From positions 8,314 through 72,313 of the forward strand of contig JAJYMC010000040.1 in NCBI GenBank assembly GCA_021787335.1: DNA of 64,000 nucleotides. The letters run 5' to 3'. The notes beneath the pieces are model-generated. The model did no database searches. It was not told where the DNA came from and worked only from the letters and a program-made list of their open reading frames with translations. Source of the DNA: Bacillota bacterium. GTDB taxonomy: Bacteria > Bacillota > Sulfobacillia > JAJYWN01 > JAJZPE01. Below, in pieces: positions 1 to 64,000 of this stretch; positions within the stretch are counted from its first letter, which is position 1, and each line of letters starts with the position of its first letter. Both the position numbers and the translations under genes were made by a program.

Positions 1-351
1 AACTTGGAACGCACTTTCGTCGACACGCTACACCGCCCCGACCTCTCAGGCACCTGGGAGGAGGTTTGGAGGTCGTTGGAGTCAATTCAGTTTCTCGACC
101 TTGAGCAGGTACTTCGGTACACCGAGCTGCTCGGGAATGCAACCACGGCCGCGAAGGTGGGGTTCTTCTTGGAGCAGCATGGAGACACTCTGATGGTCAA
201 GGATCAGGATCTTGCTGCCTTCTTCCGGCTTCGGCCAAAGCGCCCCACCTACATGGATCGTAGCCAGCGCCAGGCTGGTCGTCTGGTGCCCCAGTGGAAC
301 CTCCTGGTTCCCCCGGATGTTCTTGACCGATCGTGGGGGGCTGAGTTATGA
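1..351 (+). CDS. AbiEi-family antitoxin/transcriptional regulator, C-terminal part (5' end outside window)
   Basis: The frame is open from base 1. The C-terminal sequence FVDTLHRPDLSG..EEVWRSLESI..AAKVGFFLEQH resembles the AbiEi C-terminal domain. The stop overlaps the next ATG (ATGA at 348-351). Confidence 0.5.
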   Translation, partial: NLERTFVDTLHRPDLSGTWEEVWRSLESIQFLDLEQVLRYTELLGNATTAAKVGFFLEQHGDTLMVKDQDLAAFFRLRPKRPTYMDRSQRQAGRLVPQWNLLVPPDVLDRSWGAEL

Positions 352-886
352 GGATCTCTCCTGAACAGTTAGCCGCGGATGCAGATGCGACAGGGTTCAG
401 ACCCGACAGTTGGCGGCGGGCAAGCTTGCCGCATTGTTGTCACGCCGGCAAGCTAGGGATCTCTTTGACAGCGTCCGAATCCTCCAGGCACCCGAAATCA
501 GTCGAGACAAGCTTCGACTCGCCTTGGTTGTCTATTGCGCGTTGAACCGGGAGAACCTGATCGATTCCTCTCCGGCGAGCGTTACCTTCAATCCGGCAGA
601 GCTGGCACAGAAGCTCGTCCCGACACTGCGTGTGATTGGCGATCGAAAGCAACGGCAAGGGACGATATACGGTAGTAGGTCTCTGGTTGAGGATTGCCGG
701 GTCGCACTGTCGAGTGTGTTACCCTTCACGGAACTCGAGCGCGAGTTTCTAAGGCGGGTGTGTGACTTGGGCGAAGTCGCTCCTGAGCTTCTTACAGCGG
801 ACGAGTCACTTCAGGACCGAATCAGGAGACACCCGGCTCTGGCGTGGAAGACCCAGAACGTCAGACAGCACAAAGGTTTGCCCTAA
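348..886 (+). pseudogene. AbiEii/AbiGii-family nucleotidyltransferase toxin, frameshifted and internally deleted
   Basis: The ATG at 348 gives MRISPEQLAADADATGFRPD (AbiEii-like N-terminus), after which the frame degenerates. A second frame (410-886) gives the C-terminal helical part (KLAALLSRRQARDLFD...). The nucleotidyltransferase core that normally lies between them is absent. Confidence 0.55.
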
Positions 887-1015
887 GGGAGTGGACGGCT
901 TGGTCGGTGCTTCCTACTACCGTATGAAGAGAAAACGCCGAAGATGGGTCTTGGCCGCCTGGCGTACTGGGCGGCCTTTCCGTGATGCCCTTGACACGAT
1001 TGGTGACGTCCACCC

Positions 1016-2074
1016 TTAGAACGGAATCTCCCAGTCCTCGATGACCTTCCGGGGCGCCAGTTCGACCGTCCCGCAGCAGCGCTTGTACTTCTTGCCGCTC
1101 CCGCACCAGCAGGGGTCGTTGCGACCGGGCGGCCAGGGGATGGTCTTTCCCCGCGCCGCCAGCTCGGCGGCGTACCGTTCCCGGGAGTCAAGGTGCCCGG
1201 GTTCGAGTCCCTGCCGCTCGCACCAGAGAAGATAGGCATCCATCTTGATGGCGACCAGGGACGGCTTGACGCCGATCGCTGACACGCTCAGCAGGCGCCG
1301 TTGGAGCAGGCGGCTGTATGCTTCGTGGTTCGGCGCTCGCCATCTGGCCTTGAGCCATGGCCACCTCTCGGTGGCCGCCGCGAAATCGGCCTGGGGGAAC
1401 CAGGCCATGATGGCAACCACTTCGTCGATGGTGTCCCCGATGTCCTCCAGGGCAAGGGCGGCGGCCTCGTACGGGGCTCGCGTCAAGAGCCCGTTCGACC
1501 GCTTCTCCGCTTCCCGGAGGTACCGCCGGACCCGGTCCTGGAGCTCGTCCGGAACGGGCCCAAGGGCGGTCAGGCTCTTCTCTCGTATCGCGGACAACTG
1601 GTCCGCGATGCCCTCGGGGTCGTCGGTTCGCAGGGCCAGATCGAGCCCCTCGGTCAGCCATTGCAGGGCCCGCTCATGGTCGCCGACATCGGTGTAGGCC
1701 ATGGCGGCGACGTTGTAAAGATAAATCTGGTCTGGGTTATCGTCCTTCATTGTCGCGAACAGGGCATGGGCCTCGTCGGCCCGGCCGGCTTGGAGGAGGA
1801 ATTCGGCGATGCGGTACCGCCCGTCGGGCTCTCCCTCCCAGCCATGGGCGATGGCTCGCTTCATGGCCGCGATGGCCTGATCGAAGCGGCCCAGCTTGGC
1901 GTAGTATCCGGCCTGCTCTTCGAGCAGCTCGGGCAGGTCGTAGAGCTCCGCGGCCCCTGGTTTGGTCACGATTTGATCAATGAGCCTGATGGCCGTCTCG
2001 TACTGGGGAGCCTTGGCCTTCTCGGCTTCTTCCAGAGCCTCGATCAGGTGGCGCAGGCTGGGCATGGTCTTCAT
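1016..2074 (-). CDS. TPR-like repeat protein with C-terminal SEC-C metal-binding motif
   Basis: 352-aa ORF. The C-terminus contains CWCGSGKKYKRCCG (SEC-C motif). The N-terminal half is helical-repeat/TPR-like. Confidence 0.75.
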   Translation of the reverse strand: MKTMPSLRHLIEALEEAEKAKAPQYETAIRLIDQIVTKPGAAELYDLPELLEEQAGYYAKLGRFDQAIAAMKRAIAHGWEGEPDGRYRIAEFLLQAGRADEAHALFATMKDDNPDQIYLYNVAAMAYTDVGDHERALQWLTEGLDLALRTDDPEGIADQLSAIREKSLTALGPVPDELQDRVRRYLREAEKRSNGLLTRAPYEAAALALEDIGDTIDEVVAIMAWFPQADFAAATERWPWLKARWRAPNHEAYSRLLQRRLLSVSAIGVKPSLVAIKMDAYLLWCERQGLEPGHLDSRERYAAELAARGKTIPWPPGRNDPCWCGSGKKYKRCCGTVELAPRKVIEDWEIPF

Positions 2075-2583
2075 TTCCCTCCTGATGGGCCGGCCCCGTG
2101 GCCATCGCCCACCGGGTTGTTGTCTTCCGGATCATCCTCGCCGGTATGGCCGTCCCACCGGCGGCCGTATTGGTCGGGGATCCAGCCCCAGCCCCAGACC
2201 GCGATGGGCTTCCGGGGAGTGATGCCCGCCTCTTCACGCGGGTCCACGTTGGTCTGAAAGACCCGGCAGTTGTGTTTCCAGTTGTCCCCGAGGTCGAAGA
2301 CGTAGGTGAACGGATCGCCCTCGACCATCACCGAACCGGCCTTAATCAGCGTGTAATGCATCCCATATTCATCATCTGGCAAACCGTAGCAGCGGCCGTC
2401 CGGAAACTCGAATTCGTGTAGGTGGGAGATGTCCCACCGGGCGAAGGCCTGATCTATCGCCTCGGCCAGGTCTTTCAAGGTGTGCCGGGGGCCGACCAGC
2501 ATGATCCGCCCCGGGCGCCACCTAAGCCGCAGGCCACCACCCGATTCCAGCTCAACCCGGACTGTGAACCAACCCTCGGTCAT
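2071..2583 (-). CDS. pRiA4b ORF-3-like family protein
   Basis: 170-aa ORF with the family-typical FxFDLGDNWxH core (YVFDLGDNWKHNCRV). There is a 4-nt overlap with the SEC-C gene downstream. Confidence 0.65.
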   Translation of the reverse strand: MTEGWFTVRVELESGGGLRLRWRPGRIMLVGPRHTLKDLAEAIDQAFARWDISHLHEFEFPDGRCYGLPDDEYGMHYTLIKAGSVMVEGDPFTYVFDLGDNWKHNCRVFQTNVDPREEAGITPRKPIAVWGWGWIPDQYGRRWDGHTGEDDPEDNNPVGDGHGAGPSGGK

Positions 2584-2680
2584 TCACCCACCCCCATCGT
2601 CACAGCATTGTTTGACACTTTCGCGTCAAGCCCTGCAATTCACTGGGCTATTCTCGCCAGAACCCACCCGGCGGGCACGG

Positions 2681-2711
2681 AAAAAGAGCAGGGTGGCATC
2701 GCCCCCTGCTC
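2681..2711 (-). terminator. Rho-independent terminator candidate after the saccharopine-dehydrogenase-family gene
   Basis: GAGCAGGG / CCCTGCTC 8-bp stem, followed on the minus strand by TTTTT. Confidence 0.5.
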
Positions 2712-2774
2712 CTTTCCGTCTCTGGGCCATTGCTCCTAAGTTCGCGTCCGGGCGCCGTCAAAGGCGGGCCTTAT

Positions 2775-4022
2775 TCACTCCACCACATGCTCGACCTTGA
2801 TCCCGCGCTTCTCGAGCTCGTCCATGTACGGCTGGAAGGGGACGTCGGTCGGGTAGATGAGGCCGCGCTGCTTGATGGTCCCGTCGAGGATCATGTGGGC
2901 GCCGATGCTGGCCGGGTAGCCGACCGTGCGGCTCATGGCGGTGAAGCCGGTGGCCAGGTCGCGGTAGTCGATGATCTGGTAGATTACGCGGGCGGGCCGG
3001 CCGCCCTTCTTGCCGCGCGCGTCGATGCGGATGAGGGCCACGTCGCGTTCGCTGTCGGCGTAGTGGAACTGTTTCTGCGAGCCCATCAGGGCGGTGATGA
3101 AGTCGAGCGGGGTCACGGTGACCTCGCCGGCGCCGCCCTGGGCCGCGCCCGTCTTAGCCTGGCCCACCTTGACCGGCACCTCGGTCAAGAACCCGCACTT
3201 GGCCGCGACCTCCCAGAAGGCTCCGTGGCCGGGCCAGCGGTTGGTGTAACGGGCCATCGAGCGGACGGTCTTCCCGATGCCCAGCTCGTCGATGTACTTG
3301 ATGGCGTCGCCGTTGGGGAAGGACTCGAGCCGGCCGCCGACCTCGGGGATGTCGAGGTAGTGCATGTTGGCCGGCGCAAACTGGTCGGCCGCGGCGATGT
3401 CCACCACCGCGCCGTCCTTGAGGATGCGCGCGGGCCGGTAGTACGAATGGAAGAGGCCCTCGATGGACCAGGAGAACTTATAGTTGATGGGGTTGTTGCA
3501 GGCCGCGCGCTCGGGGAAGCCGGCCCCGTAAGAGTAGAACTCATAGACCTCGTCCAGCTCCCGCACGGCCTGCAGGCTCAGGGCCAGGTCGATGCCGGGG
3601 TCCATGCCGAACTCGCACAGCTGGGTGATGCCCTTCTTCTTGGCCTTCTCGTCGAGGGCGGCCAGCTCGTCGCGCCGCGCGGCGACCTTGGCCGGGTCTT
3701 CCTCGCCGGGGTTCGTGTAGTACATGGTGCTGACACTGCTGACCCCGACCTCGGCGGCCAACTTGGCGGTGGGCAGGCTGAGCCGGCCCGGCAGCAGCTC
3801 GATGACCACGTCGGACTGGCCCATCAGGGCCGCGAGCCCGTCCCGGTCGGAAGCGTCCAGGGTCACCCCGCGGACCTTGTCCGACTTGGGCAGGCGCTCC
3901 TTGAGCACCTGGGCGCCGTCGACGACGGTGACCTGCGCGATGTCCCGGGACGCAAGCAGGTCGTGCAGGGCCACGCGCCCCTGCATGCCCAGGCCGAGCA
4001 ATAAGACCCTTCCTCCAGCCAT
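2775..4022 (-). CDS. Saccharopine dehydrogenase family NAD(P)-binding oxidoreductase
   Basis: 415-aa ORF with N-terminal Rossmann motif VLLLGLGMQGR and overall saccharopine/homospermidine-dehydrogenase-like sequence. Confidence 0.8.
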   Translation of the reverse strand: MAGGRVLLLGLGMQGRVALHDLLASRDIAQVTVVDGAQVLKERLPKSDKVRGVTLDASDRDGLAALMGQSDVVIELLPGRLSLPTAKLAAEVGVSSVSTMYYTNPGEEDPAKVAARRDELAALDEKAKKKGITQLCEFGMDPGIDLALSLQAVRELDEVYEFYSYGAGFPERAACNNPINYKFSWSIEGLFHSYYRPARILKDGAVVDIAAADQFAPANMHYLDIPEVGGRLESFPNGDAIKYIDELGIGKTVRSMARYTNRWPGHGAFWEVAAKCGFLTEVPVKVGQAKTGAAQGGAGEVTVTPLDFITALMGSQKQFHYADSERDVALIRIDARGKKGGRPARVIYQIIDYRDLATGFTAMSRTVGYPASIGAHMILDGTIKQRGLIYPTDVPFQPYMDELEKRGIKVEHVVE

Positions 4023-4087
4023 GTGGCTCCCTCCATATGGTGAGTGCGAAGTGTTGAGTGGATGTGGCGCGGGGCCGTGGGTCTGGT

Positions 4088-4907
<820 letters not shown>

Positions 4908-4921
<14 letters not shown>

Positions 4922-5558
4922 GCTTGCTCGCCATCCTTTCCACCCGCTGCTGGAGCAGCGAGAACGCTGAACTCAGGACCCAGTAGATGGCGGCGGCCTC
5001 GACATAGAGGGTCAGCGGCCGGTAGGTCCGGGCGATGACCACCGACGCGGCCCTCAGGAGTTCCTGCACCGTGATCACGGAAACCAGGGACGTGTCCTTC
5101 AAAAGACTGATGTACGAGTTGCCGATGGTCGGCAGGGCGGTGCGGAACGACTGCGGGACGATGATCCGCCGCATCGCCTGCCAGTAGGTCATCGACAGGG
5201 ACAGGGCGGCGTCCATCTGGCCGCGGTCCACGGACTCCAGGGCCGCCCGGAAGGACTCGGACAGGTAGGCCCCGACGTTCAGGCTGAGGGCGATGATGGC
5301 CGAGGTGATGGGCCCGAAGACCAGGCCCACCTGCGGCAGGCCGAAATAGACGATGAAGATCTGGACCAGGAGGGGCGTACCCCGCATCACCGAGATGTAG
5401 ACCCGGGCTATGGGGTCGGCGACCGGGACCTTGGCAACCCTGACCACCGCGGCCAAGAGCCCCAGGACGAGGCCGAAGGCGATGGAGACCACCGACAGGA
5501 AGACGGTCATCAGGGAGGCCTCTGCCAGGTATGAGAACGACGATACCATCAGGCTCAT
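4908..5558 (-). CDS. Polar amino-acid ABC transporter permease (His/Glu/Gln/Arg/opine family)
   Basis: 216-aa multi-TM ORF with the typical permease sequence. It overlaps the ATPase gene. Confidence 0.9.
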
Positions 5559-5661
5559 CCGGCTTCACTCCAAACCATGGGGATACGCCCGCTCCTTGGT
5601 CTCACCGGCCGGCGCGGTCACGCCCGCGGCGCCACGCCGGCCGGCACTGCTACCTCCGGTC

Positions 5662-6456
5662 TCACCAGGCCGGCGGCTTCATCCCGAACCACTTCATGTA
5701 GATGGTGTCGTATGTCCCGTCGGTCTTCATCGCCGCCAGGACCTCGTTCACCTTCTGTAGGAAATCGGGGTTGTCCTTCTTGATGGCCATGCCGATGCGG
5801 TCCTGCTCGAGGAGCCCGCTGGTGACCTGGATCGGCAGGCTGCCCTTCTTGATGGCGTCGCCGGCCAGCAGCTGGTCGTTGATGATGACGTCGAGCCGCT
5901 TATTCAGGAGGTCCTGCAGGTAATCGTTGAAGGCCGCATAACCCTTTACATCGGCCCCCTGCACGGTCTTGGCCAGCGTCTCGAAGTTGGTCCCGGTGCC
6001 CACGCCGACCTTGGCCCCCTTGATGTCGGAGAGCTGCTTGAACCGGTCGTCACCCTTCCTGGTGATGAGGACCGCGCCGGTCATGACGTACGGCTCGGTG
6101 AAGTCGACGCTCTTCTTGCGCTCTTCGGTGATGCTCATCTGGGCGATGACGATGTCGTACTTGTCGGCCAGGAGGCCGGCGATGATGCCCTTCCACTCGA
6201 CCCCGACGAACTCAACCTTGACGCCGAGCCGCTTGCCGACTTCCTTGGCGATGTCCACGTCGAACCCGTCGTACTGCTTCTGATTGTTGACGAAGTTGAA
6301 CGGCGGATAGGTCCCTTCGATGCCGACCCGCAGGACCCCGCTCTTCTTGACCTGCTTCCAGGTCGTCGTCTTGCCGCCGCAGCCCGCGGTGACTCCCACC
6401 AACAGGGCCAGGGCCAGCGCCGCGGCGATGATCCGCCACACATGTTTCCTTGTCAT
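5662..6456 (-). CDS. Amino-acid ABC transporter substrate-binding lipoprotein
   Basis: Signal peptide with lipobox (LVGVTAGC) and a family-3 solute-binding sequence (VGIEGTYPPFNF...). Confidence 0.9.
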   Translation of the reverse strand: MTRKHVWRIIAAALALALLVGVTAGCGGKTTTWKQVKKSGVLRVGIEGTYPPFNFVNNQKQYDGFDVDIAKEVGKRLGVKVEFVGVEWKGIIAGLLADKYDIVIAQMSITEERKKSVDFTEPYVMTGAVLITRKGDDRFKQLSDIKGAKVGVGTGTNFETLAKTVQGADVKGYAAFNDYLQDLLNKRLDVIINDQLLAGDAIKKGSLPIQVTSGLLEQDRIGMAIKKDNPDFLQKVNEVLAAMKTDGTYDTIYMKWFGMKPPAW

Positions 6457-6478
6457 GGACCGTCCTCCTCTTCAAAGG

Positions 6479-6500
6479 TTGTATCCAAAGTTGGATACAA
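6479..6500. promoter_or_regulatory. Perfect 10-2-10 palindrome TTGTATCCAA-AG-TTGGATACAA; candidate GntR operator in the divergent promoter region
   Basis: The inverted repeat was read directly. It lies between the ABC operon start (6456) and the GntR start (6595) and contains a GT...AC core typical of GntR/FadR-type sites. Confidence 0.55.
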
Positions 6501-6503
6501 TTT

Positions 6504-6512
6504 TGGTATAAT
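6504..6512 (+). promoter_or_regulatory. Extended -10 promoter element TGGTATAAT for the GntR gene
   Basis: TGnTATAAT match located 83 nt upstream of the ATG at 6595 and directly after the palindrome. Confidence 0.45.
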
Positions 6513-6594
6513 TGAATTCAACGAATTAAGAAAGGTTCCTCTTTGGAAACTGCCCTCTGAGGAAGTTTTTGACCAGCTAGGGAGGACGTTTGAG

Positions 6595-7263
6595 ATGGCT
6601 CCCCCAAAGAAAGGCCAGAGCGGCCAGGCCGCGGTGAGTCCCGCCGAAGAGGCCGTCTTCCTGTCCTTACGGGACGACATCATGTCCCAGAGGCTGTCCC
6701 CGGGTGAACCGCTCCGCGAGGAGGCCTTGGCCGAGCGCTTCGGCGTCAGCCGGACCCCCATCCGGGCGGCGCTCAAGCGCCTGTCCTGGGGCGGCCTGGT
6801 CTCCTACCAGAAGAACTTTGGCTGCCGGGTGGCCAAGCCCCAGCTGGCCGAGGTGGAGCCGGCCTTCTGGCTGCGGGCGCAGCTCGAGGGCCTGGCCGCC
6901 GCGGAGGCCGCCAGACGGGCAACCGCCGGGCAGGTGCGAGCCCTTACGGCCCTCCTCGAACGGGAACGGGCCGCCTTCGCCGCCCACTCCATGGGCGACA
7001 TCCTCGCCGTCAGCTTCGAGTTCCACATGACCATCGCCCGGATGGCCGGCAACGAATTGCTCGAGCGCTTCATCCGCGAACTGAACGAGCGGACCTCGGT
7101 GCACGTGGCCTTCTATGATTTCCTGGGGGCCGACACGCCCCGGTCCCCGTCGGAGCACGCCGACGTGGTGGCGGCGATCAGGCGCCACGACCCGGCGGCC
7201 GCCCGGCGGACCATGGAGGCGCACATCCTGTCGACGCGGAAGCATCTGCGCGTGGCGGAGTGA
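6595..7263 (+). CDS. GntR-family transcriptional regulator (FadR/FCD-type C-terminal domain)
   Basis: wHTH sequence LREEALAERFGVSRTPIRAALKRL with a helical C-terminal domain. The ATG at 6595 follows a GGAGGA RBS, and the longer track ORF (6442) runs through the promoter region. Confidence 0.85.
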   Translation: MAPPKKGQSGQAAVSPAEEAVFLSLRDDIMSQRLSPGEPLREEALAERFGVSRTPIRAALKRLSWGGLVSYQKNFGCRVAKPQLAEVEPAFWLRAQLEGLAAAEAARRATAGQVRALTALLERERAAFAAHSMGDILAVSFEFHMTIARMAGNELLERFIRELNERTSVHVAFYDFLGADTPRSPSEHADVVAAIRRHDPAAARRTMEAHILSTRKHLRVAE

Positions 7264-7331
7264 GACACTGGGGCCGAGGCCGCGGATCTGGGGCCCCGGG
7301 GTTGGGGCCGCGGACACATTGGGGGCATGCG

Positions 7332-7361
7332 AAGGCACCGGCCAGAAGCGGCCGGTGCCTT
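7332..7361 (+). terminator. Hairpin terminator candidate after the GntR gene
   Basis: AAGGCACCGGCC-agaagc-GGCCGGTGCCTT, a 12-bp stem. The T-tract is weak. Confidence 0.45.
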
Positions 7362-7494
7362 TCTAACGGAAAATTCCGTGAGCGTGCCGGTCGGCCCTCG
7401 CCCCGGAGACTTCATTCCCGAAGCTATGTCGCAGGAACCGGGTGCGTCGCCCGCGAACCTCCTGGCTGCAAGCTTACCATCGGAGTGAAACCCT

Positions 7495-8076
7495 TTGCCG
7501 ACATTGTTATCGAAAGTGCCCCTCGCGGTCGTCATCTGGCTCTTCCCGCTGGCCTTCCTCATCCACGACGGGGAGGAGATCGCCACCGTCGAATGGTGGA
7601 TGCGGACCAACGGCGGCGCCCTTCGCGACCGCCTGGGCCGGCTGAAGCTGGCCGGTCGGCGGAGCTTGGCCGACAGCCCGCTCGTCCGGGCGGTCCTGGC
7701 CAGGGCCGAGGAGACCAACACCGCCCGCTTCAGCGCCATCGTCGCCGGCCTGTTCGTGGGCATCTGCGCGGCCGCGGCCCTGGCCGCATCGGGGTCGTAC
7801 CTGTGGGTCACCGGCGCCCTGATCATCTTCTTCGTCCACATCTTCACCCACCTCGGGCAGACGCTGTTGGCCCGCCGGTACACGCCCGGCGTCGTGACCG
7901 CCGTCGTGATCGCCCTGCCGTACTCGGTCTGGGCGCTGGGCCGGCTGCTCGCGGACGGCGCGGTCACCTGGGCGACCGTCTGGTCGAGCCTCCCGATTGG
8001 ATTGGCGGGCGTCACGGCCCTGTTCGTCATGGGGTATGCTTTGGGGAGACTGCTCATCAGGAGGGGGAGAGCATGA
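7495..8076 (+). CDS. HXXEE-domain membrane protein
   Basis: Multi-TM 193-aa ORF with LIHDGEEIATVEWW (HxxEE motif). Confidence 0.6.
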   Translation: MPTLLSKVPLAVVIWLFPLAFLIHDGEEIATVEWWMRTNGGALRDRLGRLKLAGRRSLADSPLVRAVLARAEETNTARFSAIVAGLFVGICAAAALAASGSYLWVTGALIIFFVHIFTHLGQTLLARRYTPGVVTAVVIALPYSVWALGRLLADGAVTWATVWSSLPIGLAGVTALFVMGYALGRLLIRRGRA

Positions 8077-8594
8077 ACAAAGACCGGGCCTTGGAGTCGA
8101 TGAAAGCCTTCTACGGTGATGACGCCGACCGCATCGACCACACCCTGCGGGTCCTCGACTTCACCGAGCGCATCTGCGAAGGCGAGGGCGTGACCGACCC
8201 CTTCCAGCGCGAGGTCATCGTCATGGCCGCCATCTTCCACGATGTGGGCATCCCGGTGGCCCTGCGCAAGCACGGTACCGCGGCCGGCCCGTTCCAGGAA
8301 CGTGAGGGCGAGCCGGTGGCCCGCCGCCTCCTCATCGAGATCGGCACGCGGCCGGACGTCCTCGAGCGGGTCTGCCACATCATCGGCCATCACCACACCC
8401 GCGAAGCCGTGGATGGCCTGGACTTCCAGATCTTCTGGGAGTCCGACGCGCTGGTCAACATCCCGCGGGACCTTGCGCGGCAGCGGGCCAAGGGGCAGGC
8501 GCCCGCGGAGCTGCCCCCCGAAAAGCGCCGTGAACTCATCGATACATACTTCACGACGGCCACGGGGACGCGGCTGATCATGGGGCTGATCTGA
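8073..8594 (+). CDS. HD-domain metal-dependent phosphohydrolase
   Basis: Contains DHTLRV...AAIFHDVG...IIGHHH motifs. The ATG at 8073 overlaps the upstream stop (ATGA) and follows a GGAGGGGGAG RBS. Confidence 0.75.
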   Translation: MNKDRALESMKAFYGDDADRIDHTLRVLDFTERICEGEGVTDPFQREVIVMAAIFHDVGIPVALRKHGTAAGPFQEREGEPVARRLLIEIGTRPDVLERVCHIIGHHHTREAVDGLDFQIFWESDALVNIPRDLARQRAKGQAPAELPPEKRRELIDTYFTTATGTRLIMGLI

Positions 8595-8700
8595 GGGGAG
8601 GCGCGAGCCTCCCCTTTCCCATGCGGTGAACCCGGGGCGGAGCCCGGAAGGGTTTCCCACGCCTTCCTAGAAAAGGGGTATCGAGGAAGCGCCGTGAAGG

Positions 8701-9459
8701 GTGGGACCGCTCATGGCCACTGCGGATGACATCCTCGTCCTCGATGGCGTGACTCGGCGATTCGGCGGGTTCCTCCTCGACGGAATCAGCTTCAGGCTGA
8801 GGCCGGGCTCGGTGATGGGCCTGCTCGGCCCGAATGGAGCGGGCAAGACCACGACCATCAAGCTCATCCTCAACCTTCTCCACCTCGACGCCGGGAGCAT
8901 CAGCGTGTTCGGCCTCGACAGCCGCCGGGACGAGCTGGCCATCAAGCGGAAGCTTGGCTACCTGGGCGAGCGGGCCATCCTGCCGCCGCAAGGAGATGCC
9001 CTGTGGCTCGGAAGGTTCCTGGCGGTCTGCTTCCCTGAGTGGGATGACCGGCGCTACCGCCATTATCTCAAACGCTTCGGGGTACCCACGGCCAAGCCGG
9101 CGGGCACTCTGTCCAAGGGGACTCGGACAAAATTAGCCCTGGCAGCGGCGATGGGACACCGACCAGGGCTTCTTCTCATGGACGAACCGACCACCGGTCT
9201 GGACCCCTTGGTTCGTCACGAGGTCGTGGAGGCCATCCGGGAGGTGGCCGGTGACGGGCGAAGGGCCGTCCTCTTCTCGACCCACATCGTCTCCGACCTC
9301 GAGGCCGCGGCCGATGCGGTGACCATCCTCGACCAGGGCCAGGTCATCGCCTCGGAGGCCAAGGACCGGCTGCTTGGTCGCTGGCCCGGTCTCTCCCTGG
9401 AGGAAGTCTTCCGTCGCCTGGTCAAGACGTCATCGATAGAGGAAGAGAGTTCGTCATGA
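8701..9459 (+). CDS. ABC transporter ATP-binding protein (ABC-2 exporter type)
   Basis: Walker A GPNGAGKTT, signature LSKGTRTKLALA, Walker B LLLMDEPTTGLD. Confidence 0.9.
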   Translation: MGPLMATADDILVLDGVTRRFGGFLLDGISFRLRPGSVMGLLGPNGAGKTTTIKLILNLLHLDAGSISVFGLDSRRDELAIKRKLGYLGERAILPPQGDALWLGRFLAVCFPEWDDRRYRHYLKRFGVPTAKPAGTLSKGTRTKLALAAAMGHRPGLLLMDEPTTGLDPLVRHEVVEAIREVAGDGRRAVLFSTHIVSDLEAAADAVTILDQGQVIASEAKDRLLGRWPGLSLEEVFRRLVKTSSIEEESSS

Positions 9460-10133
9460 TTGCCAGCCTCGTCCTCACCGACCTCTTTCGCAGTGCGAAG
9501 AGGTTTGCCGTCGGCTTGCCGATGTTGGTCCTGGTCGCTCCGGTCGTCGACCTGGTGATGGGAGCCGAGGTCGCCAGCGGGATGGTGCCCGCCTTTTTCA
9601 CTCTGCTGGCCTGGGACCACCTGCAACAGACCGCCCTGACCGAGGACAAGGAGCAAACGTGGGAGTTCCTGCGGGTTCTCCCTTTGTCGCCGGTCACCAT
9701 TGTCACAGTCAGGTTCCTTTCAAACGGGGCCGCCATTCTGATGTACGCCCTCGTCGGGACGTTGACCGCGATCTCGATCCCGCTAGTGAGGCAGGCGGTA
9801 AGTCCGGGGGACTGGCCCATCTTCATCGCTTTCACCGTCGCCGTGAGCCTGCTGATGATGGCCTGGTTCAACGCCCGTTACTACCGGGCCGGCTACCGAG
9901 GGGTCATGACGAACGGGGCGGTCACCTACGTCATTCTGCTGGTCGTCGGCGTGGCCGTGCTCATGGCGCGAACGCCCGTCATCCCCGTCATCCGGGCGGT
10001 CACGACAGCCTACCACTGGGCGCAGGCGCAGCCGGCCCCGGCGTTGACCGCCATTGTGGCGTCGACACTGGTCCTGGTCGTGCTCAGCTGGGGTTACTCC
10101 GTGACTGTCTTCTCGCGCAAGGAGTTCCACTGA
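9456..10133 (+). CDS. ABC-2-type membrane protein (putative permease subunit)
   Basis: 225-aa multi-TM ORF overlapping the ATPase stop by 4 nt. Confidence 0.6.
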   Translation: MIASLVLTDLFRSAKRFAVGLPMLVLVAPVVDLVMGAEVASGMVPAFFTLLAWDHLQQTALTEDKEQTWEFLRVLPLSPVTIVTVRFLSNGAAILMYALVGTLTAISIPLVRQAVSPGDWPIFIAFTVAVSLLMMAWFNARYYRAGYRGVMTNGAVTYVILLVVGVAVLMARTPVIPVIRAVTTAYHWAQAQPAPALTAIVASTLVLVVLSWGYSVTVFSRKEFH

Positions 10134-10187
10134 GGCACCCCGGCTAGAGAGCCGCCAGAATTGCCACCCCGGGGGAGGCGTCAACCG

Positions 10188-10877
10188 ATGCTCGCACGAC
10201 TGGTTCAAGGCGACCTTCATGAGCGGACTCGCTCGATCCTGGCCGTCCTGCTCCCGACGCTGATCGCGGTGCCATTCTTCGGCATGGTCCTGGGGGCTCA
10301 GTCCGCCGCCGGCGTCCTCCCGATGACGATGGCCATGGCCATGTGGACCTACAACACGCGCACCGCCTATGAGGAAGACAAGGCGGAGCTGTGGACCTAT
10401 CTCAGGGCGCTGCCCATCCCCCCGCGGCAGATCGTGGCCGTGCGTTACCTTTCGACCGGCCTCGTCACCGTGGGCCTCACCAGCTTGGCCGTCGTCGCCG
10501 CCTATGCCTTCCCCTTCATCCCGCGGATCCCGCTGACTCACCAGCCCCTTGCCGGCGCCGCCCTGGCCGGCCTTGAGACGGGCCTGTTGGTATCGGCCTT
10601 CTTCAACGTCGTCTACTACCGCCTGGGCTACAAGGCGGCGGTCGGGAGCGGGTCGTGGACGGTCATGCTTGTGCTCATCTTCGGCTTCTTCGTTGTCGCC
10701 CTCCTGCGAGATATGAGCTTCAGCCGGTCCCTGGCGGCCCTGGCGGTCCGGGCCCTGGCCTGGTCGTCCCGGCACAGCTCAGGGGCGGCGGTGCTGGCGG
10801 TGATGGCGGGCGGACTCGTGTACTGGATGTGCTGGGCCTTTTCCGCCGCTGCCTTCTCGCGCAGGGAATTTGACTGA
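10188..10877 (+). CDS. Paralogous ABC-2-type membrane protein
   Basis: Similar length and shared motifs with the preceding gene (E-DK-E-W-(F/Y)LR-LP, FSR(K/R)EF C-terminus). The ATG at 10188 lies behind a GGGGGAGG RBS. Confidence 0.55.
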   Translation: MLARLVQGDLHERTRSILAVLLPTLIAVPFFGMVLGAQSAAGVLPMTMAMAMWTYNTRTAYEEDKAELWTYLRALPIPPRQIVAVRYLSTGLVTVGLTSLAVVAAYAFPFIPRIPLTHQPLAGAALAGLETGLLVSAFFNVVYYRLGYKAAVGSGSWTVMLVLIFGFFVVALLRDMSFSRSLAALAVRALAWSSRHSSGAAVLAVMAGGLVYWMCWAFSAAAFSRREFD

Positions 10878-10939
10878 CCCAGGCGTCCGGGCGAACGTGG
10901 TGGAATACATCGCATCAGAGAGATGGGGGGCTGCTGCAA

Positions 10940-11083
10940 TTGGCAAAGAAGGACCTTGTCCAAGTCCGGAACCCCAAGACAGACAGGTATATTAAGATCG
11001 ACCGCGGGGCGGGCAAGATCATCGGCCACAAGAAAACCCCCGGCCCGTACAAGAATGTGCCCGTAGCTGGGAAGCATAGATGA
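10940..11083 (+). CDS. Small conserved-looking basic protein (47 aa), below the ORF-track threshold
   Basis: A TTG start after a G-rich RBS gives MAKKDLVQVRNPKTDRYIKIDRGAGKIIGHKKTPGPYKNVPVAGKHR. The sequence is protein-like and sits in an otherwise empty intergenic gap. Confidence 0.35.
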   Translation: MAKKDLVQVRNPKTDRYIKIDRGAGKIIGHKKTPGPYKNVPVAGKHR

Positions 11084-11204
11084 TTCCGCACGACCCCGAG
11101 GGTGATGGTGCATCCAACTACGAAAAACGGCGGGCCCGCGATTGCGGGTCCGCCATCTTGTGGCCTGCTGGTCCGTTCTGATTCGTGAAGCCCCTACCGA
11201 GCCC

Positions 11205-11675
11205 TTACTTCCACGTCTTCAACTCCCCAGCCTTGGCCCGGGCGAGCTGGCGGCGGTGCTTGAGGAAGTGGACGATGGAATGCTCCATGATGAACTCGGC
11301 GGTCGTCGGCTTCTGCCAGGTCACGAGGATGAAGCCGAGGTCCTGGTCGTTGAGGGCGGCCAAGCACTGCTCGGTGAAGCCCTTGATGTCCTCGAGGGCG
11401 TCCCATATCTCGGCGAGGTTCGTGCTGGTCCGGATGTTGGGGTACTTAACCTCCGGCACCGGCTTGTTCATCGCCTTGAGGAAGTACTGCGGCAGGCCAT
11501 AGGCGGCCCCGGCCACATGGCCCATGACCCCCTTGACCGACTTCTGATTGCCCTCGAGGTTCAGCTCGAAGAACTCCGGGGGCTGCTCCTTGAGGAAGCC
11601 CACGAAGTCCCGGCGGGCACGGTCCCACTCGTCGAGGAGGGCCTTGATGACGTTTCTGGTCGGCGTGGTTGACAT
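11205..11675 (-). CDS. DinB-superfamily protein
   Basis: Four-helix-bundle-like sequence with His motifs (MGHVAGA, EHSIVHFLKHR). The ATG at 11675 lies behind a GGGGAGAG RBS. Confidence 0.55.
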   Translation of the reverse strand: MSTTPTRNVIKALLDEWDRARRDFVGFLKEQPPEFFELNLEGNQKSVKGVMGHVAGAAYGLPQYFLKAMNKPVPEVKYPNIRTSTNLAEIWDALEDIKGFTEQCLAALNDQDLGFILVTWQKPTTAEFIMEHSIVHFLKHRRQLARAKAGELKTWK

Positions 11676-11825
11676 CGTCGTCACTCTCCCCTGCATTTTG
11701 GATGCGGAGGGTTTCCACAAGCGGTGCGGGATACCTTTCGCCCGGCGAGGATTTTGGGGGGCTCAGCCGCGACGGCCGCCCCCGCGGCGAGCGACCCCCG
11801 CAGGCCCGCACGCGCCTGGATTCCC

Positions 11826-12509
11826 TCAGATGAACGGCACCTGCCCGAGGCCGAGTTCCAGGATGAGGATCTCATAGAGGAAGACGACGACCATCAGGAT
11901 GGCCGAGGCGACCAGCATCTGGATGAAGCCCAGGCCCCCCACGACCCGCAGGTGGATCAGGTAGAGCAGGACCTTCCACAGGAAGGCGAAGGCCAGGAGG
12001 CCGAAGAGAAGGAGCTTGAACCATGGGCCGCGGGCGTCCGGCGGCACGCCGACGAAGCTGGCGATGAAGTGGAAGAGGATGATGACGGCGAAGGCATAGA
12101 TGGTCGGCGGGTAGGTCAGGGCCCAGGCCGCCAGGTGGCGACGCGGCTCGCCCCGCCCCCCGACCAGTTTGCAGACCAGGCCCACGGTCAGGGCGGCCCC
12201 GATGTAGGTGACGATGACGATGGTCGGCGGGATGAGGATGATGGCCGGCCAGGACCATTCGGTCAGGCCGCCGCCCATCCCGCGGGCGGAGATGCCGAAG
12301 AGCATCAGCAGGGGCGCGGCGATGGCCCCGATGATCCAGCCGGCCGCGGACAGCCGGCCGCTTCCGGCCACTTCGCCCATAATCTCATAGGGGCTCACGA
12401 GGATGCGGCGCGCGGTCAGGGGCGGCATCGACGGCGGGTTCGACGGAGCGTCGGGCGGCTGATTGGGCGGCCCGCTCGGAGGCATATTCGGCGTTTCGTT
12501 TGACGGCAA
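11826..12509 (-). CDS. Yip1-family membrane protein with Pro-rich N-terminus
   Basis: 227-aa ORF with five predicted TM helices after a PPxxPP-rich head. The overall pattern is Yip1-like. Confidence 0.5.
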   Translation of the reverse strand: MPSNETPNMPPSGPPNQPPDAPSNPPSMPPLTARRILVSPYEIMGEVAGSGRLSAAGWIIGAIAAPLLMLFGISARGMGGGLTEWSWPAIILIPPTIVIVTYIGAALTVGLVCKLVGGRGEPRRHLAAWALTYPPTIYAFAVIILFHFIASFVGVPPDARGPWFKLLLFGLLAFAFLWKVLLYLIHLRVVGGLGFIQMLVASAILMVVVFLYEILILELGLGQVPFI

Positions 12510-12511
12510 CG

Positions 12512-12850
12512 TTACCAGCCTCCCATCAAGGAATTGACGACTCTTGGAAAGGCCGACCCCAGGGCGACTCGGGCGATGATGGTCAGGGCGGCGGCGCCGT
12601 AGGCGAGGTACCAGAAGAAGTGCTCCTTCAGGTGATGCCGGGCGAAGCGATAAGCGGCGACCAGGCCGACGCGCCGGAACTCCCGCTCGGTACGGATGAC
12701 CCGCACCTCGGCCAGCACCGCGGCCTCGAGGCGGGCGGCTGCCTCGGGCGAGGGCCCGGTGGCGTCAGAGGACGGCTCCGTCGCGTCAGTTTCGGCCAGG
12801 ACGGACAGCAACTTCTCGACCTCGGGCCCGCGCCCGCGCTCTCCGGTCAT
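12512..12850 (-). CDS. Putative anti-sigma factor / small membrane protein coupled to the ECF sigma
   Basis: The start overlaps the sigma-factor stop (ATGA). There is a single C-terminal TM helix. Confidence 0.4.
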   Translation of the reverse strand: MTGERGRGPEVEKLLSVLAETDATEPSSDATGPSPEAAARLEAAVLAEVRVIRTEREFRRVGLVAAYRFARHHLKEHFFWYLAYGAAALTIIARVALGSAFPRVVNSLMGGW

Positions 12851-13416
12851 TGATACTCCCCTCCCCACACCCGCCTGAAGGCGGTGGCAAAAGCCTCGCG
12901 CCCGCGCGTGAGGGCCGACTCGACGGCCTTGACCGTCGTTCGGCGCTGCTCGGCCATCTCGCGCACCGTCCGCCCTCGCTCGTACTTGTCGATGAGGAGT
13001 CCGCGCTGCCGCGACGGCAACTCGGCCAGGGCCAGGTCGACGGCCTCGCGGAGGGCCAGCCGGTCCGCGGGGTCGGCGTCGGATGCAAGGTCGTGGTCGT
13101 CCACGAACTCAGCAACGACAGGCGGTTGGCGCCCCATACGGCGGTAGTGGTCGGCCACCTTGTGCTTGCCGATGCCGCAGAGCCAGGTCAACAGCGACGA
13201 CCGACCATCGTACTCCCCGGCCGCCCGCACCGCCGCCAGGAAGATGTCCTGCAGGACCTCCTCGGCGTCCTCACGGGCCGGGGCCATCCGCCGCCAGAGA
13301 TACCCAAAGACCGGGCCCTGATGGGCTCGAAGCAGCTCCCGGGCCGCGGCTTCGGAACCCTTCTTGACTTCGTTCATCAGGGCCAGGTCATCGTCGTGGA
13401 TTGTCGTTCGCCCCAA
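12847..13416 (-). CDS. ECF-type sigma-70 family RNA polymerase sigma factor
   Basis: Region 2 (QDIFLAAVRA...) and region 4 (LPSRQRGLLIDKYERGRTVREMAE) signatures. Confidence 0.85.
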   Translation of the reverse strand: MGRTTIHDDDLALMNEVKKGSEAAARELLRAHQGPVFGYLWRRMAPAREDAEEVLQDIFLAAVRAAGEYDGRSSLLTWLCGIGKHKVADHYRRMGRQPPVVAEFVDDHDLASDADPADRLALREAVDLALAELPSRQRGLLIDKYERGRTVREMAEQRRTTVKAVESALTRGREAFATAFRRVWGGEYQ

Positions 13417-13491
13417 TCGTTGGCCTTCATTTCGTTAGTCGTCAAAATCGGACCGCATCCTTCTCCGACGAGTCAACATATTCACAGCTGG

Positions 13492-15021
13492 TCAACGGAT
13501 GGTCGCGAGGTCCAGTACCTCGACCGTGACTGTTGGCCCCGCCCCGGTCACTACGCCACCGTCCCGGAACGGGCGATCGGTCCGCGCCAGGGTCAGGTAG
13601 CGACCGGAGTTCGAGGGGATGAAGGACGTGAAGGTCTGGCCCTTAGGGGCGGCCAGGAGCGCGCGGCGGGCGCCGGTCGACCCGACCAACCCGACCTCGC
13701 TCTCCGTGGTGTACATGATGCCCTTCTCCGTCCACCATGCCTCGGCGAAGTCGACGCCGGAGGCCATGATCACCGGCTTTACGGTGGTGACGTCCAGGGC
13801 CACGAGCTGCTTATCCCCGACCGGGCTGGGCACGAGGACCAGGTTGCCCGACCAGCGGGCGTCCGGGTGGATGAAGGACATGGCCGGGTACTCGCTGATC
13901 TTGAACGGGGCCGGGGGTAGGAGTCGCACGGTTCGGGCGGTCACGTCGACGGCCCCGATGAACTCATGGCGTTCCAGCGGCCCGGCGAAGTTGATGGACT
14001 GCCCCTCCAGTAGGAGATACCGTCCGTCCGGCGACCAGCTGGGCTGGACATAGAGCCACCACTCCATGGTTACCGGGACTCCGGCTTCTTCTAAAGCCGG
14101 TCGGAGGTCCAGGCTGAAGGACAGCTCGTCGCCGGCCGTCAGGAAGCGCAGCTCGGTCGCCGCGAACTCGACCTGGGCGATTATCCCCTCGAAGGAGATC
14201 TTCCTGACCGGGTCATACGGTTGCGCCCGCAACCCACCCTCGCCCGGCAGCCGCACCTCGAGCCGCCCGGCCGCACTCCAGGTCACCCGGGGGTAGCTCC
14301 TGCCTGGGCAGGGGAAGGTGGCGGTCTGCGTCGCAGTCGCCGGGTCGAACTCCAGCCACTCTGAGTCTGGCCAACCTTCCTCTAAGGTCCGCTGAATGGC
14401 GGCGCGGTCCCCGGCGGGAGACCACTGAGGGATGCCAAAGGTTCCTTCCCCCAGGTCGGACTCGGTGAGCTTCCCGGTCTCCAGGTCGATGACCCAAAGG
14501 CGGGAGACGCTCATGGCCCGGGAGCCGGACTGGGCCGGCGTGGACGGCCGGCGCACTTCCCCGACGATGAACCGACCGTTGGGCGACCACGAAGAGACCG
14601 TCGCCCATGTCGGGTCTGGGTGGTTAAAGGCGTAGCGTGTCTCGCGGCTCCCTCGCAGCCGGCGGATGACCACTGCGTCGTCGCGGATGAAGGCCACGGC
14701 AGAGCCGTCGGGCGCGCCCACCGTGAAGGTGGGAACCCCGTCGGCCGAGAACCGCTTGGCCCGCTCGACGTCGATCAGAGCGCTGGGGCCGAGACCGTTG
14801 TCCCCAACGGCCAGGAGGTTCGGCCCAACCCAGCGCATCAGGCCCTGAACCGGTCCGATGGTCAGCCGCCCCTCGTGGCGAGCCACCTTTGGTCCAGGCG
14901 CACCGAAGGTCAAGGTGGCTACGGCCGCAATGGCCGCAACCAAGGAGTCCCGCGGTCGCCAGGGCCGCCGACCGGCCGGGCGATGACCGGGACGGTTTGA
15001 ATGATTCCATCTTGATGCCAC
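13492..15021 (-). CDS. Secreted beta-propeller (PD40/TolB-like) repeat protein
   Basis: 509-aa ORF with an N-terminal hydrophobic segment and repeated W-SP-G-(R/Y) beta-propeller-like units (WSPNGRF, WSPAGDR, WSPDGRY). Confidence 0.5.
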   Translation of the reverse strand: MASRWNHSNRPGHRPAGRRPWRPRDSLVAAIAAVATLTFGAPGPKVARHEGRLTIGPVQGLMRWVGPNLLAVGDNGLGPSALIDVERAKRFSADGVPTFTVGAPDGSAVAFIRDDAVVIRRLRGSRETRYAFNHPDPTWATVSSWSPNGRFIVGEVRRPSTPAQSGSRAMSVSRLWVIDLETGKLTESDLGEGTFGIPQWSPAGDRAAIQRTLEEGWPDSEWLEFDPATATQTATFPCPGRSYPRVTWSAAGRLEVRLPGEGGLRAQPYDPVRKISFEGIIAQVEFAATELRFLTAGDELSFSLDLRPALEEAGVPVTMEWWLYVQPSWSPDGRYLLLEGQSINFAGPLERHEFIGAVDVTARTVRLLPPAPFKISEYPAMSFIHPDARWSGNLVLVPSPVGDKQLVALDVTTVKPVIMASGVDFAEAWWTEKGIMYTTESEVGLVGSTGARRALLAAPKGQTFTSFIPSNSGRYLTLARTDRPFRDGGVVTGAGPTVTVEVLDLATIR

Positions 15022-15117
15022 CCCCCGTCTCGTTTCGACGTGAGCATCCAGGAAATGGTTCCCAGAGAGGGGCGCCGCCGCCGCGCGGCGAAGTAGGTCC
15101 CGTGGGGGTGATGAGCC

Positions 15118-15771
15118 ATGTCGCCGGTAGTCTTATCAGCTACGCTTTCGGCCGCGCTGCAGGTGCTTATCTTTGCCGCGGTTCCATTTCTCGTCTACGT
15201 CGTCAGGCGCCAGACGGCCAAAGGATTTTTCGCCTATGTCGGTCTCATCAAGCCGGAGAGGCGCGGCCTGCGCCCAGCCCTCATGGCGGCTGCGGCCGTC
15301 GTCCCTCTGCTCGTGGTGATGGAGCATCTACCGGGCCTGCGCGAAGCCGCGGCGGGTCCGGGCACGGTGGCCGGCAATCTGCGGGCCGCGGGCCCGACGC
15401 CCACGGCCATCTACGCCCTTCTCGTGGGGGCCTGGGTCCAGACCTCGCTGTCCGAGGAACTGCTCTTTCGCGGCTTCATCGGGCGACGGCTGATCGGCTG
15501 GTGGGGGTTCAGCTCGGGCAATGCCTTGCAGGCGCTGCTCTTCGGGGCGGTGCACGTCGGCCTTCTCTCGCGGGCGCGAGGCGCGGCCGGCTCCGGCGCG
15601 GGCTTCAGCCCGGTCGTCTACGCCCTGGCCTTCGCCATTCCGGCGGCCTACGGTTGGGTCCTCGGCTGGCTCAAGGAGCAAGCGGGCAACGGGTCCGTCC
15701 TCCCCTGCTGGTGGGTCCATGGGCTGGGCAACACCATCGCTTGGGCGGTCGTCGCCTTCGTCGCGGGCTGA
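15118..15771 (+). CDS. CPBP-family intramembrane glutamic endopeptidase
   Basis: SEELLFRGF (EExxxR) and FGAVH motifs in a multi-TM protein. Confidence 0.8.
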   Translation: MSPVVLSATLSAALQVLIFAAVPFLVYVVRRQTAKGFFAYVGLIKPERRGLRPALMAAAAVVPLLVVMEHLPGLREAAAGPGTVAGNLRAAGPTPTAIYALLVGAWVQTSLSEELLFRGFIGRRLIGWWGFSSGNALQALLFGAVHVGLLSRARGAAGSGAGFSPVVYALAFAIPAAYGWVLGWLKEQAGNGSVLPCWWVHGLGNTIAWAVVAFVAG

Positions 15772-15908
15772 GCCCGGCGGGGCTGGCCTTCTTGGGACTG
15801 ACATCGTCCGGGGATGACCCATCGCGGGCGGAGGAATTGCAGGGCCTGGTGTCGAAGTTCTTTTTGACACCAGGTCTTAACATTCATTGCTAAAAGGGGA
15901 ACCGTCGA

Positions 15909-16709
15909 ATGGCTCTGATGACCGGTAAGAAATGCTTGATCATGGGCGTCGCCAACAAACGCTCCATCGCCTGGGGCGTGGCTCAGGCCCTCCACCGCGA
16001 GGGCGCCGAACTGGCCTTCACCTACGCGGGCGAGCGCCTCAAGGAGAACGTCGAGGAACTGGTGGCCACCCTGCCCGACCATGACCGCGTCCCCGTCTAC
16101 CCGTGCGACGTGACGAAGACCGAGGAGATCAAGGCCCTCTTCGAGCGGATCGCGGCCGACTGGGGCCGGCTCGACGTCTTCGTCCACTCGGTGGCCTACG
16201 CCAAGCAGGAGCACCTCATCGGGACGTTCACCGATATCTCCTGGGACGGCTACGCGCTGGCCCACCACATCTCGGCTTACTCGCTCATCGAGACGACCCG
16301 CTACGCCCGCCCGCTCCTCGAGGCGGCCGGCGGCGGCTCCATCCTGACCATGACCTACATGGCCTCGGAGAAGGTCGTCAAGCGGTACAACGTGATGGCC
16401 ACGGCCAAGGCCGCCCTCGAGTGCAATGTGCGGTATCTGGCCGATGAACTCGGGCCGTCGAACATCCGGGTCAACGCCATCTCGGCCGGGCCGCTGAAGA
16501 CCCTGGCCGCCAGCGCCGTCAAGGGCCTGACCCTCCTCCGCGACCTGGTCGAGGAGCACGCGCCGATGCGCCGTAACGTGACCCTTGAGGAAGTCGGCGA
16601 CGTCGGGCTGTTCCTGGCCTCGCCCCTGTCGCGGTGCGTCACCGGCGAGGTCCTGCACGCCGACAACGGGTACAACATCCTGTCGGCCTCGGGCAGCGCT
16701 CAGCCCTGA
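15909..16709 (+). CDS. fabI: Enoyl-[acyl-carrier-protein] reductase (NADH) FabI
   Basis: N-terminus GKKCLIMGVANKRSIAWG and overall SDR FabI-type sequence. Confidence 0.9.
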   Translation: MALMTGKKCLIMGVANKRSIAWGVAQALHREGAELAFTYAGERLKENVEELVATLPDHDRVPVYPCDVTKTEEIKALFERIAADWGRLDVFVHSVAYAKQEHLIGTFTDISWDGYALAHHISAYSLIETTRYARPLLEAAGGGSILTMTYMASEKVVKRYNVMATAKAALECNVRYLADELGPSNIRVNAISAGPLKTLAASAVKGLTLLRDLVEEHAPMRRNVTLEEVGDVGLFLASPLSRCVTGEVLHADNGYNILSASGSAQP

Positions 16710-16801
16710 CCCGTCCGCCGGCTGGACCAAGCGAGCAGACCCTGGTCGCCCTTGGCCGGGAAAGCAAGGGCCCCCCACCGCTCGGGTGGAGGGCCTTTTC
16801 G

Positions 16802-17314
16802 TCATTGGGGAAGCCGCTTCCGCAGCTCGTAGACGGTGGTCCCGTCGGGGTTGGCCCGCGGGCCGCTAACCGCCTCGTAACCCTGGCGCCGCCAGAAAGC
16901 GATGGCCCGTTCGTTGTTGACTTGGACCCAACTGGTAAGGCTGGTCACGGCCGGGTCGTGGGCGATGGTTCGCTCGACAAGGGCCAGGACCTCGGCGCCG
17001 AGTCCCCTTCCGCGATGGGAAGCGGCCAGCATGAGCAGGTCCAGGGCGGCTCGGGCGGGGTCGCCGTCGTGTCCCGACGGCACGTAGTCGACGACCCCGA
17101 CGGGCTCGCCAGCGGCGATGATGACCCCGAAGACCCCTCCGCGTTCACGGGAGATTCGGAGGTCGGCCTCGACCATCTCCATAGAGGCCCGGGGCACCGG
17201 ACCGAGGGCCAGGAAGTCCTCGCACTGGCGGTAGACGGTCAGGAGCCGGTCCGCGTCGGCCGGGCCCACCCTTTCGATGACGAAAGTGCTCCCCTTGGCG
17301 ATGACCCTTGTCAT
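16802..17314 (-). CDS. GNAT-family N-acetyltransferase
   Basis: Acetyl-CoA binding motif HRGRGLGAEVL. Confidence 0.75.
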   Translation of the reverse strand: MTRVIAKGSTFVIERVGPADADRLLTVYRQCEDFLALGPVPRASMEMVEADLRISRERGGVFGVIIAAGEPVGVVDYVPSGHDGDPARAALDLLMLAASHRGRGLGAEVLALVERTIAHDPAVTSLTSWVQVNNERAIAFWRRQGYEAVSGPRANPDGTTVYELRKRLPQ

Positions 17315-17814
17315 TTCTTTCCCTTATGAAAGTCCTCGCCCATGAGGACGTACTCCTCGTCGAAGCCCACCCGCTTATAGAACCGTTGGGCATCCACGTT
17401 GTTCTTCTCCGTGCCGACCTCGATCTCGTCCATCGCACGGCGCTTGGCCTCGTCCTTGGCCGACTCGACCAGGGCCCGGCCGACGCCGAGCCCTCGGTAA
17501 TCCGCGTCGACGATGAGCTCGTTGATGAGGCAGGTGCCCTTATCGTGGAACGGGGTCTGGTAGAAGACCGCCGATAGGAAGCCCACGGCCCGGCCGCTCT
17601 CCTCGGCCACGAAGTTGGCGTACATCTCGCCGTGCGCCGTACAGTGGCGGAAGTAGCTCTCGACGCGGGCGGTGGTCACCGGTCGGTCCCCGTGGGCCAC
17701 GGCCATCAGGTCGTTCAGGAGGTCGGCGATGTTCTTGGCATCGTCGGGGCGGCATTCGCGAACCACAACGACGATGATCTCGTCACCGTGGGGCGTATCT
17801 CCTGTCGGACTCAA
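17311..17814 (-). CDS. GNAT-family N-acetyltransferase
   Basis: YRGLGVGRALV motif. There is a 4-nt overlap with neighbours on both sides. Confidence 0.75.
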   Translation of the reverse strand: MSPTGDTPHGDEIIVVVVRECRPDDAKNIADLLNDLMAVAHGDRPVTTARVESYFRHCTAHGEMYANFVAEESGRAVGFLSAVFYQTPFHDKGTCLINELIVDADYRGLGVGRALVESAKDEAKRRAMDEIEVGTEKNNVDAQRFYKRVGFDEEYVLMGEDFHKGKK

Positions 17815-18671
17815 CTCCTTGCCCTCCCCCAGGCCTCATAGACCAGCCGGGAGACCCGGCCGATGAGGACGACACCTTCGTTGTTCGGATGGAAACGCGG
17901 GTCCTTCGAGTCGTTGGTGAAGACGGACAGGACGTAACGGCCCCGGGGCGTGGTGAACAGCCCGACCTCGTTGCGGACGCCCTCGACGGCGCCGCCCTTG
18001 GACGCGAGCGCGAACGGGGCCAGCGGGTCGGTCGGGGCGTCGTCGTTGTCAAACTCCTCGATGTCGCGGACCAGCGGCTCCTTGAGCTGCTGACGCCCGA
18101 GGATGTCGAGCATCTGGTCGCAGGCCGCCGGCGTCAGCAGTTCGCGCCGGGCGATACGCAACATCAGGGTGCCCATCTCGCGCGGGGTGGTCGCCCCCAG
18201 CCCGGGCCCGATGGCCTGCGGGTTAGGGATGAAGACCTTCTTGTGGAGCCGCGTGCGGCACAGCCCGAGACCGTCCATGGCCGCGTTGACGGCGTCCCAG
18301 CCGCCGACCCGATCGATGCACAGGTTGGTGGCCGAGTTGTCGCTGACCACGATCATCAGGGTGGCAGCCTCACGGAGGGAGAGGCGGTGGTCCTCGTCGA
18401 GGTCCTTGAGGATACCCGAGCCGGTGACCATGTTCGGCCGGTCGAGGGTCAGGGCCTCGTCGAGGCTCAGGCGGCCGAGGCCCGCCAGGCGGAAGACCTC
18501 GTACATCACGGCCAGCTTGATGACGCTGGCCGTGCTGAAGACCTCGTCGGCCCGGATGGCCAGCTCCTCGCCGGTCTCCAGGTGATGGCCCCAGACGCCG
18601 AGCCGGCCGGAGAAGGCGGCGGCGGCTTTTTTAATGGGGTTGGCTAGTGACGCCCCTCTCATTTCCGTCAA
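17811..18671 (-). CDS. Serine hydrolase, class A beta-lactamase-related
   Basis: SxxK (STASVIK) and SDN (VSDNSATN) motifs. Confidence 0.75.
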   Translation of the reverse strand: MTEMRGASLANPIKKAAAAFSGRLGVWGHHLETGEELAIRADEVFSTASVIKLAVMYEVFRLAGLGRLSLDEALTLDRPNMVTGSGILKDLDEDHRLSLREAATLMIVVSDNSATNLCIDRVGGWDAVNAAMDGLGLCRTRLHKKVFIPNPQAIGPGLGATTPREMGTLMLRIARRELLTPAACDQMLDILGRQQLKEPLVRDIEEFDNDDAPTDPLAPFALASKGGAVEGVRNEVGLFTTPRGRYVLSVFTNDSKDPRFHPNNEGVVLIGRVSRLVYEAWGRARS

Positions 18672-18688
18672 TCAGAGCCCTCCCAGGT

Positions 18689-19387
18689 TCAGCCGTTCCA
18701 GCGGGCGACCCAGATGAAGCGCCAGTGGGGCACGGTGATGCCCCTGTTCGAACGTTCGTAGGTCGACGCGATGCGCTCCAGGTCGCCGGCCATCTCCGGG
18801 GCCGTGTAGTCCGGGGCGCCGGGGATCCGCGAGAGCCAGAGCGCCAGGTCCCGCAAGGTCTTCAGCCGCTCCGTGCCGGCGTATTCGTCGCCGGCCAGGA
18901 GCTCATAGCCGTTGACCGCCAGCCGCTCCAGGACGCGTTCCCGGTCACCCGAGTGGATCCCGGCGACGAGCCCTCCGGGGCGGAGCATGCGCCGCGCGTC
19001 GGCGAGGTGGGACGTGGGCCCCCGGCGGCTGTAGATGAGGTCGAAGGCGCGGTCCGGGAACGGGTAGACCTCGACCCGCCCGCCGGTCCAGACGAAGTCG
19101 ACGTTGGTCAACGCCGCCTCGCGCTTATGGCGTTCGGCCAGCCGGATCATGTTCTCGGCGTAGTCGGTGCCGGTGACGCGCTCGGCCAGGCTGGACATGA
19201 CCAGCGTGTAAAGGCCGTCGCCGCAGCCGACGTCGAGCACCCGCGGGTGCGAGGGGATGGTGCGGCGTAGCCAGCCGGTGAAGGCGGTCTCGCCATCGGG
19301 GCCCTCGAACTCGGAGTCCCAGGTCCGCCGGTAGCCGCCGTCCCTTGCGGCGACGGCATTGTACCACTCGATCCCCAGGTGGCCCAC
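18689..19387 (-). CDS. Class I SAM-dependent methyltransferase
   Basis: Motif I VLDVGCGDGLYT. Confidence 0.75.
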   Translation of the reverse strand: MGHLGIEWYNAVAARDGGYRRTWDSEFEGPDGETAFTGWLRRTIPSHPRVLDVGCGDGLYTLVMSSLAERVTGTDYAENMIRLAERHKREAALTNVDFVWTGGRVEVYPFPDRAFDLIYSRRGPTSHLADARRMLRPGGLVAGIHSGDRERVLERLAVNGYELLAGDEYAGTERLKTLRDLALWLSRIPGAPDYTAPEMAGDLERIASTYERSNRGITVPHWRFIWVARWNG

Positions 19388-19446
19388 CTCCCCACCACGC
19401 GCATTCAGATCGCGCCCTGTCGCAAGGCGCCTGGCTCAGCGTCCGC

Positions 19447-20757
19447 TCACCGACCGAACTGCGGCAGGTGGTCCCGGTTCACTTCGAGGATGTCGTCGAG
19501 CAGCTTCTCGGCCACCCGCTCGTCGGGGACCAGCGGGTGTGCCGTCAGCGCGGCCAGGGCCGCGTCGCGGTCGCCGAAGGCGCCCGCCTGCACGGTCAGC
19601 TCCTCGTAGGCCTTGACCACCTGGATGAGCCCGCGGATCTTCGGGTCGACCTCGCCGATGGGCAGCGGGTGCACACCATCGCGCCCGACGACGGAGGGGA
19701 CCTCCACGACGACGTTGTCCGGAAGACCGGTGATGGTCCCGTCGTTGCGGACGTTGACGATGTGCACGTCCCGCCGGTCGGTCTGGATGGCCGTCATCAG
19801 GTTAACAGCGACCTCGGAGTAGTAGGCCCCGCCCCGCTTGGACAGCTCGTCCGGTTTTTCGGCCAAGTCGGGGTCCTGGTACTTCTCGAAGAGTACGCGC
19901 TCGACCCCTTGGACGACCTCGGCCCGGGTCCCTTCCCCGCCCTCGGCTGCCACGCGCTTTTCTTCTTCCAGCATACGTTCGGTCTCATAGTAGTAACGAA
20001 GGTACGGGCATGGTAACATGCCCAGCGCGCGGAGCCACCTGGCGCTGAAGGCGAAGTCCGGCGGCAGGAGGTTGGCCTCGGCGGCCGCCGCCAACTGGGC
20101 CACGGCGAAGTCCGTGATGTCCTGGTCGTCGAGGTAGATGCAGCGGGCCCAGGTCAGGTGGTTGAGGCCGCAGAAGTCCATCCGCACCCGGCTCGGCTCG
20201 ACCCCGGCGAACTGGGCCGCCCCGCGGAGCATGCCGATGGGCACGTTGCACAGCCCGGCCACCTTGACCCCCTCGCCGTGCTTGACCACGGCCTCGGTGA
20301 TGATCCCCGAGGGGTTAGTGAAGTTGATCAGCCACGCGTCGGGGGCCAGCTCGCGGATGTCGCGGCAGACATCGAGGATGACCGGGATGGTCCGAAGAGC
20401 CTTGGCGAAGCCCCCCGGCCCGGTGGTCTCCTGGCCGATGACGCCGTGCTTCAGGGGGAGCCGCTCGTCGCGGGCCCTGGCGGCGAGGCCGCCGACGCGG
20501 AACTGGCTGACGACGTAGGAGGCGCCGGCGATGGCCGCGCGGCGGTCGGTGGTCGGCGTGACCTTGACGTTCAGCCCGGCCTTGCGGAACATCCGGCCGG
20601 TGAGATCGGCGATGACCCTCAGCTTGAAGCGGGCCTCGTCGTTCTCCACGTCGACCAGCCAGAGCTCCGAGACCGGCAAGGCGTCGCGGTTCTTGATCAG
20701 ACCTTCGATGAGTTCGGGGGTGTAGCTGCTACCCCCGCCGATGACGGCGATCTTCAT
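19447..20757 (-). CDS. GH4-family 6-phospho-beta-glucosidase
   Basis: [21 protein letters not shown]-terminus and the GLCN..P motif. The start at 20757 was chosen over the long track ORF, whose extension is the antisense of a repeat. Confidence 0.85.
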
Positions 20758-20916
20758 GGGGTTCACCTCGTAAGATGAGCGTGGGCCAAGGCCATATTTT
20801 CCAGATGGGGGGCGCATTCTCCTGCCCGGCCGCGCCGGTTGCAGGATGGAGCTGGGCCCGGCCCGAACTACGACCATGAAGTCCGGCACTGTGAAGTCCG
20901 GCCCAAGGAGCGACAA

Positions 20917-21930
20917 ATGGCGCCAAACGAGTTTGTACCCGACGAGGACCTGCGGGCCCTCGGCCTCGACCCGGCCGCCGTCGTAGCGGTCGAGCTGATC
21001 CACGAGAGGCATGGCAACCGGCTGTACCGGGTCCGCCTGGACGAGCGTCGCGGGCCAGGCCCCGGTGGGGCTCGCACCTACGTCCTCAAGTGGTTCGGTG
21101 AGCCCGTGACGGGCGAATCGGGGCTGGCCGAGCCGGGGCCGGCTGAACCGGGTCCGGCTGAACCGGGGCCGGCTGAACCGGGGCCGGCCGCCGAAATCCA
21201 CGCGTATGAACTGCTGAGGCATCTGGGCATCCCGACCCTACCCGTCCACGGCCTGTCGCCGCGGGCCATCCTCCTCGAGGATCTGGACGCCAGCCCCGTA
21301 TGGCGACGGGCGACCGAGGAGGACGTGCTGGACGCGGCCACCGGCGTGGCCGTGGCCCAGTGGTACCGGGCCTTTCATGCCGCCGGGCGCCGGGTGGTGA
21401 CCGACCCGGCCGGCCCTCCTGGCTTCCTGAAGCGCGAGGTCGACGAACTTAACCCCGAGGTCATCCGGGACATGGGGCGGCGACTCGGGCTGCCCGACCT
21501 CCCCGTCTGGCGTCTCGCGGCCTACCACATCGAAACCTTCAAGGCGGCCATGCGCGCCCTGCCCGAGACCCTCAACTACAACGACTTCTACTGGACCAAC
21601 CTGGCCCTGGCGCGGCCGGGCAGGCCCCCGGCGGCCATCATCTATGATTACCATCTGGTGGGCATCGGTCTCCCCTATAGCGACTGCCGGAACGTTGCCG
21701 GCTCCCTGGGTGAGCCGGCCGGGTCCGCCTTCTGGGAAGCTTACGGCCCCGTGGATGAGCGCCAGCGCCTGCTGGACGAACCCACGTCCACCCTGTACAG
21801 TCTGCTTGCGGCCATGCGTCTTCCCAGATTCCCCCGCTGGGGAGAGTCCTCCCTCGAGGAAGCCCGCAGCGGGCGGCTGGGGCTCAGTATCAGGCTTGCT
21901 CTGGAAGCGCTGGGCGAAATCGGGCAATAA
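20917..21930 (+). CDS. Aminoglycoside-phosphotransferase-like (protein-kinase-fold) family protein
   Basis: APH-like layout (NRLYRVRL..., YVLKWF..., NYNDFYWTNL catalytic-loop-like). The ATG at 20917 lies behind an AAGGAG RBS. Confidence 0.6.
   Translation: MAPNEFVPDEDLRALGLDPAAVVAVELIHERHGNRLYRVRLDERRGPGPGGARTYVLKWFGEPVTGESGLAEPGPAEPGPAEPGPAEPGPAAEIHAYELLRHLGIPTLPVHGLSPRAILLEDLDASPVWRRATEEDVLDAATGVAVAQWYRAFHAAGRRVVTDPAGPPGFLKREVDELNPEVIRDMGRRLGLPDLPVWRLAAYHIETFKAAMRALPETLNYNDFYWTNLALARPGRPPAAIIYDYHLVGIGLPYSDCRNVAGSLGEPAGSAFWEAYGPVDERQRLLDEPTSTLYSLLAAMRLPRFPRWGESSLEEARSGRLGLSIRLALEALGEIGQ
21124..21183 (+). repeat. 15-nt tandem repeat (about 4 units) encoding (P/L)AEPG inside the kinase-like gene
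   Basis: CCGGCTGAACCGGGN repeated. It translates to LAEPG PAEPG PAEPG PAEPG. Confidence 0.85.
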
Positions 21931-21964
21931 GAAAGCCCTCCCGGGGAGGGCCGAGGCGCATGAT

Positions 21965-22293
21965 CTAGAGGTCAAAGACCTTCCTTAGGCCTTCGGTAAT
22001 CGCGGACAATTCCTCTTCCGTCGCTGCCCGCATCGGCACCAGCAACTGGCCCCGAGAGATGGTGTAAATCTCATTGGTCCTAACGCAGGAATCCACGCAC
22101 AGATTGACTCTTACGTCAAACTCAGTGCGTGACGGCCTACTGGAGCACTTGCAGACGACGACGTCATTAACGTCTCTGTCGTTGTCCGCAATGAAAACCG
22201 GGGACCTCCTGAGGGTCTCTGGGCCTACTAGGTAATTGGCCCAGACGAATTCACCCCGCTTGGCCGCGGCCCTCGCTCTCTTGGTCTATTCAC
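21965..22293 (-). pseudogene. PemK/MazF-family toxin gene lacking an in-frame start (probable 1-nt frameshift near the 5' end)
   Basis: The open frame 21968-22285 gives KRGEFVWANYLVGPE..RSPVFIADND..DVVVCKCSS..VRTNEIYTISRGQL (MazF-like), but with no ATG/GTG/TTG until 43 codons before the end. A GTG overlapping the upstream stop (GTGA at 22290-22293) is in a different frame and stops after 21 codons. Confidence 0.6.
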
Positions 22294-22526
22294 TTCTTCC
22301 GTGTATAGGATTTCCGCAAGTCCCGCTCATACCACTTCTGATACACATCCCCCTCCTTCCGAGCCTCTTCAGCATCGGAAGGGGTCAGCGCGATGGGCTT
22401 CGCGTCGTGCAGCCCCAGGGCCTTCTCCATCTCGGCAATGGTGGGCTTGTCGGGATTGCTGGCTTTCGCCTTAGACCGAGCCGGGACCTTCGCCCTGGTC
22501 CCGGGTGTGGTCTTTTTCTTGTTCAT
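22290..22526 (-). CDS. Putative cognate antitoxin (78 aa, family not recognised)
   Basis: The ATG at 22526 lies behind a GGAGG RBS, and the gene sits immediately upstream of the MazF-like frame. Confidence 0.4.
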   Translation of the reverse strand: MNKKKTTPGTRAKVPARSKAKASNPDKPTIAEMEKALGLHDAKPIALTPSDAEEARKEGDVYQKWYERDLRKSYTRKK

Positions 22527-22702
22527 GATCTTGGCCTCCGCAAGCGCGCTCCTACGCAGCCTACTCTCCGGGCATTTCTGCCCACCGGCCCTGTCTCCTG
22601 CTGACTTCGCAAGTCCCTGCCGACGAAATCGTTCGTCAAACCCGAGTGCCTGCCAGGGGCCACACTGGCTCACGAGAAGGGCGGCCTCCACAGGAGACCG
22701 CC

Positions 22703-23209
22703 CTAACTGTGCCCGACGTGCTCCAGGACCTCCGTCACGAACTCCGTCTTCCCCTCCGTGTACGCCTCCCGGTCGTCCCTGAACCGCCCGGCCAGGCGGC
22801 GCTTGAGTTCGCCATATTCGCGCGCCGCGTCGGGGTGGGCCCGCAGGTAATCGCGGAAGGCCAGGTGCCGCCGCAGCTCCGGGTTGTTCCGGGCCAGCAG
22901 ATACAGGTGGTGCCGGGCCTCCCCGGCCGGCCACCGAAAAGCCTCCCGCCCGGGGATGCCTTTCTCGCCCTCATGCACATACCCGATGGCCGCCAGGCGC
23001 TCGATGGCCGACGGGACGTCGGCCGCCGACCCCACCACCACGTCGATGTCGATGATGGGCTTGGCGGCCAGGCCCGGCACGGCCGTGCTCCCGACGTGCT
23101 CGATGGCGACGGCCAAGTCGCCCAGGGCGGACGCCGCCCGGGCCTTCAGAACCGCAAACCGCCGCGGCCACTCGGGGTCATAGTCGATAATGATGACCGG
23201 CTCGGGCAC
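22703..23209 (-). CDS. GrpB-family protein
   Basis: IIDYDPEWP...IEHVGSTAVPGLAAKPIIDI, the typical GrpB sequence. Confidence 0.85.
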   Translation of the reverse strand: MPEPVIIIDYDPEWPRRFAVLKARAASALGDLAVAIEHVGSTAVPGLAAKPIIDIDVVVGSAADVPSAIERLAAIGYVHEGEKGIPGREAFRWPAGEARHHLYLLARNNPELRRHLAFRDYLRAHPDAAREYGELKRRLAGRFRDDREAYTEGKTEFVTEVLEHVGHS

Positions 23210-23442
23210 AACCTCTCCTCCCGTCCGGGCGAGCCGACCTCAGCATCACCCCGCCCGATATCCTGGATGGGCTTCGCCGCAGGCTCGGCCGCGACCTCCA
23301 GGGATTGCCACGGGCTGGTCTTGTTTAGGCATGAAAAGGAAAACTCCGTGTGTGGTAGAAGATACCACCCGGTTGCACAGCACCTTATGGTGGCCCGTGG
23401 GTAGCGCTCGCTCAGACGCACGGGGTCGAAAGAGGTGCCGTC

Positions 23443-24031
23443 ATGCATACAAGCCGAACCTACTACGCGGCACTGGCCCTCTCCGCCCTGTCCCTCAGGA
23501 TGAGTATCAGATGATGGGGATGCTTGACGCCCCGCTCCTCTCAGAGCGACAGTTCCCGACAGCGTCCTGGGAATCATCTACGCCGGGGCTGACGCCTTCA
23601 CGTCCCTGGGGAGCCTGGCCGCCAGCCGCTTCATGCCTCGATGGAAGCCATCGGCCATTGCCCTGGTGGCCAGTCTTGGCTGGGGCGTGGGGCTCGCGGC
23701 TCTCGTCTCCGTGGGGCATCCGACGCTGGCGGTGGGCCTGTTCCTGGGCCTCGATGCCCTCTTCGGACTGCGGTCCCCGGCCCTTAAGGCTTGGCGTAAC
23801 GCGTCAATACCAAGCCCGGTGCGGGCGACGGCGTTGAGTGTGCTCAATACGGCAGCCTTTCTGGGCTCGACGCTCATCCTGGCGGGCATCACACCGGTCA
23901 GCGACCGCATCGGCCTCGGCGGGGTGATGCTCATCGCGGCAGGCTTGGCGGTCACCTCCGGTGTCAGCATGACCGTGAGCATATGGCAAAGCACAGGCAG
24001 GAGGGGAGTGTTCCGCTCCCCTCCTGCCTGA
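23443..24031 (+). pseudogene. MFS transporter remnant with large internal deletion
   Basis: An ATG with RBS gives MHTSRTYYAALALSALSLRMSIR and then a stop. A different frame from 23528 gives only the last roughly 4 TM helices (VLGIIYAGADAFTSLGSLAASRF...). Confidence 0.5.
23994..24030. terminator. Perfect 15-bp hairpin between the convergent MFS remnant and the VWA gene (bidirectional terminator candidate)
   Basis: CAGGCAGGAGGGGAG-tgttccg-CTCCCCTCCTGCCTG. Confidence 0.6.
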
Positions 24032-24039
24032 TTACCAGG

Positions 24040-27000
24040 TCATCTCTTCTCCAGCACCCTGTGGAGCATCTTGATGATCTCCTGACAGCACAGGTCCGGC
24101 TCCCCGGGGCGCCCGCCATTGGGCCCGATGGGGATGCGCCCTTCGACGTACTTGGCCCTGACGGCCTCACGCACAACGGGCTGGCCGTCGCGGCTCATAC
24201 CCACCGCCCGGAAGGTGAACTCATAGGTTCCGCCCTCGGCGGTGTTGGTGAAGAGGCGCGCGTATTCGCCGTCGTTGCGGTCACTGTCGTCATGCGCCCC
24301 GTCGTCCAGTAGGGTCAGGTTCCAGGTCGCGCCCGATGGGGCCACGGCTCGGACCGTGACGGTGCAACCGGTCACGGGCAGTCCGGCCTCGGTCACGACG
24401 GCCGTGAGCAAGATGGGCTCGCCCATGTGCACGGGGGCTGGGGTGACATAGGGCTGCATGCGGAAGTTCGAGCCGACGCCGATGGAGATCCCGTAGTCCA
24501 CCGGCGACTTGTTCGACTGGCACTTGTTGGGGAGGAACCCCTCGCGCATCTCCCGCGTGTCCTTGCCGGCGGGCAGGTCGCCTGAGCAAGCGTACCCCTG
24601 GTGCTCCACGATGACCGCCCAGCGGCCGGCGTAGCGGTCGGGTTCCCTGGCCGGCATGACGAATTCCACGAAGCGCGCGGTCGGGCTGGAACCCACTCGC
24701 ATCTGGAAGCCCGGGGGTATGCTCGGCCCGTTGAACACCTCGCCTTTGGGCGAGACGATCTTGAAGGGCAGGCGCATCCCCTCGTGGTCGAACAGGACGA
24801 CCAGGGCACCCACGTCGCCTCGCAGCACGTCGAACTCGATGCGCTGCTTCTGACCGGGCAAGATCGTGTAGACCGGATCGGAGATGATCGCGACACCGGC
24901 CATGTCCATGTAGACCTGAGCGAAATACTTCTCCAGGTTAAAGTACGTGGGGCCGACGAGGTCGCCGACCACCCCGGAATAGGCTCCGGTGGCGGTCGAC
25001 AGCCGGTTCAGGGCGGCGCGGTCGATGTCCTCACCGCGGCCGAGGCCGATGCCGTAGATCTTGATGTCCGACGGCAGGGTCAGCGGCCGCGTGGCCACCC
25101 CACCGCTTCCGGATGGGTGCCAGCTGTTGCCGCCGAGGATGCTGTACCACTGGCCGTCGTCGGGGTTCAGGTAACCGGTGTTGTCCATTCCATCGGTCAG
25201 GACGACCATGGCCTTGGTCAGGGCCGGGGGCGGGCTCGTGCGCGGGACCGAAAGCTGGCCGGCGGCCACGTGGACGCCGCCCGCGATACAGGTCGTGCCC
25301 CGCGGAGCCAGCTCCGTCGGGTTGATCTTGGCGACGATCCCCGGCTTGTTGGCCGACGTGACCTGGACGACGGGCTGCAGGACGTCGATGATCTCGTCGT
25401 ACTTCACGATGGTGATGCGATCGTCCAGGTCGGGCCGGATGAGTTCGGCGAACAGGCGGCCACCGGCGATGGCGGCGTCTGCCTTTGTCCTGGTCCCGAT
25501 CGTCTGGCTCATGCTGCCTGAGCGGTCCAGGACCAGACCGGCGTCGACGGCGATCGGCGCGGTGATCTCGCCCGTCAGGGCGTAGGTGAAGCTCGCCGGG
25601 ACCGGGTTGGTGGCGTTGTGCCCCTCGATGATCAGCTGGGCGCTCGTGACGCGGGGCGCGTCGTCGGCGAAGAAGACGACGGCGATGTTGGTCTGGCCGG
25701 TGCCGGCCGGCCCAGAGCCGCAGGGATCCACGGCGTTGACGGAGTAGGTCCGGGCGCTGACCACATCGATGACCGAGTCGGCCGGCGGATCCTGCATCAG
25801 GCCGTAGAGGGCCCTGTCGACGCCGTCGATTCTGGCGGTGAACGTGAGCGTCCCGTCGCCGGTGTTCGTGATGGTGATGAACCTGACCATTCGGAAGCCG
25901 CGCTGCACCTGACCGAAGGACGGGAACGGCGCGGGCGGCGTGACAATCTCCGCGTTGGCGACGCAGCCAGTCCCGGATAGAGAGGCATTGTGCGTGGTCC
26001 CGCCGGTGGTTTCGTTGACCGTCAGGGTCGCCGAGGCCGGCCCCTCGGAAGTCGGCGCGAAGCGCACCTCGAGGTCATGGGAACTGCCCACGGCGATGTC
26101 CCCGCTGTAGGCGGCCCAGGCGAACGGGACGCCCGCCGGAGGGGCCGCCACGTTGACCGAGAGCTGCACCTCGCCGTCGTTCCGCAATCTGAGCGTGAGG
26201 GGGGTCGAGGAACCGACCGGGTGTTTCCCGAAAGAGAGCGCGGTCGGACTCAGCGTCAGCCTCCTGACCGGCGCCCGGGCGGTTCCCGAGCAGGTCATCG
26301 TGCTCTCACCGGCGGCCGGCTCGCGCGTCACGACGAGGTTCTTGGTCCCTGAGGGGCCGATGGCCGTCGGAGCGAAGGTGACGGTGACGCTCACCGTCTC
26401 GCCGACGCCCAGGGTTGTTGGCAGTGGCCGGCTTGTGGCCGTGACCGAGAAAGGAAGGTCGTTCGCGATCGAGACGATTCTCAGACAGTCGTCGCCTGAG
26501 TTTCTGATGGTGAACTCTCTGGTCGTCGTGGCCAGCGCGGGCGGCCCGCCGATCACGGCCTCGGGGAAGGTCTGCGAGTTGGGCTGGACGTCGCAACTCC
26601 CGCTGGGAAGGGGACACTCGCGCCAGACGGTGGGCCCGCCGGAGCCGGGCGAGGTCATGATGCGCACGGTTCGGGCCGAGGTGATCTCCGCCAGACGCTG
26701 GGTGGGGCCGCTCGTGGAAATCGGCCCCCAGCTGCAGAGTTGCGCACCGGTATCCGAACGGAAGACGATGTGCTGTTTCGTCGAGTTAGGGAGGCTGTCC
26801 GCGGCGAACATGAAGAAGGCCATGCCGGCCGCCGACGTGTGGAAGTGGAGCTGCCGGCCGGCGTCAAGGACCCATGGGCCGCCGCCAACGGCGTAGTGGG
26901 TCACGGTGGTCCCGCGCAGGTCGAAGATCCAGATGCTATATGTGTCGAACCCGCCCGAGGTGACCGCGTTGCGGACAGCGAGGAAGTTCGTGGCGGGAAA

Positions 27001-27189
27001 GAAAATCCACCGGACCGCCGCGGCGCCGGGAATCCAGAGTTCGTCCACCACCGTCCCGCTCTTCTTCAACTGGTAGGTATCGGTGCTACCGGATCTGAGG
27101 GCGAAACTCCACGGGCTCGTGTTGGTCGTTCCCCAACCGAGGCTGTTGTCGAACAGGCCCACCGCTGGGCTATAGGGCGTGCAGGGCAT
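24040..27189 (-). CDS. Large multidomain protein: novel N-terminal domain, about 4 Ig-like (choice-of-anchor-D/ASH-type) repeats, VWA domain, Ig-like C-terminal region
   Basis: 1049-aa ORF with a strong [17 protein letters not shown] motifs are LVLDRSGSMS and VVLTDGMDN. Repeated units of the type FG.V..G......I.N.G...L are present. No N-terminal signal peptide is visible. Confidence 0.8.
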   Translation of the reverse strand: MPCTPYSPAVGLFDNSLGWGTTNTSPWSFALRSGSTDTYQLKKSGTVVDELWIPGAAAVRWIFFPATNFLAVRNAVTSGGFDTYSIWIFDLRGTTVTHYAVGGGPWVLDAGRQLHFHTSAAGMAFFMFAADSLPNSTKQHIVFRSDTGAQLCSWGPISTSGPTQRLAEITSARTVRIMTSPGSGGPTVWRECPLPSGSCDVQPNSQTFPEAVIGGPPALATTTREFTIRNSGDDCLRIVSIANDLPFSVTATSRPLPTTLGVGETVSVTVTFAPTAIGPSGTKNLVVTREPAAGESTMTCSGTARAPVRRLTLSPTALSFGKHPVGSSTPLTLRLRNDGEVQLSVNVAAPPAGVPFAWAAYSGDIAVGSSHDLEVRFAPTSEGPASATLTVNETTGGTTHNASLSGTGCVANAEIVTPPAPFPSFGQVQRGFRMVRFITITNTGDGTLTFTARIDGVDRALYGLMQDPPADSVIDVVSARTYSVNAVDPCGSGPAGTGQTNIAVVFFADDAPRVTSAQLIIEGHNATNPVPASFTYALTGEITAPIAVDAGLVLDRSGSMSQTIGTRTKADAAIAGGRLFAELIRPDLDDRITIVKYDEIIDVLQPVVQVTSANKPGIVAKINPTELAPRGTTCIAGGVHVAAGQLSVPRTSPPPALTKAMVVLTDGMDNTGYLNPDDGQWYSILGGNSWHPSGSGGVATRPLTLPSDIKIYGIGLGRGEDIDRAALNRLSTATGAYSGVVGDLVGPTYFNLEKYFAQVYMDMAGVAIISDPVYTILPGQKQRIEFDVLRGDVGALVVLFDHEGMRLPFKIVSPKGEVFNGPSIPPGFQMRVGSSPTARFVEFVMPAREPDRYAGRWAVIVEHQGYACSGDLPAGKDTREMREGFLPNKCQSNKSPVDYGISIGVGSNFRMQPYVTPAPVHMGEPILLTAVVTEAGLPVTGCTVTVRAVAPSGATWNLTLLDDGAHDDSDRNDGEYARLFTNTAEGGTYEFTFRAVGMSRDGQPVVREAVRAKYVEGRIPIGPNGGRPGEPDLCCQEIIKMLHRVLEKR

Positions 27190-27360
27190 TCTTGACTCCT
27201 CCTTGGGTTCGAGCTTACATAAAACATCCGCACCGGCGCCGTGTCAGTTCCGAACAGCCATTTTTCTCACCCCACTGAGCCGCTGCGACAATCTTCCCTC
27301 GCCATCGGCGTAGCGGGAGAATTCTGGCAGTCGCCACCAGTTTCCTTCCATAATCTGGAG

Positions 27361-27398
27361 AACAAAAACGGACACGAACCGACATGGTTCGTGTCCGC
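27361..27398 (-). terminator. Rho-independent terminator after the FAD/Fe-S oxidoreductase gene
   Basis: CGGACACGAACC-loop-GGTTCGTGTCCG 12-bp stem, followed on the minus strand by TTTTTGTT. Confidence 0.8.
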
Positions 27399-27436
27399 TG
27401 CGGCTATGACTGGAGCCCCGTACGCTCCATCGCTCC

Positions 27437-30400
27437 CTAATCCGCCACGTTCTCGCCTTTCAGATACTCCACCATCTTCGGGGCCAGCCGCGGGGCGACC
27501 TCGGCCAGCATGCCCGGCATGATCCGGCCCATGACCACCGGGAGCATGCCCGGCAGGTTCTTCTCCATGTCCGCGGGCATGTCGGGGATGGCCTTCTTCA
27601 TCAGCTCCATGACCTTGGGCATGAGCTTCGGCATCATCCCGGGGAAGAGCATCGGCATCAGCATCGGAATCATCTTTTCCATGGCCCCCAGGGCCGGGTC
27701 GCGGACGATCGCCGGCATGCCGGCCACCCCGTTCATCATCCCCTGCATCGCGCCGGGCATGGCCTTCATGATCTCGGGCATCATGTCGCCCATCATCTTG
27801 ACGATGCCGTCGGAGTTCATTATCTCGATGGCCTTCTTGAAGACGCTCCACATGTAGATGGTGTTCTCGGTGGTATTCCGGACCTCGTAGCCGAGGGCTT
27901 CGGCGACGAGCGCGGAGAAGTCGATGATGGGCAGGTCGCGGCCGGTCGAGTCGCCGCCCACGCGGAGCTGGAACTCGCAGCACGGGCAGGTGGTCGCCAG
28001 GACCTCGGCGCCTACGCCGATGGCCTCGTCGAGCCGGTCGGCGACGATCCGGTCGGACACGTTGAAGTCGCTGATCCGGGTGAGGACGCTGCCGCAGCAC
28101 TTGCCGTCCTCGCGGTTGGTCGTGCAGTCGACGTACTTGACCCCGGGGATGGCCTTCAGGGCCTCCCGCGGCGGCTCGTATATGCCGCCGTGTCGGCCGA
28201 TGTGGCAGGAGTCGTGCCAGCTGATGGTCTTCTCGATGGGCTTCTTGAACTTCAGCTTGCCTGCCTGGATCAGCTCGTTGGTGACCTCGGTGATGTGGCG
28301 GATCTTGATGTCGAAGGGGATGCCGAGCTTCTTGGCCGTCGCCGGGTAGTAGTGGGTCCAGCCGACCCAGCAGCCCGGGCAGGAGACGACGATCTCCTTG
28401 ACCCCGCGCTTGTTCATCTCGGTCAGGTTGTGCTTGACGACCATCTCGTACTCGGGGGTCAGGCCGGCGACGGCCATCGGCACGCCGCAGCAGGCCTCGT
28501 CCTTGCCGAGGTAGGTGAAGTCGACCTCGCCGTCCTTGAGGATGCGCACGGCGTTCTCGGCGATCTCCGACTCGACGAAGGAGGCGGTACAGCCGGCCCA
28601 GTAGGCCACCGGGGCCTTGTCCTTGATGACCGGGCGGACGTCCTCGGGGACCCAGGCGTCGCGCTCCGAGCGGCTCGCCGCCCAGATGTTGAGGTCCTGC
28701 TTGAGGCTGGCGCTCATCATCTCGAAGGCCGGGAAGGTGGCGTATTCGAGGTCCTGGACGAGGATGGGACGGATCTGGTCCCACAGCTCCTGGATGGGCA
28801 GGTGGACCATGCACACCGGGTTACACCTCTTGCAGGTCGTGCACATCAGGAAATTCTTGACCATCGCCTGGTCCAGGTTGGCCTTACCGCGGAGGTAGTC
28901 GCGCAGGAAGGACCACTTGCCGCGGGGCGAGGCGGTCTCCCAGCCCATCCCGAGGTGCAGGGTGCAGGTGTCGACGCAGTAGCCGCAGCCGGCGCAGGCG
29001 AAGGCGGCGTTGGTGAGCTTCTCGGCCAGGCGCCGCTTCATGTGCGGCCGGTCGGAGAGGAACCTCTCGGCCAGGGGCACCACGGCCTGGCCGACGCGGG
29101 CGGCCTTCATCGCCGTGCGGAGGAGGGCCGGGTTGCCGTTGCCGGCGATGAGCTTGCCGGGGTTGAAGACGTTCTTCGGGTCCAGCTCGGCCTTGGCCGT
29201 CTTGAGGCTCCGCAGGTGATCAGGCCCGAAGGCTTCCTTGGCCTCGTCGGTGAAGTAGAGGCCGACCGAGTAGGCCCGGCCGCCGTGCTTCTTGCTGATG
29301 TCCATCATGATGAGGGACTTGGCGAAACCCATGGTGTAGGCCCAGGTGCGCTGGTCGTGGAGGAGGAAGCACAAGAGGGCGACCTCGCCCTTGCCGACCA
29401 GGGAGCCCTCGATGGAGATGCCCTCGAGGCGGCGGGCGCCTTCCTCGATGACCTTGGCCACGGCCTTCAGCGGGACGATGGCCTCGCTGGGGATGAGCGA
29501 CGGGCCGATGCGCTTCAGGCGCATGGGATAGAACCGCTCACTCCACTCGTGGCGGGCGGCCTTCTCATCAAGCCAGTCCCCGCCGGCGGCGGCGACGATC
29601 TCCTTCAGGGCCGGGACGACGGCCGCGTCGCGGTCGGCCGGGAAAACGAACATGGCCAGGTGCTTGCCCTTGGGGATGCCCGGGCGGATGAGGCCGGTCT
29701 CTTGAGTGTGGGCGGCGCCGGCCACTCGGGCCTCGGCCTCCTCGGCCTCGGCGATTTCCTCGGCCTCTTCCTTCGTCTTCAGGAACTGGGCGGTGTTGAA
29801 GCTGACGTGCCAGATGGGCAGGTCGCGGCGGCCGACCTCCTCGACGACCTCGACGAGCTTCGCCAGGTCGGAGAAGGCGGCCACCATGACCGTCTCCTCG
29901 TCGAGCTTGCGAAGCTTCAGGGTGACCTCGGCGATGAAACCGGTGGTGCCCTCGGCCCGGTTGACCAGGTCGAGGTCGGCGCCGGTCATCGTCCGGACCT
30001 CGCCGGCCGGGGTGACCAGCTTGACCGAGACGACGTTGTCAGCGATGAAACCGAATTCGTAAGAGCCGATGCCCGAGCCGCCCTCGGCGACCCAGCCGCC
30101 GACGGTGGAGCCGGGGGCGCTGGTCGGATAGAGCCGCAGGGCCAAGCCCTCGGGCTTGAGGGCCTTCTCGAGGTTGGCCCAGATGACGCCGGGCTCGACG
30201 GTGACGGTGAGATTCCCGCGGTCGAAGGACAGGACATGGTTCATCCGGCGGAAGGCCACGACGACGCCGGCCTTGGCCGGGACGCTGCCGCCGTAGCCGC
30301 TGGTGGCGGCCCCGCGCGGGACGACCGGAAGCCCTTCACGCGTGGCCAGCTTGGCCAGGAAGACGAGGTCGTCGAGGTTCTCCGGCTGGACGACCGCGTC

Positions 30401-30538
30401 GGCCAGGTTGTCGAGCATCATCTCGACCACGTCCGGCAGGTTGCCCACGTCGCGCGAGTAGACAAGGCGTTCGTTACGGTCGAAGCGGGCTCTTTCGCCG
30501 AATCGATTCTCCAGCTCCTTTTTCACTCGTTCGTTCAT
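27437..30538 (-). CDS. Fused FAD-binding (GlcD-like) and Fe-S/CCG-domain (GlcF/GlpC/HdrD-like) oxidoreductase with Met-rich C-terminal extension
   Basis: FAD_binding_4-like N-terminus (VVPRGAATSGYGGSVP), two CxxCxxCxxxC clusters (CAGCGYCVDTC, CTTCKRCNPVC), and two CCG motifs. The last roughly 125 aa are about 22 percent Met. Confidence 0.85.
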   Translation of the reverse strand: MNERVKKELENRFGERARFDRNERLVYSRDVGNLPDVVEMMLDNLADAVVQPENLDDLVFLAKLATREGLPVVPRGAATSGYGGSVPAKAGVVVAFRRMNHVLSFDRGNLTVTVEPGVIWANLEKALKPEGLALRLYPTSAPGSTVGGWVAEGGSGIGSYEFGFIADNVVSVKLVTPAGEVRTMTGADLDLVNRAEGTTGFIAEVTLKLRKLDEETVMVAAFSDLAKLVEVVEEVGRRDLPIWHVSFNTAQFLKTKEEAEEIAEAEEAEARVAGAAHTQETGLIRPGIPKGKHLAMFVFPADRDAAVVPALKEIVAAAGGDWLDEKAARHEWSERFYPMRLKRIGPSLIPSEAIVPLKAVAKVIEEGARRLEGISIEGSLVGKGEVALLCFLLHDQRTWAYTMGFAKSLIMMDISKKHGGRAYSVGLYFTDEAKEAFGPDHLRSLKTAKAELDPKNVFNPGKLIAGNGNPALLRTAMKAARVGQAVVPLAERFLSDRPHMKRRLAEKLTNAAFACAGCGYCVDTCTLHLGMGWETASPRGKWSFLRDYLRGKANLDQAMVKNFLMCTTCKRCNPVCMVHLPIQELWDQIRPILVQDLEYATFPAFEMMSASLKQDLNIWAASRSERDAWVPEDVRPVIKDKAPVAYWAGCTASFVESEIAENAVRILKDGEVDFTYLGKDEACCGVPMAVAGLTPEYEMVVKHNLTEMNKRGVKEIVVSCPGCWVGWTHYYPATAKKLGIPFDIKIRHITEVTNELIQAGKLKFKKPIEKTISWHDSCHIGRHGGIYEPPREALKAIPGVKYVDCTTNREDGKCCGSVLTRISDFNVSDRIVADRLDEAIGVGAEVLATTCPCCEFQLRVGGDSTGRDLPIIDFSALVAEALGYEVRNTTENTIYMWSVFKKAIEIMNSDGIVKMMGDMMPEIMKAMPGAMQGMMNGVAGMPAIVRDPALGAMEKMIPMLMPMLFPGMMPKLMPKVMELMKKAIPDMPADMEKNLPGMLPVVMGRIMPGMLAEVAPRLAPKMVEYLKGENVAD

Positions 30539-30822
30539 GGTCGGACCTCCTTCGCCTTATGCAAGTTTTGTCTTGTGAAAATGGAGAGTCATGCGGGCTG
30601 GGCGTTTCTGCCTCTTTGTGAAGGAGAGCACTTTCTCTTTCCTTCCTACATCATATCTGCCCACCGATTTTACTACAATACTGTTCTTCGCTTTCGCTAG
30701 TAGTGAAAACAGCGGATAACTCCCCAGCTACATCGAGTGCCGTCCGAAGCCGCCCGGCTCGGTTTCGCTCATGAAGAAGGTCTGCCGCCCCCGGAGGGCG
30801 AAAACAAATAGGCCCGCAACGG

Positions 30823-30886
30823 GACAGGCCGCCATCGAGACAGGCCGGCATCAAGACAGGCCGGCATCAAGACAGGCCGGCATTGA
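30823..30886. repeat. Four tandem 16-bp direct repeats GACAGGCCGGCATCAA in a divergent promoter region
   Basis: Read directly. The units are at 30823, 30839, 30855 and 30871, with 1-2 mismatches in the outer units. Confidence 0.9.
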
Positions 30887-30910
30887 GAACGAGGAAGGAG
30901 CACCGCCCCG

Positions 30911-31378
30911 ATGACCATCGAGATCCGCCGGGCGACGCCGGAAGACGCGCCCCTCGTCCAACACCTGCTGCATCAGGCTTACGCCGCCAACGCGGCGGCC
31001 GGCTTCAATTTCACCGCGGCCACCGTCGACCTGGACAAGGTCGTCGAGACCTTCACGTATGCCGACATCTACCTGCTCTTCGAGGGCGACGCGCCGCGAG
31101 GCACGGTCACCGTCTTCAACGACGGGAACATCGGTTGGTTCGGGGTCCTCCCCCAGCGCCGCGGGCTCGGCCATGGGCGCCGCCTCCTGGGTTTCGCCGA
31201 GGAGCGCGTCCGGGCGATGGGCAAGGACCGAGCCTACCTGAATACTCCGGTCAACCATCCTTGGCTACCCGCCTTCTACCGCCGCTGCGGGTTCGTGGCC
31301 GTTCGCGTGGTCCACTACCCTGGCAAGAACTACGACTCAGAGGAGTTCGAGAAGCCCCTGCCGCCGCGGGCGGGATGA
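30911..31378 (+). CDS. GNAT-family N-acetyltransferase
   Basis: QRRGLGHGRRLL acetyl-CoA motif, with a GAAGGAG RBS. Confidence 0.8.
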   Translation: MTIEIRRATPEDAPLVQHLLHQAYAANAAAGFNFTAATVDLDKVVETFTYADIYLLFEGDAPRGTVTVFNDGNIGWFGVLPQRRGLGHGRRLLGFAEERVRAMGKDRAYLNTPVNHPWLPAFYRRCGFVAVRVVHYPGKNYDSEEFEKPLPPRAG

Positions 31379-31390
31379 CCACGACGCCAA

Positions 31391-31418
31391 AGGCCCGAAG
31401 CTCACGCGCTTCGGGCCT
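31391..31418. terminator. Hairpin between the convergent GNAT and triple-HTH genes
   Basis: AGGCCCGAAGC-tcacgc-GCTTCGGGCCT, a perfect 11-bp stem. Confidence 0.6.
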
Positions 31419-31448
31419 CAGACTTGGACGGCCGGTCGTGGGGACGGC

Positions 31449-32219
31449 TCAGTGCATATCCGACCGCTTGAACAAGTCGATGAAGTGAAGGATGAAGCGG
31501 AGCTGCTTGCCGTCGAGGTGGCAGATGGACCGGATGATGGTCTGCACGCTCGGATCGATGAGGAGCTTGCGGAGGTCCTGGCCCATCGAGTGGATCATGT
31601 CCTCGACCCCCTCGCGCTCCATGACCAGGTAGCACGGGGACACCCCGAGGGCGGCGGCCAACTTCTCGACGGTCTTCAGGGACGGCTGGACGATGCCCGC
31701 CTCGACCTGCGTGACCATGGCCGGTGAAATGCCGGCCCGCGCGGCCAGCTCCTTCTGGGACAGGCTGAGGGTCTCGCGTGTCAGGCGGACCTTCTCGCCC
31801 AGCGTGTTCGTGGGGTTGAGGATGAGCGAGATGGGCAGCTCGAGGACACGGGCCACGTTGCGGAGGGTCTCCACCGACGGGTCGACCTGGCTGCGCTCGA
31901 TGTCGCTAAGGTGGCTCGGGGAGATGCCGGCCCGCATGGCCACGTCGTTCAGGGTCAGCTTGCGGTCCTCGCGTTGCAGGCGCAGCTTGTCACCCAAGGA
32001 CAGGCCCTCGTCGACGGCCTCCTGCGGGACCAGAGCGCTCCTGGGGACGTTCAGGGCGACCGAGAGCCGGTCGATGGCCCGGACCGATGGTGTCTTGCGG
32101 TTGCGCTCGATCTCGCTCAGGTAGGACACGGAGATCTGAGCCCGCGCGCCCAGTTGCGTCAGGGTATAGCCGCGCTCTTCGCGCAGTTTCCTCAGGCCCT
32201 GGCCGATCTCGACCGGCAT
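31449..32219 (-). CDS. Transcriptional regulator with three tandem XRE-type HTH domains
   Basis: Three repeats of the pattern L(R/T)..R....L(T/S)(Q/L).(E/D)LA.RAGIS.S.(L/V)S.IE. Confidence 0.8.
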   Translation of the reverse strand: MPVEIGQGLRKLREERGYTLTQLGARAQISVSYLSEIERNRKTPSVRAIDRLSVALNVPRSALVPQEAVDEGLSLGDKLRLQREDRKLTLNDVAMRAGISPSHLSDIERSQVDPSVETLRNVARVLELPISLILNPTNTLGEKVRLTRETLSLSQKELAARAGISPAMVTQVEAGIVQPSLKTVEKLAAALGVSPCYLVMEREGVEDMIHSMGQDLRKLLIDPSVQTIIRSICHLDGKQLRFILHFIDLFKRSDMH

Positions 32220-32265
32220 CGTTCACCACTCCCCTCATCGTCTCCGCTGTTGCTCGCCGCTCATA

Positions 32266-33090
32266 TCATATCCGGCGACCCGTCCCCGGCGCAAGGTCCG
32301 GCCCGGTCCGCCGCCGGGGCGGGCCGCTCGGGCGCCCGGGCCGCCTCAGGCGCACCGCCAAGGCCAGGCTGAGGGCCAGCACTCCGAGGCTGAAGGCCTG
32401 AGTGACGGTGAGCCAGCCCCAGAGGTATTCGGCCTCGCGGACGAAGTCGGTGGCGAAGCGGACCGCCGCGTAGAGGGCAAGGTAGACCAAGAATCGCTGC
32501 CCTTCAGGGGTGCTGCGACCATCCGCCCGGCCGGGGGTCCCCCGCCAGGCCGGCAGCATCAGCAGCCCGAAGATGGCCAGGTCCAGCGCGGCCTCCAGGG
32601 GCTGGGCCGGGAAACGCAGCCCATCGGCCAGCGTCGTGACGATGCCCCAGGGGCCCGCCGCGGGATGCCCGTAGCAGCAGCCCCTGAGGGTGCACCCGAC
32701 CCGGCCGATGGCCGAGCCGAGGGCCATCCCCGGGGCCATCACATCAAGGTACGACAAAACGGGCCGTCCCCGGCGCCGGGCGGTCCAGAAGACGGCCGCC
32801 AGGCCACCGAGGAGGGCCCCATAACCAGAGAGTCCGCCTTCGAAGATGGAAAACGCGCTGAGCGGGTCGGCCCGGTAGGCGGGCCACTCGACCAGCACAT
32901 AGAGCAGCCTGGCGCCGACGAAACCGGCGATGGCGGCAAGGAGCGAGAGGTTCAGGATCTCGACCGCGGGGAGCCTGCGGCGCCGCCCCTCGGCGATGGT
33001 CACAAGGACGCCGGCGACCACCGCCAGGTCGAGGAAGAAGCCCCACGAATAGACCGCCAGGGGGCCGATCTCGAAGAGGACGGGCCGCAC
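32266..33090 (-). CDS. lgt: Prolipoprotein diacylglyceryl transferase
   Basis: Typical Lgt N-terminus (FEIGPLAVYSWGFF) and multi-TM pattern, followed by a basic C-terminal tail. Confidence 0.9.
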   Translation of the reverse strand: MRPVLFEIGPLAVYSWGFFLDLAVVAGVLVTIAEGRRRRLPAVEILNLSLLAAIAGFVGARLLYVLVEWPAYRADPLSAFSIFEGGLSGYGALLGGLAAVFWTARRRGRPVLSYLDVMAPGMALGSAIGRVGCTLRGCCYGHPAAGPWGIVTTLADGLRFPAQPLEAALDLAIFGLLMLPAWRGTPGRADGRSTPEGQRFLVYLALYAAVRFATDFVREAEYLWGWLTVTQAFSLGVLALSLALAVRLRRPGRPSGPPRRRTGPDLAPGTGRRI

Positions 33091-33099
33091 GCCGCGGTC

Positions 33100-33657
33100 C
33101 TACTTGGCCGCGTCGACGATGCCGCGGACGATCTGGTCGACCTCCGCCGGCACCTCCCCGAGGGATGACCCGGGGAAGAACGACGCGAGCAGCATCGGCC
33201 TGAGGGCGCTGATGTAGGTCCGGCCTTCCTTCGTAAAGACATTGATCTTGCAGGGCAGGAAGAGCCCGATGTCGATGTCCGACGTCAGGACGCGGTTGGC
33301 GTACTTGGCGTTGCAGATCTCGATGATCTTGAGCGGTTCGCGCTCGAAGCCCTTCTCCTTCAGCGTCGCCTGGACGTCGTGGACGTGCAGGACGCGGAAG
33401 CCCCGCTCGGCAGTCTTGTCCTCGACGGCGGCCACGGCCTCATCGAACGACTTCCCGGTGGTCACCGTGTACTTCATCTCGGGCACGTTCTCGACCGTCG
33501 AGGAGTCCTTCTCGGCCCGCAGCCGCCGCAGTTTGTCCTCGAGATCGTCCAGCTCGCGGGCCATCCCCGGCTTCAGGGAGTGGGCCGGCAGCCGCGAACG
33601 CAGTTCGGCCAGGTCGGTCTCGGTCTTGGCGATTTCGGCGTCGATGTCCCGGTTCAT
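33100..33657 (-). CDS. DUF302-domain protein with N-terminal coiled-coil extension
   Basis: DUF302-like core (FRVLHVHDVQATLKEKGF..PLKIIEICN..LPCKINVF) preceded by about 60 aa of charged helix. Confidence 0.7.
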   Translation of the reverse strand: MNRDIDAEIAKTETDLAELRSRLPAHSLKPGMARELDDLEDKLRRLRAEKDSSTVENVPEMKYTVTTGKSFDEAVAAVEDKTAERGFRVLHVHDVQATLKEKGFEREPLKIIEICNAKYANRVLTSDIDIGLFLPCKINVFTKEGRTYISALRPMLLASFFPGSSLGEVPAEVDQIVRGIVDAAK

Positions 33658-34040
33658 CAGACGACCTCCTTGATTCCCCGGGCCCGGACCTCGTTGACGA
33701 TGGTCCGCCAGGCCACGGGGGCCTCCGGCAGGACCCGCCCGTCGACCATCAGCAGGGGCAGCGAGACCTGCCGTTCCTGTATCATCTCCAACACCTTCGG
33801 GTAGCTATCCATCCGCTGGTCATCCACGTCGACATAGGTCACCCGGACCCGGCCGTTGTACTGGCGGTCCAAGATCTCACTGTACTGCTCGGTGATCTCC
33901 TCCTGAGATCGCGTCGGCCCTCAGCCGCCCGAGAAACAGGAGTCGCTCACCCGCGAACCGAAGACGACGAACTCGACCTCGGCCGGCAGCTTGGGTCCGC
34001 TTTCGGCCGGCGGCGCGGGGCGACGGTCTCTGAAGAACAT
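33657..34040 (-). CDS. ArsD/YuzD-like thioredoxin-fold protein interrupted by one in-frame TGA (33921-33923): selenoprotein candidate or pseudogene
   Basis: The ATG at 34040 lies behind an AAGGAGGG RBS. Track ORFs 33921..34142 and 33657..33872 are in the same frame, separated only by the TGA. The joined product reads VEFVVFGS..SCFSGG[TGA]GPTRSQEE...LPLLMVDG. The downstream part has no ATG of its own. Confidence 0.4.
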
Positions 34041-34134
34041 GGAAACCCTCCTTGGAATGAACGCAAGTGGAGAGGCGTGTGGCTGACGAGCCCGGGAGCG
34101 AGAGGCGGGCGCACGGCCCAGCTCAGGCCGGGCC

Positions 34135-34362
34135 TCAGCCAAAGCCGCAGGAGCCCGAGGACGAACCGGCGTCGGAACCGGCCGAGCCGCTCGACCCCGC
34201 GCCGGCCTTGGCGCCGGCTTTGACGAGGATGTGCCCGGAGTAGTCCTGACGGATGTTCTTGGTGCCGCATTCGGGGCAGGTCACGCCGTCCTTCTCTTTG
34301 ATCGAGACGGTGACGCTGAAGCGGTGCCCGCAGTCGCGGCAGGCGAAGTCATAGGTCGGCAC
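34135..34362 (-). CDS. FmdB-family zinc-ribbon protein
   Basis: A GTG start behind an AGGAGG RBS gives (M)PTYDFACRDCGHRF....CPECG, followed by a Gly/Ser/Ala-rich tail. Confidence 0.75.
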   Translation of the reverse strand: MPTYDFACRDCGHRFSVTVSIKEKDGVTCPECGTKNIRQDYSGHILVKAGAKAGAGSSGSAGSDAGSSSGSCGFG

Positions 34363-34385
34363 GTGATAGGCCTCCTGAAAACGAT

Positions 34386-34452
34386 GGTGGCGCGTCATAC
34401 CCACGGGGGTATCCGCGCCACCATTCTATCTCGATGCGGAGGGAACTGTCAA
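34386..34452 (-). promoter_or_regulatory. Sigma-70-type promoter (TTGACA-18-TAGAAT) with an abutting long palindrome whose core is ATACCCCCGTGGGTAT
   Basis: On the minus strand the -35 is at 34452-34447 and the -10 at 34428-34423. The palindrome GGTGGCGCGGATACCCCCGTGGGTATGACGCGCCACC spans 34422-34386, followed by ATCGTTTTC and the RBS. Confidence 0.5.
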
Positions 34453-34511
34453 GCGGCTCTCAGACGGCTTCTCAAGCGGCTTTTAAGGCGGCTCTGAAGC
34501 GGGCTCACCGT

Positions 34512-35207
34512 CTAGCGTGGGGTCTTTTTGCCCGGCCTCGACGAAATCAGCTTGATGATGCCGCCCGGTCCGAAACTCTCGACCGAGTCGATGGTCATCC
34601 CCGCCAGTCGCACGTTCTCGACCGTCCGGCGGTTGATGTTGGCCCCCACCACCCGGACGACGAGGGGGTTCATCCGGTCCATGATCGACCCGGCCAGCCC
34701 CAGGGCCCGGACGTGCTCAAGCATGATGACCCGTCCGTCGGGGCGGCAGACCCTGGCGACTTCTCTGAGCCCGGCCACCGGGTCGGGCACCGAGCAGAAG
34801 ACGAAGGTGTCGACCACGGTGTCGAAGCTGTCATCCGGGAAGGGCAGGGCCTGGGCGTCGGCCAGGAGCAGGCGGACGTCCACCTGAGTCGGGGTCGGGG
34901 CCGGGGGCGTGGCCTTCGTCGCAGGCTGAGCCGCGTCCAGCCGCCGCTTCGCCCGTTCGAGCATCTTCGGGGAGACGTCGACCGCCGTCACCCGGGTCCC
35001 TGGCCGGTAGAAGGGGATGTTCCTGCCGGTTCCCACGCCGACCTCGAGGACCTCGCCGCTCGTCTGATCGAAAATCTTCCTGCGCCATTCCGGCCGCCCC
35101 ATGCGGTCAAAGAAGTCATAGATGGCGGAAATGCGATCGTAGCGCCGGCTGACGGGGCGGCTTGAAGGGAGGACCCGGTCTTCGGTGGCCCCCGTCATCG
35201 GGCTCAC
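34512..35207 (-). CDS. Class I SAM-dependent methyltransferase
   Basis: Motif I VLEVGVGTGRN. There is a 4-nt overlap with the upstream gene. Confidence 0.8.
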   Translation of the reverse strand: MSPMTGATEDRVLPSSRPVSRRYDRISAIYDFFDRMGRPEWRRKIFDQTSGEVLEVGVGTGRNIPFYRPGTRVTAVDVSPKMLERAKRRLDAAQPATKATPPAPTPTQVDVRLLLADAQALPFPDDSFDTVVDTFVFCSVPDPVAGLREVARVCRPDGRVIMLEHVRALGLAGSIMDRMNPLVVRVVGANINRRTVENVRLAGMTIDSVESFGPGGIIKLISSRPGKKTPR

Positions 35208-35509
35208 TCCTTCCGGGCCAGGCTCTGCTGGGCGTTCGGCGGCGCGCTCAGGTCAGTCGAGCAGGACGGGCAGTAGCGCCAGTCGGGACTGACCGGCTGG
35301 CCGCATTTCGGGCACGTCCGCCGGAGGGTCTGGCCGCAGTGCGGACAGATTTGGAAGTTCTCCTGGATCGTGGCCCCGCAGTGCTGGCAGCGCGCATTCT
35401 CCCATGGCCAGTTGCGCGGGTGGTGATAGCCGCCGGACGTGCGGGCGGCGTTGTCCTCCATGACCCGCCAGATCAGCCAGGCCCCCAGCACCAGGAAGAG
35501 GAGCATCAT
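35204..35509 (-). CDS. Membrane-anchored double zinc-ribbon protein
   Basis: N-terminal TM helix followed by CQHCG..CPHCG and CPKCG..CPSC pairs. Confidence 0.65.
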   Translation of the reverse strand: MMLLFLVLGAWLIWRVMEDNAARTSGGYHHPRNWPWENARCQHCGATIQENFQICPHCGQTLRRTCPKCGQPVSPDWRYCPSCSTDLSAPPNAQQSLARKE

Positions 35510-35943
35510 CTCGGTTCACCTCGCCTTTCGGACCGCGGTCCGCCGCCGGACCCGGCCAGAGTCTGGCCGCAATAGGGACAGACCTGCCAGCCCGGCTCGG
35601 TCGGCCGCCCGCAATTGGGGCAACGCGAGTCGTGGCGATACCCGTGGCCGGCGCCGTCGTGGTGATACCCGCGGCCGGCGCCGTGGCGGTTGCCGATGAG
35701 CAGGTAGATGACCAGAACCACGAGGCCGATGATGAGGATGGTCCAGAGCGGGTTCCATAGACCGTAACCGTAACTTCCCATGAAGCCGCCGGGGCCGTGC
35801 ATCCAGTACATCATCCCGCCCATGGGGCCATAGAAGCCTCTTTGCCAATAGCCGGAGTAGGCCCAGTAGCCGAAGAGGTTGTACCCGACCACCGCCAGGA
35901 CCAGGACGGCGAGGGCGGCCCAGATCCACCAATTACGCCTCAC
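35506..35943 (-). CDS. Two-TM protein with Gly/Tyr/Met-rich loop, His-rich repeat and C-terminal zinc ribbon
   Basis: Order is TM1, loop GYWQRGFYGPMGGMMYWMHGPGGFMGSYGYG, TM2, HGAGRGYHHDGAGHGYRHD, then CPNCG..CPYCG. Confidence 0.65.
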   Translation of the reverse strand: MRRNWWIWAALAVLVLAVVGYNLFGYWAYSGYWQRGFYGPMGGMMYWMHGPGGFMGSYGYGLWNPLWTILIIGLVVLVIYLLIGNRHGAGRGYHHDGAGHGYRHDSRCPNCGRPTEPGWQVCPYCGQTLAGSGGGPRSERRGEPR

Positions 35944-35954
35944 GTTCGCTCACC

Positions 35955-36935
35955 TCACTTGGGCGCACCCAGCCAGCCAAAGCCGGCCTGACCGGTGTAG
36001 CCGTTGACGAGGACCGCCGGGCCAGACTTGCCGCCGCCCGCGGTCTGGAACTCGTAATAGCCGTAGAAGGCGACCGGCGAACCCTGAACGGCCAGGGTGT
36101 TGCCCTGGTTGGAGGCCAGGAAGCCGGCGGCCGCCTTGGCCGCGTTGGCGGCGTTGACGGTCATCTCGGGAATCTGGACGGTGGCGCCGTTGGCCGAAGC
36201 GCCCGGAGTGACCGCGGGACCAACGCCCGGTACCATGCCGTTACCGCGGAAGCCGCAGCCGTAACCAGGCCCGGGGCCGTAGCCCGCGGCGTAACCCGGA
36301 CCATAGCCCGGACCGTAGACGGTCCCGCTGACGCCGTACTTGACGTCCCAGTGCATGGCCAGACCCATCTCGCGGGCGGCCAGGCCGCTGCCCTTATCGA
36401 CGACCACGTTGAAAGCGGCGTGGCCCGTGCTCTTCTCGGCGACCAGGAACGACCAGGCCCGCTCGTATTCGGTCGGCGCGCCGGCGACGACCAGGTCTTT
36501 GCCGGTGGTGCCGAGGCCGCTGAGGTATTTGTCAACGGCCTTGGCCGCCTGGTCCTGCGTGATGGTGGCGACGTTGGCCGGGAGGGTGCCGCTTCCATAT
36601 CCATAGGCGCCCATCATCCCGTAGCCGGGGCCATAAGCGGTACTGTAACCGGCGGCATAGCCGCCCATCATCCCATAACCGGAGCCGTAGCCCGCGCCAT
36701 AGCCGGAGCTGTAGCCCGCGCCATACGTGGAGCCGTAACCCGCGGCGTAGCCGCCCATCATCCCATACCCGCCGAAGCCGTACGTCTGGCCGTTGGCCGC
36801 GGTCTGAGAAGCCACCGGATAGGCCGTTTGGTAGGCCCGTGCTTGAGCGCTGGCCTTGACTTGCCAGAAGCCGAAGACGCCCAAGCCGATCAGGGCCAGG
36901 CTGAGAGCGGTGAGAAAGATACGTCGTCTCGACAT
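35955..36935 (-). CDS. Membrane-anchored protein with two Gly/Tyr/Met-rich low-complexity blocks, each followed by a PepSY-like domain
   Basis: MSRRRIFLTAL... anchor, with GYG/MMGGYAAGY repeats. The start at 36935 (GAGGGGG RBS) is preferred because the upstream GTG at 36992 lies only about 14 nt from the -12 promoter element. Confidence 0.6.
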   Translation of the reverse strand: MSRRRIFLTALSLALIGLGVFGFWQVKASAQARAYQTAYPVASQTAANGQTYGFGGYGMMGGYAAGYGSTYGAGYSSGYGAGYGSGYGMMGGYAAGYSTAYGPGYGMMGAYGYGSGTLPANVATITQDQAAKAVDKYLSGLGTTGKDLVVAGAPTEYERAWSFLVAEKSTGHAAFNVVVDKGSGLAAREMGLAMHWDVKYGVSGTVYGPGYGPGYAAGYGPGPGYGCGFRGNGMVPGVGPAVTPGASANGATVQIPEMTVNAANAAKAAAGFLASNQGNTLAVQGSPVAFYGYYEFQTAGGGKSGPAVLVNGYTGQAGFGWLGAPK

Positions 36936-37004
36936 TAGTGATGCCCCCTCTTGGAGAGGCCGGCGCAATGAGCCGGCCATTGTAGAATTCACTGTGATTA
37001 TCCA

Positions 37005-37020
37005 AGCATAGACCGTGCCA
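37005..37020 (-). promoter_or_regulatory. Sigma-54 (-24/-12) promoter TGGCACGGTCTATGCT
   Basis: The minus strand reads TGGCAC-GGTCT-ATGCT. The GG and GC are at the canonical spacing, with one mismatch to TGGCAC-N5-TTGCW. It lies 70 nt upstream of the ATG at 36935 and next to a sigma-54 activator gene. Confidence 0.7.
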
Positions 37021-37102
37021 ACTTCTTGGCGGAGGCCATAAATGGCTTAACGACGCGGTTTTACAGACCGCTAGACCCGCGCGCCCGAAACGCGATTTTC
37101 CT

Positions 37103-37137
37103 CCTCGGTGTCGCAAAACAAGCAGTTGCGACCGAGG
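37103..37137. promoter_or_regulatory. Inverted repeat CCTCGGTGTCGCAA-N9-TTGCGACCGAGG; candidate enhancer (UAS) for the NtrC-type activator
   Basis: Read directly. It lies about 85-115 bp upstream of the -24 element. Confidence 0.4.
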
Positions 37138-37146
37138 ATGATGGCG

Positions 37147-37181
37147 CAAAACAAACAACCGCCCGCGGTTTATACGGGCGG
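37147..37181 (-). terminator. Rho-independent terminator after the response-regulator gene
   Basis: The minus strand reads CCGCCCG-tataaaccg-CGGGCGG followed by TTGTTTGTTTTG. Confidence 0.6.
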
Positions 37182-37185
37182 CACA

Positions 37186-38607
<1,422 letters not shown>

Positions 38608-38663
38608 GGCTCAACCTCCAAAGGAAAGGGCCGTCCCAAGGGACGGCTCAAGGTGCGACCGGC

Positions 38664-39845
38664 TCATCGCGCGACCGGCAGGCTGACCCGGAAGGTCGTC
38701 CCCTGCGGCCCCGACTCGACCTCGATGAAACCGCCGTGGGCATCGACGATGCGGTGGGCGACGGCGAGGCCGAGCCCGGTCCCCGTGGGCTTCGTCGTGT
38801 AGAAGGGGTCGAAGATGCGGGCCAGGTCGGGCTCGGGGATCCCCGGGCCGGTGTCGGCCACGACGAAGGTGACATAACCGGCATCGTCGTGGCTACGCCG
38901 GACGCCGACGTCGCGGTTCCGCCGGGCGCCGATGGTCAGCTCGCCGCCATTGGGCATCGCCTCGACGGCGTTGATGATCAGGTTCAGCAGTACCTGGCGC
39001 AGTTGGGAGTCATCGGCCGGCACCGGCGGCAGATCCTCCTCGATCTCCACCTCGACCGTCACGCGGTGTTCGGGTAGGAACCTCCCAAGCATCGCCAGGG
39101 TGGCCTCGATCGTCTCATGCGGGTCGACGTCGGCGAAGGCCGGCTCGGACGGGCGGCCGAACCCGATGAACTGCGTCAGGCGCGCGTTCACCCGGTCGCA
39201 TTCGTCCCTGATGACCCGGGTGAATTCGGCGACGTGCTCGTCCCCGGCGAACTCGCGCTCCATGACCTGGACCGTGGTCCTGACCACGCTGAGAGGGTTC
39301 TTTATCTCGTGGGCCACGCCCGCCACGAGCTGGCCCAGGGCGGCCAGCTTATCCGCCCGCCGGACCTGCTCCTCGAGCTCCTTCTTCTCGCTCAGGCGGC
39401 GTTCCAGCTCGCGGTTCATCTCCTCGATGCGGCCTGCCCGCCGCTCCAGCTCCTCGCGGGCCTCCCGCTGTTCCTCGGCGTAGAGCAGAGCCTCGCGGCG
39501 CCGCCGCCAGCCGACCTCCTGCAACAGCCCGGCCATCCAACCGGCCCCGTTGAGGATGAGGACGTCGACGGCGGCCGGCAGGACCCCGTGTTCCGGCCGC
39601 CCGATGAAGAGGACCACCCACGGGGCGTAGAGCAACGAGGCGACGATGGGCGCGACGACCCCACCGGCCAGCCCGAAGCGCAGCCCGGCGTAGATGACCG
39701 GCAGATAATAGGCCGCCCGGTACAACGCGTGGTAGGCGAGCTGCTCGGGCGGGGTGGCGTAATGGAGATAGGTGATGACGGCCAGGGCCGCGCCGATGAG
39801 CGCGATATCGAGGGCGCGGCCCGGACCGAAGGCGTTCTTGCGCAT
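38664..39845 (-). CDS. Sensor histidine kinase with membrane-embedded N-terminal region (about 4 TM, no large external loop)
   Basis: H-box AHEIKNPL plus N/G boxes (NAVEAM, DTGPGI, GTGLGLAV). The ATG at 39845 was chosen, and the longer track ORF runs antisense-free through ccmD/ccmC in another frame. Confidence 0.85.
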   Translation of the reverse strand: MRKNAFGPGRALDIALIGAALAVITYLHYATPPEQLAYHALYRAAYYLPVIYAGLRFGLAGGVVAPIVASLLYAPWVVLFIGRPEHGVLPAAVDVLILNGAGWMAGLLQEVGWRRRREALLYAEEQREAREELERRAGRIEEMNRELERRLSEKKELEEQVRRADKLAALGQLVAGVAHEIKNPLSVVRTTVQVMEREFAGDEHVAEFTRVIRDECDRVNARLTQFIGFGRPSEPAFADVDPHETIEATLAMLGRFLPEHRVTVEVEIEEDLPPVPADDSQLRQVLLNLIINAVEAMPNGGELTIGARRNRDVGVRRSHDDAGYVTFVVADTGPGIPEPDLARIFDPFYTTKPTGTGLGLAVAHRIVDAHGGFIEVESGPQGTTFRVSLPVAR

Positions 39846-39874
39846 TGGGAACCCGTTCCCCAGCGTTCGCGTGG

Positions 39875-40033
39875 CTAGTTCGCCCGCTTTTCGACGGCGC
39901 TCTTGATGAGTTCCAGGTCCTGAGCCAGCTTGCGCTGGCGGGCGCCGATGCTGAGAGTGTACCCGAAGACGACCACCCAGATGACGGTGTAGGCGGCGAA
40001 CAGATAAGGCAACGCTTTCGCGGCTGACGGCAT
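39875..40033 (-). CDS. ccmD: CcmD-like small membrane protein (52 aa), below the track threshold
   Basis: AAAGGAGA RBS. The product is MPSAAKALPYLFAAYTVIWVVVFGYTLSIGARQRKLAQDLELIKSAVEKRAN, which has one TM helix and a basic/coiled tail, in the position after ccmC. Confidence 0.55.
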   Translation of the reverse strand: MPSAAKALPYLFAAYTVIWVVVFGYTLSIGARQRKLAQDLELIKSAVEKRAN

Positions 40034-40066
40034 TCGACTGATCTCCTTTCAGATGCTCGACTGGGC

Positions 40067-40792
40067 CTACCTGGTCCCCTGCAGGCGCTCCTTGAGCTGC
40101 GCCACCTCGTCCTGCATGGCCTCCACCCGCAGGCGGTTGATGAGGAGGTAGACGAAGAGGAAGCTGAAGGCGACAAAGCTGACGATCATCGTCTGAAGCA
40201 TGGACTTCTCCATCGCCGCGCCCTGCCAGCTGATGACCACCGGGTGGATGGTCCGCCACCAGCGGATGGAGAAGAAGACGATGGGCACGTCGATGAAGCC
40301 GAGGATCCCGAAGACCGCGGCGAAGCGGGCCCGCTTCTCGGGCTCGTCGGCGGCCATCCGGATGAGCAGGTAGGCGACGTAGATGAACCACAGGATGAGG
40401 GTCGTGGTCAGGCGCGGGTCCCAGGTCCACCACTGGTTCCACGAGATCTTGCCCCAGATGGGCCCGGTGATCAGGACCAGGCTGGTGAAGAGGACGCCGA
40501 TCTCGGCCGACGAGTAGGCCAGCGCGTCATAGCGCCGCTCGCCCTTGGCGAGATAGAGGATGCTGGCCACGAAGACCACCCCGAAGGCCAGGAGGGCGTT
40601 CCAGGCCGAGGCCACGTGGAAGTAGAAGATGCGCTGGATGAGGCCGAGGGTCGCGTCGTCGGGCACGTACATGAAGATCATGTACTGGGCCACGGCGATG
40701 AGGATGAAGGTGATGACGGCGATGGAGCCGAGCCCGCCGCGCCCGGGTCGGAGGCCGGCGGACGGCCTGGTGGCGGGCTTTTGCTGAGGCAT
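40067..40792 (-). CDS. ccmC: Heme exporter/cytochrome c maturation protein CcmC
   Basis: Trp-rich WWD motif WNQWWTWDPRLT in a multi-TM protein. Confidence 0.9.
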   Translation of the reverse strand: MPQQKPATRPSAGLRPGRGGLGSIAVITFILIAVAQYMIFMYVPDDATLGLIQRIFYFHVASAWNALLAFGVVFVASILYLAKGERRYDALAYSSAEIGVLFTSLVLITGPIWGKISWNQWWTWDPRLTTTLILWFIYVAYLLIRMAADEPEKRARFAAVFGILGFIDVPIVFFSIRWWRTIHPVVISWQGAAMEKSMLQTMIVSFVAFSFLFVYLLINRLRVEAMQDEVAQLKERLQGTR

Positions 40793-40813
40793 CGTGTGGG
40801 ACTCCCCCTCTCC

Positions 40814-41491
40814 TTACACTTCCAGGAGGTATTCGAAGAGCAGGAACGGGACGGCGATGAAGATGGCGTCGTAGACGGCGAGGACCTTGAACCAGGTGAC
40901 GAAGTCGTCCAGGGGCAGGCCCCCGAACACGCCGCGGGTGGCCTCGACGGCCCCGATGACGACCGGGATGATGATCGGGAAGAGGATCACCGGCAACAGC
41001 ACCTCGCTGGCCTTGGTGTTGGCGGTGAGGGCGGCGAGGAAGGTGCCGATGGCCACGAAGCCCAGGGTCGCCAGGAGGATGACGGCGATGGCCAGGAGCC
41101 ACGAGCCGGATGGGGCGTAGTTGTAGATGACGATGAAGACCGGCAGGGCGATGACCTCGACGATGGTCATGAAGGCCCAGGTGCCGAGGAGCTTGCCGAA
41201 GTAGATGGCGCTGTGGTCGACGGGCGACAGCATCAGGCCGTGGAGGGCGTCGTTCAGCCTTTCATTGGCGAAAGACCGGTTCAGGCCGAGGATCCCGGCG
41301 AAGAAGAAAGCCACCCAGATGAGGCCGCCGAAGATGCTGCGGACCTCGTCGCGGGACGGGTCGAAGGCAAAGGCGAAGATGACGATGACCAGGAGGGCGA
41401 AGATCAGCATGGCGCTGATCATCTCCTTGGTCCGGAACTCGGCCCGGAGGTCCTTCCAGGCGAGGAGGCCGACCTTGCGGAGGAAGCTCAT
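40814..41491 (-). CDS. ccmB: Heme exporter protein CcmB
   Basis: 225-aa six-TM CcmB-like sequence overlapping ccmA by 4 nt. Confidence 0.85.
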   Translation of the reverse strand: MSFLRKVGLLAWKDLRAEFRTKEMISAMLIFALLVIVIFAFAFDPSRDEVRSIFGGLIWVAFFFAGILGLNRSFANERLNDALHGLMLSPVDHSAIYFGKLLGTWAFMTIVEVIALPVFIVIYNYAPSGSWLLAIAVILLATLGFVAIGTFLAALTANTKASEVLLPVILFPIIIPVVIGAVEATRGVFGGLPLDDFVTWFKVLAVYDAIFIAVPFLLFEYLLEV

Positions 41492-42231
41492 CGCGTCGCC
41501 TCCTCCGCTCCCGCGCCGTCGCCTGTGCCCCCGGCCGCGGCCCGGTAGCGCCGGTTCAGCTCATCGAGGGTCAGGTCGGCGGCGGCCTCGTCGAGGGCGA
41601 TCTGCCCGCGGACGACGACCACGACCCGGTCGGCCATGGCCAGCCCCTGGTCGAACTGGTGGGTGATCATGACGATGGCCCGGTCGGGCCCGCGGAGCGA
41701 GTTGAGGACGGACGACAGGGTCTCGGACGCCTGCGGGTCGAGGCCGGTGTACGGCTCGTCCAGAAAGAGCAGGGACGGCCGGTGGATGATGGCCCGGGCG
41801 ATGGCCAGCCGCTGGACCATGCCCCGCGAGAACGTCCGCACCGGCTCGTTGAAGAACAGCTCCAGCCCGACCTCGGCGAGGACCTCGTCGATGCGCGCCG
41901 CGAGGTCCGGGACATCGTAGAGCCGCCCGTAGAAGTACAGGTTCTCCCGGGCGGTCAGGGCGTCGTAGAGGTAGCTGTGGTGCGAGATGACACCGAACTG
42001 CCGCCGGACCTCGGCCGGCACCTCGGCCAGGTCGCGCCCGTCGATGAGGACGCGGCCGCTGCTCGGCTTGAGCAGCCCGGTGAGGATGCGGAGCAGCGTC
42101 GTCTTCCCCGCGCCGTTGGGCCCGAGGATGGTCAGGAAGCGGCCGCGCTCAACGGTCAGGTCAATGTCCCTGAGGATGAGCCTGGGGCCGATCCGCTTAC
42201 TGACGTGGGTGGCGACGATGGCCGGCGTCAT
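41488..42231 (-). CDS. ccmA: Heme ABC exporter ATP-binding protein CcmA
   Basis: Walker A GPNGAGKTT, FSRGMVQRLAIARA, Walker B LLFLDEPYTGLD. Confidence 0.88.
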   Translation of the reverse strand: MTPAIVATHVSKRIGPRLILRDIDLTVERGRFLTILGPNGAGKTTLLRILTGLLKPSSGRVLIDGRDLAEVPAEVRRQFGVISHHSYLYDALTARENLYFYGRLYDVPDLAARIDEVLAEVGLELFFNEPVRTFSRGMVQRLAIARAIIHRPSLLFLDEPYTGLDPQASETLSSVLNSLRGPDRAIVMITHQFDQGLAMADRVVVVVRGQIALDEAAADLTLDELNRRYRAAAGGTGDGAGAEEATR

Positions 42232-42234
42232 GAA

Positions 42235-43284
42235 CTATCCCTTCCCGGCCTGCCGCAAAGCCAGGATGACCTGGACCAGTTCGGCCTTGACGGCGGCCCG
42301 TTCAGCTTCGTGGGTCGTGTCGTCGAGCTCGCCGGCCTGGTGGCGCCGGTCGAGCGAGGCGATCTCCTTTATGAGTTCGGACTTGCGGGCCAAGAGTTCG
42401 TCCTCCGGGCCGGAGGCCGCGGCGACTGCCGCGGCGCGCTTGGCCGCGGCGGGCGAGGCGGACGTGGCGGTCGCGGCCGACGCGGCGCCGTTGGCGGCGC
42501 GTGACCTGGACCCCAGATAAGAGTAGACGCCCCAGGCCACGACGACGAGCCCGAGAATCAGGAGGGCGATGGGTAGCGGGCCGCCGGACGTCAGGCGCCC
42601 GAAGAGGCCCTTCGGCGCCGGCTGCGCGGTGGTATCCGTCCCGTGCGGGTTGGTGGCCGGGGTCGTCGACCCGCTGCTCGGTCCCTTGGCCCAGTTTATC
42701 TTGAGGGTCGTCCCGGCCGGGGTGTTCTCCCGGTGGTACTCCTGGAAGACGGCGTCGTTGAGGCTCACCGTCTCACCGGCCGTCAGGTCGGAGGTCCCGC
42801 CCAGGTTGAGCTGGTCGACCTGGACGACGATGGAGAAATTGCCGGTCAGGTAGACGACCTTCCGGTCGATGGTCCCCTTCCCCTGGTCGCCCGCCGGCAG
42901 GCGGTAGGTGAAGGCCACGTCGAGCTGCTGGCCAGCCTCCAGCGGGTCACGGGCGATGAAGCCGTCCTTGGTCTTGTCGACCTGGGTGTCGGTCAGGCCC
43001 TGGCGGAAAGACAGCTCGGTGAAACCCGCGGGGAGGGAGAAGGTCAGGTGGTCGGCCTTCTTCGTCGAGCCGTTGATGATCCGGACGGCGTCGGTGACGA
43101 TCAGGCCCTTGTCGTCCAGCCGGAGCACGAGATGCTCGGTGTCGACGCCGAGAACGCCCGCGGGCAGGCTGCTCGCGGCGGGGGCGGCGTCGGCGGCGTG
43201 GGCCGGGGCGGCCGGCAGGGGCAGCCCGGCGAGGACGAGGGTTGCGGCGAGGAAGACGGTGACGGCGAGGTTCCGCTGGCTCAT
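42235..43284 (-). CDS. Uncharacterised bitopic protein inside the ccm operon (signal peptide, beta-rich ectodomain, TM, cytoplasmic coiled coil)
   Basis: 349-aa ORF tightly packed between the 43289 gene and ccmA. No family was recognised. Confidence 0.6.
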   Translation of the reverse strand: MSQRNLAVTVFLAATLVLAGLPLPAAPAHAADAAPAASSLPAGVLGVDTEHLVLRLDDKGLIVTDAVRIINGSTKKADHLTFSLPAGFTELSFRQGLTDTQVDKTKDGFIARDPLEAGQQLDVAFTYRLPAGDQGKGTIDRKVVYLTGNFSIVVQVDQLNLGGTSDLTAGETVSLNDAVFQEYHRENTPAGTTLKINWAKGPSSGSTTPATNPHGTDTTAQPAPKGLFGRLTSGGPLPIALLILGLVVVAWGVYSYLGSRSRAANGAASAATATSASPAAAKRAAAVAAASGPEDELLARKSELIKEIASLDRRHQAGELDDTTHEAERAAVKAELVQVILALRQAGKG

Positions 43285-43288
43285 GGGT

Positions 43289-43794
43289 TCACGCCCTCCG
43301 GGTCTGATTGGACGGCTTGCCGGTCGGCTTGCCGCATTGATGACAGAACTTCTGGCCCGCGCGCAGGAGCCGCGCGCCGCATTCCGGACAGTAGCCCGCC
43401 GAAGTCGGGGTCTCGGCCAGGCTACCCCCGAGTTCGGCCTGCACCGTCGCCTGGACGGCCGCCTCGACCTCGGCTTCGACCTCGGCCTCGATCTCCGCTT
43501 CGATCTCGGCTTCGAGTTCCGCCTCGACCTCGTCGTCAGCGGCGCCCGGTGAACCGCCGCCGGTCCGGGTCAATTCGCCCCGGGCGGCGCGGTAATCGTC
43601 CTCGTTCATCTTGCCCATCCGGTAGTCGTATTCGAGGTCACGGAGCTGAGCGGCCCCGTCCCCGGACGGCGCGGTCGCGGTGGCCAGCCCGTCGGTGTGG
43701 CCGTACTCCTCGTCGCCGGAGATGAGCGGCAACCCGATAAGGGCGCCGGCGGCGACGATGAGGACCAACGTGCCCAGGATGCCAATGAGGCTCA

Positions 43795-43795
<1 letters not shown>
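43289..43795 (-). CDS. Uncharacterised TM protein with CcmI-like N-terminal motif, acidic (EAExEA)n repeat and C-terminal zinc ribbon
   Basis: The order is a TM helix, LRDLEYDYRMGKMNEDDYRAARGEL, EAELEAEIEAEIEAEVEAEVEA, then CPECG...CHQCG. The start overlaps the ccmF stop. Confidence 0.55.
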
Positions 43796-45933
<2,138 letters not shown>

Positions 45934-45937
45934 GCTT

Positions 45938-46366
45938 TCACTTCCCTCCCGCGGGTTGGGATTCGTACTTCGAGGGGCACTTGACGAGGATGTTGTTGAC
46001 GTCGAAGGAACCGTCGCCCGCGACCTTACCCTCGATGACGATGTCCCGGCCGTCGTCCATCCCGTCGGGCTTGATCCCGTGGTAGACGGCGGAGACGCGG
46101 TTCGTCCCGTCGGTCAGGTCGAAGGTCAGGAGGATCTTGGTCGCGTCCCACTTGAGCGAGGACCCGTCGAGCTTCCCGGTGACCCGAACGGACCGGGTCC
46201 CAAGCGTCGCGGCCTTGGCCTTCATCTCGGAGACGGTGAGGTAGTAGGTGGCGGATCGCGAGATACCCGTGAAGACCAGGTATCCGAGGGCGACAAAGAC
46301 CACGGTCACGCCGATGGCGATGCGGGCTCGTTTGCTCACGGCGAATGCGCTCCTCGATGGTGCCAT
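45938..46366 (-). CDS. ccmE: Cytochrome c maturation heme chaperone CcmE, Cys-variant (CxxxY)
   Basis: TM anchor plus OB-fold sequence (VRVTGKL...IVIEGKV). The C-terminal motif is LVKCPSKY where canonical CcmE has HxxxY. Confidence 0.88.
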   Translation of the reverse strand: MAPSRSAFAVSKRARIAIGVTVVFVALGYLVFTGISRSATYYLTVSEMKAKAATLGTRSVRVTGKLDGSSLKWDATKILLTFDLTDGTNRVSAVYHGIKPDGMDDGRDIVIEGKVAGDGSFDVNNILVKCPSKYESQPAGGK

Positions 46367-46718
46367 ATTTCACAAAAGTCCAGCCAAGTGAGGCCTAGGC
46401 TAATGATAGTCTGCCTGTGTAATAATGGACAATCTCTGCCACCCCCGGCTTTTGGCCTCTTTGCCCCAATAAGCTTTTACATTCTATCGTTTGCGCTTCT
46501 TTTCGCCGCCCCTATTGTGTCCGCCCGGTAATCCAGCGATTCCAAATCCAGGTAAGACAAGGCTCAGGGACCCATCGCGCCCGCGAACCCGCGCCACATA
46601 AGGGCGGCCGACATCTGCCGGCCGCCCCATCGTTGTCCTATCGAGCTTTGCGCCCCACGCGAGGCGGGGCGTTAAGAATTCTTTGCCCGAACCGAAGCCC
46701 TGTTTTACTGTCGGGACC

Positions 46719-46934
46719 TTAATCCGCGACCCCGTAGCCGGCCGCGGAGACGGCCCGGCGGAAATCATCCAGGCCGACCTTGTCCGTGTCGTAGTTCAGG
46801 GTGACGTCGCCGGTGCCCAGGTTGACATCGACGTCCCTGACCCCGTCGAGGCCGGAGAGCGCCTTGTGGACGGCCATCTTGCAGTGGCCGCAACTCATCC
46901 CGGTGACCTTGATGACCTTCTTCGTCTCAGACAT
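46719..46934 (-). CDS. copZ: Copper chaperone CopZ (HMA domain)
   Basis: GMSCGHCK metal-binding motif. The ATG at 46934 lies behind a GGAGGTG RBS. Confidence 0.9.
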   Translation of the reverse strand: MSETKKVIKVTGMSCGHCKMAVHKALSGLDGVRDVDVNLGTGDVTLNYDTDKVGLDDFRRAVSAAGYGVAD

Positions 46935-47000
46935 TCGGTTCACCTCCATCAAGATTGTCAGTCCCGGCCGGCCCCTGGTGGGAACCGTTATAACAGGCCC

Positions 47001-49577
47001 TCAGACGGAAGAGGGCCGGAACGACCGCAGGCGGAGCGAGTTCGTGACCACCGACACGGAGCTGAAGGCCATGGCCGCGGCGGCGATCATCGGGTTGAGC
47101 ATCCAGCCGAAGAACGGGTAGAGGACCCCGGCGGCGATGGGGATGCCGACGACGTTGTAGAAGAAGGCCCAGAAGAGGTTGCCGCGGATGGTCGCCAGGG
47201 TCCGCTTCGAGAGCTGGATGGCGGTGACCACGCCGCGCAGGTCGCCGGTGATGAGGGTGATGTCCGAGGCCTCCATGGCCACGTCGGTCCCGGTGCCGAT
47301 GGCCATGCCCACGTCGGCCTGGGCCAGCGCCGGGGCGTCGTTGATGCCGTCCCCGACCATGGCCACGACCTTCCCCTCATCCTGGAGCTTCTTGACCTCG
47401 CTGGCCTTGTCCTCGGGGAGGACCTCGGCCAGGACCCGGTCGATGCCGACCTGCGAGGCGATGGCCTGGGCGGTGCGGCGGTTGTCGCCGGTGATCATGA
47501 CCACTTCGATGCCCAGCTTGTGCAGTTCGGTGACGGCCTTGGCCGAGTTGGCCTTGAGGGTGTCGGCGACGGCGATGAGCCCGGCCGGCCGCCCGTCGAT
47601 GGCCATGAACATCGGCGTCTTGCCCTCGCCCGAGAGCCGTTCGGCGTCCTTGGCGAAGGTCGCGGCGTCGAGACCGGCGTCCTTTATCAGCTTATCGTTG
47701 CCCAGGAGGACGGCCTTGCCTTCGATGGTGGCCTTGATGCCGCGGCCCGGGATGGCCTCGAAGTCGGTCGCCTTCGGGAGCCGCGTCGCGCCGTTGCCCG
47801 CCGAAGCGCCCGCGCCGCCGTTCCCGCCGGCGCCGCCGTTGCCGCTCTTGCCCTGCTCCTCCGCCGCCCGGACGATGGCCTCGCCCAGGGGGTGCTCCGA
47901 GCCCTTCTCGGCCGCGCCCGCCAGGCGCAGGACCGCCGCGCGGTCCCATTCGCCGAGGGTCACGACGTCGGTGACGGCCGGCTTGCCCTGGGTCAGGGTG
48001 CCGGTCTTATCGAAGACGATGGCGTTTATCCGGTGGGCCGTCTCCAGGCTCTCGCCGCCCTTGATGAGGACGCCGTTCTCGGCCCCCTTGCCCGTGCCGA
48101 CCATTATGGCCGTAGGCGTCGCCAGGCCCATGGCGCACGGACAGGCGATGACCAGGACGGCCACGGCGTTCATCAAAGCGTAGAGGAAGGCGGGGGCGGG
48201 CCCGAAGATCATCCAGACGATGAAGGTGACCACGGCGATGCCGATGACGATGGGCACGAAGTAGGCCGAGATGATGTCGGCCAGGCGCTGGATGGGCGCC
48301 TTGGAGCCCTGCGCGTCCTCGACCATCTTGATGATCTGCGAGAGAAAGGTCTCGCGGCCGACCTTGGTGGCCTCGAACTTGAAGGCGCCGGTCTTGTTGA
48401 CCGTGGCCCCGATGACCTCATCGCCCACGTTCTTCTCTACCGGCAGGCTCTCGCCGGTGAGCATCGACTCGTCGACGGCCGAGTGGCCCTCGCGGACGAC
48501 GCCGTCGACCGGGACCTTGTCGCCGGGGCGGACGAGGACGAGGTCGCCCGGGACGACGTCTTCGACCGGGATATCCTTCTCCTCCCCGCCGCGGACGACC
48601 CGGGCGGTCTTCGGCCTGAGACCCATCAGCTTCTTGATGGCCTCGGAGGTCTGGCCCTTGGCCACGGCCTCGAGGTACTTGCCCAGGAGGATGAGGGTGA
48701 TGATGGTCGCGCTGGTGTCGTAGTAGACCGTCGGCTCGAAGCCGGCCCGGGCGAAGTAGCCCGGGAAGATGGTCATGGCCAGGCTGTAAAGGAAGGCCGC
48801 GCTGGTACCCAGGGCGACGAGGGTGTTCATGTCGGCGCTGCCGTGGCTGACGGCCAGGAAGCCGGCGCGGTAGAAGCGCCAGCCGGCCCAGAATTGGACC
48901 GGGGTGGCCAGAGCCAGCTGGAACCAGAAGTTGTGGAGGAATATCGGCACGCCCGGGATCATCATCGTCATCGCCGCGAAGACGAGCGGGGCGGCGAAGA
49001 CGGCCGAGAAGATGAGGCGGTCGCGTAGGGCCTTGATCTCGCGCTGGCGGGCCAGGCGCTCGCGGTCCTGGAGGCCCTCCTCGGCGATGGGGTCGAGGGC
49101 CTCATAGCCGGCGTCGGTCACGGCCTTCTTGAGGTCCGGCAGGCTGACCTTGGACGAGTCGTACTCGATGGTCGCCCGGTTGGTGGCCAGGTTGACAGCG
49201 GCGGTGGAGACGCCGGAGGTCCCGGTCAGGGCTCGCTCGACGCGGGCGACGCAGGAGGCGCAGGTCATGCCCTGGACGGGCAAGACGACCTTGCGGGTGG
49301 TCGGCGCGCCTGGGGTCGTGGCCTCGGGTTCCTCTTCGATGGTGGCCTTGTAGCCGATGCCCTCGACCGCCTTGACCAGCTTCTCCGGCTCGACGATGGA
49401 CGGGTCGAAGACCACGGTGGCCTTCTCCGTGGCGAAGTTGACGTTGGCCTTCGCCCCGGCGACCTTGTTGAGTTCCTTCTCGATGCGGGCGGCGCAGGTG
49501 GCGCAGGTCATCCCGCCGAGGTCGAGGGTGATGTGGCTCTGACCCTGGCTTTGGCTCTGACCCTGGTCTTCGCTCAT
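47001..49577 (-). CDS. copA: Copper-translocating P1B-type ATPase with two N-terminal HMA domains
   Basis: GMTCATC and GMTCASC motifs, CPC ([11 protein letters not shown]), DKTGTLT, and GDGINDAP. Confidence 0.93.
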
Positions 49578-49621
49578 GGGAACCTCCACGGCCCTTTCGG
49601 CCAGTTACTGGCGACCTCCGG

Positions 49622-49927
49622 TCATTTGGCAAACTTGGAGAGGACCTCGACCAGCTCGTCGACGGCCTCGTCGCCACGCCCGCCCTTGATCGCCGCGGTC
49701 ACGCAGCCCCGGGTGTGCCCCTCGAGGAGCTGCAGCCCGACCTTGTTCAGGGCGGCGCGGACGGCGGTGATCTGAATCAGGATGTCGACGCAGTAGCGGT
49801 CCTCGTCGATCATCTTCTGGACCCCGCGGACCTGGCCTTCGATCTTCTTCAGGCGTTCCTGCAGGTCCACCTTGTCCCTGAGGATGGGGATCCTGCCCCC
49901 CTGCCCCGCGTCCTGTGGCGTACTCAA
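49622..49927 (-). CDS. csoR: CsoR-family copper-sensing transcriptional repressor
   Basis: RLKKIEGQVRGVQKMI..DRYCVDIL...GHTRGC (C-H-C ligand pattern). Confidence 0.88.
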   Translation of the reverse strand: MSTPQDAGQGGRIPILRDKVDLQERLKKIEGQVRGVQKMIDEDRYCVDILIQITAVRAALNKVGLQLLEGHTRGCVTAAIKGGRGDEAVDELVEVLSKFAK

Positions 49928-49954
49928 CGGGCGGCGACCTCCTTAGCTTCGGCC

Positions 49955-49971
49955 CTCCCCGGTAGGGGTAT
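49955..49971 (-). promoter_or_regulatory. Candidate CsoR operator ATACCCCTACCGGGGAG upstream of csoR
   Basis: C4/G4 pseudo-palindrome about 30-45 nt upstream of the csoR start. The right half is imperfect. Confidence 0.3.
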
Positions 49972-50191
49972 GGCGTATGCTGCATCTCGCCCCCATTGTA
50001 CACCGCATGGTTTGCCAGCGTCAATGGTCCCCATACCCCCCGAAAAGACAAAGCCGAGGCGGCGTCAAGCCGCGCCCGGCCGCGGTCTCTATTATTCGAC
50101 GAATGGTGCTCGTTATTTGACGAACGGGGCTCGTTGAAGCGGCTTCGCGCCGGCGTTCAGGGAGCGCGGCGCGGTGTCCATAACGGGAAGG

Positions 50192-50752
50192 TCACTTGGT
50201 CAGGGCGTCGAGCCGGGCCTTGAACTCGGGTCCGGCCAAGGCGCCCTCGCTCTTGGACCTTATCTTATGTGAACTATCGAGGAAGAAGTTGGCCGGGATG
50301 TAATAGACGCTGTAGGCATCGCCGGACGTCGCCGAGGGATCGACGTAGACCGGCAGGTTGTAGTTGTGCTCGGTCATGAAGGCCCTGACCGTGTCGGGCG
50401 ACTCGCCGATGTCGACCAGCATTAAGGTCCACGGGGGCGGGCCGTTCTTGTTGGCCTCGGTCCAGAGCGCCTGCAGGGTCACGAACTCGCTCTGGCACGC
50501 CGGACAGGTGGTCTGCCAAAAGGTCACGAGGACCGGCTTATTGATGGAGGACAGCTTCACGCTGTTGCCCTGGAGGTCGCGAACGGTGATGTCCGGGGCC
50601 TTGGCCCCGACGTTGGCCCCGCCCTTCTGGCCGCTGCGCCAGGCGAAGAAGGTGGCCAGGAAGGCCAGGGCGAGCACGCCGACGACGATGTAAAGCGAGG
50701 TCATGTTGCTGCGGGAGCGGCTCTGGTTCCTGCGACCGTTGCTCTTGGACAC
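50192..50752 (-). CDS. TlpA/ResA-like membrane-anchored thiol-disulfide oxidoreductase
   Basis: N-terminal TM helix and a thioredoxin fold with WQTTCPACQ. Confidence 0.85.
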   Translation of the reverse strand: MSKSNGRRNQSRSRSNMTSLYIVVGVLALAFLATFFAWRSGQKGGANVGAKAPDITVRDLQGNSVKLSSINKPVLVTFWQTTCPACQSEFVTLQALWTEANKNGPPPWTLMLVDIGESPDTVRAFMTEHNYNLPVYVDPSATSGDAYSVYYIPANFFLDSSHKIRSKSEGALAGPEFKARLDALTK

Positions 50753-50793
50753 TGGGGTCCCTCCCCACGCCTATCTGCCGAACAGGTCGGCGT

Positions 50794-51555
50794 CTATCTG
50801 CTGAACAGGTTCTCCAGACGGGCGAAGTAGTTGAAGTACAAGAGGACGCCGGTGATGACCATCAGGACGCCGGCGGCCTTGCTGACGATGTCGAGGACGC
50901 GGCCGTGGCGGCGGATCCAGCCCATGAACGGGGCCAGGAAAAGGGCCGTGCCGAGGAATGGGACGGCGAGCCCGGCCGAGTAGGCGAGGAGCAGGACGAC
51001 CGCCCGCGAGGCGGCGGCGGTGGCGGCGACGGCCAGGATCGAGGCCAGGATCGGCCCGACGCACGGGGTCCAGCCGAACGAGAAGGCCATCCCCATGAGC
51101 AGCGAGCGGCCGAAGGTGGCGCCGCCCCTGCCGGCACCGGCGGCTGGGCCCGTGGCTGGGCCGGCGCCGCCCGGGCCGACTTCCAAGCGCGCCTCTCTAT
51201 ATAGGAACGGGATGGTGATGAGGCCCGTCATGTGTAGACCGAAGACGACCACGACGATGGCGCTCAACTGGCGGATGAGGCCACGGTAACGGACGACGCC
51301 GGCCAGCGCTCCGAGACCGGCGGCGCCGAGGCCGAGGACCATGAAGACGGCCGTGAAGCCGGCGATGAAGCCAAGGGCGTTGAGCACCGTCCGCGAGTCG
51401 AGGGTGAAGGCGCGCCGCGATGAGCCGACGCCGCCGGCCGACCCGGCCAAATAGGTCAGGTAGGTCGGAATCAGCGGGACGACGCACGGCGACAGAAAGG
51501 AAGCCAGGCCCGCGGCGAAGGCCAGACCGATGGTAACCGTTTCGCCCAGAGCCAT
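50794..51555 (-). CDS. ccdA: Cytochrome c biogenesis thiol-reductant transporter CcdA (DsbD-core family)
   Basis: FLSPCVVPLIP and WTPCVGPIL motifs. The ATG at 51555 was chosen. Confidence 0.85.
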   Translation of the reverse strand: MALGETVTIGLAFAAGLASFLSPCVVPLIPTYLTYLAGSAGGVGSSRRAFTLDSRTVLNALGFIAGFTAVFMVLGLGAAGLGALAGVVRYRGLIRQLSAIVVVVFGLHMTGLITIPFLYREARLEVGPGGAGPATGPAAGAGRGGATFGRSLLMGMAFSFGWTPCVGPILASILAVAATAAASRAVVLLLAYSAGLAVPFLGTALFLAPFMGWIRRHGRVLDIVSKAAGVLMVITGVLLYFNYFARLENLFSR

Positions 51556-51613
51556 GGCCCCTCTCCCCCTTTTCCCGGCCCGACTCGTCGGCCGGTCATT
51601 GTTCAAGTCGAGT

Positions 51614-51629
51614 ATACCCCATACGGTAT
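51614..51629. promoter_or_regulatory. Palindrome ATACCCCATACGGTAT in the ccdA / ASKHA-gene divergent region
   Basis: ATACC / GGTAT arms. It shares the ATACCCC half-site with the sites at 34397-34412 and 49955-49971. Confidence 0.25.
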
Positions 51630-51733
51630 CTGGACGCAACAACCTGTTTACCCATGATCAACGTTTGGCTCGATTCGCCATGCAGGGACTTCCTTAGATT
51701 TCGGAGAATGAACGGGCGAATGGGGGTGACCCG

Positions 51734-53596
51734 ATGCCCGAGAGTGGTTCGACAGTGACCGTGAGCTTCCTCCCCTCCGGCCGCCAGGCGGACGTGCTGA
51801 GGGGTACGACCATCCTCGAGGCGGCCGTGCAGGCCGGCCTTGATGTCGAGGGCGATTGTGGTGGCCGTGGGACCTGCGGCAAATGCCGGGTGCGGGTCAT
51901 CGGGGGCACGGGCTTGGAGGCGGGCGCCGCGGCCGGAGCGGGCGATATAGCCGCCGCAGCCATACCGCGGCTCAGCCCGCCGACGGCGGCCGAAGAGCGC
52001 CACTTGCCGGCCACCCTCCGCCGGGAGGGCTGGCGCCTGGCTTGCCAGACCCGCGTGCTCGGGTCGGTCAGAGTGGAGGCCGGGCGCGGGCGCGGCGCGG
52101 AGACGGGCCGCAAGGACGCCCTGACCAGGCTGAGGACCGAGGCGCCGCTGACGGACAGCGGCATCGCCAAAGCCTATGACCAGGGAGCCGGCGCCACCAC
52201 GGTCACCGACGGCGGCGAGGTCCTCGCCCGTGAGCCCAGGGACACCCGGGGCGTCGGCTACGCCCTGGCCGTGGACATCGGGACGACCACCGTCGTCGCC
52301 ACCCTGCTGGACGTCTTCCGCGGGACGGCCCTGGCGACGGCCTCGGCGACGAACGCCCAGAACGCCTACGGGGCGGACGTCATCTCCCGGATCACCCACG
52401 CCACGACGCAGCCCGGAGGCACCCGCGAACTGCAGGCCCGGGTCATCGGGGCCATCAACGGGCTCATCGATGAGGTGACCGGCCAGGCCGGGAGTGCCGG
52501 GGCCGCCCGAACCGCGGGCTCCCAGGATGCCCAGGGCGCGGTCTCCCCCGCCCACATCTACACCGTGGTCGTGGTCGGCAACACGACGATGACCCACCTC
52601 TTCCTCGGAGTCAGGCCCGACGGGCTTTCGCGGGCCCCCTACGAGGCGGCGTTCACCGAGGCCCGCACGGTCAAGGCCGGGGATCTCGGCCTGAACGCCC
52701 TGCCCACGGCCAACGTACATGTGCTCCCGGGCATCGCCAGCTTCCTCGGGGCGGACACGGTCGGGGTGGCTCTGGCCACTCGGCTCGCCGGGCTGCCCGG
52801 CTGGACGCTGGCCATCGACATCGGGACCAATGGCGAACTGCTCCTGGCCGGCGAAGGCAAGGTCTGGGGCTGCTCGACGGCGGCTGGCCCGGCTTTTGAA
52901 GGGGCCCAGATAAGCTCGGGGATGCGGGCCGTGCCCGGGGCCATCGAGCGCGTGCGCCTCGGCGAAAGGGACCTGGAACTGGGGGTCATCGGCGGCGGCC
53001 GCCCGATGGGCATCTGCGGGTCTGGCCTCATCGACGCCGTGGCCCTCCTCTTGGAGACCGGCGTGCTCGACCCGTCGGGCCGCCTGCGGGTCGACGACCA
53101 GCTGACCGGAGTCCCGCCGTCGTTGCGCCAGCGGGTCGTCCGGGAGGATGGACGAACGGCTTTCGTGCTGGCCTGGCCCGACGGGGCCGCGACGGTGACC
53201 GGCGAGGCCACCGCCGAGGCTGGCGGCTACATCGTCCTGACCCAGGCCGACATCCGCCAGGTGCAGCTCGGCAAGGGCGCCATCCAGGCCGGCGTGCGGC
53301 TGCTCCTCAGGGAAATCGGTCTCGAGGAGAGCCGGCTCGACCGGGTCCTCCTGGCCGGCGCTTTCGGCAACTACATCGACCCGGTCGCGGCTAGGCGCAT
53401 CGGGCTCTTGCCCGACATCCCCCTGGCCCACATCGTGCCGGTGGGCAACGCCGCCGGCGCGGGGGCGCAGGAGGCCGCCCTCAGCCTGACCAGGCGGCGC
53501 GAGGCTGAAGAGCTGGCTCGGGCCATCCTCCACGTGCCTTTGGCTGAGCGGCCCGAGTTCCAGGGCGAGTTCATCAAGGCGACCCGGTTCCCCTGA
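51734..53596 (+). CDS. ASKHA-domain (DUF4445) protein with N-terminal 2Fe-2S ferredoxin domain (RACo-like reductive activator)
   Basis: CGGRGTCGKCRV plant-type ferredoxin motif followed by an actin-fold ATPase-like body (AVDIGTTTVV, AIDIGTNGE). Confidence 0.8.
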   Translation: MPESGSTVTVSFLPSGRQADVLRGTTILEAAVQAGLDVEGDCGGRGTCGKCRVRVIGGTGLEAGAAAGAGDIAAAAIPRLSPPTAAEERHLPATLRREGWRLACQTRVLGSVRVEAGRGRGAETGRKDALTRLRTEAPLTDSGIAKAYDQGAGATTVTDGGEVLAREPRDTRGVGYALAVDIGTTTVVATLLDVFRGTALATASATNAQNAYGADVISRITHATTQPGGTRELQARVIGAINGLIDEVTGQAGSAGAARTAGSQDAQGAVSPAHIYTVVVVGNTTMTHLFLGVRPDGLSRAPYEAAFTEARTVKAGDLGLNALPTANVHVLPGIASFLGADTVGVALATRLAGLPGWTLAIDIGTNGELLLAGEGKVWGCSTAAGPAFEGAQISSGMRAVPGAIERVRLGERDLELGVIGGGRPMGICGSGLIDAVALLLETGVLDPSGRLRVDDQLTGVPPSLRQRVVREDGRTAFVLAWPDGAATVTGEATAEAGGYIVLTQADIRQVQLGKGAIQAGVRLLLREIGLEESRLDRVLLAGAFGNYIDPVAARRIGLLPDIPLAHIVPVGNAAGAGAQEAALSLTRRREAEELARAILHVPLAERPEFQGEFIKATRFP

Positions 53597-53610
53597 GTTT
53601 TTTTCTCCAG

Positions 53611-53694
53611 GAATACGTATCCCGATACGCATTCCGATGCGTATTCCGATACGCATTCCGATGCGTATCCATGTACGCATCCTGATACGTAACC
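53611..53694. repeat. Seven contiguous 12-nt units with alternately inverted 8-nt cores (ATACGCAT / ATGCGTAT)
   Basis: Read directly: GAATACGTATCC CGATACGCATTC CGATGCGTATTC CGATACGCATTC CGATGCGTATCC ATGTACGCATCC TGATACGTAACC. Confidence 0.9.
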
Positions 53695-54082
53695 ACAAAA
53701 AACATCCGCCCGGCGGGCCGACAAGACCCGACCGGGCGGTTTACTTGTGCGGCCGCGGGGCCACGCCTCTTGCTGAGCCGTCGTCCCTGCCTCGTCACTT
53801 CTGCGCCGTTACAGAATCACAGCGAGAAAGTCCCTCCCTTTCAGGGGTCGGATGAATCGCCATGGTCTTGTAGCGAACTGGTGTTCGTGTCATGCTGTTC
53901 CCATGGAGCAGGAGTGCAGATAAGGGAACATCTTCGTTTCGTTGCTGAACTACCATTTCGCGTGGTGCCCAAGGTACCGGAGGAAGATTCTGACCGGGCA
54001 GGTGGACGGGCGCTCTCGAGAACTCCTTGGATAGGTGGTGCGGGAGTTAGGTTTGAGGGTTCTGGCTCTCAGGGGTGAGGAT

Positions 54083-54515
54083 GTGCTGAAAGCCTTCAAG
54101 TATCGGCTCTACCCGACAAGGGAACAAGCCAAGAAGATTGAACGACACCCTATGGCTTTGTTCCATCCTCTACAACCGTTGCCTGGCCGAACGGCGGGAC
54201 GCATGGCAGAACGGACGGAAGACCATCACCAAGTTCGACCAGATGGCGGCCTTGCCGGATGTGAAGCGACAAGACGAGCGTTTCAACCGTGTCCACTCGC
54301 AGGTGCTCCAGGATGTCGTGAAACGTCTGGACAAGGCCTTTGAGGCGTTCTTCCGCAGGGTTAAAGCGGGAGAGAAAACGCCGCTATCAATATTCTGCGA
54401 AGAGCCACGACGTAGAACATAACCCTTGGGGCTCGGACGGAGCCTTCGGGGATGCGGAAGGGCTTGCGCACCGCGGATGAACTGAGAAGCCCATCGGCTT
54501 TAGCCGTGGGAGTCG
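54083..54515 (+). mobile_element. IS200/IS605-family TnpB remnant (frameshift plus large internal deletion) with retained 3' omega-RNA/right-end-like sequence
   Basis: (V)LKAFKYRLYPTREQAKKIE, then a frameshift, then TLWLCSILYNRCLAERRDAW...FFRRVKAGEKT. This joins directly to NAAINILRRATT-stop (extreme TnpB C-terminus). It is followed by GAAGCCCATCGGCTTTAGCCGTGGGAGT, a hairpin typical of these element ends. Local GC is lower. Confidence 0.65.
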
Positions 54516-55013
54516 TCACTTCGTTATCTTCACCCGTCCAGTGATGGAGGCCACGTCAATCTTCAATTGCTCGCCGAGGGGGTTGGCCAGGATGACCTGG
54601 CCGGCCTCCGTGGCCCCGCCGAGGGCGTCGAACTCGACGATGGAATGGCCATCAAAGTTGGCCGAATAGAGGCGGGCGTTGCGGTCGAGGGTCACCCGCT
54701 TGCCGGTGGCGACCATCAGGTGCGTGCTCGGGTTCTCCTCGTAGAAGTCATAGTAGCCCGGCTGCCCGCTCACCACGGTGAACCTGATCTGCACCTTCAA
54801 CGCCTTGGTGATCGCCGTCTGCTGGGCCGCCCGCAGGTCCGACGCGACCCCGCGGGCCCCACTGGTGAGATTGCCCCAGGACATAGCTTTCTGGACCGAG
54901 GGCACACCGATGGTCACCAGGGTCGCCAGAATGAGGACGACGGCCAGGAGTTCAAAGAATGAGAAGCCTTCTTCGCGTCCGTTGAGCCATGAGCGCCAGG
55001 ACATGCTCGTCAC
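54516..55013 (-). CDS. GspH/FimT-like minor (pseudo)pilin
   Basis: Prepilin motif REEGFSFFELLAVVLIL. Confidence 0.75.
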   Translation of the reverse strand: MTSMSWRSWLNGREEGFSFFELLAVVLILATLVTIGVPSVQKAMSWGNLTSGARGVASDLRAAQQTAITKALKVQIRFTVVSGQPGYYDFYEENPSTHLMVATGKRVTLDRNARLYSANFDGHSIVEFDALGGATEAGQVILANPLGEQLKIDVASITGRVKITK

Positions 55014-55094
55014 CTGCCATAGCCGGAAAGGTTGCGGCTCGGGCCGCCCCGCCGCTGCGCGGTTCGCGCGGCGGCCACGGCGCGGCGCGGGCCG

Positions 55095-55724
55095 TTACTT
55101 GATGAACGGGTTGATCCGCCCGACCGGCCACTTCAGGACGAGGGAACCTGGTTTCGTGCCGGCCGCCTTGTTCGGTTGCGAGTAGATGAAGGCCACGAAA
55201 TCACTGGCGACGACACCCGCGTGATCGGGAACCGGGCTGGCCCGGAAAGCCTCCACGCGCACCAGGCGCGGGTAGTCCTCGACGCGCCCCAGGAAGCTGA
55301 CGATGTTGGGGTAGCTGCCGGTCAGTTCGAACTCGATGGGGTACTGAGCGTAGTCCCGGATCTGAGCCGACGTGGCGAACTTGAGGGAGTTCACCGTGAT
55401 CTTGGTCGTCCGGGCGGCGGCGTCGAGGTAGAAGAGGAACTCAGCCACCTCGCGGTCACCGGGGACGGTCAGGTCGAGGTTCGACATCTCGTCGCGGATG
55501 GCCGCGATGCGCTGGTCCATCTGCGGCTCCCGGGCCTTGACCGCGCGGGCCTGCTGGAGCTGCTCGGCGGCCTTGACCTGGGCCGAGCGGGCCGCGGCCA
55601 GCTTGGTCTCCTGCGGGGCGATGGCCAGGAAGTAGACGGCCAGGACGAATCCCAGGAGGGCGGCCCCGGCGAGGATCGCCTTCTCCCTGCTGTTCAGGCG
55701 CTTGAAGAGGTTGAGCAAGGCCAT
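55095..55724 (-). CDS. pilO: Type IV pilus assembly protein PilO
   Basis: N-terminal TM helix, coiled coil and a PilO-like C-terminal domain, in the position after pilN. Confidence 0.75.
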   Translation of the reverse strand: MALLNLFKRLNSREKAILAGAALLGFVLAVYFLAIAPQETKLAAARSAQVKAAEQLQQARAVKAREPQMDQRIAAIRDEMSNLDLTVPGDREVAEFLFYLDAAARTTKITVNSLKFATSAQIRDYAQYPIEFELTGSYPNIVSFLGRVEDYPRLVRVEAFRASPVPDHAGVVASDFVAFIYSQPNKAAGTKPGSLVLKWPVGRINPFIK

Positions 55725-55739
55725 GTGGGGTCGCCTCCT

Positions 55740-56453
55740 TTACCGCCGAATGGCGGCAACGATCTCGAACTTGAAGCCGCCCTTCTCTTCAACGGCGAAG
55801 TTCAGTTCGGGGTTGGACAGGTACTTGGCGTTCTGGATGCCGACCATGAACTGGCCGATGGCCTCGAGGCTGCCGGCGTGACCGGTCATCAGGATGCGGT
55901 TGGCGATGGGCGGGACGGTCACGCCGCCCGTTGTCGGGCTGGGGACGCCCGCGGCCGGCTGCCCTGCCGCCGGGGCGGCCTGTCCACTCGCGCCCGAGCC
56001 CGTCGTGCCCTCGAGCCCCGTATCCGTGGTGGGCGCGGGAGTGGGTGCCGGAGCTGGCGCCGCGGCCTGTCCCGGCTGGGCCTTCTCCTCGCCGAGGGAC
56101 CTTATCTCGTCGAGGATGACCGTCCGCGGGATGTACGTGGTTATCTCATAGAGCATCCCAGCCCAGCGCAGCGGGCTGTTCAGATCCTGGATGAAGCGCT
56201 TCTTGTCGGTCAGCGACCGCTCCATCTCGGTCAGCCGCCGGTCCTTGGCCAGGACCTCGGTGTAGGTGGTGAACTCGGCCTTGGCCGCCAGCGTGGCCCG
56301 GCTGGACTGGGTCGTCCGGGTGAAGAGGTAACCCCAGTAGGCCACGGGTGCAGCCATCACCACGACCACCGCGAAGATGGTCAGGTGGCGGCCCCAGTTG
56401 ACCCGGCGGCCGGCCTTCAGTTTGGGAGGTAAGAGGTTGATCTTGGTCGTCAA
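55740..56453 (-). CDS. pilN: Type IV pilus assembly protein PilN with Pro/Ala/Gly-rich insertion
   Basis: KINLLPPK N-terminal motif and a TM helix. A low-complexity insert is present (AAAPAPAPTPAPTTDTG...). Confidence 0.8.
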   Translation of the reverse strand: MTTKINLLPPKLKAGRRVNWGRHLTIFAVVVVMAAPVAYWGYLFTRTTQSSRATLAAKAEFTTYTEVLAKDRRLTEMERSLTDKKRFIQDLNSPLRWAGMLYEITTYIPRTVILDEIRSLGEEKAQPGQAAAPAPAPTPAPTTDTGLEGTTGSGASGQAAPAAGQPAAGVPSPTTGGVTVPPIANRILMTGHAGSLEAIGQFMVGIQNAKYLSNPELNFAVEEKGGFKFEIVAAIRR

Positions 56454-58834
56454 TGTGGCGACTCCTCCCGTAAGGCTAGCCCCAGGGCCTGCATGTACTC
56501 TGGACCAAAGTCGGCGAGGCGGGCCCGGGCCGCGCCGGCCACGGGGAGACGCCGCGACGGGTCGGGAACGATGACCTCGATCGGCTGGCCGCCCGGGTTC
56601 TTATCCCGGAGGGCTTCGTTGAGGGCGTCGGAGATGGTCTGGGCCAGGCCCGGCAGGACCGCCGCGCCGCCGACCATGAACAGCTGCCCGATGCCGTGTT
56701 GCCGGTTCTTGATGAGGTAGAACTCGAGCGACCGCCTGATCTCCAGGACCAGCTCGTCGACGACGGGCTCGACGCAGCGGGCGATGGGCGTCAGTGGCTT
56801 GGCGCCATGCTCGCGGAGGAGGGTCTCGGCCGCGGCCGGGGTCTCCTGGAAGGCCTCGGCGATGGACTGGGTGAAGACGTCGCTGCCCGCCGGGATGGTC
56901 CGGGTGAGCTGCGCCGAGTGATTGGCGAAGAGGCTGAGGCCGGCGCTGGCCGCGCCGATGTTGAGGATGGCCACCGGCCGGCCCTCGTCGTCGATGTAGC
57001 CGTTGCTCTGCAGAGCGCGGTGGACGCCCAGGAGGTCGACCTCGAGGGCGATGGGCTTCAGCTTGGCGGCCTCGAAGACGTCGGTGTAGCCGGTGACGAT
57101 GCGCTTCTGGGTGGCCACCAAGAGGACCTGCATGGCCGGTCCGGTCACCACCTGGCCCTGGGCCTGCCCCTGAGCCCCTCCGGGCCCTGGCCCGCCCGGG
57201 CCGGGCTGGGCGGCGGCGGCCTTGGCGGCCACGCCGCCGGTTATCTCGCCGAGGATGGTGAAGTCGACGATGGCGTCGTCGGCCGGGATGGGGATGTGCT
57301 GCTCGGACTCCCACTTGAGGGCCTCGCGGAGCTCCGCCTCGGGCATCACCGGGAACTGCGCCTGACGTAGGATGACGGCCTGCCCGCCGAGGGCGGCGAT
57401 GACCCGGCGCTGCTTGATGCCGGCCTTATCGAGGAGTTCGGTGACGGCGTCGGCGACGGCGGTCGGCTTGATGATGACGCTGTCCTTGACCGAGCGCTCA
57501 GGGGTCGGGCAGGACGCGAAGTTGACGACGACCGGATGGGGGCGACCCGGCGCGACCTGGACGACCTTGATCGTCCGCGAGCCGATGTCCAGGCCGACCC
57601 AGGTCCGGCCCTGCCCGCCGACCTTCGGCACCTTGGCCGGCGCCGGGGCCGGTTCGGCGACCTTGGCCGGTTCGGCCGGTCGCTCCGGTTGACGTTCGGG
57701 AACGCTTTGAGCGGGCACCGGCTTGTAGGCCTCCTCGACTGGCTTCGCGGCCGCGATTTGGGCGGGTTTGGTGACCGCGACCGGGGCCGGCTTCGCGGGC
57801 TCGACCGGGATCGGCTTGACCAAACTGGACTCGGGCATGAAGAAGCGGCGGCGGCGCGGCGGCCGCTCCGGGCGCGCGGGGCGTTCCTTGGCGGGCTTGG
57901 CCGGGCGGTGCCTGACCACGGCCCCAGAGGCCTGCGGGCGCAGGCCGGACAAGGCTTCGCGGGCGGCCCACCACAGGATGGCGACCACCGCCAACCCGCC
58001 CAACGCGAAATAGCGGAAGGGTGAACCCTCCGCCTCGAAGCGGATCTCAAGCCACGTGGCCGTGGCGATGAGGACGATCCAGACCATGATGAGGAAGGCA
58101 CGGCCGATGGCCGCCGCGGGGTTGGCCCGGTGTGGCGGCAGGGCCGGGAGGCTGGGTTCCAAGGCGACCGCTGACGCGGGCGCCGGTTGGACGACCGCTG
58201 GCGCAGGCGCGGGTTGAGCGGGCACGGACGCGGGTAGCGCGGTGGCCATCGTCGCGGCCACCTCAACGGCGCTCTCGACCGCCGCCGGCGCGCTCTCGGC
58301 CTCCTCGCGGGCCTCACGGCGGCCGGCGATGACCCCCGAGGCCAGGAGGGAGAAACCGGCGACGAACCCAAGGACCATGGCCCAGGCCCCGGCGGCCCAA
58401 AGACGCCCGGCGTGCTCGATCTGCCACCAAGTCCATTCATAATAGGTGACGACACCCAGGCTGAAGCCGAAGAGGACGACCGACACCGACAGTAAGGCCG
58501 GCATCAGCCGGGTCACGACCCCTTGGTCACCGCGACGCGACGGCAGCGGCTTCGGCTCGGCGGGCTCTCGCTCCGCTTCACGTCGCGAAAGCGCCGCGAC
58601 CACCGCCCAGGTCAAAACGGCGGCGACCATGTTCATGCCGAAGCCGATGATCCAGTACCAGCCGGTGACCTCAGGGGTCACCCGCCAGTCCGGTTCGATG
58701 CCCTGGACGTAAGGGAGGCCAAGGCCGACGGCCACGTACAAGACGGTGAAGAGGGTCAGCCCGCCGACGTAGACCGATCTCAGTTCGCGGCGGGCCGTTT
58801 GCAGTTTATCAGCCCGGCTGGAATACCGCACCAT
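56450..58834 (-). CDS. pilM: PilM (actin-like ATPase) fused to a roughly 410-aa N-terminal extension with six predicted TM helices and Pro/Ala-rich linkers
   Basis: The C-terminal roughly 385 aa are VGLDIGSRTIKVVQV... (PilM-like). The whole 794 codons form one open frame with uniform GC-rich codon usage. Confidence 0.8.
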   Translation of the reverse strand: MVRYSSRADKLQTARRELRSVYVGGLTLFTVLYVAVGLGLPYVQGIEPDWRVTPEVTGWYWIIGFGMNMVAAVLTWAVVAALSRREAEREPAEPKPLPSRRGDQGVVTRLMPALLSVSVVLFGFSLGVVTYYEWTWWQIEHAGRLWAAGAWAMVLGFVAGFSLLASGVIAGRREAREEAESAPAAVESAVEVAATMATALPASVPAQPAPAPAVVQPAPASAVALEPSLPALPPHRANPAAAIGRAFLIMVWIVLIATATWLEIRFEAEGSPFRYFALGGLAVVAILWWAAREALSGLRPQASGAVVRHRPAKPAKERPARPERPPRRRRFFMPESSLVKPIPVEPAKPAPVAVTKPAQIAAAKPVEEAYKPVPAQSVPERQPERPAEPAKVAEPAPAPAKVPKVGGQGRTWVGLDIGSRTIKVVQVAPGRPHPVVVNFASCPTPERSVKDSVIIKPTAVADAVTELLDKAGIKQRRVIAALGGQAVILRQAQFPVMPEAELREALKWESEQHIPIPADDAIVDFTILGEITGGVAAKAAAAQPGPGGPGPGGAQGQAQGQVVTGPAMQVLLVATQKRIVTGYTDVFEAAKLKPIALEVDLLGVHRALQSNGYIDDEGRPVAILNIGAASAGLSLFANHSAQLTRTIPAGSDVFTQSIAEAFQETPAAAETLLREHGAKPLTPIARCVEPVVDELVLEIRRSLEFYLIKNRQHGIGQLFMVGGAAVLPGLAQTISDALNEALRDKNPGGQPIEVIVPDPSRRLPVAGAARARLADFGPEYMQALGLALREESPH

Positions 58835-58876
58835 GGTAGGCGAAAACCCCCTCTTTTCCCTTGCCTTTCTTCGAGG

Positions 58877-60022
58877 TCAGGGCGCAATTTCCTGCCACGA
58901 GAGGATTTGGGCGGTGTTTCCCGGGGTACCCGCGGTGGCCATCGAAGCGGCGTAGGGATCGAGATAAATCTTGAACGAGTCGTTGGTGTTGCCCATGGTG
59001 TAGCTGCTGGCGATGATGGCCCCCTCGACGCTCGACGGTTGGCTGCGCGAGCAGTCGACGTTGCCCTGCACGCGATAGATGCCGACAAACTGCGAGGCGG
59101 TGTTGAAGACCAGTCGGCTCGTCGCGCCCAAGCCGATGACGTTGAGCTTGTCGCTGGAATCGCCCGAGTTATAGTAGCTCTTGTTGTCGATCCAGATGTC
59201 GCCGGTGGCGACGATGGTCCCCTTGCCTTTGGCCGTGAGGGCGCTGGCGCCGCCCAGGTGGACGTCGCCCTCGACGAGGATGAGCCGGTTCTGCGGAAGG
59301 CTCAGGTCGAGGACGCCCTGGAAGGTCTGGGGGCCGGTCAGGCGGGATGTGGCGTAAGTCCGGTAGTAATCGACCGACGGCAGGGCCGGCAGGGTGATGT
59401 CCTGGTCGTAGTAGATGCCGCCACCGACGGAGAGCTTGTTCCCGGGGTCGATGATGATGTGGCCGATGCCCAGGAACAGGTCGCCCTGGCCGTTGACCGG
59501 CCCGACCGGGGCCACGTCGACGATGGTCAGGTCCTTGTCGGTGACGACATTCCCATCGACGTAAACGTCGCCGTAGATGAACAGCTTGGACCACGAGGTC
59601 AACTGGGCGTTGACGACGAGGGCCTTGTTATCGAGGGTGTTCCCCTGCCCCACCTGCAGGGTGACCCGGATGGCCCGGCGGGCGGTGCCGGCCGTGCCCG
59701 TCGAGATCACCGTGGCGTTGCGGCCGTCCGAGGTGACCGTGGCGGTGAAGGAGCCCTCGCCGACGGCGCGCGGGCCGAGGGTGCCGTTGAAATCCGGATA
59801 GGTGGCGAGATAGTGGCGGGCCCACTCGATGCCGGCCTCGGCCACGTCCAGGGCGGCCTCGCCGCGCCGCGCGTTGTGGGCGATGGTCAGGTCGCCGGCG
59901 GTGGCCCCGACCATGGCCGAACCGAGCAGGAAGACGAGGGCCACGGCGAACATGGCGATGAGGAAGACCACGCCGCGCTCGTCGTCGCGGGCCTGGGCCA
60001 AGACTCTAGCCACGCGCTTCAT
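58877..60022 (-). CDS. PilX-like minor pilin / pilus-associated protein
   Basis: The N-terminal hydrophobic helix ERGVVFLIAMFAVALVFLLGS and the following A..L.A..AAEAG-type segment resemble the PilX N-terminal domain. Confidence 0.6.
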   Translation of the reverse strand: MKRVARVLAQARDDERGVVFLIAMFAVALVFLLGSAMVGATAGDLTIAHNARRGEAALDVAEAGIEWARHYLATYPDFNGTLGPRAVGEGSFTATVTSDGRNATVISTGTAGTARRAIRVTLQVGQGNTLDNKALVVNAQLTSWSKLFIYGDVYVDGNVVTDKDLTIVDVAPVGPVNGQGDLFLGIGHIIIDPGNKLSVGGGIYYDQDITLPALPSVDYYRTYATSRLTGPQTFQGVLDLSLPQNRLILVEGDVHLGGASALTAKGKGTIVATGDIWIDNKSYYNSGDSSDKLNVIGLGATSRLVFNTASQFVGIYRVQGNVDCSRSQPSSVEGAIIASSYTMGNTNDSFKIYLDPYAASMATAGTPGNTAQILSWQEIAP

Positions 60023-60035
60023 CGTCGGCCCCTCC

Positions 60036-60542
60036 TCACTGCGGCCCGACCCGGATGTAGCTCTCGCTGATCATCGTCAGGGTCGTCCGGTTGCGGGTCA
60101 GGCTGGTGACGGTGATGGTCACCCGGCTGCGGTCGGCCGCGAGGTCGAACTGCAGGGTCTTGACCCCGGCGGCGATGGGCTTGGAAGTGGTCACCCCGCT
60201 GACCGTCTCGTCACGAATAATCTCGTTCGTCGTCGCGTCCAGGCGGTACTTCACGGTCTTTACCGGCGACGCCGGTAGGTTGAACTGCAATGAGCCATAA
60301 GTGAAGACGCCGGCCGTGAACGAGTAGGTCCCCGCGCTGCCCTGCCGTATCTCGCGGGCCATCCGCTCGGTGGCGACGCGCAGGTTCTGCTGGGTCTCGG
60401 TGGCCGTCTCGTTCATCTGGAAGAGCTTCGCCCCGGTGGACTGGAAGATTACAATAGATGCCAAGACCATCCCCATGACGGCGATGGTCACCAGGAGCTC
60501 GGCGATGGTGAAGCCGCATTCATCCTTCCAGAAGGCTCTCAT
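60036..60542 (-). CDS. Prepilin-type minor pilin (PilW-like)
   Basis: DECGFTIAELLVTIAVMG cleavage/methylation motif. Confidence 0.65.
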   Translation of the reverse strand: MRAFWKDECGFTIAELLVTIAVMGMVLASIVIFQSTGAKLFQMNETATETQQNLRVATERMAREIRQGSAGTYSFTAGVFTYGSLQFNLPASPVKTVKYRLDATTNEIIRDETVSGVTTSKPIAAGVKTLQFDLAADRSRVTITVTSLTRNRTTLTMISESYIRVGPQ

Positions 60543-60573
60543 GCGTCACCGCCTCCGGGGCCCATTGCCCGCG

Positions 60574-61020
60574 CTAGTCCTCGGCGATCCAGGTGGTCAG
60601 CTTGACGACCTCGGCCCCTTGCTTGCCGGCCCACCGCACGGAGACGGTCACCTCGCGGATGTTGTCGATGGTGGGGTCCGGCGGGGGGCCGATGGTCACC
60701 TGATACTCATAGGAGGTCCCGGCGATGGCCGTCCACGGCTGGGCGACGACGTTGGTGAAGGGCCCGGCCCGGAGTTCCTCGATGACGGCCTGGGCCCGGT
60801 GGGTGGCGCCGGTCAGCCCCTGGGACGACGACTGCGACAAGATCCCCGTGTTGAACATGGCCAGGATAGGGGCGAAGGCGATGGCGATGAGGACCATGGT
60901 CATGAGGGCCTCGATTAGCGTGAAGCCGCGCTCGTCGTGTCCCAGCGCCCGCAGGTGCCCAAGCCTGGCGGAGTGGTTGAGGAGCCTTCGGAGCTTCCGC
61001 ATCGCGGCCATCGTCCTCAC
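60574..61020 (-). CDS. Prepilin-type minor pilin (PilV-like); start uncertain
   Basis: DERGFTLIEALMTMVLI motif. The leader is unusually long if the start is at 61020. Confidence 0.65.
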   Translation of the reverse strand: MRTMAAMRKLRRLLNHSARLGHLRALGHDERGFTLIEALMTMVLIAIAFAPILAMFNTGILSQSSSQGLTGATHRAQAVIEELRAGPFTNVVAQPWTAIAGTSYEYQVTIGPPPDPTIDNIREVTVSVRWAGKQGAEVVKLTTWIAED

Positions 61021-61088
61021 CCCCTTCCGGCCACGCTCACTTTCTGGGCTCGCGCATCCACATACTCACGCATCCACATAAACGAGAC

Positions 61089-61128
61089 GGGGCGGCGAGG
61101 CGGGCGTCAAGCCCTTCCCCGCCGCCCC
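61089..61128 (-). terminator. Hairpin (GGGGCGGCG / CGCCGCCCC) downstream of the major pilin gene; attenuator/terminator candidate
   Basis: 9-bp GC stem with a 22-nt loop, followed on the minus strand by GTCTCGTTTATG. Confidence 0.4.
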
Positions 61129-61138
61129 TTGGCTGGTA

Positions 61139-61768
61139 TCAAGGCTTCTTCAGTTTGGTGTTGATCGGTTCAGCGGCCGGGATGGCCCCAATGGCGGTCA
61201 GCGAGATGGAGTTGCCGGCGCCAATGAGGTTGACCTTCGCGCCATTGTCGAAGTAGTCGATGAGGGTGTCGTCAATGGAGGCCGGAGCGGCGACACCGCC
61301 CCAGTAGTAGGCCGTCGCACCGGCCACGGCCGGGCTCGGGTTGAGGCCCTGCGGCAGCGGAGCGCTCGCGAGGGCCAGGTCAGTTAGGGCCCCAGGGGTC
61401 TGGCCGGGGTCACCGAGGACGTACTTGGTGGCGTTGGTGCTGGCTACGCCGTCCCAGTTGACCGCGTAGAAGTAGAAGTTGTTGTAACCGTTGGCGAAGA
61501 TGAAATCCTGCTTGAGGAACCCGTTGTTGACGAGCATCTTGAGGTTCAGCGGATAGCGGCCGTACTTCAGGAAGAACTGCTCCAGCGCGCTCTCAACGGT
61601 CTTGATGTCGGCCGAGCCCTTGCCGGCCTTGGAATTCGTGATCGCGCTCATGACCCGGGGCAGAGCGATGGTCGCCAGGATGCCCAGGATGGCCACGACG
61701 GCCAGGAGCTCGATCAGGGTGAAGCCTCGCTCATCCTTCCGATGACGGTTCCATACAGCCTTCATCAT
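61139..61768 (-). CDS. pilA: Major type IV pilin (PilA/GspG-like)
   Basis: KDERGFTLIELLAVVAILGILATIALP. It is the first pilin gene, lies behind a 600-bp leader region and is followed by a hairpin. Confidence 0.8.
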   Translation of the reverse strand: MMKAVWNRHRKDERGFTLIELLAVVAILGILATIALPRVMSAITNSKAGKGSADIKTVESALEQFFLKYGRYPLNLKMLVNNGFLKQDFIFANGYNNFYFYAVNWDGVASTNATKYVLGDPGQTPGALTDLALASAPLPQGLNPSPAVAGATAYYWGGVAAPASIDDTLIDYFDNGAKVNLIGAGNSISLTAIGAIPAAEPINTKLKKP

Positions 61769-62372
61769 GTTGTAACTTACCCCCTTTGGAGTTTCCTCCT
61801 GCCCCCCAAGCGTTGCGGGTCTCTGTGTTGGTCTCGCGTCTCGGTGTTGGGCTCACGTCCGTGTTGGCCGCCATTTTAACTTGTCGGCCAAAAACATTGG
61901 CCGTCTTTCCGGGCTTATAGACGCCACCGAAAAGACGGCCAAATATCTTTGTGCCCTCTTCGGTAACCCAGCCGTCGTGGCCGCCCCGTCGCCGGGGTCG
62001 GCTGTAGACCTGTGGCTTTGCGTCACCGCCTTTCAGCGGTTTTGCCCTTGTCGGTAAGGCTCATTCACTTTTTAGGTAGGGGTGGACTTCTTCTCCACTC
62101 CTATGCAAAATCCTTCCGGTCAATGACAATTTTGGCTGTGTCCAGAATCCGTACAGCCAGATGCCCACCGGCCCCTCCTCCTGACCCGCCTTAAGCTCGG
62201 CCGGACCAGGACCCCCCAGCTAGAACCCCCTCCTCGATTTCCCTACTGGTAACCCGAGCCTATCTTACCATCCAGATGTTAACGGAACATTAAATCGACG
62301 GGCTCCCAATTGTTAAATCTCCGGCCTGCTATCCGACGCGCCCGGCAACCCCAGGTGGGGCGCGGCTCGCTC

Positions 62373-63620
62373 CTACTTGACCATCTTGAAGACGTCGAAC
62401 ATCGGCATGATCATCGAGACCAGGATGAAGGCGACGACGCCGCCGAGGACGACGATGATGAGCGGTTCGATCATGGCCGTCAGCCGCTCGACGGCCGAGT
62501 CGATCTCCTTGTCGTAGAACTCGGCGACCTTCTGGAGCATCGTGTCCATGGCTCCGGTCTCCTCGCCGACGATCATCATCTCGATGACCATCGCCGGGAA
62601 GACGCCGCTGTCGCGGAGCGGGCCGGACATCGGTAGGCCGTCGCGCAGGGCCATCTGGGCCTTGCGGACGATGCTCGCGATGAGCCGGTTGCCGACGGTC
62701 TTCTCGACCACGGACATGGCCACCATCACCGGCACGCCGCTTTTCATCAGGGTCGACAGAGTGCGGCAGAAGCGCGAGAGCGAGCGTCGCAGGACCAGGC
62801 TACCAAAGACCGGGGCCCGCAGGCTGATGGCGTCCAGGCGGAAGGCGCCCTTCTCCGTGGCCGCCCAGCGCCGGAAACCGAAGACGGCCAGGATGCCGCC
62901 GCCGAGGAAGGCGTACCAGTAGGTCCGCAGGACGTGGCTCATCCCGAGGAGGATGAGGGTCGGGGTCGGCAGGGCCACCCCCGAGGACTGGAACAGCCCG
63001 ACGAAGTTCGGGAGGACCCAGCCGACGAGGAAGATGACCACGACCACGGCGACGATGGAGACCACCAGCGGGTAGACCATCGCCGAACGGACCTTCTGGG
63101 TCACCCCGTTCTCTTTCTCAAAGTGCTCGCCCATCCGCTCGAAGACGTCTTCGAGGATGCCGCCGACCTCGCCGGCAGCGATCATGTTGGTCAGGATGAG
63201 CGGGAAGGTCGTTCCCTGTTTACGGAAGGAGTTGGTGAGCGTCTCGCCGGCCTCGATCTCTTCGGAGACCTTCTTGAGGGCGGCGCCGAGGCGCCGGTTC
63301 TCGGCCTGGTCGGCGAGGATCTTGAGGCTTGTGAGGATGGGCACGCCGGCCCCGATCATCGTGGCGAACTGCCGGCAGAAAACCGACAGCGACTTCAGCG
63401 AGACCTTGCCCGGCGCGGCCCGGCGGCTGCGGCCGAGGTTGCTGATGCTCCTGAGGTTGATGTCCCGGTTGAGCTCGATGCGGGTCACGACGTAACCGCG
63501 GGCCCGCAGCTTCTCGATGGCCTGCCGCTCGGACTCGCCCTCGACCGCGCCTTCCACGTGCTTCCCGGCCGTGTCACGGGCTCTGTAGTTGTAGCTCAGG
63601 ACGACGGACAAGGTCATCAC
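62373..63620 (-). CDS. pilC: Type IV pilus platform protein PilC (GspF family)
   Basis: 415 aa with two GspF repeats and the typical C-terminus GGVVAFILVSMIMPMF. Confidence 0.92.
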   Translation of the reverse strand: MMTLSVVLSYNYRARDTAGKHVEGAVEGESERQAIEKLRARGYVVTRIELNRDINLRSISNLGRSRRAAPGKVSLKSLSVFCRQFATMIGAGVPILTSLKILADQAENRRLGAALKKVSEEIEAGETLTNSFRKQGTTFPLILTNMIAAGEVGGILEDVFERMGEHFEKENGVTQKVRSAMVYPLVVSIVAVVVVIFLVGWVLPNFVGLFQSSGVALPTPTLILLGMSHVLRTYWYAFLGGGILAVFGFRRWAATEKGAFRLDAISLRAPVFGSLVLRRSLSRFCRTLSTLMKSGVPVMVAMSVVEKTVGNRLIASIVRKAQMALRDGLPMSGPLRDSGVFPAMVIEMMIVGEETGAMDTMLQKVAEFYDKEIDSAVERLTAMIEPLIIVVLGGVVAFILVSMIMPMFDVFKMVK

Positions 63621-63732
63621 CTATACCTTAAAGTCATTCGAGCCAGCCCGCCGGTTTATGGGGGTCAGGGGAGAGGGGATTGGGCCCAGGGATGACTTCC
63701 CAAACCCGCGGAACCGGTCGGCGCCGCTCCCC

Positions 63733-64000
63733 CTACGCGCCGTATGGGTTGCTCTGGCTGCCGCCGCCGTACCCGCCGCTGAGCTGGGCGGCCGCGCCCG
63801 GGGCCCTCACCATGAAGTCCTCCTGGGTGATCTGCCCGCGCTGATACAGCTCGCGGAGGGACGACTCCATCGACTTCATCCCGTACTTGGCCCCGGTCTG
63901 GATGGCCGACGGGATCTGGTGGGTCTTGCCCTCGCGAATGAGGTTCTTGATGGCCGGGGTGGCGACGAGGATCTCAAAGGCGGCGACCCGCCCCGAGACA
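63733..64000 (-). CDS. pilT: Twitching-motility ATPase PilT, C-terminal part (5' end outside window)
   Basis: Translation is ...AAFEILVATPAIKNLIREGKTHQIPSAIQTGAKYGMKSMESSLRELYQRGQI..., followed by a Gly-rich tail and a stop at 63733. Confidence 0.8.
   Translation of the reverse strand, partial: VSGRVAAFEILVATPAIKNLIREGKTHQIPSAIQTGAKYGMKSMESSLRELYQRGQITQEDFMVRAPGAAAQLSGGYGGGSQSNPYGA

What the first reader, a model, noticed from the sequence alone, without database searches (positions are those of the whole stretch)
33657..34040. ArsD-like thioredoxin-fold gene with a single in-frame TGA at a metal-binding Cys position: selenocysteine candidate
**Seen in the sequence**
- An ATG with an excellent RBS (AAGGAGGG) opens a frame that reads MFFRDRRPAPPAESGPKLPAEVEFVVFGSRVSDSCFSGG.
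- It then hits TGA (33923-33921) and continues in the same frame as GPTRSQEEITEQYSEILDRQYNGRVRVTYVDVDD...SLPLLMVDGRVL...
- The downstream piece has no ATG. The track start for it is a TTG.
- The joined protein looks like ArsD/YuzD. As I recall the ArsD N-terminus (VFDPAMCCSTGVCG...LPLLLLDG), the motif C-F-S-G-G-[TGA]-G aligns with C-S-T-G-V-C-G. This places the TGA exactly at the third metalloid-binding Cys.
- A 6-bp stem with loop AGGAG (GAUCUC-AGGAG-GAGAUC, 33910-33894) starts 11 nt after the UGA, roughly where a bacterial SECIS would sit.

**Alternative**
- A TGC-to-TGA nonsense mutation would make this a pseudogene.
Basis: partly seen in the sequence, partly recalled or inferred. Interest (0 to 1): 0.7.

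Follow-up and report, generated by a model that had tools for sequence, protein, structure and literature searches.

The report
Unannotated thioredoxin-fold selenoprotein gene pair
The "stop" codon inside this small gene is almost certainly read as the rare amino acid selenocysteine, which reveals a thioredoxin-like selenoprotein family (with a probable second selenoprotein next door) that gene finders split in two and that the selenoprotein catalogues I could check do not list.

Summary
A 127-codon ORF (window 34040-33657, minus strand) has a strong RBS, one in-frame TGA (33923-33921), and a 6-bp hairpin starting 10 nt after it.

The TGA is not a lesion. All 37 distinct homologous gene sequences recovered carry TGA at this codon. 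They come from Bacillota and Chloroflexota MAGs, metagenomes, and the isolate Phosphitispora fastidiosa (GC 0.36-0.68). More distant relatives carry Cys there. The codons flanking the TGA vary synonymously. The codons inside the hairpin stem are frozen, and the basal pair covaries (G-C, A-U, U-A, C-G). The hairpin meets all four published bacterial SECIS criteria.

The protein has a thioredoxin fold. It is closest to YuzD/DUF1462 (PDB 1XG8) and more distant from ArsD. No NCBIfam selenoprotein model matches it, and a 2026 inventory of 119 families does not list it.

The upstream FmdB-type zinc-ribbon gene also "stops" at TGA, followed by 1-3 codons and a second stop (13/13 loci), so it is a probable second selenoprotein. 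Thioredoxin reductase and DUF302 are recurrent neighbours.

Untested: Sec machinery in these genomes, and biochemical function.

The parts
34046..34053 (-). Ribosome-binding site AAGGAGGG, 5 nt upstream of the ATG
   Evidence: Read directly from the sequence
33657..34040 (-). Complete selenoprotein gene: 127 codons (Sec at codon 40) plus the stop TGA at 33659-33657. YuzD/DUF1462-like thioredoxin fold.
   Evidence: The family alignment has an invariant Sec/Cys column. PDB 1XG8 matches at E 4.9e-10. An AF2 model of a homologue has pLDDT 88.6.
33936..33938 (-). Cys35 codon (TGT), the conserved partner Cys 3-4 residues before the Sec (C-x4-U here, C-x3-U in Chloroflexota)
   Evidence: It aligns with ArsD Cys13.
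33921..33923 (-). In-frame TGA, inferred selenocysteine codon (residue 40)
   Evidence: TGA in 37 of 37 distinct homologous genes. Cys in distant homologues. Synonymous variation in the flanking Gly/Pro codons.
33894..33910 (-). SECIS-type hairpin GAUCUC-AGGAG-GAGAUC. It has a 10-nt spacer, and its apical loop starts 16 nt after the UGA.
   Evidence: 99.1% of cells paired against 24-61% for slid controls; 0/500 shuffles reach the covariation score. The basal pair is G-C 13, A-U 21, U-A 1, C-G 1, with 1 mismatch. Stem codons are frozen. It meets the bSECIS criteria quoted.
34123..34362 (-). Upstream FmdB-family zinc-ribbon gene (likely start at the GTG at 34362). The annotated stop TGA at 34137-34135 is a candidate second Sec codon. 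It is followed by GGC CCG GCC (G-P-A) and the true stop TGA at 34125-34123. The tail reads ...S-C-G-F-G-U-G-P-A.
   Evidence: TIGR02605 51.6 bits against a cutoff of 31.3. The same TGA + 1-3 codons + stop architecture occurs in 13/13 distinct loci. P0116 has Cys at that position.
34106..34120 (-). Candidate SECIS for the zinc-ribbon gene: UGGGC-CGUGC-GCCCG, with the loop starting 19 nt after the UGA. It competes with a stronger stem closer to the UGA.
   Evidence: The same CGUGC loop sits on unrelated stems in L016 and L042.
33100..33657 (-). Downstream DUF302 gene. Its ATG overlaps the selenoprotein stop (TGATG), which suggests translational coupling. It has an N-terminal 'PAHSLKP' coiled-coil extension.
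   Evidence: Pfam DUF302 E 2.2e-19. Adjacent in 6 distinct loci (9 blast hits counting duplicate assemblies). The extension is homologous to a stand-alone small protein in Phosphitispora.
34512..35207 (-). Class I SAM methyltransferase upstream of the pair (context only). A similar gene lies next to the module in L023.
   Evidence: All hits are below the NCBIfam cutoffs.

Best explanation
Window 34040-33657 (minus strand) is one intact gene for a roughly 14-kDa selenoprotein.

Decoding. The UGA at codon 40 is decoded as selenocysteine by the standard bacterial route, in which SelB carrying Sec-tRNA(Sec) is recruited by an mRNA hairpin. The hairpin is a minimal SECIS (6-bp stem, loop AGGAG) that starts 10 nt after the UGA and lies within the codons for S-Q-E-E-I.

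The protein. It has a thioredoxin fold of the YuzD/DUF1462 type and is distantly related to ArsD. Sec40 and Cys35 (C-x4-U-G-P) sit in the flexible loop between strand 1 and helix 1.

Function (inferred, about 55%). The Cys/Sec pair cycles between selenol/thiol and a selenenylsulfide. It is kept reduced by the thioredoxin reductase that is encoded alongside in many genomes. It works with the adjacent FmdB-type zinc-ribbon protein, whose C-terminal tail (C-x2-6-G-U-x1-3) is probably also selenocysteine-bearing.

Alternative function (about 30%). The same residues bind a soft metal or metalloid, as ArsD's Cys triad does.

Shown: TGA conservation, the Sec/Cys pairing, translation through the TGA, RNA-level constraint, the fold, and the gene neighbourhood. 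Inferred: actual Sec insertion, the chemistry, and the partners.
For: (1) TGA conservation. A TGN search of GTDB genomes that left the third base free gave 10 true members, all TGA. Six homologues chosen only by C-terminal protein similarity are all TGA. L003, L004 and the isolate P. fastidiosa are TGA. A metagenome scan gave 19 of 19 TGA. The total is 37 distinct sequences.

(2) Sec/Cys pair. P0005, P0024, P0015, and the P0028/P0032-P0048 clade (C-D-A-H-C-G) have Cys at the invariant column.

(3) Translation continues through the TGA. Gly(-1) uses 3 synonymous codons, while Gly(+1) and Pro(+2) use 4 each. No start codon is conserved after the TGA.

(4) RNA constraint. Inside the stem, Ser is TCT in 20/20, Glu is GAG in 20/20, and Gln is CAA in 11/11 and CAG in 15/15. 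The loop Glu varies (GAG 12, GAA 7). 99.1% of cells pair, no shuffle (0/500) reaches the covariation score, and slid controls give 24-61%. The basal pair occurs in four types.

(5) bSECIS criteria are all met: a 5-nt loop with G at positions 2-3, a 6-bp stem, 16 nt spacing, and MFE -10.4 kcal/mol.

(6) TGA is the commonest ordinary stop in the window, so there is no code reassignment.

(7) Fold. AF2 gives pLDDT 88.6 and pTM 0.80. The best PDB match is 1XG8 at TM 0.71, with ArsD at TM 0.5-0.6. The profile against the PDB hits 1XG8 at E 4.9e-10. hhalign to ArsD gives 90.8%, with U on Cys18.

(8) Context. TrxB (TIGR01292, 356-415 bits against a cutoff of 343) gives blast hits in 18 loci, about a third of them at only 35-37% identity. 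The FmdB partner also appears in 18 loci and DUF302 in 6 distinct ones.
Against: - No tRNA-Sec, selA or selD was found in the window or in any fetched locus (349 kb in all).
- The hairpin is not thermodynamically exceptional on its own.
- At 16 nt, the hairpin sits at the very bottom of the allowed UGA-to-loop range.
- The stem also encodes the conserved peptide S-x-E-E-I. One Cys-form homologue (L026) retains a similar hairpin shifted by 1 nt, so part of the conservation could be protein-driven.
- The window locus itself has no TrxB within 4.5 kb.
- There is no protein-level evidence.
Confidence: 0.85

Rival explanations
1. The gene is a pseudogene. A TGC/TGT-to-TGA nonsense mutation inactivated a Cys-containing YuzD/ArsD-like gene.
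For: A single-base change would suffice. Gene callers and the NCBI MAG annotation split the gene into 39-40-aa and 71-77-aa pieces.
Against: The same TGA occurs in 37 distinct sequences from two phyla with GC 0.36-0.68. Amino-acid conservation and synonymous variation are seen on both sides. No TGC/TGT occurs in the close subfamily. The DNA is identical in three assemblies.
Confidence: 0.01
2. The UGA really terminates. Two products are made: a 39-aa N-terminal peptide, and a C-terminal domain started from an internal codon (TTG at 33872). They may re-associate.
For: This is what automatic annotation predicts. A TTG exists 17 codons downstream.
Against: The ten codons immediately after the TGA (G-P-x-x-S-Q-E-E-I-T) are conserved as protein, with synonymous variation at Gly/Pro. 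They precede any possible start codon, and internal starts are not conserved in position or kind. Cys-form homologues are single polypeptides. The fold needs strand 1, which lies before the TGA.
Confidence: 0.03
3. The UGA is read through without the Sec machinery. Possible routes are near-cognate Trp or Cys insertion, or a locally altered genetic code.
For: Sec machinery was not found in the DNA held. Some database entries translate this codon as W (P0006, P0029, P0030).
Against: Where checked, the W is a gene-caller artefact. The DNA of P0006 has TGA, and the entry does not translate under table 11. TGA is the main ordinary stop codon in the window. A conserved, covarying hairpin that meets the SECIS criteria has no role in simple near-cognate read-through. 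Homologues have Cys, not Trp, at the column.
Confidence: 0.06
4. The decoding is the same (Sec) but the job differs. The protein would be a metal or metalloid chaperone or sensor that works like ArsD, binding As(III)/Sb(III) or a soft metal through Cys35, Sec40 and the partner's Cys/Sec tail, rather than a redox protein.
For: hhalign to ArsD places Cys35 and Sec40 on the As-binding Cys13 and Cys18. The Cys-form homologue P0024 sits in an arsR-arsD-arsA operon, followed by an FmdB-type gene. A CsoR-type metal repressor follows the gene in L020. The Sec loop is flexible (low pLDDT), like a ligand loop. The review notes that several recent selenoprotein families are tied to metal or metalloid resistance.
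Against: ArsD Cys12 is Ser here. No arsA or arsB lies next to any Sec-form locus. The most frequent enzymatic neighbour is thioredoxin reductase, sometimes with OsmC and a ferredoxin, which points to redox chemistry. ArsD model scores are far below cutoff.
Confidence: 0.3

Closest known systems
YuzD / DUF1462 (Pfam PF07315; PDB 1XG8, S. aureus SA0798)
   Same: Closest by sequence: 14 of 21 members hit PF07315 and the profile hits 1XG8 at E 4.9e-10. Closest by predicted fold: TM 0.71. It is a small single-domain thioredoxin-like protein of about 110 aa.
   Different: YuzD has a C-x-x-C motif. Here the Sec aligns with YuzD's second Cys, and the partner Cys lies 4-5 residues upstream (C-x3-4-U). 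In the sources I checked, no Sec form of DUF1462 is listed. The window protein only just reaches the gathering score (25.0 against 25).
ArsD arsenic metallochaperone (PF06953, NF033727; PDB 3KGK/3MWH)
   Same: It is a thioredoxin-fold protein with functional Cys residues in the loop between strand 1 and helix 1. hhalign gives 90.8% and puts Cys35 on Cys13 and Sec40 on Cys18, with an identical C/U-G-P-T. A Cys-form relative lies in an ars operon.
   Different: Model scores are far below cutoff (13.8-22.5 bits against 90; 15.7 against 27). Cys12 is Ser. There is no ArsA partner at the Sec-form loci. The structural match is weaker (TM 0.5-0.6) than to YuzD.
Known thioredoxin-fold bacterial selenoproteins (Trx/Grx UxxC, VPGUxxT family NF041383, 'distant Grx-like' UXX-star family 1 NF041114, PF13192 Sec.1/Sec.2)
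   Same: Sec replaces a reactive Cys near the start of helix 1 of a thioredoxin fold. A SECIS lies within the coding sequence. Cys homologues exist. The local motif U-G-P-T fits 'UxxT'.
   Different: None of these NCBIfam or Pfam models matches any of the four members tested, even at E up to 10. The partner Cys is upstream (C-x4-U) rather than in UxxC or CxxU.
FmdB-family selenoproteins from the GOS survey, and the 'UXX-star/GUXX-star' families (for the neighbouring gene)
   Same: The partner is an FmdB-family zinc ribbon (TIGR02605). FmdB-family selenoproteins were predicted in 2008. The partner's tail G-x-G-U-x-x-stop resembles the 'GxGU' and 'UXX-star' motifs listed in the 2026 review.
   Different: In the published FmdB case the Sec lies in the zinc-ribbon CxxC motif (CxxU/UxxU). 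Here it lies in the C-terminal tail, 1-3 residues from the end. The UXX-star models NF041211, NF041212 and NF041114 do not match. I could not read the paper that describes them.
Mammalian thioredoxin reductase C-terminal Gly-Cys-Sec-Gly tail (from my own knowledge)
   Same: A flexible C-terminal tail carries a Cys and a penultimate-region Sec that form a selenenylsulfide and shuttle electrons. The partner's ...C-G-F-G-U-G-P-A end has a similar layout.
   Different: The protein and the domain of life are unrelated, and the Cys-Sec spacing is 2-6 residues rather than adjacent. This is an analogy only, and nothing was tested.

Membership tests
Bacterial selenoprotein gene (SelB/SECIS-decoded UGA) | In-frame UGA conserved in orthologues, with protein conservation on both sides | tested here: met
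   37 of 37 distinct sequences have TGA. Flanking codons vary synonymously.
Bacterial selenoprotein gene (SelB/SECIS-decoded UGA) | Cys-containing homologues with Cys aligned to the UGA (Sec/Cys pair) | tested here: met
   P0005, P0024, P0015 and the P0028/P0032-P0048 clade; the column is invariant.
Bacterial selenoprotein gene (SelB/SECIS-decoded UGA) | [quoted passage not shown] | tested here: met
   Loop AGGAG, 6 bp, 16 nt, -10.4 kcal/mol. Conserved with covariation.
Bacterial selenoprotein gene (SelB/SECIS-decoded UGA) | selA, selB, selC (tRNA-Sec) and selD present in the same genome | not testable with these tools
   Only 64 kb of the genome is available. None was found in 349 kb of window plus loci, which is uninformative.
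Bacterial selenoprotein gene (SelB/SECIS-decoded UGA) | Selenium demonstrated in the polypeptide (75Se labelling or mass spectrometry) | not testable with these tools
   This needs an experiment.
DUF1462 / YuzD (PF07315) | Score at or above the Pfam gathering threshold | tested here: met
   The window protein scores 25.0 bits against a cutoff of 25 (borderline). 14 of 21 family members match at E <= 0.01, with a best E of 6.2e-11.
DUF1462 / YuzD (PF07315) | Fold matches the solved family member 1XG8 | tested here: met
   Foldseek ranks 1XG8 first at TM 0.71 for the AF2 model of homologue P0029. The profile hit is E 4.9e-10.
DUF1462 / YuzD (PF07315) | C-x-x-C motif as in SA0798 (C-A-S-C) | tested here: not met
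   The Sec aligns with the second Cys, but the first Cys position is Ser/Gly. The partner Cys is displaced to give C-x3-4-U.
ArsD (PF06953 / NF033727) | Score at or above the curated cutoff | tested here: not met
   15.7 bits against 27 (Pfam). 13.8-22.5 bits against 90 (NCBIfam).
ArsD (PF06953 / NF033727) | Cys12-Cys13-Cys18 metalloid-binding triad | tested here: not met
   hhalign gives Ser34 on Cys12, Cys35 on Cys13 and Sec40 on Cys18, so two of the three are present.
ArsD (PF06953 / NF033727) | Encoded with the ArsA ATPase in an ars operon | tested here: not met
   No arsA lies at the window or at any Sec-form locus. It is present only at the Cys-form locus L026.
Curated NCBIfam selenoprotein families (e.g. 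NF041114, NF041383, NF041211, NF041212, NF041197) | Match to the family HMM | tested here: not met
   The focal family has no hit at E <= 10. The partner has only a 12.6-bit hit to NF041197 against a cutoff of 40.
FmdB family zinc ribbon (TIGR02605), neighbouring gene | Match to the model above cutoff; two CxxC motifs | tested here: met
   46.9-67 bits against a cutoff of 31.3 in the five partners scanned; the CxxC...CxxC columns are conserved across the seven aligned partners.

The most novel reading that the evidence does not exclude
The window holds a conserved module of two selenoproteins that has not been described. One is a YuzD/ArsD-like thioredoxin-fold protein with a C-x4-U loop. The other is an FmdB-type zinc-ribbon protein whose flexible C-terminal tail ends C-x2-6-G-U-x1-3. 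The module usually travels with thioredoxin reductase and/or DUF302, in anaerobic Bacillota and Chloroflexota.

If both UGAs encode Sec, a large part of the widespread, function-unknown FmdB family would be mis-annotated selenoproteins. 77 of the partner's 120 nearest relatives end ...FG or ...GG at the annotated stop. The pair would then form a selenium-based redox relay or a soft-metal/metalloid hand-off system.
Probability: 0.5. Interest if true: 0.72.

Novelty: new member of a known kind. Interest (0 to 1): 0.6.

Why it matters
- **Annotation.** The gene is split or truncated in every annotation I saw, including NCBI MAGs and the isolate Phosphitispora fastidiosa. In some metagenome entries the codon is mistranslated as Trp. 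A profile for this family would repair many records.
- **Catalogue of selenoproteins.** It adds a family to the prokaryotic selenoproteome whose Sec sits at the position of ArsD's Cys18. That gives a testable link between selenium and metalloid or redox chemistry in a fold whose YuzD branch has no known function.
- **The neighbouring gene.** It suggests a first functional handle on the FmdB zinc-ribbon family, namely a reactive C-terminal Cys/Sec tail.
- **Experimental access.** The module exists in a cultured organism, so it can be tested directly.
- **Limits.** The decoding mechanism itself is entirely conventional, and more than 110 bacterial selenoprotein families are already known. This is an increment rather than a new principle.

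Tried and rejected
- **Hairpin thermodynamics alone.** z-scores of -0.55 and +0.31 give no support.
- **Rfam.** No SECIS or other family matched at the locus under either the gathering or the E-value threshold.
- **First word-indexed protein search.** It returned only the window's own fragment.
- **The search for related loci with the alignment.** It failed because no stretch was conserved enough. I replaced it with a DNA pattern that leaves the third base of the critical codon free.
- **The control "Cys forms lack the hairpin".** The result was mixed. L025 lacks it. L026 retains a hairpin shifted by 1 nt, either a possible fossil SECIS or a by-product of coding S-M-E-E-M.
- **Search for tRNA-Sec, selD and selA in held DNA.** Negative but uninformative.
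- **Scan of the window for other in-frame TGA genes by codon bias.** The filter was too crude: it even missed the focal site and gave no credible extra candidate.
- **Literature.** No paper links DUF1462 or ArsD to selenoproteins. Haft & Tolstoy 2025, the source of the UXX-star families, could not be read. The 'YuzD' and 'Phosphitispora + seleno' searches were uninformative.
- **Methyltransferase upstream as ArsM.** Only generic class I similarity, far below cutoffs, so this was not pursued.
Full report
**1. The observation**

On the minus strand, the RBS AAGGAGGG (34053-34046) lies 5 nt before the ATG at 34040. The frame reads 39 codons (…VFGSRVSDSCFSGG) and meets TGA at 33923-33921. It then continues for 87 more codons (GPTRSQEEIT…GIKEVV) to the stop at 33659-33657. 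That stop overlaps the ATG of the next gene. The first possible start codon after the TGA is the TTG at 33872.

The hairpin GAUCUC-AGGAG-GAGAUC lies at 33910-33894 after a 10-nt spacer. Two other public assemblies carry identical DNA across the whole gene.

By itself the hairpin is unremarkable. It folds no better than shuffled sequence (z = -0.55 and +0.31). No Rfam family matches at the locus.

**2. Is the TGA a lesion or a codon?**

An exhaustive HMMER search with the post-TGA part found 27 relatives. Most are 59-88 aa and start partway into the query, as expected if their gene calls are also cut by an upstream stop. A few are full length, and they have Cys just before a conserved Gly-Pro (…SSCGPTKSFEE, …EGCGPGISMEE).

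One full-length entry shows Trp at that position. Its DNA has TGA there, and the entry does not translate under table 11, so the Trp is a gene-caller artefact.

I then collected DNA in four ways.
- **By protein similarity or lookup:** L003 (GC 0.41), L004 (an NCBI MAG, 57% identical) and six further homologues chosen only by their C-terminal similarity. All eight have TGA at the same codon. Each has an upstream ATG and the motif VFGSR…C-x3-4-[TGA]-G/A-P.
- **By a DNA pattern that left the third base of the codon free (TGN), in GTDB species genomes:** 13 hits. Ten are true members from Chloroflexota/Anaerolineae, Bacillota and Eubacteriales, and all ten are TGA. The three TGG hits are unrelated proteins.
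- **By the same pattern in metagenomes:** 19 true members, all TGA, plus one unrelated TGC hit.
- **By adjacency to the partner gene in the cultured isolate Phosphitispora fastidiosa:** TGA again.

In total there are 37 distinct gene sequences, and all carry TGA. More distant relatives form a Cys clade (C-D-A-H-C-G…SSEEA). The Sec/Cys column is invariant in a 21-sequence alignment.

TGA is also the commonest ordinary stop codon in the window, so the genetic code is standard.

**3. Translation through the TGA and the RNA constraint**

A codon table over 20 sequences separates two signals.
- The codons next to the TGA behave as translated protein. Gly(-1) is invariant but uses 3 codons. Gly(+1) uses 4 codons and Pro(+2) uses 4.
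- The codons inside the stem are frozen at synonymous sites. Ser is TCT in 20/20, even in genomes with about 90% GC3. Glu is GAG in 20/20. Gln is CAA in 11/11 and CAG in 15/15.
- The Glu codon in the loop varies freely (GAG 12, GAA 7).

On a 19-sequence alignment the helix is paired in 99.1% of cells, against 24-61% when the partner columns are slid. No shuffle (0/500) reaches the observed covariation score.

Over all 37 distinct sequences the basal pair is G-C in 13, A-U in 21, U-A in 1 and C-G in 1, with one mismatch. In the ten sequences found without any requirement on the hairpin sequence, all four pair types occur.

The published bacterial SECIS model asks for four things (quoted): a 3-9 nt loop with G in its first two positions, a 4-16 bp stem, 16-37 nt between the UGA and the loop, and MFE of -7.5 kcal/mol or lower. 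This element has the loop AGGAG, 6 bp, exactly 16 nt, and -10.4 kcal/mol.

One caveat applies. The stem also encodes the conserved S-x-E-E-I. Of two Cys-form genes examined, one lacks the hairpin (L025) and one retains a version shifted by 1 nt (L026). The "Cys forms lack it" control is therefore only half met.

**4. What the protein is**

The joined protein reaches the Pfam gathering score for DUF1462/YuzD (25.0 against 25) and is sub-threshold for ArsD. Across the family, 14 of 21 members match DUF1462 and 2 match ArsD.

A family profile hits PDB 1XG8 (S. aureus SA0798, a YuzD-type protein) at E 4.9e-10. In that alignment the Sec falls on the second Cys of its C-A-S-C motif.

An AlphaFold2 model of a close homologue is confident (pLDDT 88.6, pTM 0.80) and shows a thioredoxin-like fold. 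The Sec and its partner Cys lie in a lower-confidence loop between strand 1 and helix 1. Foldseek ranks 1XG8 first (TM 0.71), with thioredoxins and ArsD (3KGK, 3MWH, 3KTB) at TM 0.5-0.6.

Profile-profile comparison with a genuine ArsD (from locus L026) gives 90.8% probability. It aligns S-C-F-S-G-G-U-G-P-T with C-C-P-T-G-L-C-G-P-T. That places Cys35 on Cys13 and Sec40 on Cys18, while Cys12 is Ser.

Even so, the family is a YuzD-like branch of the thioredoxin superfamily with a remote ArsD relationship. It is not an ArsD.

**5. Neighbourhood**

In the window and its close relatives the gene order is: methyltransferase, FmdB-type zinc ribbon, this gene, DUF302 (start overlapping the stop), lgt, HTH regulator.

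Across all loci the recurrent neighbours are as follows.
- **An FmdB-type zinc ribbon,** in 18 loci, including the Cys-form locus.
- **A bona fide thioredoxin-disulfide reductase** (TIGR01292, 356-415 bits against a cutoff of 343), with blast hits in 18 loci.
- **DUF302,** in 6 distinct loci (9 blast hits counting duplicate assemblies).
- **OsmC and a CoA-binding protein,** in Chloroflexota.
- **A CsoR-type repressor,** in one locus.

The Cys-form homologue P0024 closes an arsR-arsD-arsA operon.

In P. fastidiosa the order is TrxB, ferredoxin, a small 'PAHSVKP' protein, this gene, then the FmdB partner. That small protein is homologous to the N-terminal extension of the window's DUF302 protein.

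**6. A second candidate Sec codon next door**

The FmdB-type gene (34362-34135) ends …S-C-G-F-G. It then has TGA (34137-34135), then GGC CCG GCC, then TGA (34125-34123).

In all 13 distinct loci where this partner's end is visible, the annotated stop is TGA. It is preceded by …C-x2-6-[FG]-G and followed by 1-3 codons and a second stop.

In 11 of the 13, the best downstream hairpin has its loop starting 16-22 nt after the UGA, with G in the first two loop positions. The loop CGUGC recurs on unrelated stems. The window and L011 have the same kind of hairpin (UGGGC-CGUGC-GCCCG, 34120-34106) as an alternative to a stronger stem closer to the UGA.

Among the partner's 120 nearest database relatives, the annotated ends are distributed as follows.
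- 52 end in FG and 25 in GG, and 71 of those 77 have a Cys in the last 14 residues.
- 20 end in Cys-rich tails.
- One (P0116) reads …GFG-C-A…, with Cys at the candidate Sec position.

This evidence is good but thinner than for the focal gene. There is only one clear Cys counterpart, the hairpins could not be aligned for a covariation test, and some of them could be terminators.

**7. How it most likely works**

- **Supported by comparative evidence:** the UGA is decoded. The hairpin has the form and position of a SelB-binding SECIS.
- **Inferred:** SelB carrying Sec-tRNA(Sec) inserts Sec at residue 40.
- **Function, best guess (about 55%):** a Cys35/Sec40 selenenylsulfide redox centre on a flexible loop. 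It would be recycled by thioredoxin reductase and would exchange with the partner's Cys/Sec tail.
- **Function, main alternative (about 30%):** a soft-metal or metalloid ligand site of the ArsD type.
- **Remainder:** unknown.

**8. Comparison with what is known, and novelty**

No NCBIfam model (release 20, June 2026) for any selenoprotein family matches the focal protein or three relatives, even at E up to 10. The partner matches only the generic FmdB model.

A May 2026 review tabulates 119 prokaryotic selenoprotein families. It lists no DUF1462, YuzD or ArsD-like entry. Its FmdB entry refers to Sec within the zinc-ribbon motif (UxxU/CxxU), which traces to the 2008 GOS survey. Full-text searches found no paper linking DUF1462 or ArsD to selenoproteins. 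The deep-Sep and BSepDB papers do not mention these families in their main text.

The 'UXX-star/GUXX-star' families of Haft & Tolstoy 2025 share the partner's C-terminal motif style, but their models do not match. I could not read that paper.

I therefore rate the focal gene as a new member of a known kind. It is a new selenoprotein family with an entirely conventional decoding mechanism. There is residual risk that it has been described somewhere I could not search.

**9. Limits**

- The decisive genomic test, selABCD in the same genome, could not be run.
- Nothing relevant lies in the 349 kb held.
- There is no protein-level evidence.
- Most of the 37 sequences were retrieved with a pattern that fixed the four inner stem pairs. 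Only the two outer pairs and the protein-similarity subset count as independent evidence for the helix.

Noticed in passing
window 34123-34362 (-); candidate Sec codon 34135-34137; hairpin 34106-34120: The upstream FmdB-type zinc-ribbon gene 'stops' at TGA, continues in frame G-P-A, and then stops again. The same TGA + 1-3 codons + stop architecture is present in 13/13 loci, with a SECIS-like hairpin whose loop starts 16-22 nt downstream in 11 of them. It is probably a second, C-terminal-tail selenoprotein. 77 of its 120 nearest database relatives end ...FG or ...GG at the annotated stop.
   Followed up: partly
L026 (Logan SRR22388033 contig), genes 80-3129 and 3156-3287: The Cys-form homologue P0024 closes an arsR-arsD-arsA operon and is followed by an FmdB-type gene whose tail is Cys-rich (…SGCCPPPGNWAR). 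Its DNA retains a hairpin like the SECIS but shifted by 1 nt, possibly a fossil of a Sec-to-Cys conversion.
   Followed up: partly
window 33100-33657 (-), residues 4-54; L027 9335-9583: The DUF302 protein has an N-terminal coiled-coil extension with a 'PAHS[LV]KP' motif. In Phosphitispora this extension exists as a separate 82-aa gene at the same position in the module (43% identity, E 2e-12). It has no Pfam family.
   Followed up: partly
L027 = Phosphitispora fastidiosa GCA_019008365.1, JAHHUL010000001.1; focal homologue about 9583-9921, TGA at 9649: A cultured isolate carries the whole module (TrxB, ferredoxin, PAHSVKP protein, Trx-fold Sec gene, FmdB partner). Its annotation calls only a 52-aa C-terminal fragment of the focal homologue. 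This organism is a candidate for experimental tests.
   Followed up: partly
database proteins P0006, P0029, P0030 (L003 for P0006): Metagenome gene callers translated the Sec TGA as Trp (genetic code 4), producing full-length 'W' versions of the protein. I verified this at the DNA level for P0006 only. Such W-for-U entries could be mined to find selenoproteins.
   Followed up: partly
database protein P0031: A Chloroflexota-type member reads …FCSS-R-R-GPTQSQEEIT where the others have G-U. Arg CGA is one mutation from TGA. Its DNA was not examined.
   Followed up: no
L018 (JBLNDL010000088.1): This contig is binned as Sphingomonadaceae, but its copy of the gene and its neighbours are of the Chloroflexota type (compare L006 and L014). 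The contig is probably mis-binned.
   Followed up: no
window 61959-62056 (-): A c-di-GMP-I riboswitch aptamer (Rfam RF01051, 76.9 bits, E 2.3e-13), upstream of the minus-strand ORF at 61139-61852.
   Followed up: no
window 35204-35943 (-) and 35955-36992 (-): Two small membrane proteins with double zinc-ribbon C-termini overlap by 4 nt. Upstream of them lies a 345-aa Gly/Tyr-rich protein (repeats of GYG/AGYG) with no Pfam match. The arrangement is conserved in L001.
   Followed up: no
window 27437-30556 (-); L004 8814-10425: A 1033-aa fusion of FAD-binding/FAD-oxidase, 4Fe-4S and CCG domains (GlcD/GlcF- or HdrD-like). In the related MAG L004 the equivalent region is called as two overlapping shorter genes. 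This could be a frameshift or another recoding site, but it was not examined.
   Followed up: no
window 1127-1221 (+): tRNA-Ser (GCU) is the only tRNA in the window. There is no tRNA-Sec.
   Followed up: yes
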